Origin: Cladosporium halotolerans
Taxonomy: Eukaryota
Assembly (NCBI RefSeq): GCF_011745625.1
Contig: NW_027191464.1
Span: 1-64,000 of the forward strand
Direction: 5' to 3'
DNA: 64,000 bases
Positions 1 through 64,000 of this stretch are shown here, one piece after another. The first letter of the stretch is position 1, and each line of letters opens with the position of its first letter. The position numbers were made by a program, and so were the translations under genes. The notes below the pieces were generated by a model. That model was not told the origin of the DNA. It saw only the letters and a list, made by a program, of their open reading frames with translations, and made no database searches.

Positions 1-694
1 CTGAATCTGATTATTCAGGTCCGAGCTCAATCAGGGACCTGATTGATTGATTACCTGATTGATTATCTGATTGAGAAAATCAAGATTCAAGATCTATGAT
101 GAGGCCTCACTTTGCCACAAGCGGGCTGTGAAATCGCGAACGTTAACTTCTCAAGCGAATGATCTTTTCAATCATGGAAGCTACAATATGACCTGGTAAC
201 GATATTGAACCGAAACAATAATCAAGGAAGCTGGCATAGCTCTATGACTTTGTTGTTGGCAAAATCGATGCTGTCGATGAAACGAGAACATACGTCATAG
301 TCACGATCTTGTCCACTCACATTCGTCTCGTGCAAGATGTGATATTGCCGTACAGAAGCCGTTAGTAGGACTTATGAACTGACGTTGAGATAAGCACTAC
401 TGACAATGGGTCACTTTGTTCGTCCCTTGCTTTCTTCATCCCTGAAGTTGAAGGCTGGTGGGTCGCACAGGGACGAGGGACGGATGGCTGCATTGGGAAA
501 GCTTTTGCAAATTAACTTTGATGGCTCACCTTTCGATACTACCTACAGATCGCTATACGCATCAACCTACAGCATAGGCCCATTTTTCATTCACTTCCTT
601 TCACCGTATTTACTTTGAATTAAAAGGCCCAATTGTGTCTCTTCGTGCGAAAATAAAAAACCCCTACGTTGAAGTGATCGGCCTTGATAGAACA

Positions 695-1387
695 ATGTCC
701 GATAACGATCAACGATCACATACTGCTCATGAGGGAGAAACACAGAGCGAGGAGATGATTCCTCTCCAGCGTTGTCCGCATCTATCCATCAAATACACAC
801 CAGAGAAAGGTGAGTTGAAATCGAACCGAGATCGAATCCCTCAAGCCATCATACATCAACACACTTACTCATCCCGTCTATCACCCAAGCAATTCTGAAA
901 CAACATCTAAAAAGAAAGATTGGCGCACTTACTAACCCATCCCCCTCCAGGCCGCGGTGTCTTCGCCACCGCTCCCCTCCCCGCACACACCATCCTCGAC
1001 ACCTCGCCCGTCCTCGTGCTCTCCCCCACCTCCACCGCCACGCACATCTCGCACACCGAGCTCAACCACTACACCTACAACTGGCCCCTGCCCTCCCAGC
1101 AACGCGACTCCTCCAAAACCCAGGCCCTCATCCTCGGCCTCGGCTCCATGTTCAACCACTCGTCGCTGCGGCAGAACGTCGGGTGGACGCGGGACGTCGC
1201 GCGCGAGGTCGTCGTGTACCAAACGCTGAGGGCTGTGGAGCCGGGAGAGGAGCTGTGTATTTCGTACGGGGCGCCGGGGCAGTTGACGTTTGTGGATGCG
1301 GAGGCGGAGGCGGTTAGGAGGGAGGAAGAGGAGGAGGAGAGGAGGGAGGTTGAGGGGGGTGGGGGGTTGGGGGGGATTGAGTTGTAG
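695..1387 (+). CDS. Small SET-domain lysine methyltransferase (Set7-like); join(695..809,951..1387), 183 aa
   Basis: Intron 810-950 (GTGAGT...ACTAAC...CAG) gives KYTPEKGRGVFA. SET motifs GxG (KGRGVF), GSMFNHS and ELCISYG are present. Confidence 0.88.
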
Positions 1388-1778
1388 GGGTTTGGGGTGT
1401 AATTGGGCTGTGATGGGATGGAGGCGGGAGGGTTGGTGTTTGTTTGAGATTTGTGTGGCGGGGGCGAGGTCGTGGACTAGTTGTTGCTGTTGCTTGTTGA
1501 TATTGAAAGGGCAAAGGGTATACTGATACATCTGCTACCTCGATCTTCGAATCATAAGAGAAAGGAAGGATTAGACTCGGGGAATTGGCGAAGTCAAGAA
1601 CCCGCCAGCCATCGAAAGACTCCAACGCCTCCAACACCTTGCGAGCGGTTCGTACAGGCCACCGGTCTCCCTTCAAACCCGGATGTTTCGATCCTTTTTC
1701 CCGCATCACTCCACACAAATCATAAATCGGGGAGCACAAGATTAGTACGCACCGGTAGCTTCCACATCAAAAAGGCGT

Positions 1779-3322
1779 TCAATCCTTCGATCCAACACCA
1801 TTGGTCTCCTCCGCAGGTGGCGTGCCTTTGACTTCGTCCTTCTCCTCTGCCTCTGTGCGCAGCTCATACGCCAGATCAAAGCATTCCGCCAGCAGCGCAA
1901 TGACCGAGCCCTGGCCTTCAGGGATGTCGTTGCCGACTCTGAAAGCGCCGTCTTTCTTCATGTTGTCGATGCTGTTCAGCTTCATGGAGTATGGGTACAG
2001 CTCGCGGGGGCTGTCCACGCCGCCGTTGCGCTTGACTTCTTGCAAGCATCGCTTGAGCGTCAATAGCTGGTTGTAGATGGGCAGGAGCGCCTCGCTGACG
2101 GGCTCCGAAGAGATGATGTATTGGTAGATGAAGGCGTAAGATTTGCGGAGGAGGTAGAGCAGGGTGCGCTGTGCGTGGAGATCGGCAGGTCGGCCTTGCT
2201 CGTCGACAAAGTTGCCGTTGATGCGCGACTCGTCGACCCGGTCCAATTGGCGCTGGTAGCTGTACAGATCCGTTTCGCGGAGAGACCAGGCTTGGGTCAG
2301 GTTCATCTGTTCGAGGCTGTTGCGCAGCTTGACGAGCTTGTCATATGTGTCTTGGAAACGTTCATCGATCTTGCCCTTCCTGTTCAGCTTGTCAATAGAT
2401 GTTCACACCAATGGAGCAGAAATCGAAAGACGTACTTCTCTTGAATCACTTCACACCACAGCATGCATCTCGCCAGCAGCGCCTTGACAACAACGTCGCC
2501 GTCCCGAACGCCACCCTCTGTTAAGCTCAATGTCGATAACTTCTCAGCGTAAGCATCTTCGGCACTCTTGCCGTCGTGGGAGATGCGGTCCTCGTGAAGC
2601 TCATGTTGAATCGCAAGCAATTGCGATTCGAGCTCCTTCACGTCCTTAGCGGGGAACTGTACAGATACGCTGTCAGCATGTAATTATAGAGTGACAATTT
2701 CCCTTTTTGCCAAGCATACCTTTGATCGCGTGTTGCAAGCTGACAGACTTCTCAGTATGCTGACAAGCTTCTGGTAGGTGTCCAACATCTGCGGATTCAG
2801 ATTCGAGAGGTTTGCCCGGAGCTCCTTCAGCGTGGTCTGGCAAAGAGCGATACGCGCCTCCAACAGCGTCACCAGGTGTGGCGAGTGAGTGTCCTTGCTC
2901 CTGGCTATCGAAGTCTCCCACTCTTCAATGTGTTGCGCAATGCCATCAAGATCCTTCGGGCTGTAGAAGCCGGCCTCCTTCAGATGGTCGAGCAGGCGCT
3001 TGACAGTCGATACGGCAGAGTAGACGGCGGGTGCTTCGTGGTTGCGGCCGATAGTGAGGAAGAACAGGCTGATGAGCTGAAAGCAGTCGTCCAGGACTGA
3101 GTCGAGCCGGTTCTGCTCGTCCCGCTTGTCGGCGCGCAGGCGATTGAGGGCCTCGACCTGGTCGATCAGCTTGTTGTAGAGGGCGATGACATCCTGCGAT
3201 TTGACGTAGGTGCTGCGGTCCTGCTTGAGCAGACTGAGCTGGTCGCGGAGAGTGAGGATGCGCTCGAGGACGGGCTGTTCTTGCGGATCGAGCGGTAGGC
3301 GGTAGAGGGGTGAGTCGGTCAT
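1779..3322 (-). CDS. CUB1: Conserved fungal protein, DUF2408/Cub1-like; join(3322..2720,2656..2436,2379..1779), 474 aa
   Basis: Three ORF-track segments join in phase through GTATGC...CAG and GTACGT...CAG introns. LSLLKQDRSTYVKSQDV, LTQAWSLRETDLY and PRELYPYSMKLNSID resemble the YPL260W/DUF2408 family (recalled, not searched). Confidence 0.75.
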
Positions 3323-3602
3323 GGTATATGGCGTGGAGGTGTAAGTTGTCGTATCGACTTAGTGGTGAGCCTGTCGGCGTGTCTGTAATGTGCAGAGTGG
3401 CTGATCTTACTCTCGCAGGCAAAGAGCAGTCATGCGATAGATAGGTCGGCCTCTAGACAGCCCTCCAGACCGCCGCCTCCAAAGTCAAAATGACGCAGCG
3501 CAGCAGCGCAGCCCTCGCCGTCCCACTCCGCCCCACACCGCAGCCCGAAAGCCGACGCCCGCCGCCGCGCTGAGAGCCTGAGCGCCTGGCAGCCAGCCGG
3601 CG

Positions 3603-3610
3603 CACGTGAC
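3603..3610. promoter_or_regulatory. CACGTGAC (GTCACGTG) Cbf1-type bHLH E-box in the divergent CUB1/RPP1 promoter
   Basis: Exact 8-mer about 165 bp upstream of the RPP1 ATG. Cbf1 sites are known in some fungal ribosomal-protein promoters. Function here is inferred. Confidence 0.4.
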
Positions 3611-3773
3611 CGCAAACGCCAAGCTCGGCGAAAGTGGGAGTGGGCTTCGAATTTTGGAGGAGCGGCCGGCGCGGAACCTCATTGATCGCATCAACCACCA
3701 CCCAGAGAAGAAGACCTTAACGTACGCTCCAGAAACGTTCTAGGCATCTCACCACACCACACCCACCGCAACA

Positions 3774-4315
3774 ATGTCCAACGCCGAGCTCGCCTCCTCT
3801 TACGCCGCTCTCATCCTCGCGGATGACGGTATTGAGATCACCGTACGTTCATCCTCCCCGGGCTTGACTGGCGCATGCGAAATTCACGAAAAAATTCCAA
3901 CACCCCCATATGAGGGCGACACACCCTCGCGCATGCGCCTGAAGGCCTCGCACGCACACCAGGGACCTCACTGACCGCGAAATTCCACAGTCCGACAAGC
4001 TCCAGTCCCTCATCTCCGCCGCCAAGGTCCCTGAGATCGAGCCCATCTGGACCTCCATCTTCGCCAAGGCCCTCGAGGGCAAGGACGTCAAGGAGCTCCT
4101 CCTGAACGTCGGCTCTGGTGGTGGTGCCGCCGCCCCCGCCGCTGGTGGTGCTGCTCCCGCTGCTGGCGCCGCCGAGGAGGCCCCCGCTGAGAAGAAGGAG
4201 GAGGGTAAGTTTCTTCGCACATTGCCCACACTGCCACGAGCGCATTCGCTGACGGAATTTCGCAACAGAGAAGGAGGAGTCCGACGACGACATGGGCTTC
4301 GGTCTCTTCGACTAA
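3774..4315 (+). CDS. RPP1: 60S acidic ribosomal protein P1; join(3774..3842,3991..4204,4269..4315), 109 aa
   Basis: [36 protein letters not shown]...[16 protein letters not shown], Ala-rich hinge, and the canonical C-terminus [14 protein letters not shown]. Two canonical introns. Confidence 0.97.
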
Positions 4316-5084
4316 GCGTCTCGCACCTTCGACTCTTCACGGCAGGAAAAGGAACAGACCGGCGGGATGGATTCGGCGTAGCTGCCACGGTGGTGTCTTC
4401 CCTCTGGCAAGTGCGCGGCATGGACGGCCAGGACGACATGCGGCGCTCGCTGGGGAAACGGGAAGCTTCATCTGGGATGTTTAGATTCCGCGGCCATAGC
4501 TTGAATGCATGTGGCTTTGTGTCTATGTCAGGAGACCCTTTCGTTTGTGCTTTTCACTGTTATTGTGATGTGAACTGAACGGTGTGGGCTTTTCGTCTTG
4601 CTGAGGATCGAAGTGTGATTTTCTTGATTCGTGACTACGGAGGTCTCGCTCTGCACGCTCAGTCGCTGCAGCTGACTCACTACACGTCTCCTGTGATACG
4701 CCTCGCTCCGACATGCAAATTCCCGCAACAGGACCCAGACTCACAATCATGTCCTTCGTTCTGCCCATGTCTCGTGCACCCTTAGAAAAGCAAATGAAAA
4801 CTCGACTCCGTCCCCTTCGCGTCCCATGCAATATTCCGGATGGTAGCCTGCTTGCCTGCCACCCCTTTCCGCTCAACGTCTGCTTGTCAACAGCCCTCAG
4901 AACCCGATCGAAAGTCCCATGCACAGGTTGATGCCGTCCACTGCCTCTCCAACAAAAACCCGCTCCTCCCGATTACTCCCCCAAATGCCCAAACGCCCCT
5001 TCCCACTCTCCACCCACAAGCCACAAAACAAGAAAGAAAAAACAAGGTGAGGGGGGAAAGAAATCTTACCTCACCGTCCAACAA

Positions 5085-8039
5085 TCACCGATGAATATCA
5101 ATTCTGCGCGCCGTATGCGGAAATCCTGCGTATCCAGTCTGATGCTGCTGCTGCTGCTGCTGCTGCGGTGGCGGTCCCTGATGAGCATAGCCGCCGCCTC
5201 CAGATCCAGGCTGCTGCATCATCGTATCCAGCCTCTCATGCATATTCCTGACTCCCAGCCCCGCAGGCGGCGCGCCATGCGTGTACTCATCCCCCAACGG
5301 CTGCGAAGGCGCGTACGCGAGTGTGGCCTGCGCGGCGGGGCCGAGGGCGGCGGCGAGCGGCGTGGCAGGGACGCTGGTTGGGGGCCCGGTGGCGTAGGGC
5401 AGGGAGGTGTTGAGGCCGGCGGGGAAAGGGGGCGCGAGAGACTGCGGGGAGGCGAGGCCGAAGGAGGCGTTGGGGTTGAGGGGCCGCAGGGCGGCGTGGT
5501 AGAGGGGGCTGTCGGAGATGGTTTTGGAGACGTCCTTGACGGCGCGCTGCACGGGCTTCATGACCATTTTGATCATCGTGATGTCGATGCGCTGTTGGCC
5601 GATATCTTTTACTTCGAGGGCGAGCTCGGCCCAGGTCTGGAGAGTGGGGTTAGAGGAGGTTAGTGAGGAGGGGGAGAAGAGGGGGACGTACTTGTACGAA
5701 AGCGTCGCAGAGCTGCCAGAAGTCTCTCTGGTTGCGTACGCCTGGGTCCTTGAGCTTCACCTGTTTCAGACGGCCTGACAACGCCTGGTTCGCGCGGATG
5801 ACGGCGTTGCATTTGTTGAGGGCCAGCGACCAGTAGTGCGCAGCGCGTGCCTTCCCTGCGGTCTCCGCGTTGTCCTTGTGAACAGTGAACTCCTTGTGAC
5901 AATGAGGAAGAGCGCGATACGCGACATCACAAGCAGTGCGGAGCTTGAGGAAGATTCGTTCAAACTGCTCGATCTCCTCTCCATCGTCATTTGCGACGCT
6001 GCGCATGGTGTTGGTCCTCGAAGTGGCGGCTGAGCTGAGGCCGCTGGCGAATGGCTCACCAGAGCGAAGGGCACCGGGTGTCATTGAAGTCATGGTATTA
6101 GTTCGACTGCTACCAGCATTCAAAGGAACGGGAGGTGGCATGGCGCGCAGAGTTGATTGGCTGCTAAGACTCCTCAAGATAGTCGGTCCTCTCAGCCTCC
6201 TGTTTGCGATCGGCTTTGGTTGGGTTGGAGTCACTGTCTTGCTGCTCCAGGCGCGTGATCCGCGCGTGCTCTGCTGCTCTGTCGTAGGCACAATTTTGAA
6301 CCCAAGGGATTTGCAGGTATTCCTGGCTTCGACGATGGATGAGTGAATTTGGAACATAAGACAGCGTATGGTGACTGGATCCAAAACATGGACGATCTTT
6401 CGTACGAAGCCTTTAAGCTCCTTGACAAGACTGCCGTAGGAACTTATTCCGTAGTTGCACGCCAAAGCGATATCCCTGGCAATCGCAGCCTCACGCTGGG
6501 GCGTATCTTCGGAACCGCCGTCCAGTCGGTTGAGCAAGCGGTCAAGGTTTTCAAGGTGTACATTAGCAGTGAATAACTGACGTTCCAACGCAGTACGCTT
6601 GGGTGTGCCGTCCTTTAAGCTATGTGCAATCCGCATCACTGGTCGATTAAGCTCCAGGAGGGTGTATAGCAACCGCCTGGATGCGAGGACTGGTCGCGAT
6701 TTGAGGATCTTGGCATTTGGATGTTGCTCTATGATCGCCGCAGCACGCTCGGTCTGATAGCGGTTCACTGGGCCGTCGATAGGGCTGGCAGCACCTGAAG
6801 ATATCTCGCCGTTGCCGTTAGGTGCAAGGTACCCTTGGTAGGATGAAGCGACACTGGTGTTGCGGGAATGCGATGGCTTGATTGTCCTCTGACTTGAGCG
6901 AGACGAAGCTTGGGTGGCAGTTTCGCTGACGGCGCTGAGGTCGGTCGTGGATGTGTTATTGCTGACGGTTCTCTTGCTCGGAACATAGCCTTGACGTCGA
7001 GTTCGTATGCTGCTAAGGCTAGAGACCGTGTCACTTCGGCTGCGGTTCGCTTCTCCGTTGCTAGGGTTGAATGGCGCTATGCCAGGCCTCATGCCCTGTA
7101 GGCCAAGCGTCCCTGAAGACATGCGTGCATGTGAGCGCTTGGGAATTGGCGGTGCATGGTCCGACGGAGAAGAATTCTTAAGGTCCGAGATGTTGTCGAT
7201 ACCGCTGATGCTGGGCCGTACTGGAAATCTGCCGCCCATGCCCATGCCTCGCTTGGGTGGTCGTGGTGTCTCGATGTTGCTCTCGCTATGGCTTGTCAGC
7301 AGACAGGCCAACCTTGTAATGCTCCTTATACAAACCTTGTCTCCTGATCTGAATGGCTCATCAGCCTTTCCCTAAGTGCTGCCTGCCGCAAATACCGTTT
7401 CACTTGCAGGCAAACCTCCTTCTCCTTCTCAGTCTCCAATGTTCCCACTAGCTCTTTCTGTGGTTTCAAAGCATCCGCCGGCGGGAATTCAATCGGGTTC
7501 TCGTCAAACTTGAGTCTGCTCAGACTTGCCATCTCTCCCAGCGACAGAGGGAGTCGCGTGATCTTGTTCCTCGCCAATGCCAGAAACTTGAGCGACGACA
7601 TGCGCTTGATGTCGTCAGGAATCGCGACAATACGGTTCTTGCTGATATCCAAAATCTCCAGCTTCGACAGCTGCAGGATCGCCTCCGGGAAATACTTTAA
7701 TTGGTTCCATCGCAGATTCAGGTAGCGCAACCGGTCGCACTGGACGATCTGGGTGGGCACCGCGATCTGCGGGTTGTGCGAGAGAGCCAGCCGCTCCACC
7801 TTGTCCTTGATCAATGCAATCACATCCACGGGCAACTCTCTGATGTTCTTGTGACTGAGGTCGAGCGTGACGCCGGAATGGGCATCGCGAGGCAAGTCCC
7901 CACTGTTGGCGGTGATCACGCGAGCCAGGTGTTCGTCGTCGATATCGAGCTCCTTGCGAACATATGCCACAACCTCGGCTGCGGGCATGGGCGGCTTCGT
8001 TTCAGAGGGTGTAGTGACGCTCGCGCTGTCGGACGCCAT
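5085..8039 (-). CDS. SOG2: RAM signalling network leucine-rich-repeat protein Sog2; join(8039..7336,7285..5692,5636..5085), 949 aa
   Basis: N-terminal LRRs (LDLSHKNI, LRYLNLRWNQL, LEILDISKNRI, LKFDENPIEFPP), a Ser-rich middle, and a C-terminal SOG2-type helical region (EQFERIFLKL...DFWQLCDAFVQTWAEL). Introns join in phase. Confidence 0.88.
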
Positions 8040-8602
8040 GTCGCATTATGGGGGTAAATTGAAGTCGCAGCCGACGGGCGAGACGCCGGGGACGCAGGAT
8101 TGCGGTTCGCTTCGGTATGGTCAAGCAGGGATGAGCATGTCGAGAGGGGTTCGGTGTCGCGAGTTTGGGAAAAAGAGGTGAAGTGAGGGCTGCGGACGGG
8201 CAGAGCGAATGTGGGAGTGATGGGCCGGCGTGACGTTTCATGCAGGTACTCCCGCGATTTGAGGCAGGAACGATGGGCCAGGGGTTTAGGCGATCGCGGG
8301 CAGATGTGTGGCAGCCAACCATGCGAGGATGACACGGAAGATGACGGGCGCACGCGGTTCCGCGAAAATACACGAGTGCGACGGCCTTGCTCGCCTCCAT
8401 GATTAATCGCCTCACTGCTATGTTCACCTTGGTCCGTCCGCCCTACTGTTTCATCGAATTCGAAACTCCATAGGGCGGATTCGCGGTCCGCAGATCCCAA
8501 ACGGCGCGCACCCGGCGGCATGTGGCATCGACCTTGGCCCGCCAAGCCCGGCGCTGCAGCATCGTCTTGACGGTCTGTCAACCCGCCACGTCTGGTGGCT
8601 CA

Positions 8603-9927
8603 ATGATATTCCGTATCCCAGCATGCAGAGCCTCGCTCGGCATCAGGCTGTCACCGGCAGCAAGGCTGCACGCGAGATGCTACTCCACCCCGGCCTCCCT
8701 TAACCACCTCAACGCCAAAGTCCAATCCTACACCTCGACCTCCTCGGACCCATACCTCAACCTCTCCATTGAGCACCACCTCCTTCAAACCTCGCCTCCG
8801 GACTCTGCCGTCCTCTTTCTATACACCAACCGCCCCAGTATTATCATCGGCCGCAACCAAAACCCCTGGCTCGAAGTCAACCTCGCCCTCCTCAACGCCA
8901 CCTCCAACCAGACCGCCCACCATGTCCTCCCCTCCACCGGCCTCTCCTCGCCCGTCGACCTCGTCCGCCGCCGCAGTGGTGGTGGTACCGTGTTCCACGA
9001 CTCCGGCAACGTGAACTGGACCGTCATCAGCCCGTCCGCCGCTTTCACGCGCGACAAGCACGCGGAAATGGTCGTGCGCGCGTTGCGCTCTCACGGCATC
9101 TCTCGCGCGCGCGTCAACGAGCGCCACGACGTCGTGCTCGACCAGGGCCAGAAATCCGCCTCCTCTGCCACAAACCTCAGCCCGGAAGACACGCACGCCA
9201 CTCCCTACCAGGACCCCGCGCTGCGCCCGCTCAAGGTCTCCGGCTCAGCGTACAAGCTGACGCGCGCGCGGGCGCTGCACCACGGGACGTGTTTGCTCAA
9301 CAGCCCGAATTTGAACGTGATCCCGCATTATTTGCACTCGCCTGCAAAGCCTTTCATCACGGCGAGGGGAGTGGAGAGCGTGAGTTCGCCGGTGGGGAAT
9401 ATCCTGCTTGAGAACGAAAAGTTCGAGGACGGAGTAAGGGAGCATTTTGCTGGGATGTACGGGGAGCCGGAGGGTGGGGTCATTGAGGTTGGAGAGGATT
9501 GGTTGGAGGTTGAGGGGGTTAGGAAGGGAGTCGACGAGTTGAAGGTATGTCTTTGCCGCCCTTCTGTACTACGCCAATTTACGAACTCAGAGCTAATTAC
9601 ATGCCACAGTCCCTCGAATGGACCTACCTCCAAACACCGCAGTTCACTTTCAGCTCCCGCGGCACCGCAGACGCGCCCGTCGACCGATTGCCCGGCGACC
9701 ATGACGCGCCGCTCGTCGAGTTCACGGCGCGCTACGGCGTAGTCACGCAGTGCAACGTCCAGCTTACGCCCGACTCGCCTTCCATCGGCGACGGCTTGAT
9801 CGGCAAGCGCCTGCACGAGATCGCGGACTGGACGGAGGTGCTCGCTCAGCCAGAGAGCGGCTCGCACCACGGCTCGCGGTGGGCGCAGGTGACGGAGTAT
9901 TTGCAGCGGGCCCTGCCCAGAGTGTAA
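8603..9927 (+). CDS. AIM22: Mitochondrial lipoate-protein ligase A / lipoyltransferase (Aim22/Lip3-like); join(8603..9544,9610..9927), 419 aa
   Basis: LplA motifs DPYLNLSIEH, IIIGRNQNPW, RRRSGGGTVFHDSGN, KVSGSAY and HHGT. Arg/Ser-rich presequence-like N-terminus from ATG 8603. Intron GTATGT...CTAAT...CAG. Confidence 0.88.
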
Positions 9928-10026
9928 ATGGCGGAATATGTACAGATATCTATCTTAAACGTAGAGCGAACGCACCGCTCACAAATGTAATATTACATCC
10001 ACATCATGAAATCTCTCCCCCTCCCA

Positions 10027-11457
10027 TCACTCCCCACCCTTCCTCTCCCCCTCCGCCTCCCTCAAAGCCCCCAGCACCCCTCCAACCAAATACAAACTCC
10101 CCGCCACAACAAGCACCCCCTCCTCGCCCGCAGCCTCACTCGCAGCCCTCAAACCCGCGACCAAATCCCTCCCAAACACCCCCTCCCGCCCCAAACCCCC
10201 CGCCACGCTCCTCGCGGCCTCCAGCACCTTCTCCCCAGCCATCGCCTTCACCCACGGCATCCCCTCCACGTCCCCAAACTCGACCGCGAACACCGCGTCC
10301 CCGCCCCGCAGCAGGGGCCGCAGCAGCGCCGCCACGTCTTTGCTATCGCTCGCCGCGAGTAGCCACGTCACCTGCTTGCTTGGGCTCGCGCTGCGCAGCC
10401 GCTCGACGGTCTCGGCGAGCACGAGCGCGGATTGCGCGTTGTGCGCGCCGTCGAGGAGGACGGGGGCGCGGCGGCCGGTGAGGGGCGTGATGGAGAGGGG
10501 TTGTTGGCGGCCGGGGAAAGTTGTTGCGCGGGGGACGGAGAGGAGGGATGCGAGGAGGTCGGAAGGGGGAGGGAGGTGTAGGAGGGAGAGGCGGGAGAGG
10601 GCGAGGAGGGTGGTGTGGAGGGCGACGGAGGTGTTTTGTTTTGTGTGTTGGGGGGTTGGCATGGAGTCGGGGGTTGGTGGGGATGGGGGGAGGTTTAGGG
10701 CGGCGAGGTCGGTGGCGGGGAGGGTTTGGTGGAGGAGGGAGGGGGAGGTTGTGGGAAGGTTGAGATCGGTGAGGTGGGAGATTGGGGCGTTGGTTTTGGC
10801 GGCGAGGGTGGTGAAGGTGGAGGTTACTTCGGGTGGGTTGGAAGCGTCGTAGACGAGGGGGACGTTGGGTTTGAGGATGCCGGCTTTCTCGGCCGCGATG
10901 GCTTCGAGGGTGCTGCCGAGGAAGGATTGGTGGTCCAGCCCGATCTTGGCTATTGCTGTGACGAGAGGCTGGGCTCTCATTGTTGGGTTTGAGGGCTGTG
11001 AGTCTTCGTCGACGACTTCTTGGCCAAGGATGTTGGTGGCATCGAGTCTGCCACCCATGCCCACTTCGATCACGCCGATGTCGACATTCTCGTGAGTGAA
11101 GATTTCGAACGCGGTTGCTGTAAGGAGCTCGAATTCGCTGGCATTGATCTTCTCGCTGGCGTTTCGAAGGAGAACCTTCTTCTCGATCTCGTGGAAAAGT
11201 GCCGATGACACGGGTTGCTGGTTGATGGAGATGCAGTCCCAGCGGTCGATGAGGTGAGGGCTGGTGAAGCGTCCGTGGCGTATCCTTGGCTGCTTAGAGC
11301 TGGTTCGGAATGCTGAATTGTTGTATGCTTCGAGCATGCCCGAGATGTAAACGCATATCGATCCTTTGCCGTTGGTGCCAGCGACGTGTATGGCGCGCCA
11401 TGGGAGGTGTGTTTTTGATAAGAGGCGGCTGACGCGCTGAAGGCCGAGTTCGATCAT
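10027..11457 (-). CDS. FOL3: Dihydrofolate synthetase / folylpolyglutamate synthase family, 476 aa, intronless
   Basis: MIELGL start, P-loop HVAGTNGKGS, FTSPHL, EVGMGGRLDATN, IGLDH, EKAGI, LLDGAHN, AGSLYLVG. Confidence 0.92.
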   Translation of the reverse strand: MIELGLQRVSRLLSKTHLPWRAIHVAGTNGKGSICVYISGMLEAYNNSAFRTSSKQPRIRHGRFTSPHLIDRWDCISINQQPVSSALFHEIEKKVLLRNASEKINASEFELLTATAFEIFTHENVDIGVIEVGMGGRLDATNILGQEVVDEDSQPSNPTMRAQPLVTAIAKIGLDHQSFLGSTLEAIAAEKAGILKPNVPLVYDASNPPEVTSTFTTLAAKTNAPISHLTDLNLPTTSPSLLHQTLPATDLAALNLPPSPPTPDSMPTPQHTKQNTSVALHTTLLALSRLSLLHLPPPSDLLASLLSVPRATTFPGRQQPLSITPLTGRRAPVLLDGAHNAQSALVLAETVERLRSASPSKQVTWLLAASDSKDVAALLRPLLRGGDAVFAVEFGDVEGMPWVKAMAGEKVLEAARSVAGGLGREGVFGRDLVAGLRAASEAAGEEGVLVVAGSLYLVGGVLGALREAEGERKGGE

Positions 11458-11868
11458 TCTTGCTGATGTTGTATTTCAATCGCCGCCATGCGCACCCAGA
11501 CTCATATCATTGCAAACATGAGGTGAACTCTGAATGCGGTCTAACGCTGTGCAACGGTCGTTCACGCACGCCCTGCCGGCGTGTGTCAAAGCAGCGCGCC
11601 CCACTCGGAAGCGCGCAGGCAATCAGATCCGCCTAAGCGCGCGCCATGTGGGGCTGCCCGTTCCCGCCGATCGCTCAGGGTCAGCCTCGCCGCCTCTCCG
11701 CAAAATGATGCTGATGCTCGCGCCTCGAGCTGCAACGCGCTGCTCCAAACCACCCGCCAGCCCATCGCCCGCCAACCACGCACCGCCCGCATCATCACCA
11801 CACCGCGCCCGCCGCAATCGCATGACCGCCCCGACCCTCCACGCCCACGCGACTCGCCGCCTCCCGCC

Positions 11869-13631
11869 ATGGGCCTCCCGTACGTCTCTCCCTGCGCGCG
11901 GCCAGCCCGGCGCGTGCTCGCATCGCGAACAATAAGCTCAGCGCGACCCGCGACGCCTGAGTCAGCATTGGATGCGCGAATACACCGCATACCGCGTTAC
12001 TGACCTCTGTCTGCAGCATCTGGCGCGATCCCGACGACACAAAGCCCAAGTCCGTCTTGAAAGCCGACCCGACCGCCGGTGCGCGCTCCAGCATCCGCCG
12101 ACGCCCCTCAGTCCATGGCAGCCGCCGCCGCCGACTGACGCGTGAGCCCCTCCCTCCTCCGCCTCGCTTTGAGCGCTCTCCGCCGCCCGTGCCAGCGACC
12201 ATCAGCCTGCGATACTCGCGACGTAATGGCGTTCCGCCCATATCGACCCTGCTCGAGTCTGCCGACCGCAGCGTGCCTCTGCCTCCGCCGCCGCCTCCTG
12301 TCCCACACTCGCGCAACTACTATAATCTTGAGCAGCGAGAGCGAAGGCTGAGAGACAGCTTGGATGATCTACACGCCCAAGCCTCGCGTCTGCGGCGTGA
12401 CGCGCAAGACTTCGTCCAGGGCACTGGCGATCATCGTGACGACCCTTGGACCGAGACCGAGCGACGCACGTTGCTAGAAACTGCTGCTGCGGCGCAGTTG
12501 CATCGCCCAGGCTTGCGGCGCTCCCGCACTTTCAACACGCAGCGTGAGCCCGCCCATATCGCCATATCCTCGGAGCCTCACAACGCGGCTGAGCCGTCCG
12601 AGCACGATAGGGCTGAGGCGCCGCGGACTGTCCTGCCCACACCACCTCTGGACCAGTCAGAGCCAGACGGTGACAGTCTATTTCTTCCAGAAGGCGGCCG
12701 GGCTACCAGCCGACCTCTGCACCCTTTGAGTCGGTCATGGCGACCTGACTCTCCAGTCAACGGGCTCGGCGACCGTAATCGCAGCCCTACACCGCAAGAC
12801 GCATGGGAGATTATTGAGACGACAATACCGCCAGATGCACACCTGCCCAGCGCTGATAGCAGTTTCGCCCCTGCCGCAATCTCTTTCAATTCAGCGGCAA
12901 GCAATGACACGACCATCACAGAGCCTGAGCGAGAATCGGCCTCTGGCAGCAGCCGAAGACGGTCCAGAGAAGACGAAGACGAAGAGGACGACGACAGTGG
13001 AAGCGATTCCGCCTCATCCGTCGACCCTGACGACCTCGCCTGCACCGAAGAAGAATACATTTCCGAGGCCGAAAACTTCGCACGTGACATGTACTACCAC
13101 GAAATGCAATCGCCCGAAGGCCGCGCACGCATCGCCCGTCTACACCAACAAGTCAACCACCGCTTCGCGCCTGACCAGACGCCGACCGAAGTTGACATCG
13201 GCTTCCGCCTGATGCACGAAGCCTTCGACAGCGACGAAGGCCGCGAGCGCTTCTACGCCCTCCACGGCGACGACGCCATCCACCGTCTGGCCCGCTTTCG
13301 CGAGCCCCAGTCCCGCGGGAGCCCACCACGGGCCACCACCTCCCACGAACCTCCTCTGCCGAATCCAGTCTCGCCTCCTTTACGCGACGTCTCTGACGCA
13401 CTCCTCAACGACTTAGACAGCGACGAGCAAGATCTCGACCAGATGCGCCGCGTCGCGAGACGTTTGGCGCAGCGGGATGACGTTCCGGACGACTGGTGGA
13501 TGAGCATGGGGCTAAACTCGTCAATCGCACGGCCCAGGCAGCGCAGGCGCTCGCCGGACGGCGTGAGACGATCTGACATGATTGAGCGGACCAGAGGCGG
13601 CAGAGTCGACAGGGGTAATTCGAGGTTATGA
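11869..13631 (+). CDS. Hypothetical, largely disordered fungal protein; join(11869..11879,12017..13631), 541 aa
   Basis: An 11-nt first exon (ATG GGC CTC CC|GTACGT) splices via CTGAC...CAG in phase into the 524-aa ORF, giving MGLPIWRDPDD... Conserved-looking blocks: NGLGDRNRSPTP, WEIIETTIPPDAHLPSADSSF, LAQRDDVPDDWWMSMGL. Confidence 0.75.
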
Positions 13632-13995
13632 TGAGCTTGAGTGCTGACAAGTGTTGATGAGAAGAGAAGATGAAATAAGATCGTTGAGACGAAGCATGAC
13701 GAATGTACGACTTATTTTGCTGCATCTGGCGCGTGTATCTATCTGAAATCATGGGCATGGGCGTGGAAGAACAAAAAGGGCGAAAGAACAAAAGAACCGA
13801 AAAGACGAAAAACGGAACCGGCGAGAAGCGTCGAGGATATATCAGAGCGATCTTTTCACCAGTATCAAAAGTCACATCACCATTGCCAGCTACACTATAC
13901 ACCCTTCCCTCCCAACCGACTCTCAACTCCTACTTCCTCACAACCACGCGCCAACCGCCAACCGCCCCTACCCTGCCATCCACTGACCAACACGC

Positions 13996-15306
13996 TCAAG
14001 CCTCCTCCCCACCCCTACCACTTTTCTTCCCCATCTCCACCTGCTCCCCGCCCACCAAACTCCCCTCATGCACATCCTCATGCCCCGCAACCAACCCCGC
14101 CCTCCCAGGCCTCCTAAACCCAGCCCCAACCTGCCTCTCATAACTAACCCGCCTCAAGCGCCGCGCCTCGCCGGGCGTCAAATGCAACTGCATCGATCTC
14201 GTCAGCCCAAAGCGTCCCAAACAGAACAGGAAAAGGAAGAATGGCAAAACGCACATAGACCTCCACCCCCACGGCATGCAGCACCAGCGCCACCCACCCG
14301 CTCATCCCGAAGGACTCGTTCAGCGCCGCCATGACTTCGAGCACGGAGCCGGACATGTTGACTCTGACCGGCGCGACGGCAGAGGGCGATGTGCAGGAGG
14401 GATAGAGGGTTGTTAGTCTGGCGGACGAGTCGGGCGAGGAGGAGGAGAGGACGGAGAGGAGTTTGGCGCAGGGCTGGACGGAGAAGTAGGCGCCCGCGCC
14501 CGGCGAGGAGAGGATGTTGGCGGCGGCGATCATGATGATGCGGAGGGTGATGATGGAGGTGAACTGCCGTTCGCGTTTGCGTCAGATGGGCTTTTTGTGG
14601 AAAGAGGGAGAGAGGGAGGGAGGGCGAGCGCTAACGTAGAACCACGTCCGCAGCATCCAGGCGCGGTGCTGGTCGATCTGCAGGCGCTTGATGTTGTAGT
14701 ACGCCAGCGCGAGGCCGACGGTCGTGCCGATCGCGAGGGTGCCGACGAGGGCTTGCGTCGCGACGGTGCCGCCGAAGGCTTTGCGGGCTATCATCAGGGC
14801 GCCGGCGTTGGCGACGAGCGCGAGGAGAATTGTGAGGTAGCCGGCGATGCGGTGGAAGAGCAGGGCTTTGTGGCGGATTTTGGGCGTGAATTGGAGGACG
14901 ACGAGGAGGCAGGCGGCTGGGCGGCATGTGAGGGGTTTGTTGGGAGGTATATTGGGTTTGGAGGGGACTTTTCTTACGCAAGATGGTGAACAGGTGCAGC
15001 CGGATGCCGATGGCGTAGCGGTCGAAGTTCTCGTAGTGGTAGCATTCGCCAGGAGCTGCGCGGCTCAGACCTGAACCTGGTCCGCAGAAGACGCCCCTGA
15101 TGTTCAGGTACATCAGTCGGGCAAGAGTGAAGCCAAGCAATGCGCCGGCGAACGTAAACCCTTGATCAAGGTGAGTTGGAAACACAGAATCAATGTAGGA
15201 GTGGAACCATACACAGAAAGAAGTTGTAGCCTTTCGAGAACCCAAAGGCTCTATAGAGGCCTTGAAGGCCTGAAGTGCCATTGGAGTTCTTTTCCCTTCC
15301 AAACAT
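13996..15306 (-). CDS. Multi-pass membrane protein, DUF2306-like; join(15306..15213,15160..14978,14916..14636,14563..14255,14187..13996), 352 aa
   Basis: Five exons join in phase through four GT-AG introns. Motifs GFSKGYNF, APGEC, LHLFTILPA, QFTPKIR...FHRIAGY and QIDQHRAWMLRTWFY lie among hydrophobic helices. Confidence 0.8.
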
Positions 15307-16222
15307 CGTGTCTAAAGGAGGTTTCAAGTGAAAGTTTGAAATGAGATCGATTGGGCGGAATGGGAGAATGTGTGGTACATTTCTGTAGGGGATGCTGTTC
15401 ATATACCTCGCGCTGTTACAATCTTCTGTTGCAACAGCCAGTGCTTTGGTAGGCCTTCGTATTGCACAGCCGGACGGATCAACAGAAGCTCCTCAACCCA
15501 AGGCCGAGATGAGCTCGCGATGGCGCCCCTAATAGGCTAGGTCTTGTTTCTCTGATGCTTGCCATGACCATTGAGATATCTTGGGACCTCCAAGCCATAT
15601 GCACAGCTCGCGATGCGACCCGCATTAGGTTAGCCTGGAGATGATGTCGCCGGAGGCTTGACGAAGGATCGAGTGGCTGCAAGCCGGCGATTGTGGGACT
15701 GAAATGTGGGGCGTCGTTCGGCGATTCTGCCAGTGGATTGGGTTGTGGAGACGAATCTTGACTGCATCGATTGCGGCTGAGGGTTGCTTTAACAAATCAG
15801 GTACGATACAACACAAATGCTTAAGAACATGGATTGAGAAACGCTTGTAAACGAGAAGATGTGAATGTCTGATCTAGGAAAGACTAGTCAACAATGGCTT
15901 TAGGCGACTAACGAAGGAAGGCGAAGTGACAGAAACAGTTGAATATACTAACAGTAGCTGCCTTGGTTTACGGCCGATGTATCAAGTACGATGCGAAGGA
16001 TTTACGACCTAAATGCGGTCTAGAGTCGGCTGCAGCTAAGTGCCGACCTTCAGCTAGATCAGTCCAAAGGTTCAGCTCTGTGGCAAACATCCTTGACTGC
16101 CACAGCCGCGTTCGCAAGCGTCCTCATCGTACAACTTAATAAGAGCGGTGTTGTCCTAAAACTGCCAGTTTTGATGAGCATACCGTCGGGCTGCCCCGGC
16201 CTGATACCGGTTTCGTTCAAGC

Positions 16223-17794
16223 ATGCCCGCAAGATCTTCCGGCTGCTTCACTTGTCGAAAGCGAAAAGTCCGCTGTGATGAACGCCGACCTGGCTGTGTG
16301 CGATGTGCCCGCCACGGTGTGCAATGCTCTGGATACCTACGAGAAGAAGGGGCTCTGGACTTCAAAGATCAGACGAGCTCCACAAACCATCGTGCGAATC
16401 TACGGTACCTGAAGATCACGACGTTCCGAGGTGAGGAAGAATCGTTTGAAGGGACAGCTCTGGAGTTCGACAGCAAGATCAAGGCATCGGCCGCTTCATT
16501 GAGTACCACTAATGCTCCGCTCTTCACGATTGAAAACTGCCAACATGGTGTGCCAAACGGCTTGACTAGCGCCAACCTCAACCGAGAACAATTGTATGAA
16601 TCTTTCATGGGAATATTCAACCCTAAGAACATCAATCCTGGATCCCAAGACTTCGACTTCTTCAGAATGCTGGCGATGCTAGCACCTAGTCACTTAGTTC
16701 TACAGGATGGTCTTGATGCCCTGAGCCTGATGCAAATTGGCACGGCTCACGCAGATCAACGACTGCTCGGCGAATCACTCGTCCGATATTGCAAAGCACT
16801 TCGGGGAACAAGACAAGCATTGAACATTGGTGCCCCTGAAGATGCATTGTTCGCGACTGCAAGTGTTCTCGCAATATGCGAGTTCTTCGATCACATCAAC
16901 AAGACTCCGTCGGCTTGGCTTGGCCACCTTGTCGGAGTTGATCAGCTGTTGCTCGTTCGTGGCCCGAGTTCGCTGAAGTCGAAATTATCAATGCTGCTGT
17001 TTTACCAATCACGACATCCTGCCCTGTCAAGGTCTCTGCTACGCCGAAAGGCAGATCCGCTGTCGTCGCTCGAATGGCGAGCAATACTTAAACAAATGCC
17101 TCTGGGGCCTGCTGGAACCTCCATGGAGCTCGCACTACAAGTACCGGAACTGTTGGAACGCTACGACGCACTGGACACCGCGTCTTCAACCTTCTTGTCG
17201 GAAGCTGAAGCGCTCTTGTCTGACTGTCAGCGACTCGATCATGAGTATCAGAACTGGTACACTGACTCGCTACAACCCACCACGAAAACTGACATCGCAC
17301 CTTACTCGACGAAAAGCATCGATAGTTTCCCAACATTCGCCGCTCTGATTCGAAACCGGAAGCTATCAAACGGCTTCGTCTTCGCAGACTCCAAGCTCTC
17401 TTCCCTCTACCGTCAATACTGGTGCTGCCAATACTTCCTCCAAAGCACAATAGCGCAATTGCGCGAGTACCTCCAGACCTCCCCCGACGAGTTTCCCGGA
17501 CAACAACTCGACCAACCTCGCTCAACGAGCGACAGCCATATCGACGAAGTCGTCTTCTCACTCTGCAGGTGCATCCCCGGCCTCGCCGAGCCCATCACTG
17601 GTGCACATGGCCACATCGCGATCTTCTTGCCCTTGCGTATCGCGCTGATGCACTTTCGGTCGAGGAGACTGTGGGAGTGGGTGGGGTGGGCCGAGGAAGT
17701 GAGTGCTGGGGTCTTTTATAGGGGTATCAGGCCACCGGCTATTAAAGATGGGGATTATCCTGAGGCGAAAGCATTGTTGGAAGCCAGTGAGTAG
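16223..17794 (+). CDS. Zn(II)2Cys6 fungal transcription factor, 523 aa
   Basis: N-terminal [31 protein letters not shown] (CX2CX6CX6CX2CX6C), followed by a fungal-specific regulatory region (W.GHL.G...LL.RGP). Confidence 0.93.
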
Positions 17795-17916
17795 AGCCCA
17801 ATGCAGGATGACGAAATCTAGTGCAGGAAGTGTTGGTATTCTCATTTGCATGTCCATGACCCAGAATACCCAAGTCCGCCGCGAGGAATTTCATGAATCT
17901 AGCAGCCTGTATAATA

Positions 17917-19393
17917 TTACTCTCTGATCCAATCAAACAACCATCTCCCAAACCACTTTGAAGGAATCTCAATCAGCCAGTACATAGCCTCGGCCGCGGG
18001 AATGGTGACAAGAAGTGTCGCGATGAAAGCTACGCCTGTGGCTTTCGAGTAACCTGACGCATCGTCGCCCATCATGTTGGTCACTGTTTTGATGCCGAGA
18101 GTGTAGACGATTATGGATTGTAGGAGAAAGTAACCTGTGATGTGGTCAGATGCTGATGCGTACGAAGGGTTCTGCCAAGCGGGACTTACTCAAAGATCGT
18201 TTACCGAGCAGAACAAGAAATCTGTTGCGGAAGATCGACTGAAGAACGCTTGAGGTCTCCAGGATGAGGGAGAAACCAATGATGATGAGATAGCAGTCGG
18301 CGCGGATTTGCGCGGCCGTAACGTCGACAGCGTAGTTCAAACCACCGGTGTTGTAGATACCCGTGTGGTAGTAGAGTTCAGCGTTTTGCAGGTCTGGGCG
18401 TGCGGCCGTCCAGATGAACTGCATGGCGAATCCGGCGATCATGAGCAGCGCGCCGACTGCCCAGAATGGAACACGAGTCTTCAAGACGGTGAAGTATGAG
18501 CCGGTTCCACTAGGCCTGAGATCCATGTTCATCACGGCGTCGGCGACGAGAAGACCAGATATTGAATACCACGCCCAAGAGTACACCCACCATGCTGTTA
18601 AGATAAAGGCGAAAGCTCCGATCACCCGCCAGCGAGCTCTTGTGTACGGAATGATGACCGTTGTCATGTAAACCGTGTAGCTCTGTTGGAATACCGCGGA
18701 GATGACCCAGAGCATCTGCGTGGGAAATGCGCGGTTTGCAGCTTGATTCTGGAAATTGTAGGTGGTCCAGAATGTCATGAAGATTGCGTTAAAGTTGGCC
18801 AGAGAATTCGGTAAAATGTACAGGTCGGTGTCCATGGTGTTAATACCGACGCGCTGAGCAAAATCCACGAGGTAGGCATTGCCGTCCGTTCCATGGGTGA
18901 AGGCAAAGTAGACTACGATCAATGCGGCGGCGACTGGGAACCAGAGTCGGATGCCACGACGGAAGACAGTACTTGCGAGAACGATTCTATTAGGCTCCAG
19001 AAGAAATGGCAAACATATTGTTCGAGCTGATAGGAAGATGATGCTTCCATAGATAAGAGTGTCGTTCCAGAACAAGACGGAGAGCGATTTTCGGAGTGCG
19101 AGATGCGCTGCAGAGCCATCTTCTTGATTTGTGCCCTTCACAGCGGCTGGAGTGAATGTTTGCAAGAAGGCCCAGAGAAATGCCATAGGCACTAGGATGC
19201 CTCTAACACCAGTCAGGTAGTCCTGGTTCTTGTCGTATGGCCTTGATGCTGTATTTGGAGATTGCTGTGGCAATCTCTTGGTGATAGAGGATGGCATCCA
19301 GGACGGCAGCCCATCGGGTCTGCTTTGGCGCCCATTCTCAACACCGTTCGGCGCCAGAGGTGAGATGTTCTCATCGCCGTGCTTCACAGCCAT
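17917..19393 (-). CDS. Acyltransferase-3 (OafA/NolL-like) integral membrane O-acyltransferase; join(19393..18190,18134..17917), 473 aa
   Basis: AT3-type motifs DYLTGVRGIL, VFRRGIRLWFP, LWVIS, LGKRSLSYFLLQ and a terminal YWLIEIPS helix; about 10 hydrophobic segments. Intron GTAAGT...CTGAC...CAG. Confidence 0.75.
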
Positions 19394-20199
19394 GGCGATA
19401 CCGTGGTCTTGAACAATCTTTGGCTGATGTAGGTTCCCTGTCCAGGTCCGCCAAAGTGTTACTCGAGTTAGCCTTGCGTCAAGCCCATCCCTTCAAGCCG
19501 TCTATCCCTTCGCGTAGTATCTGTTGGCCGTGTATAGAGTTGACCGTGCTGGCTGACGACGTACTTACCGTTGTCGCTGGCCAACGGCTATGTCTAACAA
19601 GTCTCTGGTCGCTCTGCAGACGGGTGACGCGGCTATCCCCGTCAATAACCCAAGGCTAAGCCGTGCACGATACATGGTTCCAATATCATTTGAGCTAGCG
19701 CGCCACATCCGCATGCATGCATTTGACGGCTGAGAAGTGGGTATGTCTTGACGCAGCAGGATGGTGTGCAGGTGAAAGCAGGGTTGGGATGCGGAACCGG
19801 CTTGGCGCGCCAGCTTCACTCCTCCAGATTGGCTGGTGTCAAGGAGAATTGCTTTTACACTTCGGCCCCTCAAATCCATCAAGAGCAAGCTCAGTTCGCT
19901 GAGGCTTGGTATATGGCACCTCGCCAGTCAAGGTTCACTGGCGTGATGTTGGCCCGCCATCGCTTTGGAGACTCCACGGGCGTACAACGGTCCGAACGGG
20001 TCTCGCGTGCAGACATCTTTCGAGCAGACCAGCAGCCTTGTCATGCATAGCGCTACCACTGATAGACCGTCGACGCCACATCATATCGATGGCGTGCACA
20101 GATAGGTCTTGCGGCTCTCGCTTCTGAAGGCCCGGGACGTGTCACGGCGACTGCTGTCCCGTCTGCAATATCACCTGGGCACGACCGAGTCAGTAAGGC

Positions 20200-21669
20200 A
20201 TGGCTGCAGCTGTCGACATGGACGAGAAGAGTGGTGCAGCACCTGCTGTGCTCGAACAACAACTAGGCACTGCTCAAGCAGTGCAAGTACAGCAGCCCGA
20301 GCAGCCTGCAGACTTACCACAGTCATCAGGCATGTTGACCACTCTCTGGCGCTGGACACCGGCCATCTTTATGGTGTCCTACTTCGTCTTCTCAATATCG
20401 ATATACACCCTGGCACCAAGAGAAGCAGTCAAAGTCCTCTGGTTTCTATACTTGACCATTGGAACTTTGCTCGCTGGCACTACTCTGCTGGAGAGTTATG
20501 ATGGTTTGTCACTGCTAAGAGAGGCACGAAAGACGACCGCAAAGGTCGCTAGATCTGGCTGGAAAACTGATGCTCAACTTCCATATGTCGAGCTAATTCT
20601 GGACGATGCGGACGGCAGTGGACACGAGCGTCTGCACGCACTTCGTGAGAGCATCGCCTACCCGACCGAGAGACTACGCATCACTCTGCTCCCTGACAAT
20701 GGAGACGACGGCGCATTAGTCCATCATCTTTGTCACCTACAAGACCGCCAATCTGGATCACTGCCTGAATTTACCGCTATCTTTCGTGCCTCGCAAACAC
20801 CACATCCTCACGCTGTCAGGCACGCTGTGGAGCGGCTAGTGTCGGACAAGAAGATCGACTTCGTGCAAAGCAGGAGTGTTCTGATTTGGCCCGCCGGCGT
20901 CTCGACATTGAAAGCAATCTACTCTTCGCTGGCTGCTTTCCAACACGACGCGATTAACGGCCTCGTCATACCCGGGCGATCCTTGACCTGGGGTTTGCCT
21001 TTATCACACGGCAGCGCTATCTTCGGCCGGACATCAGCCCTGCAAAATGCGGCCGGAGCGCTGAAAGGCGCCTCTAGCAGACACAATGGTCCCGCCCTTG
21101 CTTTCTCTGCTTATGCTCAGAATCTCAAATCAGCACACGATCTCAGCGTTGTCACGTACACCCAATGCCCACCATCGCTGCTCGGCTGCATACGCATGCA
21201 GATTGAATCGACTGCTGAGTGGGTAGCGGGCCTGCCATATGTCGCGCTGGCATTCACCAAGATGAAGCAAAACTCGGCACCGAGCGAGAAATCAGACACC
21301 AACCCTGCAGGTCGTACCCTCAAGCAGCGCACCAGCATCCTCTTTGCGCTGGTCCTGACCCGCTTGGGTTCACACGCGGTCTTGCAATACTTCAGCCTCG
21401 CGCTCGCGCTTCTCTTCAACGAGGCGCCTCATTCGGCTGCGGAGTTCTCGACGCTGATATTCTTCCCTTACCACATATCTATCTGGCTCATCGTATCAGG
21501 CCTGATATGCCTTGTTGGGACGGTTGCCATGGCTCACAAAGCAGCGTCTGAGTATGCGCCTCCCTCATGGGCATTCCCGTTCTTGGTGGTGTTGTACCCT
21601 TTCATGCTATTGGTACAGGCGTTCGTGGACGTATACGCGCAAGCTGGGATTTTTCTGGGAGTCTTGTGA
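20200..21669 (+). CDS. Membrane-bound glycosyltransferase family 2-like protein with degenerate catalytic motifs, 489 aa
   Basis: Two N-terminal TM helices, a soluble GT-A-like domain (LPYVELI, IAYPTERLRI, PHPHAVRHAVERL, IDFVQSR, PGRSLTWG, HDLSVVTY) and three C-terminal TM helices. No DxD, TED or QxxRW motif. Confidence 0.7.
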   Translation: MAAAVDMDEKSGAAPAVLEQQLGTAQAVQVQQPEQPADLPQSSGMLTTLWRWTPAIFMVSYFVFSISIYTLAPREAVKVLWFLYLTIGTLLAGTTLLESYDGLSLLREARKTTAKVARSGWKTDAQLPYVELILDDADGSGHERLHALRESIAYPTERLRITLLPDNGDDGALVHHLCHLQDRQSGSLPEFTAIFRASQTPHPHAVRHAVERLVSDKKIDFVQSRSVLIWPAGVSTLKAIYSSLAAFQHDAINGLVIPGRSLTWGLPLSHGSAIFGRTSALQNAAGALKGASSRHNGPALAFSAYAQNLKSAHDLSVVTYTQCPPSLLGCIRMQIESTAEWVAGLPYVALAFTKMKQNSAPSEKSDTNPAGRTLKQRTSILFALVLTRLGSHAVLQYFSLALALLFNEAPHSAAEFSTLIFFPYHISIWLIVSGLICLVGTVAMAHKAASEYAPPSWAFPFLVVLYPFMLLVQAFVDVYAQAGIFLGVL

Positions 21670-22621
21670 CCGGAGATCGGGTCAAACAAACAAATGCACA
21701 TAATCCTAATCGGTTTCACGTCGGATGTAGAAAAATCGTCAAACGTTACGCATTGCGCTCGTGCTCCCGCACATGTCAGCTGCAGGCCTTGCATTGCCCG
21801 CCTTATCATAGTCACACAGTAAATGTAGCAGAATGATCATTAATAGCCTGCCTAGCTGCAAGACAGCCATGCAGTAGCTGCAATTCCTGGTAGGGCCGCG
21901 TCATCGCTCTGCAGGTAGCCCCGATCACGCATGGGCGATGCTATGCGGTAGTGCATGTGGACTTTCGCATGGGTGACCGGGATTGCCATGCTGCGAGGCG
22001 AGCGCCACCGAAGACTCTCTGGGACTGATGGAAAAAGACTAAAATGGTGCCACGGGCGAGAGCATGGGCTTCTGACGCTGATCAGATGTTGTGGTATTTT
22101 CCCTCAGACGATAGCTCAGCCCTGTACGGAAAATATTGATAGAGTTGCTCCACTCCACCCACGTTACCCTTGACGTGACCAAGAAACATCGGCATCTACG
22201 GCAGACGGAGGATTGAAGCTGCAGCACCAAGTGCTTGGAAGCGGAAAGCCGAGAGCTCTGGCTCCGGAACCAGGCACACGCTGCAGAGGGTCAGCCAGCG
22301 CCACCCAATTCCGCAAACGCCTCCCCTCCTCTCCGCACCAACGGCTCGCGCGCCAAAATATCTAGCCTCGATGGGGGATGCTCGATAGCAGCGGCGATCC
22401 TTGAGCCCTCGCGATTAGCTGCGTTATAACTGGCCCTACTCGGCCTTGTCTCGCCTCACGTGGAGCGGCGTGCGGTGGTGGGTTCGCTGGCATGGCGGGC
22501 AAGTAAGTGCTTTCTTCTTCCTCTTTGCTGTCGTCTGGAGTGATATCTGTACGCCTCATTGTTATTCCGCTGGTGTGTCGTGGGTTGGCGGTGATGTACG
22601 GTCGTTACTTCTGATATAGCC

Positions 22622-25600
22622 ATGACTCCGTCCTGGCTGCCGCTCGTTGTTTTGATCTATGCGGGCCTATTTGGCCTGGCGCATGGACAGAATGAGACCG
22701 ACACCGGACAGCTACTCGAATCGAGCGACAACAATGCCGACAACGAGGATGGACTGAATGGCGCCACAGGGAGCGGTGAAGCTGAAGATATTGCTTCCAG
22801 TGTCGTCCCAGCCGACTGCCACTGCGGCTTCCTCGACCCAGTGACCGGCCGCTCATATACGGACTCGCTAATTGTGTATTTCAACGAAACCGGAGAGCTT
22901 GGCGACGCCTTCAATGTCTCGAGCTATGAGCACCCGTACGAGAAAGGTTGGGGCATCTACTTCCGCGAAGGTGCTCTTGAATCGAATGTTTACTACGAGA
23001 ACGGCTCGACTTGGAATCTGTCCCCGGGATGGCTCAACCTCAACGTGTCCGCAAGAACATCAGACCACCTGGTGAGCGGCGCAGAAATCGAGACGAAGCG
23101 ACAGGATATGCTGTATGGTACTTTCCGGACATTCCTGCGCTCAGCGGCACCTTATGCGGGCGGCGGCAGTGCGCTCTCGATGAGGCTGCTGCATAACGAT
23201 AGTATCTCGGCGGAGCTAGATCTTCTCAGCATGGACGACTCCGGCAACACGGCCAAGTTTGCTGCCACTACGAATGGGCAAATTCCTTTGTCCGAAAACA
23301 CTGTGAACTACACGACTCTGCAAGGTCCAGATTACAACCAGAGCCCTTGGGACTTCTGGGAGTATCGCATGGATTGGAATGAGGAGAACATCGAGTGGTT
23401 TTCTGGAGTCAACAAAACTCGGGCTATGCCGGCAGCCAACTGGACTGTGCCTGTCAGTTTCTCGCTCAAGCATTGGTCGTTGGGATTGCCAAATTGGATG
23501 CAAGGGCCTCCTCTCAACGACAGCGGTGCCGCAGTTGGTTGGATGAGGCTATTCTTCAACTCCTCTGTGAGTTCTTCGGACGAGCGGCCTCTCAATTGTT
23601 CGACAGAGCACTACTGCTCTACAGAGGACGAAACCCTGAGGGTCAGTACTCCATTCACGGCAGCTATGGAAGTGAAACCTGGGGATCTCCTTGAAATCGA
23701 TGAAGATGTGGAGAGCCGAAGCACTGTCGCTATCGCTTTGGCGATTGCGAGCGTAGTGGTCACTTCTGCCTTGATTATACTTGGTCTGTCGAAGAAAGCC
23801 ATCTCAAAGAAGCCGGCCGCAAGACCGCCTCTTAAGTCACACCAATCTGACGTCGAGCTCGGCCAAGTACAGACAACTGGGTATCAATCCCGCGGACCAT
23901 TCAAACGCTCCAGCAACGACATGCGACGACCGATGCCGGACAAGCATCAATCGATGATCAGCCAGAATCCCCTGCTTGAACAGACCGACTCGCAAGCTGG
24001 AAGCTCTGTCCACCTTGGTGGGTTTGCAACGCCTTTCGAATCTAGAGATACTCTCCAGTACAGCATGCACGACCGGCGAGATTCTGTAAAAAGCCCATTC
24101 GGCCCGGTGGATTCCATCACGCCTACTTCTAGCGACCGCGTGTATTCTTCTCAAGCGGGTTGGGAGGAAGAACAGCATCATTTACGCCACCGCGTTCTTC
24201 CTGCCAGCGAGGGCCTTGATACAGGGAGTTCCCGAGCTCTTCCCAACGACTCGAAAGTCGAATCGGTCGTAGCAACAGGCAGCGCACTCCCAGCTGAGAA
24301 TAATGCTGGCCTTGCTGGTGCAGTACCTGGTGCAAATGAGGCTTTAAAGCTATCCGACCCTATGGCAGCGTCTGCGAAGCCAGTGGCTGCGGGTCAGATA
24401 CCGCAACAGCGTACCCGAGTTGATTACTTGGCCGGACTGGTTGCTCTTTGCTCCCTTCTGGTGGCAAGTACTCACTTTGTACTCACCTATGCTCCCTCCA
24501 CCGTCATGGAATATATTGATCAACATTACACGAGTGAGTACTGGGCTCGACGCACGATCGAACCTTTTTTCTTCAACAACATTTGGACCGGCCTGTTCTT
24601 CACCACCTCGACTCGGTTTCTGACCACAGGATATCTACGCAAGGGCGACCTCAAATTCATTGCCGAAAAAACAGTGTGCCGGACACCTAGATTCATGATC
24701 CCCATTGTCTCCGTCATCTTACTAGAATACTTTCTGATGGATGTGGGTGCTGTGACCTATTTGGAGTATCTCCCCAGCATTACCTGGTCACCCTGGCCTA
24801 TGACTTCAGTTTACCCCAATTTTGGATGGTTCATCAATGAGACATTACAGCTTATTTACTTGATCCCAAACGCGGCACCGCAGTTGACATGGAATTACTG
24901 CACAGGTAAGGAAAGAATCATGTGACTACAGAACACCCGCTGACATCCCCATAGGAGTTCTATGGACGATTCCAGTACAGCTGCAAAACAGCTGGCTCGT
25001 ACTCCTTGGGGTCGTTGTCATCATGGAAATCAAGACTCCCTGGAAACGCTTCAGCTATTATGCTTTCTGCATCGTCAACCACTGGTATGCACTATCCTGG
25101 GGATCATATTTCTGGTGTGGTCTCCTTCTAGCCGACCTCGACATCACCTTCAAGTACCGCAAGTACATCCAGTCTCGCGCCTACGTCCTCTACCCACTCA
25201 TCATCCTCGCCTGCATCATGGTATTCTGCTCACTAGGAAATGACCTTCTTTCTGTCTGGACAGGCTACTCCTTCTCCACCAACGAAAAAGGCATCCACCC
25301 CGAGATTACGACTGGCCTCCGAATCCGAGTAACTCCATCCCATGGATACCCAGAATACACCCAGCCCAAACTCAACGGCCTGGTGGGCTGCGTGGGCGCG
25401 CAATTCATCGTCGAGATATCTGTCTGGGCGCAGAAGTTCCTGACCACCAAGCCTTTCTTGTTTCTATTCCCGCACGTCTTTACGATCTATCTGATTCACG
25501 GCCTCGTCTTCTGGTCCATCGGCAGCCTGGCCTGCGTTTACTTCGCTTCAATTGGCCTCGAGTACTGGGTCAACATCTTACTGGTGGCGTTGATCAGCTT

Positions 25601-25802
25601 CTCCACTTTGTTCCTTATCTTGCCTGTTGTGACGCCTGTTATGGAGATGCTGGGCAAAGAGATGACAAGGAATATCTGGCTTTCGGCGAGCGAGGAGCCG
25701 GTGGCGTGGAAGCCGACTAGCTGGCCGCTTGAGAAGGAAGAGGTGGAAGCGGGGTTCAGCGATTCGACTTCGCCGAGGAGGAATGTCAATTTGGAATCAT
25801 AA
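22622..25802 (+). CDS. GH16-like (ConA/beta-jelly-roll) ectodomain fused to an acyltransferase-3 membrane domain; join(22622..24905,24955..25802), 1043 aa
   Basis: Signal peptide; GH16-like domain (CHCGF, VSGAEIETKRQDMLYGTFR, FWEYRMDW, LKHWSLG...WMQGPP); one TM helix; disordered linker; AT3 domain (RVDYLAGL...HF, FFTTSTRF, CRTPR, LWTIPVQLQNSW, FTIYLIHG). The 49-nt intron GTAAGG...GCTGAC...TAG joins the two ORFs in phase. Confidence 0.8.
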
Positions 25803-26305
25803 TAGTAATAGTAATCAGCAAGCACAGGCGGCTACATCTTGTCGGATCCTTGCGAACGAATGCATGCATGACGCCAAATCACGGCTGATATCGATCGTAC
25901 AACCGTTCATCGCGCTCCCCAGCGACAGTGCAATTGGTAGTCAAAGCTGCCTTCACCGGTCAATCGCAGAATATTGCCAAGAGCCAGAAGCCTTCTTTCC
26001 GCGATGCTTGAGTCGAGAGCGGAGACGTTGGTCGCCGAGGATGAAGCGTAGGATTCGAACTTCGGATGTCGGCACTGCGATGAACAACATGATTCGACGA
26101 TGACTTGACGCTGGGCTGAGAGATCGTGGCGGAGCTGCACCCAACCCCGGTTTCTGAACGATCAAAAACGGCCGTTCTACTGCTAGAAGGGAGGCTTGGG
26201 CTGTGCTGAGGTGAGTGACTACGTCAAATTCAGAGACAGCAGGGCTCTTGGACTTGCACCTTACATCCTACTCTCTATCAGAGACATAATCATATCATCA
26301 CAACC

Positions 26306-27705
26306 ATGTCGGCACAATCACATACAGGGCAGCCGGCCCATCCTGACCCAGAGAAGGCTGGAACGACAGACTTGATCGAACACGCCCCGTCGAATGAGAC
26401 TCCCAAAGACACCAAACCGTGGATTGCCCTCGATACCGCTGATTTTTGGCAACTGTCTACCTTCGACAAGCTTGGGGCGGTCTTCCAAGTGTCGACGGTC
26501 GTCCTATGCATCCTCCTCTGTCCCACAGGCCTCGTGGACTCTTTCAGATCCGACTTCACCAACTGCGACGACAAGTCGCCGTTCCCGCAAGCTGTGTTGT
26601 CTGCAATCTTGGCCCTTTGTCTTTGTAGCTTGGCCGGAGGGTTGTCATCCGCCATTGGCACCGCTCGCATTGTAATCACAGAGTCGAATGGTTTGACGCC
26701 GGATGCGAGGGAGAGGAGAAGAGTGCGGGCGCCTCGCTACCTGCTTGCTGCTGTCGTGCCTGGCCAGTTCCTGGCCGCTTTGATGCTTGGTCAGACTGCG
26801 TATCGGACGGCACAGGCGTATCTAAGCTGGAGCCCAGTGCCTGTCCTCGCTATTGTAGCTTTGTAAGTCACTGATACTCGGAGAGAGCCTGAGGGAGGAA
26901 CAAGCTGACTTCAAATAGTTCTGCTTGCATGGCATCCGGTCTCTGGAATGCCATCTTGGCTCTCTTAATCCATCGCACGACTTGGAGCCCGGTGGACCTC
27001 AAGGTCTCCGAAGGTATGACAGCCTGCGACATCGCACTTCCCCAACCACATCGCTGACATTGCATCCCCCAGAGAAATCCAATAACGAAACCGCCGAAGA
27101 ATCTTCCAACGATCAAAGCTGGCTCTTCGACACCACCCTCCAATCCTTCCTCTCCCTCCCCGCCCTCGACCGCGCCGCAATCCTAGCCAACCCTCTCGCC
27201 CTCGCCTCAGGCCTCGCTGTAATTCTCACCACCAGCGCCCTCCTCTGGACCGAGCCCTGCGGCACCAAAGAGCGCAAAGCGCTCATGGAGGCGTCTGAGA
27301 CGGCTACTCAGGTCGTCTGCGCCACGTTGTCCATGCACATGACGATCGTGCCGGTGCTGCAGTTCCGCGCTGGCCAGCCTTTCAAGGGCGAGAAGCCGAA
27401 GCGCTGGGCGGTCGGGTTCCCGGCTGTGTTCTTCTGTATTCATGGTGGGCTGCTCGTGGCGTTGGCTTACACGATGCGGACTTCTACCTATGGTCTACAG
27501 CTCGTGCGAGCACAGGAGTGCGTTGCTGCGTGAGTAGTGCCTGTTTGATTTAACCGTTCGTGGACTGGTTGCTGATCTTTTCCCTAGGGTCATGTATTTC
27601 ACGTGCGGAGTGTGCAGCTTCAAGCTCATGCTCAACACGAACTTCAACGAGCCTTTGCCGCAAGAAGAGACTGTTGAGGCCGATGCCGGCACTCGCAATG
27701 AGTGA
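26306..27705 (+). CDS. Hypothetical multi-pass membrane protein with weak TPT/nucleotide-sugar-transporter resemblance; join(26306..26862,26919..27013,27073..27529,27588..27705), 408 aa
   Basis: Four exons join in phase through GTAAGT, GTATGA and GTGAGT introns, each with a GCTGAC/GCTGAT branch site. About 8-9 hydrophobic segments. The family assignment is tentative. Confidence 0.6.
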
Positions 27706-28234
27706 GCTCACTTACTCAGGGTAGCGTTTCGGATCATCAAATCGGTCAAGACGTTGCTGCAGTGGCATCTTTGACTGCCGATTCAACCTGAATCTTATCA
27801 AGGATAGCACAAGGGTTAGCTGACTTTATACCGACGACTCACCCACTGGACCAAGACAGACATAGTCTCTCACAATTTTATCTTGTGGCTGAACTCATCC
27901 ACCAGTGCCTTTTTTCCTCCCATGAAGTCGAACTTCGTAACACCGCAACATCATTCAACACCCTGATGATGATGGGTCACCAGCCTCGAGTGCAGAAAAC
28001 AATCAGAAGAAGCTTTTCCATTCCTTATTTGAGCAGAGACGCACCACGCCGTTCTTTCATGCCGTTGTCGGCTCCCGTCTGCCTATGCCTGTGATGTGAC
28101 CGTTCCAAACGCCTCGCTGAACCAGAGAACCCAATGTGCACCCGATTACACCATTCCTGCAGTTACATCACCATCATTCGCCTTTCCAATCATTTCAAAA
28201 TGAGGCACTCGTGGTAGGGCATCAGACCACCCTA

Positions 28235-29788
28235 CTAGAGAAAGTCCTCAGCTCTCTTCCTCGCGCGGCCCTTGATGCGGCCATCGAACAACTCCTTCCC
28301 ACCGTTCGGAGCGGCAGCACCAGGAGCACGATGCGGAAACAGTTCCTTAGCCAGTTTCGCGCCGCGCTCTCTGTTGGTGCTCGCGCCGAGGATGGAGAAA
28401 CCAGGCTCTGCGTTGCCGGCACCCTTGAAGCTAAATCCCTGGTCTTGATCGTTGCTGCGCAGACGGCCGTTATTGTTCGGCCCGCCGGAGACGCGCGAGA
28501 ATAGGTCGCGGCCGCCTTTCGGGGCGTCGTTCGAGTTGCGCCCTGCGCGGCCGGGTCCTGGATTATAGTAAGTAGCTGCGTCGTGTGTGGCGCCGTCTAA
28601 GCTGTACTGACCAATTGCCGTGGCGACTTCGTCCAGGCCGATATCGCGCGCTTCTTGGCGGCGGTGCTGGGCCTTGTCTGGGAAGAGCTCTTTGCTGCCG
28701 TTCGTGGTGCGGTCGGGGAAGAGGTCGGCGGTGTTGCCGTTCGTGGGCTTTCTGGGCTGGGGCGCCTGGCCATTCGATTTGAGGGCGGAGGTCGTGCCGC
28801 GGTCAGGGAAGAGCTCGTTGGAGCGCGCGAGGCGGGCTTCTTGGTTTTCGCGTGAGCGGCGGAGGCGAGGCGGCGTGGCGGAGCGTTGGCGGGCGGTGCG
28901 GCGGTAGGGCTGCTCTTCGGAGAAGCCGTAGCGGCCGTCGCCGTCGCGGTCGGGCGAGGCGCTCCTGTATCTGTTGCGATCACTGCGGAGTCTGCCATTG
29001 TCCCTACCTGCGAATAGATCCCCGCCGCGATCAGCTCTTCTGCGACCACTATAGCTGTCGGCCGACGAAACACTAATCCGTCGAGCAGACGCTTCCGGCG
29101 CAGGAGCATCGTCGTAAAAGTCCACGTTGAACGGGGTTCCTTGTTGCGAGTTGCGTCTGTGCATAATCTCGTCCGCCGATTCACGCCTGTTCCTCTTGTA
29201 CCGAGGCCCGTGGTCTCTGACATTCTTTCTCTTCTTCGGTCTGGAGTCTGGGTCGTGCTCCGGATTCATCAAGTAGAATCTGCTCCTGTCCTTCGCACCC
29301 GGAGCCTTCACATCCGCCTCAATGGCCATGCGCGCCTGCAATTGTACCCCACCCAGCGCTTCCAATGGCTTCACCGCACGCAGCCTGACCGGCTCACTCT
29401 CGTCTTCCGCCGAAAGCGCCGCAAGCGCATCCGCCGCAGCCTCCTCCGTGTCAAAGATGAGGTTTGCGCTCGTGTCATCAATCCACTGCAGGCGCCTGTA
29501 CAGCTCCGTATTGCAAGCCTCGCGCATGCCATCCTCGATCTTCCTCGTAGTCAAGTCGTCCAAACCGCGCAAGTGAACCTTGAAAGGCACAATAGCGTTC
29601 GGATCGACTTCTCCCTCCTCGGGTGCCTGCTCGATGCCATTCATGGCCTCGTCGGCAGCGGCGGCTTCTTGCGCCTGCTGCTGTGCGCGCGCGTTGATCG
29701 CATCGGCTTCGGCCTGCATGCGCGCGACCTCGGGGTCGAACTCCATGTCGATATTCATATCGATGTCCATGTCTGCGTCGGTAGCCAT
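28235..29788 (-). CDS. NCBP3: Nuclear cap-binding protein subunit 3 (DUF2414-type RRM-like domain), 517 aa
   Basis: KVHLRGLDDLTT, LQWIDDTSANLIF and K..GA.DRSRFYLMNP, followed by an Arg-rich tail with repeated (D/E)LF(P) motifs, ending KRAEDFL. Confidence 0.82.
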   Translation of the reverse strand: MATDADMDIDMNIDMEFDPEVARMQAEADAINARAQQQAQEAAAADEAMNGIEQAPEEGEVDPNAIVPFKVHLRGLDDLTTRKIEDGMREACNTELYRRLQWIDDTSANLIFDTEEAAADALAALSAEDESEPVRLRAVKPLEALGGVQLQARMAIEADVKAPGAKDRSRFYLMNPEHDPDSRPKKRKNVRDHGPRYKRNRRESADEIMHRRNSQQGTPFNVDFYDDAPAPEASARRISVSSADSYSGRRRADRGGDLFAGRDNGRLRSDRNRYRSASPDRDGDGRYGFSEEQPYRRTARQRSATPPRLRRSRENQEARLARSNELFPDRGTTSALKSNGQAPQPRKPTNGNTADLFPDRTTNGSKELFPDKAQHRRQEARDIGLDEVATAIGQYSLDGATHDAATYYNPGPGRAGRNSNDAPKGGRDLFSRVSGGPNNNGRLRSNDQDQGFSFKGAGNAEPGFSILGASTNRERGAKLAKELFPHRAPGAAAPNGGKELFDGRIKGRARKRAEDFL

Positions 29789-30456
29789 CGTGCCGGTGAG
29801 TCCAGGCTGGATATCGCCAGGGAGGTAGAGGGTTGTGGTTCAGAGCGCGGCGGTTCGCGACTCTCAAATCCAATGTGAGGTATTGGCTGTGAGGCATGGT
29901 TAGTTGTGTACTTGTCGAACACATGGTTTAAAACACACGATGATCAGAAGCGAGAGCAGTGGCACAGTGGCATGTGCAAGGTCAAGCAGTTATCACAGCA
30001 ATTGCATGCAGTGAACGAGGTTGACGTTCGCGGCACGACTTCAGTTGTGAGGTGTGGCTCAGTCAATCATCAGTTGTGGAGTGCCCGCGCGCGCGACTTC
30101 GGCTTTGATCCGAGCGAGTGACGCGACGCCAAGTCTTTTTGTTGATCTGTGTACAAGGCAATGTTGTCCTCCTTATTTAAGAGCATGTGAACACTTGATA
30201 GTCTATGTCTACTATTTGAAGCTATCAGGTTTTGTGAGAATAGACCATCGTTGTCACAGTCAGAGACACATGCATGCATGTTTCTGGTTTATCTCTCCCA
30301 ATCTGCGGCTTACCGAATGATGAACATAGAATGTCATTCAGCCCTTGAGGCTCTGGTCTCCCAGCAAATGCTTGCAGCGCTGGGGTATGACAGCGCTGAC
30401 CGTGATAGACATTGAACCTAGCTTCTATGAGCTACCTCTCCTCGTGCCATAAGTGC

Positions 30457-31689
30457 TCAGGTGCCGCTAGCCTCCCTGTAGAAGCTCAAAGACTTGCTCG
30501 CACCAGCGGTGACGAACATTTCATTTCTGTGAAGGCGGGTCAGTACGCAAACCACTTTGAGAACGCTCTTCTGCTCCTAAGACATACCTCGCATTCGCAG
30601 CCTTGTGTAGCCACTTGACAGCCCACAAGCACTTCTCGCTCTCAGTCTGCGTTGCGACACATTCTCTCCTCTCAAACGACCAAATCTTCGCTTTGCCGTC
30701 GTAGGATCTGGTTGGAAGTCAGCCATGAAAACACTCAGATCTCTCTTGTTTGTTTGGGACACTCACCCGCTGAGGAGATACTCTCCGCTGAAGTTCCAGC
30801 TCAAACTCATGATCCAGCTCGCGTGGCCCGTCAGGGTGGTTACCTGTTCTCCCGATGTCGTGTCGTAGATAGCGATGACTTGTGCGTCGCCTGCTGCCGC
30901 GAGGTACTTGTTCGCCGGACTGAAAGCAACAGCGCGGACTGGCTTCACGAGCCCACTGAGGGAATGGGCCATCTTGCCTGTGCTGTTGTTGAAGATGTAA
31001 ACGCTGCCGTTCTGGTGGCCGGAAGCGGTCATCTCGCCGTTGGGAGACTGTGGAGTGCATTAGCAGGTAACATTATTGGGCTTCAGGCCTCAAATGCAGA
31101 CTTACAACATCAACGCAAGTACCAAAGCTGCCCTTCGTCTCAAACTGCGTGATCGTCTGCGCCGCTTTGACCTCGCCATTGATCTGCGTCGTGTCGTAGA
31201 CATTGACGCGTCCATCATGGGTCGTCGCAACCAGGAACTTGCCCTCGGAACTCATAGCCAAAGCCCAGTGCTCGCCCGCTTTCTCGCCTGCAAGCGTATA
31301 CCATCAGCGGCCATTTTCTGCGAACGATTGAGACTTGCATGGCACAAACCCTTGATACAGCCCTTCTCAGCCCACGACGCGTCTTCACCGGCCGCCCAGA
31401 GCTTCACATCGCCCTCGAATCCCACACTCGCGAGCACGCCACCTTCGCTGGCGGCGCAGACATGGTGGCAGCCGAGCGGATGCGCTTTTTCGAGCACTTG
31501 GGCTTCCGGAAAGGGATTTTCTTCTTCTGCGCTGTCGTTGTGTATCGTGGTGCCTGCGCCGGTGCTGTGGACTTTTATAGACGAGGAGCCAGAAGCAGAG
31601 ATGAGTTGTGTGGGCGTGACGGCGAGAGAAAAGATGTCGGTTGGGTGGGCTTGAGGGACCGTATGCGTTTGCAGGTATTGTTTTGACAT
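30457..31689 (-). CDS. SKI8: WD40 protein Ski8/Rec14; join(31689..31350,31287..31106,31047..30767,30707..30588,30526..30457), 330 aa
   Basis: MSKQYL...AHPTDIFSLAVT, AHPLGCHHV, KPVRAVAFSP, LTGHASWIMSLSW, GSYDGKAKIW, FVTAG...SFYREASG. Four introns join in phase. Confidence 0.92.
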
Positions 31690-32058
31690 TTTGACGGGCT
31701 TTGAATTTCCAGAATGTATTCAGGAACAATCTCTCTCCGGGTCGAGTTGCACCTATGCACGAGGTTTGGCGCCGTTGGCGTTTCAATGCTGGATTTGCTG
31801 GTGGTGACGTTTGGAGATGGGGACTTTTGGAGATCGGGATGCCTCAGCGGGGACTTTTGGAAATTCACGTCCAGAACGCGGTGTCACATGGTGGTTCCCA
31901 TTCCAGGGTATAGCTACAGATATCTACAATATTTTTGGTACAGTGATTTGAAATACACGCCCTGCTGCTCTTTCTGAGATGCAGAACAAGATGCCCTTCT
32001 CCAATTAACGCCATCGCTATGCCCAATCAAAACCAGCCTTGCCCTTCGTACCCCCAGC

Positions 32059-32621
32059 CTACTTCTTCTCCGTCTTGTCCTTCATGGTCTGCGCGCTCAT
32101 GGGTTCCTTGCCCTGAGCCTTCAGCTGCTCGTTGATCTCGTCGAGTCGCTGGATCCTTTTCTGCTCGGTTGCTTCCTTGGTCTGGAAGTTGGTACCGAAC
32201 CAGCGCTTGATGCTCTGGACACAGTATGGGCACAGCACGTGAGCACGCTTGAGCTGACCGCAAGCGCTGCACTTATTGAGCGCAGTCACATCCTTAAGAC
32301 CCTTGCCAGCCATTTGCCTGTGTCTCTTTTTCCTGCAGTGGATGTTAGCCGCGGTACTTGGATCTTTCAGATCGCAAGGGAGCGATACATGTGACTTGTC
32401 TTTTTCTTGGGCACAGCCTTCAAGATACCCTCCCATAGCGCATCGAGGATTCCAGGGATCGGGAGCAGAGCGGCAGGAAGGATGGAGCTTCGTAGCTGCG
32501 AAAAGGACGGAATGCGGTTGATGATGGATCCCGAAGGGCGCTGGGGGAGTAGCGATGCGCGGGCAATCGGCAGGAATGCGGCGAGGAGCGAGCGCGAGGG
32601 CGCTGCTGACAGGGCGGCCAT
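32059..32621 (-). CDS. MRPL32: Mitochondrial ribosomal protein L32 (bL32m); join(32621..32389,32332..32059), 168 aa
   Basis: Presequence-like N-terminus, AVPKKKTSHMKKRHRQ formed across the intron, and the zinc motif CSACG..KRAHVLCPYC. Confidence 0.93.
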
Positions 32622-33133
32622 GGCGGGCAATTTGCGTGAGACCCGAGGGTTCGTAGACGGACGAGATGGCAGTGTCGCAATCCCAGATGGATCTCGTTCA
32701 CTTCCGGCCTCGTCGCAAGCTTCCGCATCGCGCCAAGGCCGGCACCTGGCAGAAGGCAGCTTGCCCTGTCGGGGAAGGCGGGCGGGCGGCGGCGGGATGC
32801 CGAGCTAGCGCGCGCTGGCTGCCCCCTTTCCCGCACGCGCTGCAGCCAGCGCCAGTGCGCGAGGAGGGCCTCCAACATCGCGAGCCTGCCTGAACCCTTG
32901 CGAGGAGCTGCTGCTGCTGTCGCTGATAACCAACTGCACTTGCTCCATCTCCACCTCCACCTTCGACACGGACTCCCTCGCTCGCGCCTCGCGCATCACA
33001 TTATTCACCTCGATACCCTCTCCTTCTGCGCCGCCCACGTTCGTTATCCTCCCGCCGTCAGCGACCAGGCCGTGAACGTCGAGCCGAAGCCCCCCAAACA
33101 CCCACGACCACCACACCGCGAACTACCGCCAAC

Positions 33134-34589
33134 ATGTCCCACGTCGGAGCACCCCAGCCGCAGGCGCCTCAAAGCGTCTTCCCCAAGAGCCACGTCGGTT
33201 TCGACAGCATCACCACCCAGATCGAGAAGAAGCTCCTGAAGCGCGGCTTTCAGTTCAACGTTATCTGCGTTGGTAAGTTGCACACATTGCATTGGAGGGT
33301 GGCATGAATGGGAGATGCAAGAGCGCGACACACGCGTAGAGAAGGAAATCCGTCGCATTGGTTTCGGCATTGAAGCGGGGAGATTGGCCGAGGGTCGCTC
33401 AAGCTACAAGAGGCGGTCACCAAACGCTCACGCCTATCCTTGGATGAATTCAGACGAATTGACATGAGGATCATGCTAACCACACTCTCATGCAGGCCAG
33501 ACCGGTCTCGGCAAGTCTACTTTGATCAACACCATCTTCGCCTCCAACCTCGTCAAGTCCAAGGGCCGCCTCTCGCCTACCGAGCCTACCAGACAGACCA
33601 CCGAGATCCAGGCCGTCACCCACGTTATTGAGGAGAACGGCGTCAGACTGCGCCTGAACATTGTTGACACTCCCGGCTATGGCGACCTTGTCAACAACGA
33701 CCGCTGCTGGGACCCCATTGTCAAGTACATCAAGGACCAGCACTCTGCCTACCTCAGGAAGGAATTGACTGCTCAGCGTGAGCGGTAAGCTTTTGCCAGT
33801 CTGCCTGCAAATGCGCCTCACTTTCACTGACCTCCAATCAGCTACATCCAGGATACCCGTATCCACTGCTGCCTTTACTTCATCTCTCCGTCTGGCCACG
33901 GCCTGAAGCCGATCGATATCGTCGTTCTCAAGAAGCTGAGCGAGACCGTCAACGTTGTCCCCGTCATCGCCAAGGCCGACTCTCTCACTCTTGAGGAGCG
34001 TCAGCAATTCAAGGACCGCATCAAGGAGGAGTTCGCTTTCCACAACATCAGGATGTACCCTTACGAGAACGAGGAGAACGACTCTGAGGAGGCTGCTATG
34101 AACGCCCAGATCAAGTCGATCATCCCCTTCGCTGTTGTCGGTTCCGAGCACACCATGAACATTGACGGGTATGTGATTCCGTCAATCGGCAGGCTTTCAG
34201 CAATGCTAACCCTTCAACTAGCCGCAATGTTCCCGCCCGCCAGAACCGCTGGGGCACCATCAACGTCGAGGACGAGAGGCACTGCGAATTTGTCTACCTC
34301 CGTGACTTCCTTACCCGCACCCACCTTCAGGACCTGATCGAGACGACAAGCCAAATCCACTATGAGGGTAAGCAAAAGCTGCAAACGTTAGCCCCACTCC
34401 ACAAGGCGATACTGACAAGCCGTCCTAGGCTTCCGCGCCAAGCAGCTCCTCGCCCTCAAGGAGTCCTCCGCCCAGATGGGCGCCGGCGGCTCCCGACCTA
34501 TCTCCCCGTCCGCCGACCGCGAGCTCTCGCGAGGCAGCGGCATCCCCGGCAGCGCCGGCGGCAACCGCATGACCATGAACGGGTACTAG
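33134..34589 (+). CDS. CDC10: Septin Cdc10/AspD; join(33134..33272,33496..33784,33842..34168,34222..34367,34429..34589), 353 aa
   Basis: HVGFDSITTQIEKKLLKRGFQFN, G1 GQTGLGKSTLINT, G3 DTPGYGD, G4 AKAD and the septin unique element (RWG...HCEF). There is no C-terminal coiled coil, which is typical of Cdc10. Confidence 0.95.
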
Positions 34590-36004
34590 ATTCTGAAAAT
34601 CTTCCTGTTCCCTTATCCGCCACAGACTACAGTCTTAATCCGAGCAAAGAGACTTAATCAACTCTTACCTTCATATTCAAAAATGTATATCTTACCCAGT
34701 TCGATTCTGCGAGCCCTGAAATCTCCATGTTGAAACTTGCTTGGACTGACCGTTACTCCGTGCTTGCAGTTTGCCTTCCTCTCTCATCAAGTTCGGCACG
34801 CCGAGCCATTCGCGCGGATTCGCTAGTCAGGGTTGAAAGGACCCCGTTGCTTGTCTTCTGACCGGTCCGGCTTGTGGTGGACGCGTTGTGGTTTTGACTT
34901 TGGCTCGTCTGTCTGACAAACTCTTTTCTTGCTGTTTCATTTGTCTTTGTTTACTGAAGCGCGCGAGAAAGTTGGAGCAGAGTTGCGAGACGGAGAGCGG
35001 AGGAGAGGAGAGAAGGAGAGGAAGGAAGCGTTTGTTGTGATACCACCGGCATGTTCATTTCGTTGAAAATCCTGTTTTCTTGTCGACTGCTCTCACTTTG
35101 GGTTTCTTTCGCTTTTGCTTCTGGTTTCCCTCGATGTTCTCTACGGCTTGCAGGAAGTGAAAATCGCGCGTGTAATACAACTTTGTTGATTCAAAGGTCG
35201 CTAGGAAGATCGAGGAAACAAGAAAATACACTGCTGCCGCTATTCTGCGTCGCCGTTTCGATCAGGCTTTTTAGACGCCTGTGTGCGCCTTTTGTACTAT
35301 GGACTCGACGGCTTGCATTCAGGCTCATCTTCACGCCTGTTCATACTTCTGAGCTTCTTAGGTGGTGAGAAGGTTGGTTTCCAAACGCAGTGCTTCCAGC
35401 CTTGAACATTGATTGCCACGGATCGTTCACGGCTAATACTAGAATACTCTTATTGCGTTGCAATCTGCTCGCTCGGTATCAATGCTCGCAAGGTTCTTTT
35501 TCCATACGGTATTGTGGGATGGGTTCCGTTCTACTCTGGAATCCGTCTTCGTGACGAAGTATCGTTCAAGCATCGACGCCATAAATGTGTGTAGACATCC
35601 GATTACGTCCACCGTACTCCATTACACCAAGTAACATCGTATGGCGTCAGCTTGAAAGTAGCATCACGATTTCAAGTCTGCTTGACCGCATGCGAGGCAC
35701 GTGTCCAATGCGGGAGCTATAGCTCTCTGCCTCGAACACAAGGAGTTTCTCGAATCCAGATGCAATCGACGCTGTTAACGACGAACGATCACTTGGAGAT
35801 CTAGATCACCCCATGGAGAGCAGCCAACAACGAACAAACGCACAAGCATAACACAGCGCCTTCCAGCCAAACGTTCTTTTCCACAATCGAAAGCCGTCCT
35901 CGACCCGGATCATAGACAGAAAACCCACACAACACCTCCCACCCCAGTCTCGACCCATCACACCATCCACACGCCAACAACCCCCCATCACATGCCAGAA
36001 ACAA

Positions 36005-36032
36005 CAAGCAAGCAAGCAAGCAAGCAAGCAAG
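36005..36032 (+). repeat. (CAAG)7 microsatellite
   Basis: Seven perfect CAAG units. Confidence 0.9.
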
Positions 36033-38306
36033 CCAGCTCCCAAAACCACCACAACCACCACCACCAGCACACCAGCCCCGCCCAGATCTAGACCCCCCTC
36101 CACCCCAAACCCAACCCTCACCCACGCAACAAAAAAGAACCCAAGCCCGCAAACAAGCTCCCTCCCACCACGTGCCTCCCACGCGCATCGCCCACGACCC
36201 ACGGCTCCTCCCAATCCGATCCAGGGCAGTTCGCACAACCTTAACGCACAGAAGAATCCCAAAACCAGCTCCTCCCTGCGCCACAAAAAAAAGCCCAGCC
36301 ACGTGTGGCTCAGCAAGCCAGCCCCGGCCCCGGCACCGCCCGCCCGCCAGACGCCACGGTTCGAAGAAAACGGGGAGGGGGGCTTCCATTCTAGACCGCT
36401 GCGCGCCTGTCAGATGCTTGTCGTGCGCCTCTTTGGCCATCGTCTCCGTGGGACTGGGAAGGAACAGACGCGGGCGGTGTTCGGTGGAGCCGGTACCTTG
36501 CTGGAGGCCATTTGTCACGTCAGGCCATCGCAGCGCGACGGGTGGGAGGTGGGAGGTGCCGGTGGTTTGTCAGGCGGGCCAGGCGGGCAGCGAAGCACGT
36601 GGGAGTAGGTTTTGTTTTTGGTCTGCGCTCTTGATTTTTGTGTTTACTTGGGTTTGGGTTTGGAGGGTTCGGATGGGAGGGGAGGGCAAGGGCGTTTCGT
36701 GCGTTGGGCGGATTGGGCAGGGTAGGGCTGGCTGTGCCTGGGCTTTGGGGGGGGATCTGGGCCTTGTTTTTTCGATGTGAGGTGTGGGAGCTGGAGATGG
36801 GAGATGGGGTGATGATGATGATCATCAAGTTGGATAACGTTACGAGGGAACACGACGATGCATGCGCAGCCAGCCGTGTGCTGCGATGCGGCGATGGAAA
36901 TACGGGTACGAGGTACGTTGATACAGTATACGACATGTGAATGGACATACACGCTGTACATGCATTATTGCGTCGAAGACCGACGATGATCGACAAGGGC
37001 AGACGGGTAGGTAGACAGGTTGCGGCATGATCCAATCCCGCCGCGTGCCTGCGATCTACCTGGACACAAGCCGGCACCGCCTGCTCGAAACAGCAGTAGG
37101 TGGGCGAGATGCCTTCTCTGACGTCGCCCGTCCGTCCCTCGCAAGTACAGCGTCCAGCTCTGAAACGCACAACAGACCCCATGGTTCACCCAGCACCCAG
37201 GCACCAGCACCCGTAGAGCACGACGCCACCACGTGCGCAGCACCAAACACTCACCCACACGGAATATAGCGTGGATGGAAAGAAAGGCCCGAAATCCAAG
37301 ACAATGTCTCACTCCCAGACCACCGTGCAGACCGCGAATCCAGCTCCGCGGGACAGGCGCCTATATCGGCGCCCTTACTATAGACCCTCTCGATCGCAGA
37401 ACGAAGCTTCAGGGCGGGAAGCGGCGCAGGGGGCGCGAAAATCGGCTCTGCGGCGCCGTGGGACGGCGGGCGGCGCTGTGATAGGCTGCGCGAGCTTTCT
37501 CCGGGCCACTGAGTGAGCCATGGTAGGGACGACTTCGTTCTTCAGGCCTCTGGTTTGGCCTGGCTCGCCGGTTGATGATCGCCACGGCGCTGGGGCGGCG
37601 GCACCGCGATTTAGCGCGGACCCGAGGGCGCGGGTTGGGGGGGGAGAGACGAGACCCCTTGTGCTTTTGGGCGGGCGCGCACGCGGCGTTGGGTTTGGAG
37701 AGGTCCGGTGGTTCTGGGTCTGCGCTGCGTTGGTGCGTTCAAGGGAGTGAGAGGAGGCTGCCGCGTGGGGTTGTCGTACAGTTCGTGTAGCTCGTTTGGC
37801 TGTTGCGAGGGAACGGGGGCGTCTGTAGGTCTCAGGTTTCCCACGTGGAGGCTGCCGATTTTTGGAGCGAGGGAGTTGGTCGTGAGGTCTCGCTCTGTGG
37901 CTGTTTGCGTGTGTGCTTGGCGTTGCGGCGTGGGCATAGCAGGAGGGTGATATGGGGTGTTTGTGAGGACTTGCTGGAGAAGCTTTGAAGCGTTCAGCGG
38001 TACCCGCGGGCGACTAGCTGGTCTGAAGACCTCTAGCAGATCTTGGGGTGTGGTTCAGAGGCATGCAGCGTGCAGTATGTGTGGTGTGTAGGATGCTGTG
38101 CCGTGCCATGGGAGTGGTGTGGTTCTTGTGGTTCTCGATCTCCAGTCTGCCGGGAGCCCTTCGTCATCCAAGGACTGTTTTTTGGATAGATAGTCGCGAC
38201 GCGCGCCCTGCCTGCTCATGGGATGTTGTCATCGATGATCACTTACGCCTAACACTAATCCCACCAACGACCCACTTACATTCTTACCCAAACGCGGCTG
38301 GCCGCT

Positions 38307-39368
38307 ATGAGTTTCGATCGATACTTTGAAGAAGGCCGACTTAGAGACGACGAGAGCATCGACGACTGGTACGACCTTGTCCGGGAAGCGCTGTGGACTG
38401 CAGACTTGCAATCACAGCGTAGCCGGGCAACGCTGGCGATGAACCTCATGAAGCCACTTCCGATGATACCAGAGGATAGCGCGCAAGACTTCGAGATGGC
38501 CGAAAAGATGTCCGACACAGACCGCACGCCGAGCAGCGTCTACAGCTCGGAACTCGATTACTCGCACTGGCCCAGCCCTCACGACGACGAGCAACGTCTG
38601 CTTGGAAGACATGATGGGAATGGCACCAGCATTGAAAGACCAGACGAGGCCGCGCCCTCCCGCCGGTCAAGCAGCACCTACAGTACGGACTTTGACTCGC
38701 CGCAATCGCCAGAGAGTGGTGAATTGGAGCGCTGGGGAAGTGAAGTCTGCGACGTGAATCAGAACAACATGCGCTCCTTACGGGGAAAGCCTCACAATCG
38801 AGCATCGAGCTGTGCGCGCAACGTCGTCGCGGATTGGTCTCCGTCAGACTGCGGCAGCGACCTTGTGCGGAGCTTGAACCAAGGCAGCATTCACAGCAGA
38901 GACACTAGCGCCTCCAGCTACAAGAGCTTCGCCAAAAGCAGCTATGCGACCGCACACTCGCGCACGTTCTCGGACGACTCGACGGCATCCTCCAAGCAGG
39001 TGCGCTTCGAGGAGACGGCGATGGTGTCGTTCTTCGACTTCTCAGACGATGAATCACAAGATTCCGACGGGTCAGACAGGTTGAGCGCCAGGTTGGGCTC
39101 GCCAGCGAACAAGTGCATACAAGCCGGCAGACAGCTGCGGAAGAAGGCCCTCTCCTTCCGCATCTCGACGACCAAGGCGAACCTCAAAACAGCGAGCGTC
39201 CCGTCGAGAGATGTGCCGGCGCTTGCGGCTTGGCTTTTCCGGCCCTCGCTACTGGACAGGGTTTCGACCTCGCCAGTAAGCGACGGCACGGGCTTAGAGG
39301 GACGACTTATGGCTGGGGCGGCGGAGAATGCGAGAGCAAGGCGAGTGTCTGGCCGGACGCAGGCTTGA
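38307..39368 (+). CDS. Hypothetical Ser/Asp-rich disordered protein, 353 aa, with a KQVRF motif
   Basis: ATG-initiated 1062-nt ORF with plausible composition in an otherwise gene-free region. No recognisable domain. Confidence 0.55.
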   Translation: MSFDRYFEEGRLRDDESIDDWYDLVREALWTADLQSQRSRATLAMNLMKPLPMIPEDSAQDFEMAEKMSDTDRTPSSVYSSELDYSHWPSPHDDEQRLLGRHDGNGTSIERPDEAAPSRRSSSTYSTDFDSPQSPESGELERWGSEVCDVNQNNMRSLRGKPHNRASSCARNVVADWSPSDCGSDLVRSLNQGSIHSRDTSASSYKSFAKSSYATAHSRTFSDDSTASSKQVRFEETAMVSFFDFSDDESQDSDGSDRLSARLGSPANKCIQAGRQLRKKALSFRISTTKANLKTASVPSRDVPALAAWLFRPSLLDRVSTSPVSDGTGLEGRLMAGAAENARARRVSGRTQA

Positions 39369-40177
39369 GAGTTGAGACGGAGGAGGAAGTGAGAAGGAGG
39401 CGCCTCATCAGACGGAGAGGTCCGCCCGCGGGGCACGAGATTGCTACTGCGAGCGTGTTGCATTGATTGCACGTTTGATGACAGGCGCGCAGGATTGTTG
39501 GCCTGGCGCTGGGCGAGCAGGGCAGGGCAGGGCGAAGGCTGAATACGAGTCAGGGGGATTAGCGGGAGTTCGGGCGGTTTGGGCTTGGTAGTCTCGTCGA
39601 TTAATATACGCGATGAACACGTTGTCGATGTGTGCAGTAGCCTCGCTCGCCTGGCTGTAGTTGCATGTCCCTAGAGCTGAGGTTGAGCGGCCGCCCCGCA
39701 CACGTGCTTGGGTTAGACGATGGGGTGATGCTGGCGCGGTTTGGCGGTGGGCGCACGGGGCGAGACGGCAGCACGGGCTGGTGGCCGCGGCGCTGTGGAG
39801 GACGAGACTGCGAGACGGCGGGCTCGGGGCCGGTCGAGGTCGCAGTGGAGTCCGAAGATGCGGTGCGTGTCGAGCTACACACGAAGCACGAGGCAGCAAT
39901 GCGAGGTGGCTTGCAGGCGCAAGATTCCGAAGTGCGGATCGCGAACCACGGCGCTGTCACGCTCGGGCGAGACATGAAGACGATCTCGAGGGCCGTCGCA
40001 GCAGCGCGGGAGCGGCCTGCGAGCTGTGCTGGGGCTGCTTGGCGGTGCCGCGGCGGCCAGTGGCAGATCCCGCCCGATGCCGCCATGCACGGGGAGGCGT
40101 CTGGGCGGCAGATGCGATCGCGGGCTGAGGCAGGCCTGGCGTACCTGGTGAGGGCACAGCCTGGCGTGCCTGATTTT

Positions 40178-40216
40178 CTCAGGAACCTTCCTCAGGAACC
40201 TTCCTCAGCAACCTTC
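40178..40216 (+). repeat. 13-bp tandem repeat CTCAGGAACCTTC x3 (third copy has 1 mismatch)
   Basis: Copies at 40178-40190, 40191-40203 and 40204-40216. Confidence 0.85.
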
Positions 40217-41356
40217 GCACGCCTCTCTTTTGCCTCCACCAGGCCGGCCGGACGAGCCGAAGGCGCAATCGCTGGCCACGGCGCCCTGTGGCGCGCCGCA
40301 CCACCAGCGTATGCTTTGTGCCCGTCCGGTGCTGAACCAACGCGGCACCGGCGAGACTGCGTGAGGAAAAGCATGATCGCTAGCGCCGACCCTGCTGTCT
40401 CCTGTTCCTGGCAGATGCGCTGATCCTCTGCCGTGTCTGGCGGCATCGCACTGCGCTGCTAACCCATCACGGCCCCTACGTTACATGCCCACGCGAGTGC
40501 TGCAGCGGCCGCTGCCAGTGCCAACCCGCCGGGCCTGCACGCACAAGCTGCCATCCTTGCAGCGATTGACTTGAGCGCGCACATCGTTCTATTTATGCGC
40601 GCGGGTCGAGCGGCGGGTATGCACAAAGTATTGCTCGCCAACCCGCCGGCCTGCTCGCCACGCCGCTGCTGTCTCCACGCCGCCCGGTGCCTGTGCCTGT
40701 TTTGTGCGCGCTGCCTGCCGGACGGCGTTGATGTCTGGCATCCTCTCACACGCCGCCTCACGCCATCGCGCGCGCCTGGCGGCACTGCCATGCACCGCCA
40801 GCACGGCCTTGCATCAATGCATCAATGCATCCAAGCACCCAAAGCACCCAAGCACCCGAGCATCGACGCATCGACGCATCGACACAACGTGCCCAAGGCC
40901 GCCACTCCACCCGCCGGGTCGCGGCCGTGTGATTTGTGATCGTCCCGCCGGCCTTGCTTTGCCTCCTCGTGGGGCAGACGCCGCCCAGATCAAGCCGTGC
41001 AAGCCTCGCAGCAGGCCTCGGTGACGCTCAGACGCTTCAGACTTTCAGTAGCCTCTAGCCACTCCTGGCTTGCCTGGTACCTTTCTTACTTCTCCGGGCC
41101 TCGTTTCGTCCCCGTATCCTCGCCTGGTCCAAGCCGGCCTGGATCGACGCCCAAGCATTTCATCCTTCCGCGCGAGGCCTGCATCTCGCCTCAGCTCGCG
41201 CCTGTTATTAACATCTGCCCTTCTCCCGTGCTCGGTCCGACTTGTTTCTTCCGTCTCCACAAACCACATCTTGCCAACCCACACCACTTCCCTTGCTGCG
41301 ACTTATTCTCCGACCGTACACTTCCTCCCCGGATACGCATTGCAGATCCCTCCATC

Positions 41357-41926
41357 ATGACCTCATCCGGTCTCCCGAGCAGCATGTGCGGCAATGCCAA
41401 CGATAGCAGCTATGCCTCCGCCGACCAGGCCTCAATCCGCTCGTCAGGTCAATCATCCATAAAATCCGGTTCGACTGGCAAGCCCAAACGAACAGTTCGA
41501 TTCCAGGACCCGGACCCTGTCGACTCGCTGGCACCGTCCATTGACCTCCAACCGAGCCCCAACACCTCTCTGTCCTCTCTTGACCTTTCAGACGACTCTT
41601 CTTCATACAGCCGCCACTCGCGGCAATCCTCATCCGTCGCCTCTTCCATCAGGAGTGGCAAGCGGCCGGTCCGCAGCTCATCACCTGCCTTCGCCAGACC
41701 TCTCGGCTCGCTGAGGCCACCTCTCACCCGGGGCGACTCCGCCAGCTCCACAGCTTCCGCTCCTGGCGAGCTCGAATTCACCGACTGGCTCTCACGCATG
41801 GAGGAGATCAGAGCGTCCAAGGAGTCGAAGTCCGAGCAGCAGCTTTCCAAGTCCGGCCGAAAAGACAACGACAAGGATGAGCGCAAGAAGAAGCGACGCA
41901 GCTGGGTCAATCTGCTCGTGAGGTGA
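41357..41926 (+). CDS. Hypothetical Ser-rich protein, 189 aa, with a KRTVRF motif and a basic C-terminus
   Basis: ATG in good context (CATCATGA) after a pyrimidine-rich leader. Ends KKKRRSWVNLLVR. The ORF-track extension from 40997 (non-ATG start) is probably 5' UTR. Confidence 0.6.
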   Translation: MTSSGLPSSMCGNANDSSYASADQASIRSSGQSSIKSGSTGKPKRTVRFQDPDPVDSLAPSIDLQPSPNTSLSSLDLSDDSSSYSRHSRQSSSVASSIRSGKRPVRSSSPAFARPLGSLRPPLTRGDSASSTASAPGELEFTDWLSRMEEIRASKESKSEQQLSKSGRKDNDKDERKKKRRSWVNLLVR

Positions 41927-42538
41927 GCGGATCATCGTAGACTTTGCTGGCTGGTTCCCAACGTCGACATGTGTTCACGAGTCACGATTTTACATTTTTC
42001 GCTCGACACAGAGCTGCTGCGAGGGAGTTTCATCGATCGAGCGCTTCGAGCTTCATGTTCGCTTATGTTTTGCTCTGACGTCATTCAAGCAGCGTGTTCA
42101 GCTGTTTCTTGGTCCTTTCCTTCGGACGAAACATCTTAATGTCTTCACGTCGCGGCGTCGCTTGTTTACCGCTCGAGGGGCATCAAAAAGAGATTGGAAC
42201 CCAGGGTCAAGGGTCTGCTACGATGTTCTCGCACAGGCATGCGGTCTTTTTTGTACTAATGAGGCGATCGTCGCACAACACACGATGCGCGGCATGGGCA
42301 TGGGCATGGGCTTGCAAAAAAAGAAAAAGTTCAAGGGTCCCTGGGAAACGCCACATACCTCAGCGGCGAGTGCCGACGCAGGCACGGCGTTATCGCCACC
42401 ACCGCCAAAGGCGTCACGGTACAGCTCACATGCATCGACATCAAGTCAGCAGAAAAAAATCAAAAACATTCTTCAACCCATTTCATCTACCTCTCCCCTC
42501 TGTCTCGCGTCGTTCACTCTCCCGTCAGGTACTCTACC

Positions 42539-44845
42539 TTACTCAAACACCAACTCCCCACCCACGTTCCCCACCCTCTCCTCCAACCTCACCAAATTCC
42601 TCTGCCAGCTCTTCCCATCCCCCGCCTCAACCTCCATCACCGTCCCCTCGCCGCCCACCAACCCCAAACCCCTACAGCTCGCCACAACCCCCCCTCCCCG
42701 CTGCCACGTCACCTTCCCCCACGTATTGACAAAGCACGCGTCCAAATCCAACCGACTCTCCCTCCACTCCCCCTCCCCCTGCCCCCCATACCGCACCGCG
42801 CACTCGCCCACAAGCCACCTGCCCCCCTCGACCCTCAGGCCCCTCACGCTCGCCGCGTCCGCCAGCCCGCCCCGGAACACCGCCGCGCGCGCTTTCATCC
42901 CCTTCCGCGCAGCCGCAAGATATGTCTCCGCGGCTTTCGCCACAATCCCCCTCACCTGCTCCGCCGGCATCTTCGGCCGCCGGTCGTACGTGTACAGGCC
43001 GTTGGTCTCCTGCTCGATGTCCGTCGTCTGCGTGTAGACGAACCCCCCGCACAGCCCGCTGTGCACGACGGCGCCGCAGAGCGCGGCGAAGCGCGCGAGC
43101 AGGTCGTCCGTCGACGAGGCCGTCGTGTAGCCCCAGCCGCGCTCGTGGTGCGGGTCCGCGCCGCTGGCGCCGGAGGTGATGTTGACGCCGCCGAACTCGG
43201 AGCAGAAGACCGGCGCGTGGGGCGTGTGGGCGCTGCCGGCGTCGGGCATGGGGGGGGTGTTGGTCGGGGGCAGGAAGAGGGGGCGGCCGGTGGTGGTGAT
43301 GGAGTGCAGGGTGGCGGTGCGCTGGGCGAGGGTCGGGGCGTCGGCGTAGTCGTGGAAGGTGGTGAGGTCGGTGGCGACGTGCTCCCAGCCGCAGTTGTCG
43401 TTGATGGGCCGGGTGGGGTCCAGCGTCTTGGTCTGGTAGTACAGGCTGCGGACGTGGTTGCGGTGGTGCGGGTTGTGGCTCAGCTCGCTGTAGCCCCAGC
43501 TCTCGTTAACGGTCGTCCAGGCGACGACGCACGGGTGGTTGATGTCGCGCTTCACGGCTTCGGTCCACTCCTGGTCGAAGCGCGCGGTCATCTCGCCGCC
43601 GAAGTCGTACGGGCTCGCCATCTCGCCCCAGACGAGGAAGCCCAGCCGGTCCGCCCAGTAGTGGAAGCGCGGGTCTTCGACTTTCTGGTGTTTGCGGCAG
43701 CCGTTGAAGCCCATGGCTTTGGAGAGCTCGATGTCCTCTTTGAGGGCGGTGGGGGTTGGTGGGGTCATGAGGGAGCTGGGCCAGTAGCCTTGGTCGAGCA
43801 GGAGGGCTTGGAAGTAGGGGTGGTTGTTTAGGCGCAGGGTGCCGTCGCCGTTAGCCCAGCTGATTTGGCGCATGCCGGTGGTGGTTTTGGCTTCGTCGAT
43901 TTGCTTGTCGGAGCCGTCGAAGAGTCTGATCGTGATGTCGTAGAGCTGGGGGAAGTCGGGGGACCAGAGAGCGACGCCGTTCAGCCAGGCCATGTCGTTG
44001 TCGAGCGGTGCTTTCTTGGTGACATCCTCGGGCAGACTCTTCAGCTGCTCGGGCGACATGCGCATGCCCAGGTTAAGAGCGATGCGCTTCGCGACGGGCA
44101 TTTCTGCTTTCGAGCTGGTGGCGACCACTTTGCCGGCGAAGCTCGACTCCAGCTGCACGCTGTACTTCTCGCCTGCCTTCCGGCCGAGCACAGCAACGGT
44201 CGCGTGCAAGGTGCCGCTCTCGATGTCGTGGGATCGTAGGATCGTCCCGTTGCTGCTGTCAGCCAGTCTAGTCGCCGGCACAGATTCCAGCCAGACGTTC
44301 TGCCAGATTCCGCTGGAAGGCGTGTAGAAGATGCTCTCGGGCTTCGGGCCCCAGAACTGCTTGCCGCGCGGCTGCGTGACGTCCGTGGCGGAGTCGAAGA
44401 CTCGCAGCGTCAGTTTGTGAGAAGCCGCTTGGCCAGAGAAGGCGTCCGTGATGTCGATGTCGAATGGCACGTGGCCGCCACGGTGGCCTCCGACGTAGCT
44501 TCCGTCAACCCAGACGGTGCATTCGTAGTCGACAGCTCCGAAGCGGGCGAGGATGCGGTCTTTTCTGTCCTTCTGCGAGGAAGTGCGAGGGTCTTCGATT
44601 GCTCTCTCATACCACAGGACCTCGTGGATGCTCTGCTCGTTGATGCCTGAGGCGGGAGCCTGGAAGACGTAGGGGACTTGGATGGTCTTCAAGACGTTCT
44701 TAGGGATGCCGTTCTTGTGCCATTGCTCATCGAGGCCTTCGTCCTTGTCGTCGAAGACGAAGTCCCAAGGGCCGTTCAATGAGACCCATGATTGCTCGCG
44801 TGTGAAGTCTGGGCGAGGGTAGGCATCGGCGGCTTGTGATGACAT
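42539..44845 (-). CDS. Glycoside hydrolase family 2 (beta-galactosidase/glucuronidase-like) with a C-terminal CVNH domain, 768 aa, intronless
   Basis: YPRPDF...LNGPWDF, RFGAVDY, QPRGKQ, YTPSSGIWQNVWLE, LDQGYWP, GFNGCRKHQK, catalytic NESWG and SEFGG, YTQTTDIEQETNGL. The last ~110 aa follow the CVNH pattern (L.GEC...GEWRES.LDLDACF.N..G...W...G....SCR...L.ERVGN.GG.L.F). Confidence 0.9.
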   Translation of the reverse strand: MSSQAADAYPRPDFTREQSWVSLNGPWDFVFDDKDEGLDEQWHKNGIPKNVLKTIQVPYVFQAPASGINEQSIHEVLWYERAIEDPRTSSQKDRKDRILARFGAVDYECTVWVDGSYVGGHRGGHVPFDIDITDAFSGQAASHKLTLRVFDSATDVTQPRGKQFWGPKPESIFYTPSSGIWQNVWLESVPATRLADSSNGTILRSHDIESGTLHATVAVLGRKAGEKYSVQLESSFAGKVVATSSKAEMPVAKRIALNLGMRMSPEQLKSLPEDVTKKAPLDNDMAWLNGVALWSPDFPQLYDITIRLFDGSDKQIDEAKTTTGMRQISWANGDGTLRLNNHPYFQALLLDQGYWPSSLMTPPTPTALKEDIELSKAMGFNGCRKHQKVEDPRFHYWADRLGFLVWGEMASPYDFGGEMTARFDQEWTEAVKRDINHPCVVAWTTVNESWGYSELSHNPHHRNHVRSLYYQTKTLDPTRPINDNCGWEHVATDLTTFHDYADAPTLAQRTATLHSITTTGRPLFLPPTNTPPMPDAGSAHTPHAPVFCSEFGGVNITSGASGADPHHERGWGYTTASSTDDLLARFAALCGAVVHSGLCGGFVYTQTTDIEQETNGLYTYDRRPKMPAEQVRGIVAKAAETYLAAARKGMKARAAVFRGGLADAASVRGLRVEGGRWLVGECAVRYGGQGEGEWRESRLDLDACFVNTWGKVTWQRGGGVVASCRGLGLVGGEGTVMEVEAGDGKSWQRNLVRLEERVGNVGGELVFE

Positions 44846-47800
44846 TGTCTGTGTTGTTTTTCTTATGACCTGAGTTGTATTGTAATGAAGGAGTCAGTCG
44901 AGGTACGTGAAGAAGGTGACTACTACTCGTGGCTGCCAACTGTTCGATGAAACGACACATGCGACTTTAAGTGGGCAGGAAAGGTGGACCGGCGGGGTTA
45001 CGCGTCGACGAGGATGCACTGATCATGCCCGACTTTCTCCCTGGTACCATGTACCTACAGAAGTACACAATTGGTTCGCCTTGATTGACGCCCTGCAAGG
45101 ATGAGAATTGAGCATCTCAATGGCCGTCGTAAGCCATATAGCGACGTCGGTCAAGTGAGGTCGACGGCAATGCGGCTGTCACACGTCGCACACTGCCCAA
45201 TGCGCCCGGGCTTCAGGCCGTCTTACCCCAACCCTAACCCTCATTTTTCCGACCATCTTCACAATGTCATCAAGCATCACTTCTTCCTTGTCCGCGTTTG
45301 AGATTGCTGACTATATCGTTCAAGATACTCCGTCCAAGAGGGGGAAAACGAAACATGAAAAAGAAGCCAGCCTCCAGGTCAAAGTGTGCTGATGATGACG
45401 TTATTGCACCCAGGATTGGCCGTTTTGTCCGCTACAATGCCAAATATCAATCGAACACTTTCGTGTGGAGAACCAAGTCCAACCGAGAGACAGACGACAA
45501 CATTGGATCAGACCTCACGGCTTCTGGTCGACATCCCTTCCCGTCAAGCAACCATTGACCCGAAAATTTGTGTGTCAATTTTCATTGCCAACCAGCCCAG
45601 ACCTTTCAAGAGCCACGCGCGCTCCACATCAAAACGCATGATAATAAACAGCCATCACATAACACCAACTCTAGAACCCCTCCCTAAGTACCAGGAAATG
45701 CAAACATAGCCACCTCTTTTGCCACAGCGCTTGTGAGAGTGTGGACGTTGGCTTGGAGTTATTGGGGGGCAATTCGTCGTGATGCAGGGCGCTTAGCTGA
45801 AGAGATTCTGACAGAATGTCCTGTCTATGCAACGCGGACATGGACGCGAGTCCCATCGTTCGCACGCTTGACGCCCAAGAGTTCTAGCAATGGAGGTCCT
45901 GCCACTGGACTGGACTTTGTAAAGGGAGAATCTAGGCCAATGCCAGAGCGTGCCAGGAGGTCGTCGTGTAACGATGCGATTCGCGCCAACTCATCAACTG
46001 ACGGAATACGAGACCTACGTTCGAGTGGTAGATGCTCGTCTTCACGCACCCAGCGTTGCGTGCAGTACAGACCGAAACCCTACAATGACGTATCGGCGGA
46101 GAAGGTGGATGGAGAGAGACACCACCATGACAACTACGCAAACTCAGGATGCCTTGCCACTCACCTCTCTCAGCACAATTATCGCCGAATGTTGACCTTC
46201 AATACTTACGATCAGCCACGCTGTCAGATCGCACGTACGGAGATGAACCGTCTCAGTCGCCCACAAATTTCATCGAGGTCAGCTCATCTGCCGGCATCTT
46301 ACACGCCTACACGGCCGTGTCGCGCAAGTGACGATGGGCGGAGGATGTCTTCCGGCGGCCGATGGGGAATTTGAAGAACTGGGATGCGCGGCTGCTCGTC
46401 ATCACGGAACCCACAGTAACAAGTGTGTCCGGATCGGCGGATGGGGTTGTGGCCGGATTCGTCGGACGGATCGCGGAATTGATGTGAGGATACTGTCGTT
46501 GCTTCCAACGTGTGCGTGAGAGTCAGAGTGTTTGTTGTTGACGGCCGATGTGCCGGCTGCTCTGTTTGTATGTTTTGATAATGTCAATGGAGAGCTTCCG
46601 GTGGATTACTGCACGAATTCATCGCGAGTATCACAGTACCTCACTTCATCAAGGCGGACGAAGCGAATGCGGATCGCGGGTTGCCTTGCATGCACCTTGT
46701 CGGTCATCTTCATAGCACGTTTGTTAGCAGGATGTGTGAAAGCACCTGCTAATGCTGCCAACCAAAGGCACTCAAACGCAAGCAATGGACAACGTTGACC
46801 TCCCGCGTCTCGCTTGGTTTGCTCAGTGACGCCTTTGTACACTTGATACTGTGTGACGACAACGATTGATTTGTGGACTGCAGACCAATTACAGCCGATT
46901 AATCATAATCTCATCCTCACATCAAACCAAATCTCAGACGACCAAACCTTCGACCGTGATAGCCATTCCCATCACGCGTAGAAAACGGCGCACATCGGTC
47001 GGGGCAGACGGTTGGGTGTTTCTGATGTCGACACAACGGCGACTGGGCGCCGGGGAGGAAGTCACGACGCGAGGTTTGCGTGATCTGGGTTGGGGATACG
47101 AGCGAACACGAGCCCCACGACGACCAGACAATACATACGAGTCCCGACTGCACACCAGTGATACGAATAACAGCCGCACGAGGACGAGCGCGGCCCTGCC
47201 CTTCGCCGGCTTCACAACCACCACTACATACGTTAGGAACATATAGCCGGCCTCTGCACCCGCATCCCCATCTACCGTCCCAACAGCCGCCTCACGACTA
47301 CACCTCGCTCAAAATAAACCGCATCCAGACCAAACCGCTCGCACCGGGCGTGACGAAGCGTGCGTCCGCAACAGGAGCAAGAAGCCATAGCGCGGCGCGA
47401 CCGACCTCCCGGACCGCGTCGTGGGACGGGGGAGAGCGGCCGGTCGCGCTAGGGGGGCTCCAGCGCGCTGTGTCGGGACTGCGGATGGCTGCGAAGGTGG
47501 CGTGGGTGGGATAGAGAGAGTCTAGCGGAGCGCGGTTGGAAGGACGCCGTGAGACCGCGGAGGATGCCAGCGACGGCGTGGGATGGTGCGGACCAGCAGC
47601 CCGGGCGGCGAGGTACCAGGCTGCGAGGAGATCTGTTGTCTCAGATAAAGGAAGACTGTGGACCTACGTGGCCGCATTTGGCGACGCAATACCAATTCGG
47701 GAGGGACTTTTTTGCTTTTCTGTGCGTGCTTTGGGGAAGCGCTCCGAGGAAATAGGACGGCATGAGGAAAGCTTGGTTACTTGCTTCTTGATCGACGAGC

Positions 47801-50585
47801 TGCTGGGTCGTGCTTTGAGCGCTTGCGATAAGGCTGCTCGAAGTGAGTTCTCGGTCGCTACATACAGTACTTGCCATCGAGATCATGATTCTCCGCCAGA
47901 AGCCCCGTGTCGCCTACCATGATGGCCTGGCCGGGACTACGAGAAGAGCGCAACGGCAAGGGTTACTGGCGAATGCGCTACGAACCCCCTAGGAATGAAA
48001 GATCACCGCATCGGGCAGGCCGTGCCTTGAAGACCACGTGCAGACCGGCGTTGATCGGTCGAAAATCGCTGCTCTGAGCGCCCGTGTCAATGCGTGATTG
48101 TCCAGCAACGGTTGTTCTCCGTCGACAAGGCTCGAAGGACATCATGTCGCTTGTTTACGCGATGTAACGCGTGCAAAGATTGTATGTCAGGGCAGAATCA
48201 CAGCGCCGAAGCGAGGTGGTGACAGACCGCGGCATGCTTGTGGACGCGCGGTCTATCACGCCGTAAAAAAGGCAATTTTCCAGATCAGAGAGTTACGACC
48301 GTGGGTTTATGTGACGAAACGACCCGCCTCCGCGAGCAAGGCAATCTTAGAGCCCGACGGCGCTGTCGATCACTTTTGGCAGAAAGTAGTGCCTGAACCA
48401 ATGCAGAAAAGGGCCGGCGAGGAGATGTGCCGATAAGATAAGTCAAGACGTCGTGTTCCACAGTGCACTGCACTGGTTCTGTGAGAGGGGTTCAGGCCTG
48501 GCACTCCAGACTGCCGGTGTTGTTCTCGAGTAATGGCGAGAGATGACGGCAGTGCAGACGGCTCGTGAATCGTGATGTCTTCATAAAACTTGCTCGTGCG
48601 CTTGCTCCGGATTTGTGCCCTGTGGGAACTTGAGCAGTGGAGGGACTTGCACGTCGTGCTCGGGCCTCGATGCTAAATCGCAAGTGCGCACAGCCATCAC
48701 CGCCTCGGACCAACTCGGTCAAGAGAGATTGAACGCTCGCTCGATTCCGCGTCCTCTGCACGAGCGGTGAAAGAGATGAGGTGAGGTTACAGCGGGGAGC
48801 AGGTCGCCATCTTAAGCAGTCATATGTCTCGCTGGGATCAGGAGTATTCTGAGACGTTAACAGCCGATGATATTGAAACAGATGGACAGCAAACACGGGT
48901 CCAGCTCCATGGTAAGGGACGATCCCGGCGGAGAGGCAGCGGGCGGTGGGCCAAGGCGGCCGTTGACTAGTATTGCAAATTGGCCGTAGGCGTGGGAGAT
49001 AACTGGGCCTCGCGACGCGGCGGGCTGCTGCCGGCACTTCAGACTTCGAGACCAGGACTCCAGAAGCGGAAACGCTCCACCGCGGGCAGCCTGCGCGCTG
49101 CTGCTTTGGTTGCGCTTCTGTAGGCCCGGAAGACAAATGTCGGCTAACCAGGCTAGGAGCGAAGTCGTGCGCGCACCGCCGCCGCCGGGGTCAGAGTCGA
49201 GGAGAAGGTGTGCGCGTTCGCGCTGTCGCCATGGGCGCTTCCACGCTCACCGCCGTTGCATGCGGCGCTGCCGGCGGTCGTTGCGGCTGCATGAGGGCAC
49301 TTCGTACTGGCAGAGCGATAGCAGGCCGGCAGCGATCATACAGGGCTGCGCGTGCGGGCGATGCAGTGCAGGGAGGCGAGAGGGCGGCGTGCTGAGGCCT
49401 GCCGCAAGCGGCAAGGGGCGACGCACGGGACGGTGGAAGAGGCGCTGGAGGCGTTCGGCCGGCCACCGACCCTGAGGAATGGCACCTTCGCACTGCCGTC
49501 CATGGCACTAAGGGATGGGGCCCTGCAGATCACCGGCGCCTGCGTCTAGGTATTCCATCGTCATGGCGATAGGGCGAAGGGGCAGCAAAGCCGGCGCAGG
49601 CGTAGCGTTTGCTCGCGCCGTCCGAGCGGGCGCCAGCATTGATGCGCGCCAGAGAGGGCGATGGCCGCATGGGCGTGGCCAGCATCTCGCGGTTGGCGTG
49701 GGTGGTAAGGTAAGTAGTGACGAGTGACGATGGGTGTTGCGCGGGCACGTGGAGCGCGCGCCGGCGCACTTATCCTCGCGCGCCTCCCTATATTACACTC
49801 GCTCGTGTCTTGCGGCCCGCCCAGCTCTGCTGCCGTATTATTACTCTCGCCGGTGTACTGAACGGTGTGCGGCGAACCGCCCAACTGTCTGTCTGAGCAA
49901 GGGAGCTGCCGGCCGAAACCTCCCAAACCTTGCGCGCGCCGGATACCACTCTGCTAACGGCCCTCTCTCACACCCTCCGCGAGCCCGCGAGCCCGCGAAC
50001 CTCACACCCACGATCACACGCCGCGGGCTTTCCTTGCCTACTGTCTCGCCCTTACGACCCCTCCGACCTCACTCGCTCACTTCACTCTCCGTTGCCACCC
50101 TGTGCCACAGCCCTCGCTTCACCTGGCCACGGCTGCCCTCCCTCACTCGCTCTCTCACCCCACCAAGTCGTGCCTACTACAACTGGCTTCACCCCGCCAA
50201 CACGATCGCTGTTCCCTATCACCGTCTGAAACTCGCGGAAAGCGCTCTCAAACCAACGTCAACGGCTGTCGAGGAACGCTTGATTGCGCAGGTGAGTACA
50301 CAACCCAATGGTGCGACCGTGCTGCCCACATGATCGAGCGCCCACATTCCTCCGACTGCTCGGAACGCCGCACGAGCAAACATGCTGATGTTCCAGCCCT
50401 CTCCAGACCTCGACTGGAACGCACGCGGAACTCCGAGCCGAACCACTGCCTGCCATTGCACCTCACCACACATGGACCACTCGTAAATCGAATGCGGACG
50501 GCGAAGGCCTGCAGTCAATTCGCAAGCTGATCTCACACCAATGCATGATTACGGCCACAGCGCGTGGCCTGGGAACGGTGGAAGT

Positions 50586-53500
50586 ATGGCGGCTTCAAGG
50601 GACAACTCACACCGGCCGGCGCCGCTCAGCACACTTCAGTCTAGAAGCATAGATCCCAGTCACCACCAGATGACTCCTCCAGAGACCCCAATCAGCCCCG
50701 AACCCGGCGTAAACCGGTCGCCAACGCCAGAACCCCTCTTTCACAACTACCTTAGGGTTCTCCACGCCTTTGATCCCACCAGCGAACCTTCTACCAGCAG
50801 CGATGAAGATTCAGTAACCGTTGCGATTAAGCAAGGCGACCTGATCCTTGTACACTCAAAGCACGAGAATGGCTGGGCAGACGGCACGTTGTTCTCCTCG
50901 GGGAACCGAGGATGGGTGCCTACCAACTACTGCGAACCATATGATCACCCCTACATCCGCAACTTGCTGAACGCAATGACTCAGTTCTGGGACCTTCTGG
51001 AGGACAGCGAGGAGGCCAGCTTCAAGAAATTCACACGACCGGAATACGTGAAAGGATTGATCGCCGGCGTGAGATACCTACTGGAGCACGCCAGTTGTTT
51101 GCACAGAGACGCCCAGCTGGTACAGCAAAATGTCGGAATCAGACGGATGCGCAAAGGGTTGCTGGCGGATCTGTCGTCGATGGTGGCGAAGGCGAAGGAG
51201 CTGCAGGAGGAGGTGGGCCAGCCTTACGCTGGCGAGATAATTCCCATCGTTCTCGACGAGCTGGTCACCAAAGCGTTCAGAGTTGTGACACGCGCTGTTC
51301 GCTTTGTGGATGCCTGGACCCAGGAAGCCATGACCGGACCTCGAGACATCAACGGGTCCAGGACGGAAGCCTCAACAATGTCTCCTCTGGATCTGTACTT
51401 TGGACCCGAAGTCACAGCTTCTCTCAGATCACCTGAATCGAGACACGAGAACGGCGATATATTGTCCGACGATGAGAGCAGTGTCGACCAACGCTCCATC
51501 AACGCCATGTCAACCCCAGCATCGAGCAGGCAGAGATCGAATGTTCATACGCCTCGCACTAGCGGAACGTCGCATCGTCTCTCACTCATCCGTGAAGAGC
51601 GACGGTCAGGGGACAACGCCTCAGAACAACTCTCGCAGGCTCACGACCTTTGCATCGGCCATATCGGCAAATTCCTTGGACACCACTTACAATCCCGCTC
51701 TCACTCAGAATTATTGGATACCACTCAGCGCTTGACATCGGCCTGCCAAAGCCTGGTGGCCGTCATGGACCAGGTCAATGGAGTCAATTCTGAGCCATCT
51801 TCAGCCATGAAATATGCCAAAGAGTCTCTACTGGAAGTGCTCCACGAGCTTGTGCAGTCGACGAAAGAAGTCTTCACCTTCTCAGACCTTCCGGACGATG
51901 ATGCGGTAATGTTGCCAGATCAAGCTAACCGCTTGGTTGCCGTGGGTACGAGCTTGATCCGGTCAGTCGGCGAATGTGTAGCTCAAACCCGCAGGAGGCT
52001 GGAGAAGACGGGAGACTTCCAGCTTTCGAAACCACCTATTCTCGACGAGGACTCTAGTGAGGACGACGTTCATGATTCAGACGTATCACCTGGAGCCGAA
52101 GATCCTGCAGTTGCCGCTCGAGCTGCAGACGAGGCTCGCAAACGAAAGACTCTACCGCCTTTGCCCCCTGTCGACACTCGCATGTCCCGCATCAACCCAC
52201 TTATGAACGACCTTGGAATGCCTTCTCCGGCGATCACGATATCCACGGATAGCCCTCTTGCTTCGTCGGCAGTCGAGAGCAACCATTCGAGAGCGCCATC
52301 TACACAAGTGGCCGAGGCTGGTCCATTGAAGGCGCCGCTCTCCTTTGGAGATGAAATCACCCAGCCCGAGCGCAAAGACAGCGTTAGCACCTGTGTAACC
52401 GAATCTTTCAGCACACAGGCTAGCATGTGCCGGGACACAGAAATGAGCACGGTATCCGAGGCTTCAACGAGGGCTTCGACACCAGAAGGCCGCAAGAACG
52501 AAGGCCTCAACCCCAAACTGCTGAATAGCTTCGCCAGCATTTCCAGCATGACTTCGGCAAACACCGAAGCCAGCAACGACGCCGACACGGCTCTTCTCCA
52601 GAAATCATACGCGCACGAACTGATCCTGAACCACCATGGGCAGGTCATCGGCGGGAGCTTGAATGCTCTGGTGGAGCAGCTTACGACACACGACACCACG
52701 CCGGATTTGAACTTTGCCACAACCTTTTACCTCACCTTCAGATTCTTTGCAAATGCTCGCAGCCTCACGCAGGCACTGGTCGAGCGCTTTGACTACGTCG
52801 GCGACAGCGTGGCCGTGGGCAAGCCAGTAAGGCTCCGCATTTGCCAGTGCTTCAAGGGATGGCTGGAGACGTACTGGAACGCGGACGCCGACAAGGACGC
52901 ACTCGACGACATCAAGAGCTTTGCCCAGCACAAGCTCAGACCTCACCTTCCGTCTGCGGCCGACCGCTTGCTCGAGCTTACTAGGCGGATCACTGCGGCG
53001 TACGAGAATGGCACCGTCATCGAGCCGCTGGTCTCTGGAGTCGGCAAGACCAGCATGCTGGTCGATACCAAGCGCGACGCGGACGCGGCTATTCCGAACC
53101 CGGCCATTTCGAAGGCGTCTATGAATGCGCTGAAGCACCGCCCTGAGAACCCTGCTGATCTCAGCATTCTTGATCTCGACCCTCTCGAGCTTGCCCGACA
53201 GCTTACGCTCATGACCTCGAGAGTCTACTGCGAGATCAAGCCTGAGGAACTGCTCAGCCTCGGCTTTGCCAAGAAGAGCTCTTCGAACAAGTCGAGCAAC
53301 GTACGCAACCTGCAAAAACTCAACACAGACCTCGCCTACACAGTCAGCGACAGCGTCCTTCTGCCGACCGAAGTGAAGAAGCGCGCCCTGATCATCAAGC
53401 ACTGGATCAGAGTCGCGGCCTGCTGCTACGAGATGCGCAACTTTGAGTGCCTGATGGCCATCGTCGCCTCCCTGCAGACCTCCATGATCCAGCGCCTCAA

Positions 53501-54164
53501 ACGCACCTGGGAGCTCATCCCCAAGAAGATCAAGGCCAAATTCGACGAGCTCAAAGCCATCATCGACATCTCCTCCAACTACACCTGCCTGCGCCGGCAC
53601 GTCGACGAAGCCTCCGCGCCCTGTCTCCCCTTCCTCGGCGTCTACCTCACGGACCTCACCTTCATCGACGCCGGCAACAAAACCTCCCGCCAGATCCCCG
53701 GCAGCGCTAGTGGGAACGCACTCTCCGTCATCAACTTCAACAAATACGCCCTCATGGCCAAAATCGTCGCGCAAGTCCAGCGCTTCCAGGTCCCCTACCG
53801 CTTCCACGCCGTCCCCGAACTCCAGGCCTGGCTCGACGCCTACCTCCTCCGCATGCGCGCTTCGAACGCCGAGATGGCCGCGTCCTTCCACCGCCGCAGC
53901 CTGGTCCTCGAGCCCCGCGACGAGCACCGCCCGTCGATCCCGAACACAAACCTCATGCCGCCTCGCGCCGTCGCAAGCGAGCCCGTGAGTCCGGTCGAGA
54001 GGCCGAAGACGGCGCACGAGGAGAAGGAGGGCGAGAAGCCGGAGGCCCCGACGGTGGCCAAGGACCATTCGAGGATGGATCTGTTCTGGAAGGGGAACAC
54101 TTTCGGCTTCAAGGCTGCGTTTGGCGGCGGCAGGGCGGATGCGCACGCTGCCGGGTCGGGTTAA
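50586..54164 (+). CDS. SH3-domain Ras-family guanine nucleotide exchange factor (Cdc25/Bud5-like), about 1192 aa
   Basis: SH3 (GDLILVHSKHENGWADGT...RGWVPTNYC), REM domain (GGSLNALVEQLT, FYLTFRFF, KGWLETYW) and CDC25 domain (ELARQLTL, IQRLKRTW, PCLPFLGVYLTDLTFIDAGN, INFNK). ATG 50541 probably lies inside a 5' UTR intron (50292-50560), so ATG 50586 is preferred. Confidence 0.9.
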   Translation: MAASRDNSHRPAPLSTLQSRSIDPSHHQMTPPETPISPEPGVNRSPTPEPLFHNYLRVLHAFDPTSEPSTSSDEDSVTVAIKQGDLILVHSKHENGWADGTLFSSGNRGWVPTNYCEPYDHPYIRNLLNAMTQFWDLLEDSEEASFKKFTRPEYVKGLIAGVRYLLEHASCLHRDAQLVQQNVGIRRMRKGLLADLSSMVAKAKELQEEVGQPYAGEIIPIVLDELVTKAFRVVTRAVRFVDAWTQEAMTGPRDINGSRTEASTMSPLDLYFGPEVTASLRSPESRHENGDILSDDESSVDQRSINAMSTPASSRQRSNVHTPRTSGTSHRLSLIREERRSGDNASEQLSQAHDLCIGHIGKFLGHHLQSRSHSELLDTTQRLTSACQSLVAVMDQVNGVNSEPSSAMKYAKESLLEVLHELVQSTKEVFTFSDLPDDDAVMLPDQANRLVAVGTSLIRSVGECVAQTRRRLEKTGDFQLSKPPILDEDSSEDDVHDSDVSPGAEDPAVAARAADEARKRKTLPPLPPVDTRMSRINPLMNDLGMPSPAITISTDSPLASSAVESNHSRAPSTQVAEAGPLKAPLSFGDEITQPERKDSVSTCVTESFSTQASMCRDTEMSTVSEASTRASTPEGRKNEGLNPKLLNSFASISSMTSANTEASNDADTALLQKSYAHELILNHHGQVIGGSLNALVEQLTTHDTTPDLNFATTFYLTFRFFANARSLTQALVERFDYVGDSVAVGKPVRLRICQCFKGWLETYWNADADKDALDDIKSFAQHKLRPHLPSAADRLLELTRRITAAYENGTVIEPLVSGVGKTSMLVDTKRDADAAIPNPAISKASMNALKHRPENPADLSILDLDPLELARQLTLMTSRVYCEIKPEELLSLGFAKKSSSNKSSNVRNLQKLNTDLAYTVSDSVLLPTEVKKRALIIKHWIRVAACCYEMRNFECLMAIVASLQTSMIQRLKRTWELIPKKIKAKFDELKAIIDISSNYTCLRRHVDEASAPCLPFLGVYLTDLTFIDAGNKTSRQIPGSASGNALSVINFNKYALMAKIVAQVQRFQVPYRFHAVPELQAWLDAYLLRMRASNAEMAASFHRRSLVLEPRDEHRPSIPNTNLMPPRAVASEPVSPVERPKTAHEEKEGEKPEAPTVAKDHSRMDLFWKGNTFGFKAAFGGGRADAHAAGSG

Positions 54165-55801
54165 GGGAGGGGGTGCTCGGTTGGATCAGAGCCACCCCCC
54201 GCTTGGCCGCTCTGTGGTTTCGTTTTCCTTTTTTTGCTTGTTTTTTTCTCTTTCCTCTTTTTACGATGATACCCAACACTGCGGGAACACAAAAGCCTCT
54301 CTCTCCTCACTTTCCTCTCTGTTCTCTGACGGCCACGCATGGGCAGCACGGGTACGGCGGCATTTTCTGGTTTTCTTTCTTCAATCAATGATCACGGAGA
54401 ATGATCCTTTGTACTAGAGAGAAATGCTCGGAGATTGCCCCAGCACGGCCAGGAAATGCTGAGAGATTCAGGAAACTGGGGGCTTTTGGATATGTACAGA
54501 TTAGCGACGAGAAGGAGGTGGAGGGATCGAGGGATAGAGAGAAGGAGAAGTGTGTATGTATAGAGGCATTTTCGGTTGAGGTTTCGATGGGTAGACGAAG
54601 CCTAATGGAGACGAAAGTCATTAGATGAAGAGATCGTGTCACATGCCGTTGGTTTTTTTTTTTGTAAGCCTCCTTCCAATTCTGGGTATCGTCCGTCTGA
54701 GGTTGCTGGGTAGAGGAGTTTTGGTCGATGGTCACATGAATCGCATTACTATCAGACCGGAAAAAGGTGCTTGTTCTTCGTATCTCCTCAGCTTGTCACA
54801 TGCCATTCCTTCCTGTCCTCGTTTTCGTCTTTGCCCCAATCCCATTCAGGATATTCTCCGTCTGAGGTTCCCGCGTGTTACCGTTTTTGCTCTCGTAAAC
54901 GGTACGCCCTGAACACACTCGAGATGGCAGACCGAGGCTCCTCAGGACGCTTCCACACCCTTCACCGACACTCTCTCCCAGGCTAGCCAGTCTTTCACAT
55001 GCCAGAGCAATCCAGCCGCACCGCCGTCGTGCGACCACAATCACGCTGTGGAACCCCTCCCAGCCAGCACGGCCACCGCGAGCCTAACCCGGCCCACCCA
55101 GTCCGCTCGCGAGGTGGAGGCAGGCCGGCCACCAGAAGTCGCACGTCCGATCAATCTCAGCAAGCGAGCTGCCGCCCAGCCCAGTCGAAATCTGCCGCCG
55201 GCGAATGAAGATCGATTTACGGGCGTAGAAGGCCAGTCCGAAAGGGAATAAGCGAGAAACGCTCGTCTGATCGACCGTGCAGCGCGCGGGCTCTTTTGCA
55301 ATTAGCTGCGCACGGGCCGCGGAGCTGTGACGTTGCGCTGTGGCTCGCTCTGGGCCTCGCTGTCACATGTCAGGCGACGCCTGGCTGCTTTGGCTTTGGC
55401 TCCCCCGGCCGGACGACTGACGGAGACGGGGAGACTTCCTGCCTTGGTGTACAGTACCTTCAAAGCGTGTGAAGTTTTCGGAACACGTTTTGCTTTGCCT
55501 CTGAATTATTACAATTTGACACTTGCATGACCGGTTGTTTGCTGAAGAGCTGAGAGGCGCGAGATTCAAGAGTCGGGACGGACGAGCCTGGTCGCGTGCT
55601 GCCTGCTGGCTTTTGAAGGCTGGAGGCTTGTGGGTTTGGGACTTGGGTGCGGAGGGAGCACGTGAGTTTGGCCACTGTTTGCGCTGTCGACCGTCTGGAC
55701 TTAGGAGGAGGAGGAGGTAGACCGTCGCCTGGCGCAGCTGCAAGCGCCCACACCCGCAAGGCGGTGGCAAGAGACTGATCAGGGAAGAGGTGGACATCAC
55801 A

Positions 55802-57883
55802 ATGGCGGAACCCGTACAAGTGAACGGAACAGACAGCGATATGGACGGAGCCATACCGGAAAACGATGGCATGCAGTCGCTGCGCCAGCAACTGCTGCAG
55901 ATCAAGGAGCTCGCGCTGTCGACGGAGGAGAAGGCAAGACGCATGCACGAGCTCATGACACGCGACTACCTCTCGCACATGGCTGCTCTGAAGCCGCATG
56001 CGCAATCAACATCACGGCCACAGACGCCTCAGCAGCCTGAAAAGAACAGTCTGGCTCCGCCCGTCGACCCTGACAATCCATACAACCTGCGGCCGGGTGA
56101 TCTGGAAGTGACTTTCAGCCCACTTCCCGTCGTGCCTATGGATGACAACGGCGACGTGAATCCGAACGTAGAAGAAGAGGATACATTACCTGATCTAGGA
56201 TGCATGCATTACAAGCGGAACGTCAAGGTGCAATGCTTCGACTGCCGGCAATGGTACGCTTGCAGGCATTGTCATGACGCCGCTCACGACTTGCCATTCA
56301 GACACAACTTGAACCGCAAGAAAACAGAGAACATGCTCTGCATGCTGTGTCAGACACCGCAGCCAGCCGGCGAGACTTGCGTCAACTGCGGCGAGTATGC
56401 TGCGTGGTATTACTGCGACAAGTGCAAGCTTTGGGACAACGACAGCAACAAGCGGATCTATCACTGCGATGACTGTGGACTGTGTCGGTTGGGAGAAGGG
56501 CTGGGGAAGGATTTTGTGCATTGTCGGCGTTGCAATGTCTGCATCTCGATTTCGACTTCGGCCTCGCATCCTTGCATTGAGCGGGCGACTGATTCGGATT
56601 GCCCGCTTTGCCTGTCTTATCTTTTCGAATCGCCCACGCCTGTCGTGAGCTTACCTTGCGGGCACTACATGCATGGATCATGCTACAAAGATCTCATGGC
56701 GGTGACATACAAGTGTCCGGTCTGCAGCAAAAGCGCGGTGAACATGGAGCTCCAGTGGCGGAAATTGGACGACGAGATTGCATTGCAGCCCATGCCTGAG
56801 GATGACGGCGAGCTGGAAGATCTGTTGCCGCACCTTGAAGGTGTCGCAACGAACGAATCTGAAGACGCGACCGAGACCGCCGCTCCACCTCGTCGACCAC
56901 GAAAAGCCTGGATCAGCTGCAACGACTGCAACGCCCGATGCTGGACGCCCTTCCACTGGCTAGGTCTCAAATGCCACTACTGCGGCGGCTATAACACCAA
57001 CCAAATGCCCCCCATGACCGGCCGCGAGACCGAAGCCGAACGCCTCATCCGCCAGCAACAACTCCAACCACGCCAGCACGACTTCACCGGCAACTCCGTC
57101 CTCCTCGACGCCGGCATCGGCGCCCCCTCCTCAGACGACGGCCACCGCGTCGACAGCGCCTTCGGAATGCCCTCCTCGCCCTCAAACCTCCACCCCGCCA
57201 CCGCCGCCGCCGCAACAGCCGGCGGCTCACCAAGCTACAACCCCGAGCGTCGCGCCAGCGGCGCCCACTCGCCCCGCCGCTACTTCGTGCAGGAAGAAGA
57301 ACCGCGGCGCGCCTCTTTCACCGCGCCCCGCTTCCCAACGCCCAGCATGCCCAACATGAACCTCCCGCGCATCCCCGACCTCCCCTCGCTGCCCACAATG
57401 CCCAACCTCCCCAACATGCCCAACATGCCGAACCTGCCCAACCTCCCGAATCTCCCAAACCTCCCCAACATGCCGAACCTCGAGCTGCCGCGCTTCAGCC
57501 CCTACGAGATGGTGCAGGCGCTGTCGCGCAGCCTCAGCCCCATGCGGTACTACATGGAGGGGCTCGACGTGTCGGATTTAGAGCGCGCGGCGGCGCGGCC
57601 GGGGCTGGCTAGGCGGAGCCACTCGGAGGTTCCGGCGGGGAGTCCGGATGAGGCGCCGGAGGAGAAGAGGCCGAGGACGAGTGAGGACTTGAGGGAGAGG
57701 GCGGGGGCGGCGTTTTGGGGGGTGGGAGAGGGGGCGGTAGTTTCGAGTGAGGAGGAGGAGGAGGAGGATGAGGAGGACGAAGAGGAGAGCGAAGATGACG
57801 AGGATGAGGATCGGGGGGATGATGATGACGATGATGGGGAGGAGGAGGCGGAGGATCGGATGGAGATCTTTGGGCATCGGTGA
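55802..57883 (+). CDS. RCHY1: CHY zinc finger / RING E3 ubiquitin ligase (Pirh2/RCHY1-like), about 693 aa
   Basis: CHY (GCMHYKRNVKVQCFDC...CRHCHD), CTCHY (YYCDKCKLWD...YHCDDCGLCR), RING-H2 (CPLC...LPCGHYMHGSC...CPVCSK), zinc ribbon (CNDC...HWLGLKC..CGGYNT) and an acidic tail. In-frame stop at 55718; first ATG at 55802. Confidence 0.9.
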   Translation: MAEPVQVNGTDSDMDGAIPENDGMQSLRQQLLQIKELALSTEEKARRMHELMTRDYLSHMAALKPHAQSTSRPQTPQQPEKNSLAPPVDPDNPYNLRPGDLEVTFSPLPVVPMDDNGDVNPNVEEEDTLPDLGCMHYKRNVKVQCFDCRQWYACRHCHDAAHDLPFRHNLNRKKTENMLCMLCQTPQPAGETCVNCGEYAAWYYCDKCKLWDNDSNKRIYHCDDCGLCRLGEGLGKDFVHCRRCNVCISISTSASHPCIERATDSDCPLCLSYLFESPTPVVSLPCGHYMHGSCYKDLMAVTYKCPVCSKSAVNMELQWRKLDDEIALQPMPEDDGELEDLLPHLEGVATNESEDATETAAPPRRPRKAWISCNDCNARCWTPFHWLGLKCHYCGGYNTNQMPPMTGRETEAERLIRQQQLQPRQHDFTGNSVLLDAGIGAPSSDDGHRVDSAFGMPSSPSNLHPATAAAATAGGSPSYNPERRASGAHSPRRYFVQEEEPRRASFTAPRFPTPSMPNMNLPRIPDLPSLPTMPNLPNMPNMPNLPNLPNLPNLPNMPNLELPRFSPYEMVQALSRSLSPMRYYMEGLDVSDLERAAARPGLARRSHSEVPAGSPDEAPEEKRPRTSEDLRERAGAAFWGVGEGAVVSSEEEEEEDEEDEEESEDDEDEDRGDDDDDDGEEEAEDRMEIFGHR
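57347..57481 (+). repeat. Coding 9-bp tandem repeat encoding (M/L)PN
   Basis: Protein MPNMNLP...MPNLPNMPNMPNLPNLPNLPNLPNMPNL; DNA units such as CCCAACATG and CCCAACCTC. Confidence 0.85.
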
Positions 57884-58604
57884 TTTGCTTTTCTTCCCGT
57901 CTTGGATGACTGGAAAGGAGGGAGCGGTTGCTGCTGAGTGCGGAAGGGGAGTGGTCTGCGACGTTGTCGGACGAAGCTTTCTGATCTACTTCAGCATTAA
58001 TGAGGAAAGAAAAGGCCAACAATATAGCCGTCTTTTGTGCACTACGATGTTCAGTGTTTGTACGCCTCAAAGCAACTGCCTCTCCCCCTTAAGTCTTGTC
58101 TTTCGAGCGGAAGGGCTGCTGCAACCTAGCGGCGCGGAGAGCCAAGGAACGCCAAACACGGAAGGCATGATAATGCCGCCCGAAGTGACCCAGCGCCGGC
58201 TGAGCATCAATCCGCGTGTCGGTGCAGGGACGAAGGCATGTCGTTGTCTATGGGATGCCGTCTTCAGAAAAATCCTGGTATGCACCTCGACAGCAGCATC
58301 GGGGAGTTCACTTCGGAAAGTAACGTTAGGTCCCGACGAAGAGAAGCCCTCTAGCGGTTAAAACATTCCCAGAAGAACAGTAGATCACAAAAGGGACGTC
58401 GCCGGCTTGTGTCTCTCATCCTGCCTGATACGCTTTCTGTGTCTGAGGAGGCTGATCGCCGCTGAGTTTTGCGCCTTGACCTAGGATCCTTTGATACATT
58501 ACAGTACACCTGAAGTATCTGAATCCCATAAGACATTAGATCGTAGACTTCAAGATCACACCTCACCCCACACTTCAACCGAGATGAGACCTCCAACGCA
58601 GCCC

Positions 58605-61600
58605 TCAAATAAACGCCTTTCCACTCCCACCCGTGACAACCCTCTCCCTCTCCCCCTCCTCCGCACCGGCAACCACATCCCCCACTCCCTCATCCTCCTC
58701 CACAACTCTCTCCGCCCTGAAACTGCTCAGCCGCTTAACATCCTCCACGCTCACCGGCCTCCCACTACTAGTCTGCACCAGCCTCGGCCTCTCCTTCCCT
58801 TTCCCCTTGACCTTGCTCAAACTATCATTGCTCGCGAGCGCCATCGGCTCCGAAAGCCTGCTCCCGCGCTTCTTCGCCGCGCGCGCGGACGCCGAGAGCG
58901 AGTTGTCGAGCGCCTGCGCCGCGAGTGGAGAAATGGAGCGCGAGGCGCTGGGGCGGAAGGGCTTGCCGCGGTGCAGGATGGAAGTCGGGGAGCTGGTGTG
59001 CTGGGCGCTGGAGGGTTGGCGGAGGGAGGGCGGGGGAGGCGTCGGCGAGGCTTCGTTGGGGAGCACCCAGGAGCGCTCGTGGCGGGGGAGGGCCATTTCG
59101 TCCGCGAGCTGGCGGTCGGCGGCCAGGTCGGGCGTCGAGGAGCTGGCGGAGGTGGTGTAGTATTCGGAGCTGTTGTCGGGGTCGTCGGCTGGAGCGGAGT
59201 AGGTGGTGGGGGGTTCGGAGGTGGAGGGGTCGATAACGCGTGGGTAGCCGGGGACTAGGGAGGCGCGGAGGCGTTGGCTGAGGCGGGTTGAGGAACGGGT
59301 GGGTTGGACGGAGGAAGACTCGGAGTAGGTGGTTTGTTTGCGGCGCCGTGTGCTGGCGTCTGGCGCTGAGCTGCCGCGGTAGCCTAGGGATGCGCCCCAG
59401 AGAGGGCTGCCTAGAATGTTTGCGCTTCCGCGTTTGTGGATGAAGGATTGACGCTTTTCTTGCATCGGGCGCTCGTCGTTGATGCTGTCGCTGCGACCTA
59501 CGAGCCGGATGCTTCTGCGTTTGGTGTCGAGGTCGGTGGCTGAAAGAGTTGGTATTATTGATCTTGAACCACCGAAAGAGGATCCAGTTGGAGGTCGCGG
59601 AAAATCTGAAGGTCGCGCAGAGAGCACGCTCGTGCCTCTCGTGGTGATGGAGGCGCAGCTACTCCTGTCTAGGGTGGCCTCTAATCCCAGACTGTTCGCC
59701 TTTCGACGACTGTCTGCTCGGCCAGGCATTAGGTCCGCGTCTCCCAAGCCAATACCAAGTCCCACGCTGTTCTCCGATTGATGTTTTGCTCTCCTCGCCC
59801 TTAGCCTCCTCAATGCTCTCTTACTGGGTGAAAGATCCGATAACTGCCTCGAAACCCTCGCCATCTGGGCCGGCACCGAAAAGCTATCGTGCGGTGTCTG
59901 AAGCGCAGCGGAATTCTGCCCCCACTCAGGGATATTCGTATCTGCTCTGATCATATCCTCTCCGTTTCCAAGCGACGAAGCCAAACTGTTCCGTGAGAAA
60001 CGATGCGTCCATTTTGAGCCCCTGGCAGAATGTACGGGCAGATTAAGATCGATCTGGGGCGGCTTCTCGCTGCTTTCAGATCGTGCTCCGTCGGCCGAAG
60101 GCGCCTTCTCCACGTCCGTGTGCAGTTCTGTTGCCACTGCGATGGAGTTGGCGTGAATGGGTGGAACCGGCCGTGAGATCTTTTGTTTGGTAGGGCTGAT
60201 CTGTCGTGCGTAGCCGTCGCGTGGCCGTCGTCTTCTCCGGCAGCAGATGAATATCAATGCGAATAGAATCGCGGCGGCCAAGACAGCGCCAATGACCAGC
60301 CCAGCGATCGCGCCGCCAGAGAGTCCGTTGTGTGAGTCCCCATCCGCACCGATCATAGCTGATGCTGCATTCGACGATTCCGTCGGCGTAGCGGTAGAAG
60401 CTCCAGACTCGCTCGCAGTACCGCTTCGAGATGCCACCGTCTTGACGTTGATAGAGAATATCTGCGTTTCGAGTTCCGAAACGTCAGATGCCATGGCATT
60501 GAGAGTCGCCGTGATCATGGCGGATGTCTGCGAAGGTACATCGCCCTGCATCTCACGCTTGCTGGAGTCAAATTGCAGCCATTTGGCGTCCGTAGGCAGG
60601 ACAAGTCTCAGAGTCGCGTCCGTCTTCGGAACCACAGAGCTCGGGATCGTGTACTCGAAATGCTCGCCGCCCGTAGCCTCCAGCGTCCCAATCGTGCCCG
60701 CGAACAGAGACGAAGTTTCTCGCGGCTCCGGCACAAACCGCAGCGTGACCGTAGCCGTATCTCCACCCTCAACACTCACCTTCACAGTCACATTAACCGC
60801 CTCCGCATCCTCCGGCGCCCTCCCCCTAATCCCCAACGTCTCCTCATCAAACTGCATCCACCCCGGCAACCCCTCCACCTCCGCACCCCTCACATCCCCC
60901 AACCCAACCCTCTCCCCATCCCCCAACCCAACCCTCTCCCCATCCCTCACCAAACCCTCCCCCAAATCCCCCACAACCACCTCCTCACCACCCCGAAACC
61001 CCACCACCCTCTCCCCATCCTCAAACCTTACCCTCCCCTCCCCTTCCCCAACCTGAATCTCAAACTCGGCACTCACGCCCGCGAACCCAGGCACATCCGA
61101 CGCGATCAGCAGCACCCTCCAAACCTGCACCCCTCCCACCCCGAGCGCCGGCGCCTCGCCGCCGAACGCCAGCCGCTCCGCGTCGAACCGCAGCCACGCC
61201 GGCAGCGGCGTGTGGTCCGCCAGCGTCGCGTAGTACAGCAGGCGCCGCTGCACGCGATCGATAAAAGAGTCGAGGCGGAAAGCGAAGTCGAAGGGCGTCG
61301 CGGGGCGCAGGCTCACGGCGCCCGCCGACCCGCCGGCGGACAGGTTGGCGAGCTGGGGGCCCAGCGCGTCTTGGAGCGTTGGGAGGGAGTCCGCGGTGAC
61401 GACGACCGTGCAGGGCATGTGTGCCGCGCCACCGGCGGGGTCGGCGGCCGTGAGGGTGAAGGTTGTGCTGCCGGCGGAGGAGGGGTCGGGGGTTCCGGAG
61501 AGGGTGCGCGAGGCGCTGTCGAGGGCGAGCCAGGGCGGGGCAGAGGAGAGGGTGTAGGTGAAGTTTGAGGAGTGGGGGGCGAAGGTCGAGGCGGAGAATT

Positions 61601-61757
61601 GGAAGAGGTAGGGCTGGTTGATGCGCGCGGCGGTGGGGACTTGGGAGTTGAAGGGGAAGACGACGGCGGGGGTTGCGGTGGTTGGTGGTGGTGTCGTGGC
61701 GAGCAGACTCGCCGTTAAAAGGATTCGTCTCATCCAGGAAGCCATGCGGCCGACCAT
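58605..61757 (-). CDS. AXL2: Axial bud-site selection / polarity landmark Axl2 (cadherin-like He_PIG repeats, single TM)
   Basis: Signal-like MRRILLTASLL; FPFNSQVPTAARINQPYLFQFSASTF; repeated P.WL.FD...L.G motifs; TM AIAGLVIGAVLAAAILFALIFI followed by CCRRRRR; long Ser/Arg-rich cytoplasmic tail. The start could be ATG 61757, 61745 or 61733. Confidence 0.88.
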   Translation of the reverse strand: MVGRMASWMRRILLTASLLATTPPPTTATPAVVFPFNSQVPTAARINQPYLFQFSASTFAPHSSNFTYTLSSAPPWLALDSASRTLSGTPDPSSAGSTTFTLTAADPAGGAAHMPCTVVVTADSLPTLQDALGPQLANLSAGGSAGAVSLRPATPFDFAFRLDSFIDRVQRRLLYYATLADHTPLPAWLRFDAERLAFGGEAPALGVGGVQVWRVLLIASDVPGFAGVSAEFEIQVGEGEGRVRFEDGERVVGFRGGEEVVVGDLGEGLVRDGERVGLGDGERVGLGDVRGAEVEGLPGWMQFDEETLGIRGRAPEDAEAVNVTVKVSVEGGDTATVTLRFVPEPRETSSLFAGTIGTLEATGGEHFEYTIPSSVVPKTDATLRLVLPTDAKWLQFDSSKREMQGDVPSQTSAMITATLNAMASDVSELETQIFSINVKTVASRSGTASESGASTATPTESSNAASAMIGADGDSHNGLSGGAIAGLVIGAVLAAAILFALIFICCRRRRRPRDGYARQISPTKQKISRPVPPIHANSIAVATELHTDVEKAPSADGARSESSEKPPQIDLNLPVHSARGSKWTHRFSRNSLASSLGNGEDMIRADTNIPEWGQNSAALQTPHDSFSVPAQMARVSRQLSDLSPSKRALRRLRARRAKHQSENSVGLGIGLGDADLMPGRADSRRKANSLGLEATLDRSSCASITTRGTSVLSARPSDFPRPPTGSSFGGSRSIIPTLSATDLDTKRRSIRLVGRSDSINDERPMQEKRQSFIHKRGSANILGSPLWGASLGYRGSSAPDASTRRRKQTTYSESSSVQPTRSSTRLSQRLRASLVPGYPRVIDPSTSEPPTTYSAPADDPDNSSEYYTTSASSSTPDLAADRQLADEMALPRHERSWVLPNEASPTPPPPSLRQPSSAQHTSSPTSILHRGKPFRPSASRSISPLAAQALDNSLSASARAAKKRGSRLSEPMALASNDSLSKVKGKGKERPRLVQTSSGRPVSVEDVKRLSSFRAERVVEEDEGVGDVVAGAEEGERERVVTGGSGKAFI

Positions 61758-62394
61758 CTCCGAGTAGAAGTGTGGTCGTTGTGTGGGAGTGGGAGTCGCG
61801 TGGGCTCGAGGGTGCCGTTTCGGTCGGCCATGGTTTTTCCTCCAAGACACTCCAGCGAGGCCTGTGAAGAATGGGCGTCTAGACCGGAGCGTGACGCGCT
61901 CGTCCGCGTGCGCGTCGTGGGAGGCATTCTCAATCGTGCCCTTGCGCCAAGGTGGCTGTGAAGAATGGAGATGGTGGGAGGGAAAGACACCGTAGCAAGG
62001 GAGGCTTTGCGCCAAGCGTTTTCTGCTGGTTCGTGAAGTCTATGGTAGTACATATCTTTTATGCATGTCTCTATCTTACACTTTGTTGTTTGCACATGTC
62101 TCCAATGTGCGTGTCGTGGCTAGTGCAGCCGACGAAATCCAGGCGTGATGTCCGTTTTGGACTGGTTTGCCCAGAAGGAGTGGACGAGGTCACAGACTCG
62201 TCTCATTGAGTCCAAATTCCTTTCTACTATGACTTGCCATCCTGAGTAGAGTCTTGCGTGCTCTGCTTGTAGGAGCAGACTTGTCCTGGCCTTCCAACTC
62301 AATTCGGGCACCCATGAGCGTCATTACCAGGCAAACCCAACCAGATGTCCGCCATATCTCCTCTTGCTTATATCCCCTCAAAAGCCTCGTAGAC

Positions 62395-63043
62395 TCAAGC
62401 CTTCTCCTGCGCAAACGGATCAACCCCCTCTTCAAGCAGCGAAACCTTCTCGCCGCCATCAGGTGTCAGACTCCACTCCGTCGTCTCGAACTGTAACAAG
62501 AGATCCAGTCAGCAGAAGCTCATTTTTGAACCCCCAAAACACTCCACCATATTTCTCTTTCCCATAGATACGGGGACTACTCACAAAACCCATCCTCTCC
62601 CTCCTCACACACCTCAACCTCATCTCCCCGCGTCCCCTCGTCCCCCTAACGCCAAACCGCACATCAATCTCCCCATGCACCTGGTCGATCTTGCCCCAAA
62701 TCCACGGCAGCTGCTGCGCGAAGTAGATCTCGTCGCCCAGCAGCCGCCTCGCCTCGCCGTTCGTCCTCAGGCTGTACAGAGCGCTGCTGACGACGCTCGA
62801 GTTGCTCTTCTGGTAGTTGAAGATGGCCAGCGTGCAGGCGGCCATGATGGCCGCGAAGGCCGGGAGGGTGCGCAGCCAGGCGTTGCGGGAGGAGAGGGGG
62901 GGCAGGGCGCGGTCGGCGCGCCGCTCCATGAGGGGGCCGGAGTTGGGCTTCGGGGCGGCGATGAGGGTGCGGCGGGCGGGGAGGGAGGTGGTGGTCGGTT
63001 GGCGGAGGGCGGCGTGCGCCCGGGCACGCAGGCGGGGGAGCAT
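62395..63043 (-). CDS. COA1: Cytochrome c oxidase assembly factor Coa1; join(63043..62585,62490..62395), 184 aa
   Basis: Presequence-like MLPRLRARAHAALR, one TM, then IFNYQKSNSSVVSSALYSLR...LLGDEI.F...PWIWG.I.QVHG.ID..F.V.G. Intron GTGAGT...GCTGAC...CAG gives FFETTEWSL. Confidence 0.88.
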
Positions 63044-64000
63044 TGTGCTTTGGTGTGGGTTGGTGGGGTTGGCGTTGGGGCGTAGACGTGGTTGTTTTTT
63101 TTTGATGCTGGTGGAGGATGTGTATACGTCAAAGTCGAGATGGGTGCTGGCCCGATTAGGAAGGAAGCGCTGGAAGCCGCGGGCTATGGGAAGATCACGT
63201 GATTTCGTGGAATTTGAGGACGACGCCGTCACCGATTGATGTGGACGTACATATGAGATGAAAGGTGTCTTGAAGAACATAATCAAGTATCGTGTATCGT
63301 ATGTATTAAGAGGCTACTATATTCGATGATTGATCCCTCCAAAATCCAATCACCTGGTCAGATGAATCGCTAAATGTATCGTCTCGTCGTAATAATCGGA
63401 ATAACCGCGAGAAGTACACGACAATCTTACGCACTGCCGCGTGCTTACACGTGATCAAGTGCGAATGCCATTGACTTCCCAATATACATCGAGGCTGTGA
63501 TAACTCCCCGAGCCACCGCAGCCGTCAGCCGTGCATGCAGCGAAACGCCGAGGGTCTTGGGAAGTCGTTAGCGGCTTTAGCTGCATACTCCAACACTGCA
63601 GTAGCCGCGAACAGTTGCCTTCAGGTCGCATAGAGTAGTGCAACGGCGCTGGTTCGAAATAGGTGACCCTGAATAATGCAGGGTTGTTGATTTCGAAACT
63701 GCAGAATCTCTGGAGTGCCGAGACGCTGAGTCATGTTGTTCGGGTATTGCAGGCAACTGCCGAGTAAGATGGCTGTGTCCGTCGAGGCTGGAAGTCCGTC
63801 GTCGGGCCTTTGATATAGAAGTGCCGAGTGATCGGTGTTTAGTCAGACCGATCATCGGGGGCGCAAATAGTCCAAGTTGACGATGCCTTGTCGACGATGG
63901 CTGGTCATCGCAGATGGAAAATAAGGCATCCTCGCTAATGGTTGCTGGCAATGTGCGGATGGTGATGATGTGCGGTGGCGTGTACAACCTCCGCCAGGTG

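Follow-up and report, generated by a model that had tools for sequence, protein, structure and literature searches.

Gene models and transcription of the locus

The locus described here raises the question of whether a run of neighboring genes for membrane proteins constitutes a pathway for an acylated surface glycan, as a preliminary description had proposed, and if so, which of these genes belong to it. The genes, named A, B, C, and D, occupy positions 17917-27705 of the window, which is the whole stretch of 64,000 nucleotides of Cladosporium halotolerans DNA that was analysed. Both the gene models (Table 1) and the splicing seen in run X3 confirmed four consecutive membrane-protein genes at the coordinates first given. 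All 5 of the predicted introns (1 in A, 1 in C, and 3 in D) were exactly skipped in X3 contigs, while a contig from run X2, which is probably genomic, retains the predicted introns. Transcription of the genes, which had been put forward as a check, was seen for all four in the one RNA-derived assembly of X3. By hydropathy, A contains about 10 TM segments, B 6, C 10-11, and D 8.

The spacer between the divergent genes A and B, estimated earlier at about 800 bp, measures 806 bp. Transcript contigs of X3 stop at 19574 on the A side and start at 19871 on the B side, leaving about 296 bp uncovered, where these positions are contig limits that may differ from the true transcript ends. The spacer is likely to act as a shared bidirectional promoter. 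The cluster had also been placed between housekeeping genes; its downstream neighbor is an NCBP3 homologue, but the upstream one, a Zn2Cys6 transcription factor, is a regulator and no housekeeping gene.

Table 1. Features of the A-D locus (nucleotide positions in the window) and of protein C (amino acid positions, aa).
Feature	Position	Strand	Remarks
Zn2Cys6 transcription factor (upstream flank)	16223..17794		
Gene A, stand-alone AT3-like	19393..18190 + 18134..17917	minus	intron 18135..18189; 473 aa
A-B spacer	19394..20199		806 bp, between divergent A and B start codons
Gene B, GT2-like	20200..21669	plus	one ORF, 489 aa
Gene C, GH16-like::AT3 fusion	22622..24905 + 24955..25802	plus	1043 aa
GH16-like ectodomain of C	22799..23671 (limits approximate)	plus	PF00722 stretch = aa 146-272
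AT3 domain of C	24416..25700	plus	broken by intron 24906..24954
Gene D, multi-TM	26306..26862, 26919..27013, 27073..27529, 27588..27705	plus	4 exons, 408 aa
NCBP3 homologue (downstream flank)	28235..29788		
C, signal peptide	aa 1-22		
C, GH16-like ectodomain	aa ~60-350		14 N-glycosylation sequons, 4 Cys, ELDLLS at catalytic-motif position
C, TM anchor	aa 373-391		
C, cytosolic linker	aa 392-598		polar, disordered, about 206 aa, poorly conserved
C, AT3 domain	aa ~599-1010		Val607 at Arg position, invariant His618, RxxR R687..R690

A, B, and C are a conserved module

Homologues of C were found at 64 metagenome loci, which were grouped into 43 distinct clusters. Wherever the 5' end of C was seen together with at least 4 kb of upstream sequence, homologues of both A and B lay within ~5.3 kb of C (19/19 distinct clusters); when at least 2.5 kb of upstream sequence was required, B was present in 21/23 clusters and A in 20/23. 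This linkage was kept through 3 different gene orders and orientations, and the trio carries consecutive NCBI locus tags in Meristemomyces, Oleoguttula, and Acrodontium. A tblastx comparison of locus L023 with 15 loci showed conserved blocks for A, B, and C only, with changing flanks. Because the arrangement was found at all 19 testable distinct loci and the flanking DNA is not conserved, it is far beyond what chance would produce. The three genes A, B, and C make up a conserved membrane module, derived from a cluster that is widespread in Pezizomycotina, and their linkage extends across deep divergence.

The conserved unit consists of A, B, and C only, and D lies outside it. D had been counted as a fourth member, a transporter-like protein that would export or handle the product. 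It shares the strand of C and follows it after 503 bp, a single X3 contig runs from the 3' part of C through D with the 3 introns of D skipped, and D-like genes follow C at loci L006 and L011. However, a contig over two genes is no proof of a single transcript, and these two loci were the only cases among the 27 clusters with at least 1.5 kb of downstream sequence. D was missing beside C in the other 25, and at L003 and L009, NCBP3 follows C directly. Nor did sequence searches match the protein to a transporter or any other known family: 1.84 billion representatives contained 17 relatives, a Pfam scan of 15 members gave no consistent match, a comparison with the PDB gave nothing at E<0.7, and its best Atlas score (0.82) was to unnamed clusters. 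A four-gene cluster that includes D is therefore highly improbable, and D appears to be a recent, fast-evolving, lineage-restricted neighbor.

B is a retained pseudoenzyme in the window's lineage

In the product of B, two TM helices at the N-terminus are followed by a GT-A domain and by further TM helices at the C-terminus. In 16 canonical orthologues, whose loci are metagenome contigs, the DxD, TED, and QxxRW motifs are all kept, and the motif regions read LPNE, SKADNLN, D[AC]DH, F[CT]GSNG, LTEDIDS, and QR[LM]RW. In the window, R-A-S stands in place of DxD (AIFRASQTPHPHA), the SKADNLN region is deleted, and HNGPA and QIESTAEW are found where TED and QxxRW are expected. All six regions, which serve in UDP-sugar or metal binding or as the catalytic base, are lost or deleted, and of the 104 GT-A core columns with a conservation of 90% or more in canonical forms, only 30 are kept. 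DxD, TED, and QxxRW are likewise all missing from loci L001, L003, and L012, and from 29 members of alignment A2. The residues replacing DxD vary within this degenerate clade (R-A-S, G-A-D, S-G-N, or S-G-G).

The window protein gave no match in Pfam or NCBIfam, and the profile of its family gave 0 matches in the PDB; PF13641 was matched by 7/29 relatives and PF13632 by 4/29. Compared by hhalign, B and its canonical syntenic orthologues align with a probability of 100% (E 4e-70), and B retains the synthase fold, with GT-A domain and TM channel. The orthologue at L023 matches PF13632 at 9e-21 and aligns to BcsA with DxD, TED, QxxRW, and FFCGS in register, while the profile of the canonical orthologues matches BcsA at 2.7e-11. 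The best NCBIfam match of a canonical orthologue was PgaC_IcaA (1.8e-22), at 79.9 bits against an equivalog cut-off of 422.

In an unrooted tree, a single branch with a support of 100/100 separates canonical from degenerate B, and the gene is inverted in the window's lineage. Change probably ran from canonical to degenerate, as the canonical motifs match those of bacterial and plant synthases. B remains under purifying selection, with a pN of 0.17-0.18 against a pS of ~0.7, similar to A and to the GH16-like domain, where all such estimates are rough because dS is saturated. B is a lineage-specific, retained pseudoenzyme, whose orthologues elsewhere are canonical processive synthases. With B catalytically dead, the window holds no supplier of polymer.

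It could be argued that B is still an enzyme, having gained a new active site or a non-processive activity after its motifs were lost. Its fold is kept, purifying selection persists, and the degenerate family has invariant residues of its own (PHPHA.R.A..R, PGR..TW, D314, H392, and Q396). Against this stand the loss or deletion of every motif region and the variability of the replacing residues within the degenerate clade. Moreover, PHP and VQxR are common to the canonical forms, and therefore point to scaffold rather than to a new site. We consider a surviving activity of this kind very improbable.

A GH16-like ectodomain fused to an AT3 domain

At least 148 relatives of C were found. The match of its ectodomain to PF00722 is sub-threshold (19.5 bits against a cut-off of 22, E 7e-4) and is the sole Pfam match among A to D of the window, but PF00722 was matched by 34/41 relatives, at best with 2.1e-8, and the C profile matched the lichenase 2r49 (3.6e-5) and Crf1 6ibu (1.5e-4) in the PDB. 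As a reference, we take the GH16 catalytic motif to be E-x-D-x(x)-E. Reading the aligned rows by eye, we found the acid/base Glu of this motif to be missing in 41/41 family members, which carry N, S, or P there. The first Glu and the Asp vary as well, as in SLNLLS and TVNLEN. By these residues, the ectodomain is a GH16-like domain predicted to be catalytically degenerate, and the earlier suggestion that both carbohydrate-active parts of the cluster are degenerate holds for C as well as for B.

The exon pieces of C gave no PF01757 match in the Pfam scan, but 19/41 relatives matched this family (E<=0.01). Their matches covered positions 6-325 of the 326 of the profile and scored 24.6-32.6 bits, where the cut-off is 31; among 6 relatives scanned singly, only P0062 exceeded it. 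In the R-X10-H motif, His618 is found in 41/41 family members and Arg or Lys in 0/41 (Val in 40/41, Ile in 1/41), in a register backed by Pfam coordinates and by what we take to be the consensus letters of the PF01757 HMM. The RxxR motif is kept (R687 in 41/41, R690 in 40/41), as is the His of a C-terminal YLxH (40/40). This AT3 domain has the lowest pN in the cluster (0.04), making it the most constrained part, whereas the linker is the least conserved (pN 0.32-0.39), and a search of the linker for a conserved motif found none.

A second AT3 paralogue

The family of A counts 375 relatives. The window protein matched no Pfam family at E<=0.1, while 6/40 sampled relatives matched PF01757 (E<=0.01); two that were scanned individually reached 27.4 and 21.4 bits, below the cut-off of 31. 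These matches span profile positions 53-304 or 60-325 only and leave TM1 uncovered. A fits AT3 by its TM segments and by homology to the AT3 domain of C over the whole domain, to which it aligned by hhalign with a probability of 99.1% (E 7e-19, 422 columns). In the register of that alignment, TM1 of the window protein keeps Arg64 and has Ala75 at the His position of R-X10-H; across the family, Arg is found in 39/40 and His in 0/40, with V, T, A, M, I, or C instead. The first cytoplasmic loop carries RxxR (R146..R149; R146 in 40/40, R149 in 33/40), another loop motif, E339-x3-H343, is invariant, and Gln is found in 31/39 at the position of the C-terminal YLxH His of C. In these alignments, the two AT3 paralogues break R-X10-H in complementary ways, A having Arg without His and C having His without Arg.

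The AT3, GT2, and GH16::AT3 identities given in the preliminary description were thus recovered through homologues and profile-profile comparison, and for B also through its fold; these assignments of A, B, and C rest on relatives, as the window proteins score below Pfam gathering thresholds. Its overall interpretation stood as regards identities, degeneracy, and the linkage of A, B, and C, and was not supported as regards D, either as a member or as a transporter. The orthologues are linked in related genomes, all four genes are transcribed in one RNA-derived assembly, and relatives of A, B, and C match the expected profiles, so that none of the outcomes named beforehand as refuting the preliminary description was observed. 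Two features had been overlooked: the lineage-specific pseudoenzyme state of B and the complementary breaks in the AT3 pair.

Proposed function and alternative readings

On balance, we lean towards reading A, B, and C as a synthase-dependent glycan O-acylation module, in which the synthase has become a pseudoenzyme in the window's lineage, a function that we infer from sequence. Ancestral B would have been a processive family-2 glycosyltransferase embedded in the membrane, of the same type as BcsA, hyaluronan synthases, or PgaC/IcaA, which polymerised a beta-linked glycan from cytosolic nucleotide sugar and extruded it via its own TM channel. Outside the membrane, the GH16-like ectodomain of C, a predicted jelly-roll that is presumably glycosylated and disulfide-bonded but catalytically dead, may serve as a glycan-binding module, while the AT3 domain of C would take acyl groups from acyl-CoA in the cytosol and move them to the outer side of the membrane. 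A, the second AT3 paralogue, could acylate a second position, as with GumF/GumG, or cooperate with C. A wall or extracellular glycan bearing O-acyl groups would result, and the module would be a fungal counterpart of bacterial systems that combine a synthase with AT3 proteins, such as icaADBC. In the window's lineage, B may have become a non-catalytic subunit that holds the glycan, forms a channel, or provides a scaffold, which would leave A and C to modify a glycan that some other enzyme polymerises.

Several observations count against this acylation module. A dead B leaves it without a polymer source in the window, and its three window proteins are all below Pfam gathering thresholds. Furthermore, R-X10-H has been called "absolutely conserved", with roles described for Arg14 and His25 of OafB (PMC9833829), and both paralogues violate it, so that either or both may be inactive or act otherwise. 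The violations themselves could point to an obligate two-subunit acyltransferase formed by A and the AT3 domain of C, with acyl-CoA captured by A and transferred by C, or with a consecutive relay, and with B or its relic docking both at the extrusion site. The losses are reciprocal and family-wide, C also keeps the YLxH His where A mostly has Gln, the two families align over their AT3 domains, and the genes are always adjacent (19/19). In the OafB model, however, both Arg14 and His25 are contributed to one pore by the same TM1, which makes supply by two chains structurally awkward (PMC9833829), and two AT3s in one cluster may simply acylate different positions, as with GumF/GumG (PMC9558356). 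We regard such a two-subunit enzyme as unlikely. Equally speculative is a more elaborate form of the preferred reading, in which the trio is an unrecognised, Pezizomycotina-wide pathway for a synthase-dependent acylated surface glycan. Its obligate AT3 pair would split the relay, the Arg of A holding acyl-CoA and the catalytic His of C working beneath a cap formed by the lectin-like, dead GH16 domain; following a single inversion event in Cladosporiales and Mycosphaerellales, B would have become a non-catalytic glycan-conducting or docking subunit, and acylation would have been re-targeted to the polymer of another synthase.

The module might also act away from polysaccharide altogether, with the AT3s acylating a glycolipid, glycoprotein, or secreted metabolite, or with C, through its lectin-like ectodomain and linker, serving as a cell-wall sensor. 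The single-pass ectodomain and 206-aa polar linker of C give it a layout that we liken to wall-stress sensors, and B is catalytically dead in the window. The targets of eukaryotic AT3 proteins are described as essentially unknown (PMC9558356). On the other hand, the linker lacks a conserved motif and is the least conserved part of C, the strongest constraint falls on its AT3 domain, and the presence of a canonical polymer synthase in the ancestral cluster argues for a glycan. Overall, we consider these roles rather improbable and retain the acylation of a polymerised glycan as the working model.

Relevance

Many plant pathogens, black yeasts, and lichen fungi belong to the filamentous ascomycetes, whose minor surface glycans are, to our knowledge, poorly known; likewise, we know of no fungal AT3 protein with a known substrate. 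The trio is a concrete candidate, open to testing, for a new polymer synthase that comes with acyltransferases of its own. B offers a natural experiment in which one lineage retains the synthase as a pseudoenzyme, while the unusual AT3 pair bears on how the R-X10-H motif works, and a dead GH16 domain in place of SGNH would be a new AT3 partner domain. Any effect of the product on wall hydrophobicity, adhesion, or immune recognition would make it relevant to pathogenesis and stress tolerance.

Comparison with known systems

Among bacterial systems, the module most resembles icaADBC, which makes PNAG, in that the gene for a small, membrane-embedded, processive GT2 (IcaA) adjoins that for a stand-alone AT3 (IcaC). 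IcaC is an AT3-only protein believed to add O-acyl groups to the polymer while its synthesis and export proceed in a coupled manner (PMC9558356). The canonical B orthologue has PgaC_IcaA as its best NCBIfam match, but its score of 79.9 against 422 bits means that B is not an orthologue. The fungal cluster also differs in having two AT3 paralogues, one of them fused to a dead GH16-like domain, in lacking an IcaB-like deacetylase and IcaD, and in the catalytically dead B of the window. GumF/GumG of xanthan, both stand-alone AT3 proteins, provide a parallel for two AT3 paralogues in one glycan cluster, where a separate target position is plausible for each (PMC9558356), although in a bacterial pathway of the Wzx/Wzy type that is not synthase-dependent. 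OafA, OafB, and OatA (AT3-SGNH) share with C the RxxR motif and the fusion of AT3 to a globular domain outside the cytoplasm, which contacts, or in C would contact, the glycan acceptor. In C, however, this domain is a predicted GH16-like jelly-roll rather than SGNH, without a transferase triad; it is N-terminal, behind its own TM anchor and a cytosolic linker of roughly 200 aa; and Val or Ile replaces the R/K of R-X10-H in 41/41 sequences.

With respect to membrane-integrated processive GT2 synthases, window B has none of the motifs of BcsA, hyaluronan synthases, chitin synthases, CesA/CslF6, and PcManGT. Phenotypes have been described for the fungal GT2s ZtGT2 (PMC5653360) and Tft1/CelA (PMC4344333, and a 2026 preprint). 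A partnership like that proposed for C is known from Ghs2-Bgs3, in which a membrane protein with a GH16 domain is paired with a glucan synthase; in Kre6/Skn1/Ghs2, a membrane-anchored GH16-type ectodomain is an obligate synthase partner near the extrusion pore (PMC13612389). Unlike C, these proteins have a type II topology and a GH16 cleft that is presumed to be active, and they lack an acyltransferase domain; the synthase that they partner is a GT48 glucan synthase, and no clustering of the genes is reported. Finally, Cryptococcus Cas1p belongs to another Pfam family, has another partner domain (esterase-like), and has no linked synthase gene, but it is a fungal surface-glycan O-acetyltransferase of the same superfamily, in which a globular domain is combined with a 10-TM acyltransferase (PMC2824669).

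Organization and transcription of the locus

The stand-alone AT3-like gene (A; AT3, acyltransferase-3 family, PF01757) and the GT2-like gene (B) are divergent, with 806 bp between their start codons, close to the 800 bp estimated in the preliminary description. They are followed by C, which encodes a fusion of a GH16-like ectodomain to an AT3 domain, and by D, a multi-TM orphan gene. The nearest named relatives of the window belong to the Cladosporiaceae: B shares 69% identity with a protein of Cladosporium fusiforme, and A shares 70% with one of Rachicladosporium. The Zn2Cys6 gene is convergent with A, and their stop codons lie about 120 bp apart.

Coordinates of genes and other features in the window
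Feature	Position	Strand	Length	Remarks
Zn2Cys6 transcription-factor gene	16223..17794	+		flanks the A-D cluster on the A side
Gene A	exons 19393..18190 + 18134..17917	-	473 aa
E-x3-H motif of A	18365-18379			E339..H343
Gene B	20200..21669	+	489 aa
Shortened segment of B	20720-20760			about aa 175-186
Gene C	exons 22622..24905 + 24955..25802	+	1043 aa
E-x3-H motif of C	~25400
Spliced X3 contig	24575-27705			3' part of C to D
Gene D	four exons, 26306..27705	+	408 aa
NCBP3 gene	28235..29788	-		flanks the A-D cluster on the D side
Separate ORF	42539-44845	-	768 aa	glycoside hydrolase family 2 domains and a C-terminal CVNH (cyanovirin-N-like lectin) domain

Five introns in A, C, and D were predicted from GT..AG signals. 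Contigs assembled from one sequencing run (X3) skip 5/5 of these introns exactly and leave the A-B and B-C spacers uncovered, while a 12-kb contig from a second run (X2) retains the introns. This suggests that the X3 contigs are derived from RNA and thus that A, B, C, and D are all transcribed and spliced as modeled, an origin read solely from intron skipping, as none of the runs with these contigs is recorded as RNA. A spliced X3 contig reaches from the 3' part of C through a 503-bp spacer into D, and continues for 253 nt past the compared stretch. It may reflect overlap of the C 3' UTR with the D 5' UTR, or read-through from C; a single contig over both genes is not in itself proof of one transcript. 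In L023, a metagenome-contig locus, the A ortholog (3456-5048, minus strand) has the intron at the same position as in the window, in frame and free of stops, so that the ORF stays open across it, by about 55 residues rich in proline and histidine. A false insertion of this stretch in automated gene calls is possible.

Family assignments

The proteins of the window itself appear too divergent for Pfam, and their identities were fixed through relatives. The sole Pfam match was GH16 on C (19.5 bits, under the cut-off of 22), and Pfam and NCBIfam scans of A, B, and D gave no match. The C family comprises at least 148 proteins, typically of 1000-1200 aa, many of which carry PF00722 and/or PF01757 (34/41 and 19/41 sampled relatives, respectively); among PDB sequences, its profile matches GH16 lichenases (2r49, 3.6e-5) and Aspergillus Crf1 (6ibu, 1.5e-4). 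The A family (375 proteins, with PF01757 in 6 of the 40 sampled) aligns with the C-terminal domain of C over 422 columns (hhalign probability 99.1%, E 7e-19), indicating that A is a paralog of the AT3 domain of C. For B, only 57 word-index matches were obtained, all from Cladosporiales/Mycosphaerellales-type fungi, with PF13641 in 7/29 sampled relatives. Its Atlas neighbors are ascomycete 'GT2-like' clusters (score 0.97, 200 shared features), and its family profile gave 0 matches to PDB sequences at E<=1. Relatives and profile comparison thus bear out the AT3, GT2-like, and GH16::AT3 identities first proposed for A, B, and C.

Conserved linkage of A, B, and C

Metagenome contigs were pattern-scanned with the C alignment, which yielded 64 loci in 43 clusters at >=93% nucleotide identity, and these were searched by tblastn with the spliced gene models of the window. 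Clusters were counted only if the 5' end of C was visible and enough upstream DNA was present; the other 24/43 were too short. Homologs of both A and B were found within about 5.3 kb in 19/19 clusters with >=4 kb upstream of C, while at >=2.5 kb upstream B was found in 21/23 and A in 20/23. Three arrangements occur: the window has A(-)B(+)C(+), most distant loci have A(-)B(-)C(+), and the third is B(-)A(+)C(+). A tblastx comparison of the 22-kb L023 with 15 other loci gave exactly three conserved blocks, corresponding to A, B, and C, and no conservation of the flanks, bar one near-identical locus. The three genes also have consecutive NCBI locus tags in Meristemomyces frigidus (LTR08_004378/79/80), Oleoguttula mirabilis (LTR36_009899/900/901), and Acrodontium crateriforme (R9X50_00186000/100/200), and named C homologs are present in Dothideomycetes, Eurotiomycetes, Lecanoromycetes, and Leotiomycetes.

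The conserved unit is therefore A-B-C, without D. Only 17 relatives of D were found among 1.84 billion representatives, and Atlas, PDB profiles, and Pfam gave no consistent match to a transporter or to any other family. Among 27 clusters with at least 1.5 kb of sequence past C, D lies 3' of C in just two, L006 and L011, which are close relatives, and NCBP3 directly follows C in L003 and L009. The preliminary description, which had proposed a cluster of four genes including a transporter-like D, was thus correct in most respects for A, B, and C, whose synteny is retained, and wrong for D.

When the Zn2Cys6 gene was tested as a cluster regulator, 0/64 loci gave a tblastn match, although this null result is weak evidence since such proteins diverge fast.

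Motifs of the AT3 paralogs

The available text of PMC9833829 terms R-X10-H in TM1 of AT3 proteins 'absolutely conserved', and RXXR is described as a second AT3 motif there and in the corresponding parts of PMC9558356. With the motif register taken from the hhalign alignment of A and C and backed by Pfam coordinates, both paralogs appear non-canonical at the sequence level, each carrying the half of R-X10-H that the other lacks.

AT3 motif residues among sampled family members
Residue or motif	A family	C family
Arg/Lys of R-X10-H	Arg 39/40	Val 40, Ile 1 of 41, never Arg/Lys
His of R-X10-H	0/40	41/41
RXXR	R146 40/40, R149 33/40	R687 41/41, R690 40/41
His of C-terminal YLxH	Gln 31/39, no His	His 40/40

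In addition, A and C have in common an invariant E-x3-H loop motif between TM helices, both residues of which are present in 40/40 A family members. We did not find this motif described among AT3 motifs in the portions of the AT3 literature that were available.

The GH16-like ectodomain of C

C of the window carries ELDLLS at the E-x-D-x-x-E position. The acid/base Glu is present in 0/41 aligned C sequences (columns read by eye), with Asn in most and Ser or Pro otherwise, and the first Glu and the Asp of the motif vary as well. The domain is thus predicted to be catalytically dead throughout the family, in agreement with the degeneracy first suggested for the window. It follows a signal peptide, has four conserved Cys residues, and holds 14 N-X-S/T sequons versus 2 elsewhere in C, features suggesting that it faces outward. 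Between it and the AT3 domain lie a TM anchor and a polar linker of 206 aa.

B as a putative pseudo-synthase

B orthologs in 16 distant clusters contain all of LPNE, SKADN[LI]N, D[AC]DH, F[CT]GSNG, LTEDIDS, and QR[LM]RW, the full set of hallmarks of processive membrane GT2 enzymes; two partial orthologs (L020 and L057) agree over their extent. The L023 ortholog matches PF13632 (9e-21) and PF13641 (5e-16), and aligns with the cellulose synthase BcsA with DxD, TED, QxxRW, and FFCGS in register. A profile of the 16 canonical orthologs matches BcsA at 2.7e-11, and the top bacterial family is PgaC/IcaA, at 1.8e-22, a match so far under the cut-off of the model that it indicates kinship of class only.

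The B family of the window aligns with these canonical orthologs end to end (hhalign probability 100%, E 4e-70, 388 columns, 26% identity). However, each of the six motif regions has been replaced or deleted in the window, in L001, L003, and L012, and in 29/29 sampled family members, and of the 104 GT-A columns with >=90% conservation in canonical B, just 30 are kept. In a maximum-likelihood tree, a single branch, about 2 changes per site long and with 100/100 support, separates the 29 degenerate from the 16 canonical sequences, which is compatible with a single degeneration event. The tree is unrooted; a change from canonical to degenerate is inferred because the canonical motifs match those of bacterial and plant synthases. 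Degenerate B is co-directional with C in all cases seen, the window and 5 clusters (L001, L002, L003, L006, and L012), whereas canonical B is divergent from C in 18/18 clusters.

Motif loss coincides perfectly with this inversion of B, and degenerate B is also divergent from A. The clade of the window lacks about 26 residues, the counterpart of the canonical SKADNLN region, that Teratosphaeriaceae-type degenerate B retain, suggesting that erosion of the GT-A core went on after the catalytic residues had vanished.

The B ORF is nonetheless intact, as the preliminary reading of a degenerate but intact gene had it, and B is transcribed. Estimates of selection, which are rough since dS is saturated, gave pN 0.17-0.18 and pS 0.68-0.72 for B, on a par with A (pN 0.18) and with the GH16-like domain of C (pN 0.15-0.19). 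Elsewhere in C, pN was 0.32-0.39 for the fast-evolving linker and 0.04 for the AT3 domain, which is under tighter constraint than any other part of the cluster. A confident AlphaFold model of B (pLDDT 82.7, pTM 0.81) gave Foldseek E-values down to 8e-11. Taken together, B appears to be a synthase turned pseudoenzyme under purifying selection, rather than a decaying gene. Scans of bacterial and archaeal genomes with the canonical B and A profiles gave 69 and 71 pattern matches, respectively, without a relative among them, so that a bacterial origin of B or A is neither supported nor excluded.

Proposed function and relation to known systems

Gene content, homologies, the fold of B, motif states, linkage, purifying selection, and transcription are directly supported by these data. 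Beyond these, we propose that the ancestral trio formed a synthase-dependent pathway, in which B would make and extrude a beta-linked glycan. The lectin-like GH16 relic of C would bind this glycan and its AT3 domain would acylate it, while A may add a second acylation or cooperate with C. In the lineage of the window, synthase activity would have been lost, but the B protein is kept. B would then be a subunit without catalytic activity, serving for holding, as a channel, or for docking, and A and C would act on a glycan from another source. We lean towards this account as a whole.

Other readings are less probable. The complementary halves of R-X10-H could mean that A and C form an obligate pair with a split motif, which we regard as unlikely, and slightly more doubtful still is a non-glycan or sensing role for the module. 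That B, with its six motif regions lost and its ORF under purifying selection, has become a neofunctional enzyme seems improbable. Least probable of all is the original four-gene version with D as transporter, given the lack of a consistent family match for D and its rarity beside C.

In main texts from part of the journal literature, we found no paper linking AT3 to GH16 or GT2 in fungi, nor a description of the A-B-C cluster or of a GH16::AT3 fusion. Term look-ups in the available parts of the GH16 subfamily roadmap, the Neurospora GH16 and ZtGT2 papers, and the AfTFT1 preprint returned no mention of an acyltransferase. A-B-C is a real, deeply conserved fungal trio that varies the known synthase-plus-AT3 theme in a new way, through a lineage-specific pseudo-synthase and an unusual split of the AT3 motif, both predicted from sequence. 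Precedents for the layout of the trio are IcaA/IcaC in PNAG synthesis, GumF/GumG, and AT3-SGNH fusions, as covered in the available text of PMC9558356, and Ghs2-Bgs3, in which a GH16-domain protein partners a glucan synthase (available text of PMC13612389).

Follow-up and report, generated by a model that had tools for sequence, protein, structure and literature searches.

We propose that the fusion gene at positions 22622 to 25802 of the window (the whole 64,000-nucleotide stretch of Cladosporium halotolerans DNA that we analyzed) encodes one subunit of a two-subunit membrane O-acyltransferase, within a conserved fungal gene trio for an acylated surface or extracellular glycan; from the sequences and predicted models, we give this reading slightly better than an even chance. 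The gene model, folds, motif losses, linkage and purifying selection discussed below are sequence- or model-based, and the heterodimer comes from prediction alone. The trio consists of a stand-alone acyltransferase-3 (AT3) protein, a GT2 synthase and the fusion of a GH16-like ectodomain to an AT3 domain. What is new here is the complementary AT3 motif sets with a predicted heterodimer, and the loss of the GT2 motifs under purifying selection. No description of the fusion or the trio was found in the literature searched, in which subscription papers were mostly outside coverage and supplements were excluded. Functionally characterized eukaryotic AT3s are few and their acceptors unknown (PMC9558356, in the excerpt available).

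The fusion gene begins with an ATG at 22622 on the forward strand, ends with a stop at 25802 and encodes a product of 1043 amino acids (Table 1). The single 1043-residue product with a 49-nt intron given in the initial annotation was borne out by a contig of run X9, in which 49 nt with GT..AG ends were skipped. The contig is from a close relative, mostly 95-99% alike, and covers exons only; the RNA origin of the run is a guess, and the run holds contigs only, none of them spanning the whole fusion gene. The same site carries GT introns of 49-52 nt in six close loci, and most distant loci have no intron. One open frame (22595-24925) holds both the GH16 domain and the first AT3 half, which makes the fusion independent of the 49-nt intron. 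Among the 41 metagenome loci with all three query parts, 27 have a single open frame that reaches from the (last) GH16 match through the whole AT3 match. The possibility of two separate genes, raised in the initial annotation, was rejected on the strength of this shared frame in the window and in the metagenome loci. A TAG stands two bases 5' of the ATG in all eight close loci displayed. We also re-derived the layout described earlier, with a hydrophobic N-terminus, 16 N-x-S/T sequons of which 14 lie in residues 1-370, one transmembrane helix, a linker of about 200 residues and a multi-TM C-terminal domain; the basic stretch after the single helix places the linker in the cytosol in the inferred topology.

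Table 1. Positions in the window of the fusion gene, its parts and its two neighbors.
Feature	Position	Strand	Remarks
Stand-alone AT3 paralogue, 473 aa	17917..19393	-	Intron 18189-18135; Arg64 and G397-x-R-S400 kept, both His lacking
GT2 synthase-like neighbor (pseudo-synthase)	20218..21669	+	Without DxD, TED, QxxRW; purifying selection
Probable 5'-UTR intron, GTAAGT...TAG	22503..22619	+	Ends two bases before ATG; read from DNA
Exon 1	22622..24905	+	Residues 1-761: signal peptide, GH16-like domain, TM, linker, first half of AT3
Signal peptide, about residues 1-22	22622..22687	+	Hydropathy reading
GH16 beta-jelly-roll, residues 61-350	22802..23671	+	Non-bulge (lichenase/Crh-like), glycosylated, catalytically disabled; model and structure match
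Former catalytic strand, S196-A-E198-L-D200	23207..23221	+	In place of E-x-D-x-E; alignment to stand-alone relatives
Single TM helix, about residues 367-390, then basic stretch	23720..23791	+	Topology inferred
Polar, fast-evolving linker, about 200 aa	23792..24412	+	dN/dS about 0.25
AT3 TMH1 motif, A604-x-x-V607-x10-H618	24431..24475	+	DxxR lost, His kept
Intron, GT..AG, 49 nt, GTAAGG...CATAG	24906..24954	+	Skipped in contig of run X9
Exon 2	24955..25802	+	Residues 762-1043: second half of AT3 domain
AT3 TMH9 motif, F933-P-H-V-F-T-I-Y940-L-I-H943	25467..25499	+	Gly, Ser lost; Tyr, His kept

The two partner genes were found upstream of the fusion in 28/28 fusion loci with at least 6 kb of upstream sequence, some of these loci being near-copies, and named genomes give the linked genes neighboring locus tags (for example LTR08_004378/004380, KC361_g8970/g8968 and R9X50_00480200/00480000). 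The initial annotation made no mention of these partners, of the DxxR loss in the fusion's own AT3 domain or of the degenerate GT2. The trio ranges over Dothideomycetes, Eurotiomycetes, Leotiomycetes and lichen fungi, and the fusion occurs also in smuts; this wide taxonomic spread points to an undescribed acylated fungal glycan. We obtained dN/dS values of 0.05-0.065 for the GH16 domain, compared to about 0.25 for the linker, and of 0.012-0.055 for the AT3 domain, whose N-terminal half is 93% identical to relatives and has a dN/dS of 0.012. The stand-alone AT3 gave 0.11 (L003 versus L005) and the GT2 0.10-0.13 despite its motif loss. The three domain types compared with the window remain under purifying selection.

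The ‘multi-TM AT3 domain’ of the initial annotation holds at the level of the fold, in the model of a homologue. In Pfam, PF01757 matched 15 of the 33 aligned members, with the smut-type fusions exceeding the cut-off, and matched neither half of the window protein nor the spliced 71% relative P0009. We modeled the AT3 domain of homologue L044, which shares 82% and 72% identity with the halves encoded in the window, and obtained a ten-helix TmAT fold that in a wide structural search resembled HGSNAT (Z 14.8, rmsd 4.4, 288 aligned) and GWT1 (Z 10.8, rmsd 4.7, 276 aligned), the next match having Z 6.5; Foldseek of the model against the PDB gave no match at E≤0.001. The modeled domain shares the fold of HGSNAT and GWT1 but differs in sequence (about 9% identity) and acceptor. 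The TMH1 Arg was present in only 11 of 133 fusion rows, and the His ten residues after the Arg position (H618 here) in 117 of 133. In TMH9 of the Arg-less rows, His was kept in 58/58 and Gly in 0/58. Several CoA-site residues are retained in the fusions, namely the TMH2 Phe (F659, 118/121), the TMH3 RxxR (R687 and R690, 115/116), the TMH6 Gly (G818, 69/71) and the TMH9 Tyr (Y940, 64/68); the TMH2 Gly and the TMH9 Ser are absent. The available part of PMC12423673 reports that the TMH1 Arg is essential in HGSNAT, OafB and OacB, and that GWT1, like the fusion, is without DxxR. Since the fusion, unlike OafB, lacks this Arg, it may be unable to transfer an acyl group alone, or at all. The smut-type fusions keep both motif sets (8 complete rows), and in a FastTree AT3 tree flagged for long branches, the DxxR loss falls on one branch (15 rows, support 100).

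The stand-alone AT3 has the reverse pattern. The TMH1 Arg was found in 102/102 of its rows and the His in 0/120; all 21 spliced rows (of 72) carried G-x-R-S in TMH9, and all 21 had Gln in place of the His. An hhalign probability of 99.7 marks the two proteins as paralogues, and their motif sets are complementary, the fusion carrying both outer-side His and no TMH1 Arg, and the stand-alone protein the reverse. Complex prediction with the fusion/stand-alone pair of a relative yielded a pseudo-symmetric heterodimer with an ipSAE of 0.82 (0.82, 0.82 and 0.81 in separate runs, which shared at least 80% of their contacts; pLDDT 83 for the partner), compared to 0.00 for the best of three controls, homodimers not being among them. 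Among solved pairs, 51 of 78 attain the ipSAE mark, as do 2 of 108 mismatched pairs; of the blind neighbors, 7 of 44 pass. Conservation at the predicted interface exceeds that of random residue sets, of which 53 and 3 in 2000 were as high. The complex and AT3 models were built on homologues rather than on the window's own proteins, in which 37/48 and 37/49 of the interface residues are identical. The fusion AT3 domain and the stand-alone AT3 are thus predicted to pair; because the two are paralogues with equivalent surfaces, the passing score may reflect just a general tendency to dimerize. If true, such motif-complementary pairing would help to show how AT3s without an SGNH domain complete transfer and whether they need a partner.

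In the two-subunit acyltransferase that we propose, acyl-CoA would enter from the cytosol and be held by the remaining basic residues of the fusion (R665, K683, R687 and R690). The fusion would be the acyl-transferring subunit, acting through the outer-side His618 and His943 and Tyr940, and would need the His-less stand-alone AT3 as its partner. The dead GH16 domain would serve as a lid or adaptor on the outer face, the chain remaining uncut. A more specific version can be put forward only tentatively: in ascomycetes, an obligate heterodimer of AT3 paralogues would divide the active-site residues, with the CoA-side Arg and Ser in one and the outer-side His and Tyr in the other, and under a dead-GH16 cap would acylate an undescribed surface glycan, the pseudo-synthase lineage using polymer made elsewhere. 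The complementary motif partition and the predicted heterodimer would also suit a relay in which the stand-alone AT3 binds acyl-CoA through its cytosol-side residues and the fusion, with its His, receives the acyl group from across the dimer, neither subunit being an enzyme by itself, as would the smut-type fusions with both motif sets and the single-branch loss of DxxR. We regard such a relay as unlikely. In TmAT proteins, the CoA and catalytic sites lie along one pore of one subunit (PMC12423673, in excerpt), so that transfer between subunits would need a carrier, and none was seen. The fusion also still carries the CoA-site Phe, RxxR, Gly and Tyr, and the stand-alone AT3 branches outside both fusion types in the same long-branch-flagged tree and so seems older than the DxxR loss.

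The ectodomain is a GH16 beta-jelly-roll. The predicted model (pLDDT 84.8) matched 1mac with Z 20.2 (rmsd 2.5, 199 aligned) and, in Foldseek, 5nbo with E 1.7e-11. PF00722 reached E 7e-4 and 19.5 bits on the window protein, below the gathering score of 22, and matched 27 of the 33 aligned members at E≤0.01; a search of solved structures with the single ectodomain sequence gave nothing meaningful, while the profile search succeeded. The domain resembles the non-bulge GH16s (Bacillus lichenases, Crh and a fungal stand-alone E-I-D-M-E-F-L-S family, possibly GH16_22 or GH16_23) in its fold, its unbroken catalytic strand and the shared R-x-D-x-x-Y-G and H-W-S-x-G...G-P-P blocks. It differs from these enzymes in being membrane-anchored and fused, and in having lost both catalytic Glu and two cleft aromatics. 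Non-catalytic GH16s make up about 9% of GH16_4 and about 1% elsewhere (PMC6827312, excerpt); no published case of a dead GH16 fused to an AT3 was found in the literature consulted.

The initial annotation recognized the loss of the catalytic motif, but its registers were two residues off and left one of the two Glu in place. Stand-alone relatives reading N-D-T-Q-E-I-D-M-E-F-L-S align with N192-D-S-I-S196-A-E198-L-D200-L-L-S, putting S196 at the nucleophile position, E198 at the helper and D200 at the acid/base position; both catalytic Glu are therefore replaced, and acids do not occupy both catalytic positions. This alignment rejects a register with E198 as the nucleophile. The nucleophile Glu was found in 0 of 127 AT3-bearing rows; of 60 rows lacking AT3, 28 have the complete E-D-E. 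As an exception, fusion locus L047 retains a nucleophile Glu and has Asp as its acid/base residue. Glycosidase or transglycosidase activity of the ectodomain, with E198 and D200 serving after a register shift, is hardly credible: the model does leave two acids on the cleft-facing side of an unbroken strand, but they are not conserved, position 198 being Glu in 66 of 127 fusions and position 200 being Asp in 69, Asn in 36 and Ser in 12, with S-E-N and S-D-S in close relatives. A role for Ser196 as acyl acceptor, in the manner of SGNH domains, was likewise rejected, since Ser occurs there in only 33 of 68 representatives.

The initial annotation saw in the ectodomain a glucan-binding module that presents a specific acceptor to the acyltransferase, which we took as a lectin that would bind beta-glucan in its old cleft and present it to the AT3 domain. 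Its non-catalytic nature and its outer-side position on a membrane AT3 protein agree with our results. The fold is intact and under strong constraint, His284, Trp285 and the GPP loop are kept, and GH16 Glu-to-Ser variants have been crystallized with bound oligosaccharides (entries 4bpz and 4bow among the structure matches). The presentation of glucan is weakened, however, by the decay of two cleft aromatics: F/Y at position 188 in 26/27 intact relatives and Y/F/W at position 190 in 27/28 are variable and mostly non-aromatic in the fusions (R188 and L190 here), their cleft-facing orientation being inferred from the lichenase alignment and strand alternation. The Trp before GPP is also variable, Ser occupies the nucleophile position in only those 33 of 68 representatives, and fusion-specific conservation lies elsewhere (an I-V-Y-F-N-E-T strand, E-K-G-W and H-L-V loops and a C-terminal L-R-x-S), a pattern compatible with a protein interface or a new site. 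We consider glucan presentation rather unlikely. The comparison with OafA and OatA made earlier is sound in that these, like OafB, also join an AT3 to an outer-side soluble domain in one chain, with one extra TM between, but it is loose: the SGNH domain of AT3-SGNH fusions is C-terminal and required for acyl transfer (PMC9558356, excerpt), whereas the extra domain here is N-terminal, has a GH16 fold without catalytic residues, and is accompanied by no C-terminal SGNH. Elsewhere in the same genome the ectodomain has just one further GH16 match (L002), and this too is without the catalytic motif.

The GT2 neighbor bears on what the trio acts upon. DxD, TED and QxxRW occur together in 110 of 120 GT2 homologues and are intact in seven distant rows; all three are replaced in the window and in L003, L005 and L011. 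The degenerate copies group in a single clade with a long stem (5 rows, SH-aLRT 100) in a quick tree whose careful search was unfinished and whose long branches were flagged. The sole solved relatives of the intact GT2s are BcsA cellulose synthases, a kinship that together with the intact motifs points to a processive polymer synthase. The intact GT2 scores far below the PgaC/IcaA and CelA cut-offs. The trio probably decorates a surface sugar polymer, as judged from these sequences and the models. A loose first look at the genome's 691 contigs with two intact relatives and PF13632 as queries found no intact paralogue, the degenerate copy being the only family match; absence is not proven by such a search. 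With an apparently dead linked synthase and no intact paralogue in that search, the acceptor is unexplained in this genome, which counts against our preferred explanation. In that explanation the GT2 of this lineage would no longer polymerize and would be retained for scaffolding or as a channel, leaving the acceptor to be supplied by another synthase; the pseudo-synthase clade indicates that the machinery has a role beyond polymerization.

Degeneration has reached all four catalytic motif sets in the window, but purifying selection persists on the three domain types compared, and the degenerate GT2s form a single clade; the whole trio in this lineage might accordingly be a non-enzymatic membrane complex (a scaffold, sensor or regulator of wall synthesis) made of a dead synthase, a dead hydrolase and two incomplete acyltransferases. 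This strikes us as improbable: the AT3 motif pattern is identical in trios with an intact GT2 and so is no sign of lineage-specific decay, and the N-terminal AT3 half has the high identity and the dN/dS of 0.012 noted above. Still less probable is a glycolipid or secreted small molecule as the acceptor, as proposed for fungal AT3s in natural-product clusters (PMC12423673, excerpt). The dead GT2 here does leave a polymer acceptor unassured, but the intact, BcsA-like relatives argue otherwise, and no backbone gene recurs beside the trio in the loci inspected by eye.

The linkage of a processive GT2 to a membrane AT3 is shared with staphylococcal icaADBC, whose IcaC is thought to acylate the exported polymer (PMC12423673, excerpt), and with the cyanobacterial GT2-AT3 pairs found here; an AT3-type neighbor was present in 24 of 80 bacterial loci of the closest GT2 relatives, and the fungal GH16 and AT3 profiles had no match in those 80 loci. 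Unlike the bacterial pairs, the fungal trio has two complementary AT3 paralogues predicted to form a heterodimer, an N-terminal dead GH16 and, in this lineage, a dead GT2. Tft1/CelA, the fungal mixed-linkage glucan synthase, is, like the trio protein, a fungal GT2 of Pfam Glyco_trans_2_3-like type, and it makes a wall glycan. It can be set apart by description, Tft1 exceeding 558 aa and the trio GT2 having a consensus of about 507 positions without the stated switch motif; the celA neighbor is a DUF3431 gene (PMC5519750, excerpt).

The initial annotation had read the gene as a single product with one short intron, and this gene model was borne out: the start codon, intron and stop codon agree, and a contig of sequencing run X9 (probably RNA, from a close relative) skips the intron; no contig spans the full gene. 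An X16 contig likewise skips the 55-nt intron of the neighboring stand-alone AT3 gene. The fusion does not depend on the intron, because a single open frame runs from the GH16 domain through the TM segment and the linker to halfway into the AT3 domain, 27 of the 41 metagenome loci having all parts read in a single frame, and full-length fusion proteins of about 1000-1200 aa are recorded in databases. The window is DNA of a fungus, and the nearest named relatives of its proteins are Dothideomycetes, e.g. Cryoendolithus and Rachicladosporium. In P0011, a close relative's database entry, the gene model misses the intron and continues out of frame, so some of the listed full-length lengths are mis-spliced. 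The 14 N-x-S/T sequons counted earlier were recovered, all within the first 370 residues. At the 5' end, a TAG lies two bases before the ATG in 8 of the 8 close loci listed; if the probable 5'-UTR intron were spliced, an upstream ATG would open a short out-of-frame ORF over the start codon. Contigs from X9 and X16 cross part of the 22492-22619 stretch unspliced.

Coordinates of the fusion gene, the features around it and a GH16 relative in the same genome
Feature	Position	Strand	Remark
Fusion gene	ATG 22622, stop 25802	+	1043 aa
Fusion intron	24906-24954	+	49 nt, GT..AG
Probable 5'-UTR intron	22503-22619	+	ends two bases before fusion ATG
Upstream ATG	22492		
GT2-like gene	20218-21669	+	Atlas features 0.96 to Glyco_trans_2_3 clusters
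Stand-alone AT3 gene	19393-17917	-	upstream of fusion
Zn2Cys6-type ORF	16205-17794	+	adjoins trio
Small hydrophobic ORF	26306-26866	+	no Pfam family
Small hydrophobic ORF	26919-27533	+	no Pfam family
L002, stand-alone GH16 relative	G000:C217:1023506-1024096	-	same genome

The fusion travels with two partners. The GT2 gene and a second AT3 gene are both present in all 28 fusion loci (some near-copies) with at least 6 kb of upstream sequence, in varying gene order and orientation, and locus tags in named genomes are consistent with this linkage. Fusions are recorded in Dothideomycetes, Talaromyces, Endocarpon, Candelaria, Monilinia and six smut-group genera. Consecutive numbers are carried by N. 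crassa NCU04167, a GT2 gene raised in perithecia, and NCU04168, a GH16 gene (PMC6796803), and also by two Epichloe genes raised in choke stroma, EfM3.080040 and EfM3.080050 (PMC6921078, Table 6); by this numbering the pairs are candidate trio members and serve as leads. Database labels for the trio proteins name only GH16-domain or AT3-domain hypotheticals, and our search of mainly open-access literature found no description of the fusion or the trio. Four trio proteins filed under Quercus suber (P0236, P0384, P0380 and P0089) probably represent fungal DNA in that assembly; P0236 is one gene model merging a degenerate GT2 with the fusion. The ORF whose start carries a Zn2Cys6-type cysteine pattern is probably outside the trio, since no counterpart lay beside the trio in the related loci compared. 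The two small hydrophobic ORFs may form one transcript or gene, because an X9 contig (depth 17) joins 26862 to 26922, a 59-nt skip with non-canonical ends as aligned; their synteny was seen in locus L009 only.

The GH16 domain model (pLDDT 84.8, built from 24 sequences) best matched Bacillus lichenases (Z 20.2, rmsd 2.5, 199 residues), which are of the non-bulge, E-x-D-x-E type in the GH16 motif classes described in PMC6827312. Gapless alignment of the stand-alone fungal N-D-T-Q-E-I-D-M-E-F-L-S with N192-D-S-I-S-A-E-L-D-L-L-S of the fusion places S196 at the nucleophile, E198 at the helper and D200 at the acid/base position. The two catalytic registers considered initially both lie two residues late by this alignment, and the claim that one catalytic Glu was missing gives way to replacement of both. 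A motif scan of 204 proteins, many of them close relatives, gave 187 rows covering the motif: Glu was found at the nucleophile in 0 of 127 AT3-bearing rows (Ser in 82), and E-D-E in 28 of 60 rows without AT3 sequence, most of the remainder resembling fragments of fusions. Fusion locus L047 is an exception, retaining the nucleophile Glu with Asp at the acid/base position. The fusion thus shares the GH16 fold but lacks its catalytic motif, as the proposal of a non-catalytic ectodomain held. The domain is nevertheless constrained (dN/dS 0.05-0.065), its fusion-specific conserved blocks sit away from the catalytic strand, and it is thus a dead enzyme retained for its shape or a new surface. Fold and constraint would suit the proposed glucan-binding role; the old cleft may still bind, but the data lend this no support. 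Positions 188 and 190, which by the lichenase alignment would line the cleft, are aromatic in intact relatives (26/27 and 27/28), vary across 68 fusion representatives and are Arg and Leu here. A cleft-binding lectin is accordingly a doubtful reading, albeit one compatible with our main model. The stand-alone relative L002 also lacks the catalytic motif; its region reads N-E-T-Q-S-I-A-I-D-F-P-S, with Ser again at the nucleophile position.

The AT3-domain model (pLDDT 76, from a close intronless homolog) matched HGSNAT (Z 14.8) and GWT1 (10.8), the next row scoring 6.5, and the two AT3 proteins are paralogs (probability 99.7). Motif states were scored against the family motifs in section 6 of PMC12423673. 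TMH1 of the fusion reads A604-x-x-V607-x10-H618, a sequence that has lost DxxR on the cytosolic side but retains the His on the outer side (Arg in 11 and His in 117 of 133 rows); in its TMH9 the Gly and Ser are missing, whereas Tyr (57/58) and His (58/58) are kept. The fusion therefore has the TmAT fold but no DxxR, and it is not an AT3-SGNH protein. The stand-alone AT3 carries the opposite set: TMH1 Arg in 102/102 and His in 0/120 rows, and, in spliced rows, TMH9 G-x-R-S in 21/21, mostly Phe at the Tyr position and Gln at the His position in 21/21, counts that leave out 51 of 72 rows unspliced at the C-terminus. The TMH3 arginines and the Arg at the end of TMH2 are common to both. Complete DxxR-type fusions (n=8, seven from named smut-group fungi) mostly have both motif sets; in a quick tree that carries a long-branch warning, the DxxR loss maps to a single branch and the stand-alone AT3 falls outside all fusions.

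We modeled the pair from Meristemomyces, 71% and 59% identical to the window proteins. The heterodimer gave ipSAE values of 0.82, 0.82 and 0.81, whereas the highest-scoring of three controls reached 0.00, with contact agreement of at least 80% and partner pLDDT 83; the ipSAE mark was reached by 51/78 solved pairs, 2/108 mismatched pairs and 7/44 blind neighbors. Each chain contributes the corresponding helices to the interface. Its conservation exceeds that of randomly drawn residue sets, of which 53 and 3 of 2000 score as high, and 37/48 and 37/49 of its residues are identical in the window proteins. The prediction supports pairing but not its specificity, because the chains are paralogous and no control was a homodimer. 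We lean slightly toward a two-subunit acyltransferase in which the fusion is the transferring subunit: acyl-CoA would come in on the cytosolic side, His and Tyr residues on the outer side would hand the acyl group to a glycan at the luminal or outer face, the paralog that lacks His would serve as a partner with a structural or regulatory role, and the outer face would be capped by the dead GH16 domain. Sequence and models show the gene model, folds, motif states, linkage and selection, and pairing is a prediction; we infer the acyl-transfer activity, donor, acceptor and compartment. A true relay of the acyl group between subunits is another way to read the opposite motif sets and predicted pairing, and we consider it unlikely.

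The GT2 lacks DxD, TED and QxxRW in the window and in loci L003, L005 and L011; seven distant rows retain all three. On a quick tree, five degenerate sequences group as a single clade with a long stem within the fungal family (SH-aLRT 100), and the gene is under purifying selection (dN/dS 0.10-0.13). Intact paralogs occur elsewhere in the genomes of several related fungi; searches of this genome, whose assembly is possibly incomplete, found none. A non-enzymatic complex in this lineage seems improbable. Of 7999 candidates scored, 1916 are related to the intact GT2 at E<=1e-30, and its only solved relatives are BcsA cellulose synthases; a small-molecule acceptor, in place of a glycan, is very unlikely in our judgment. 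An AT3-type gene adjoins the GT2 in 24 of the 80 nearest bacterial loci, mostly cyanobacterial; one such neighbor was confirmed by Pfam, and an acid-G-x-R-x10-H motif occurs in 17 of 26 reading frames. These neighborhoods provide independent support for a synthase-plus-acylation role, and the fungal trio would work like the bacterial GT2-plus-AT3 systems. In filamentous cyanobacteria (loci L104, L109, L136, L163, L170 and 19 more) the GT2 shares about 35-40% identity with its fungal counterpart and, with its adjoining AT3-type gene, makes up an apparently unstudied synthase-acyltransferase pair.
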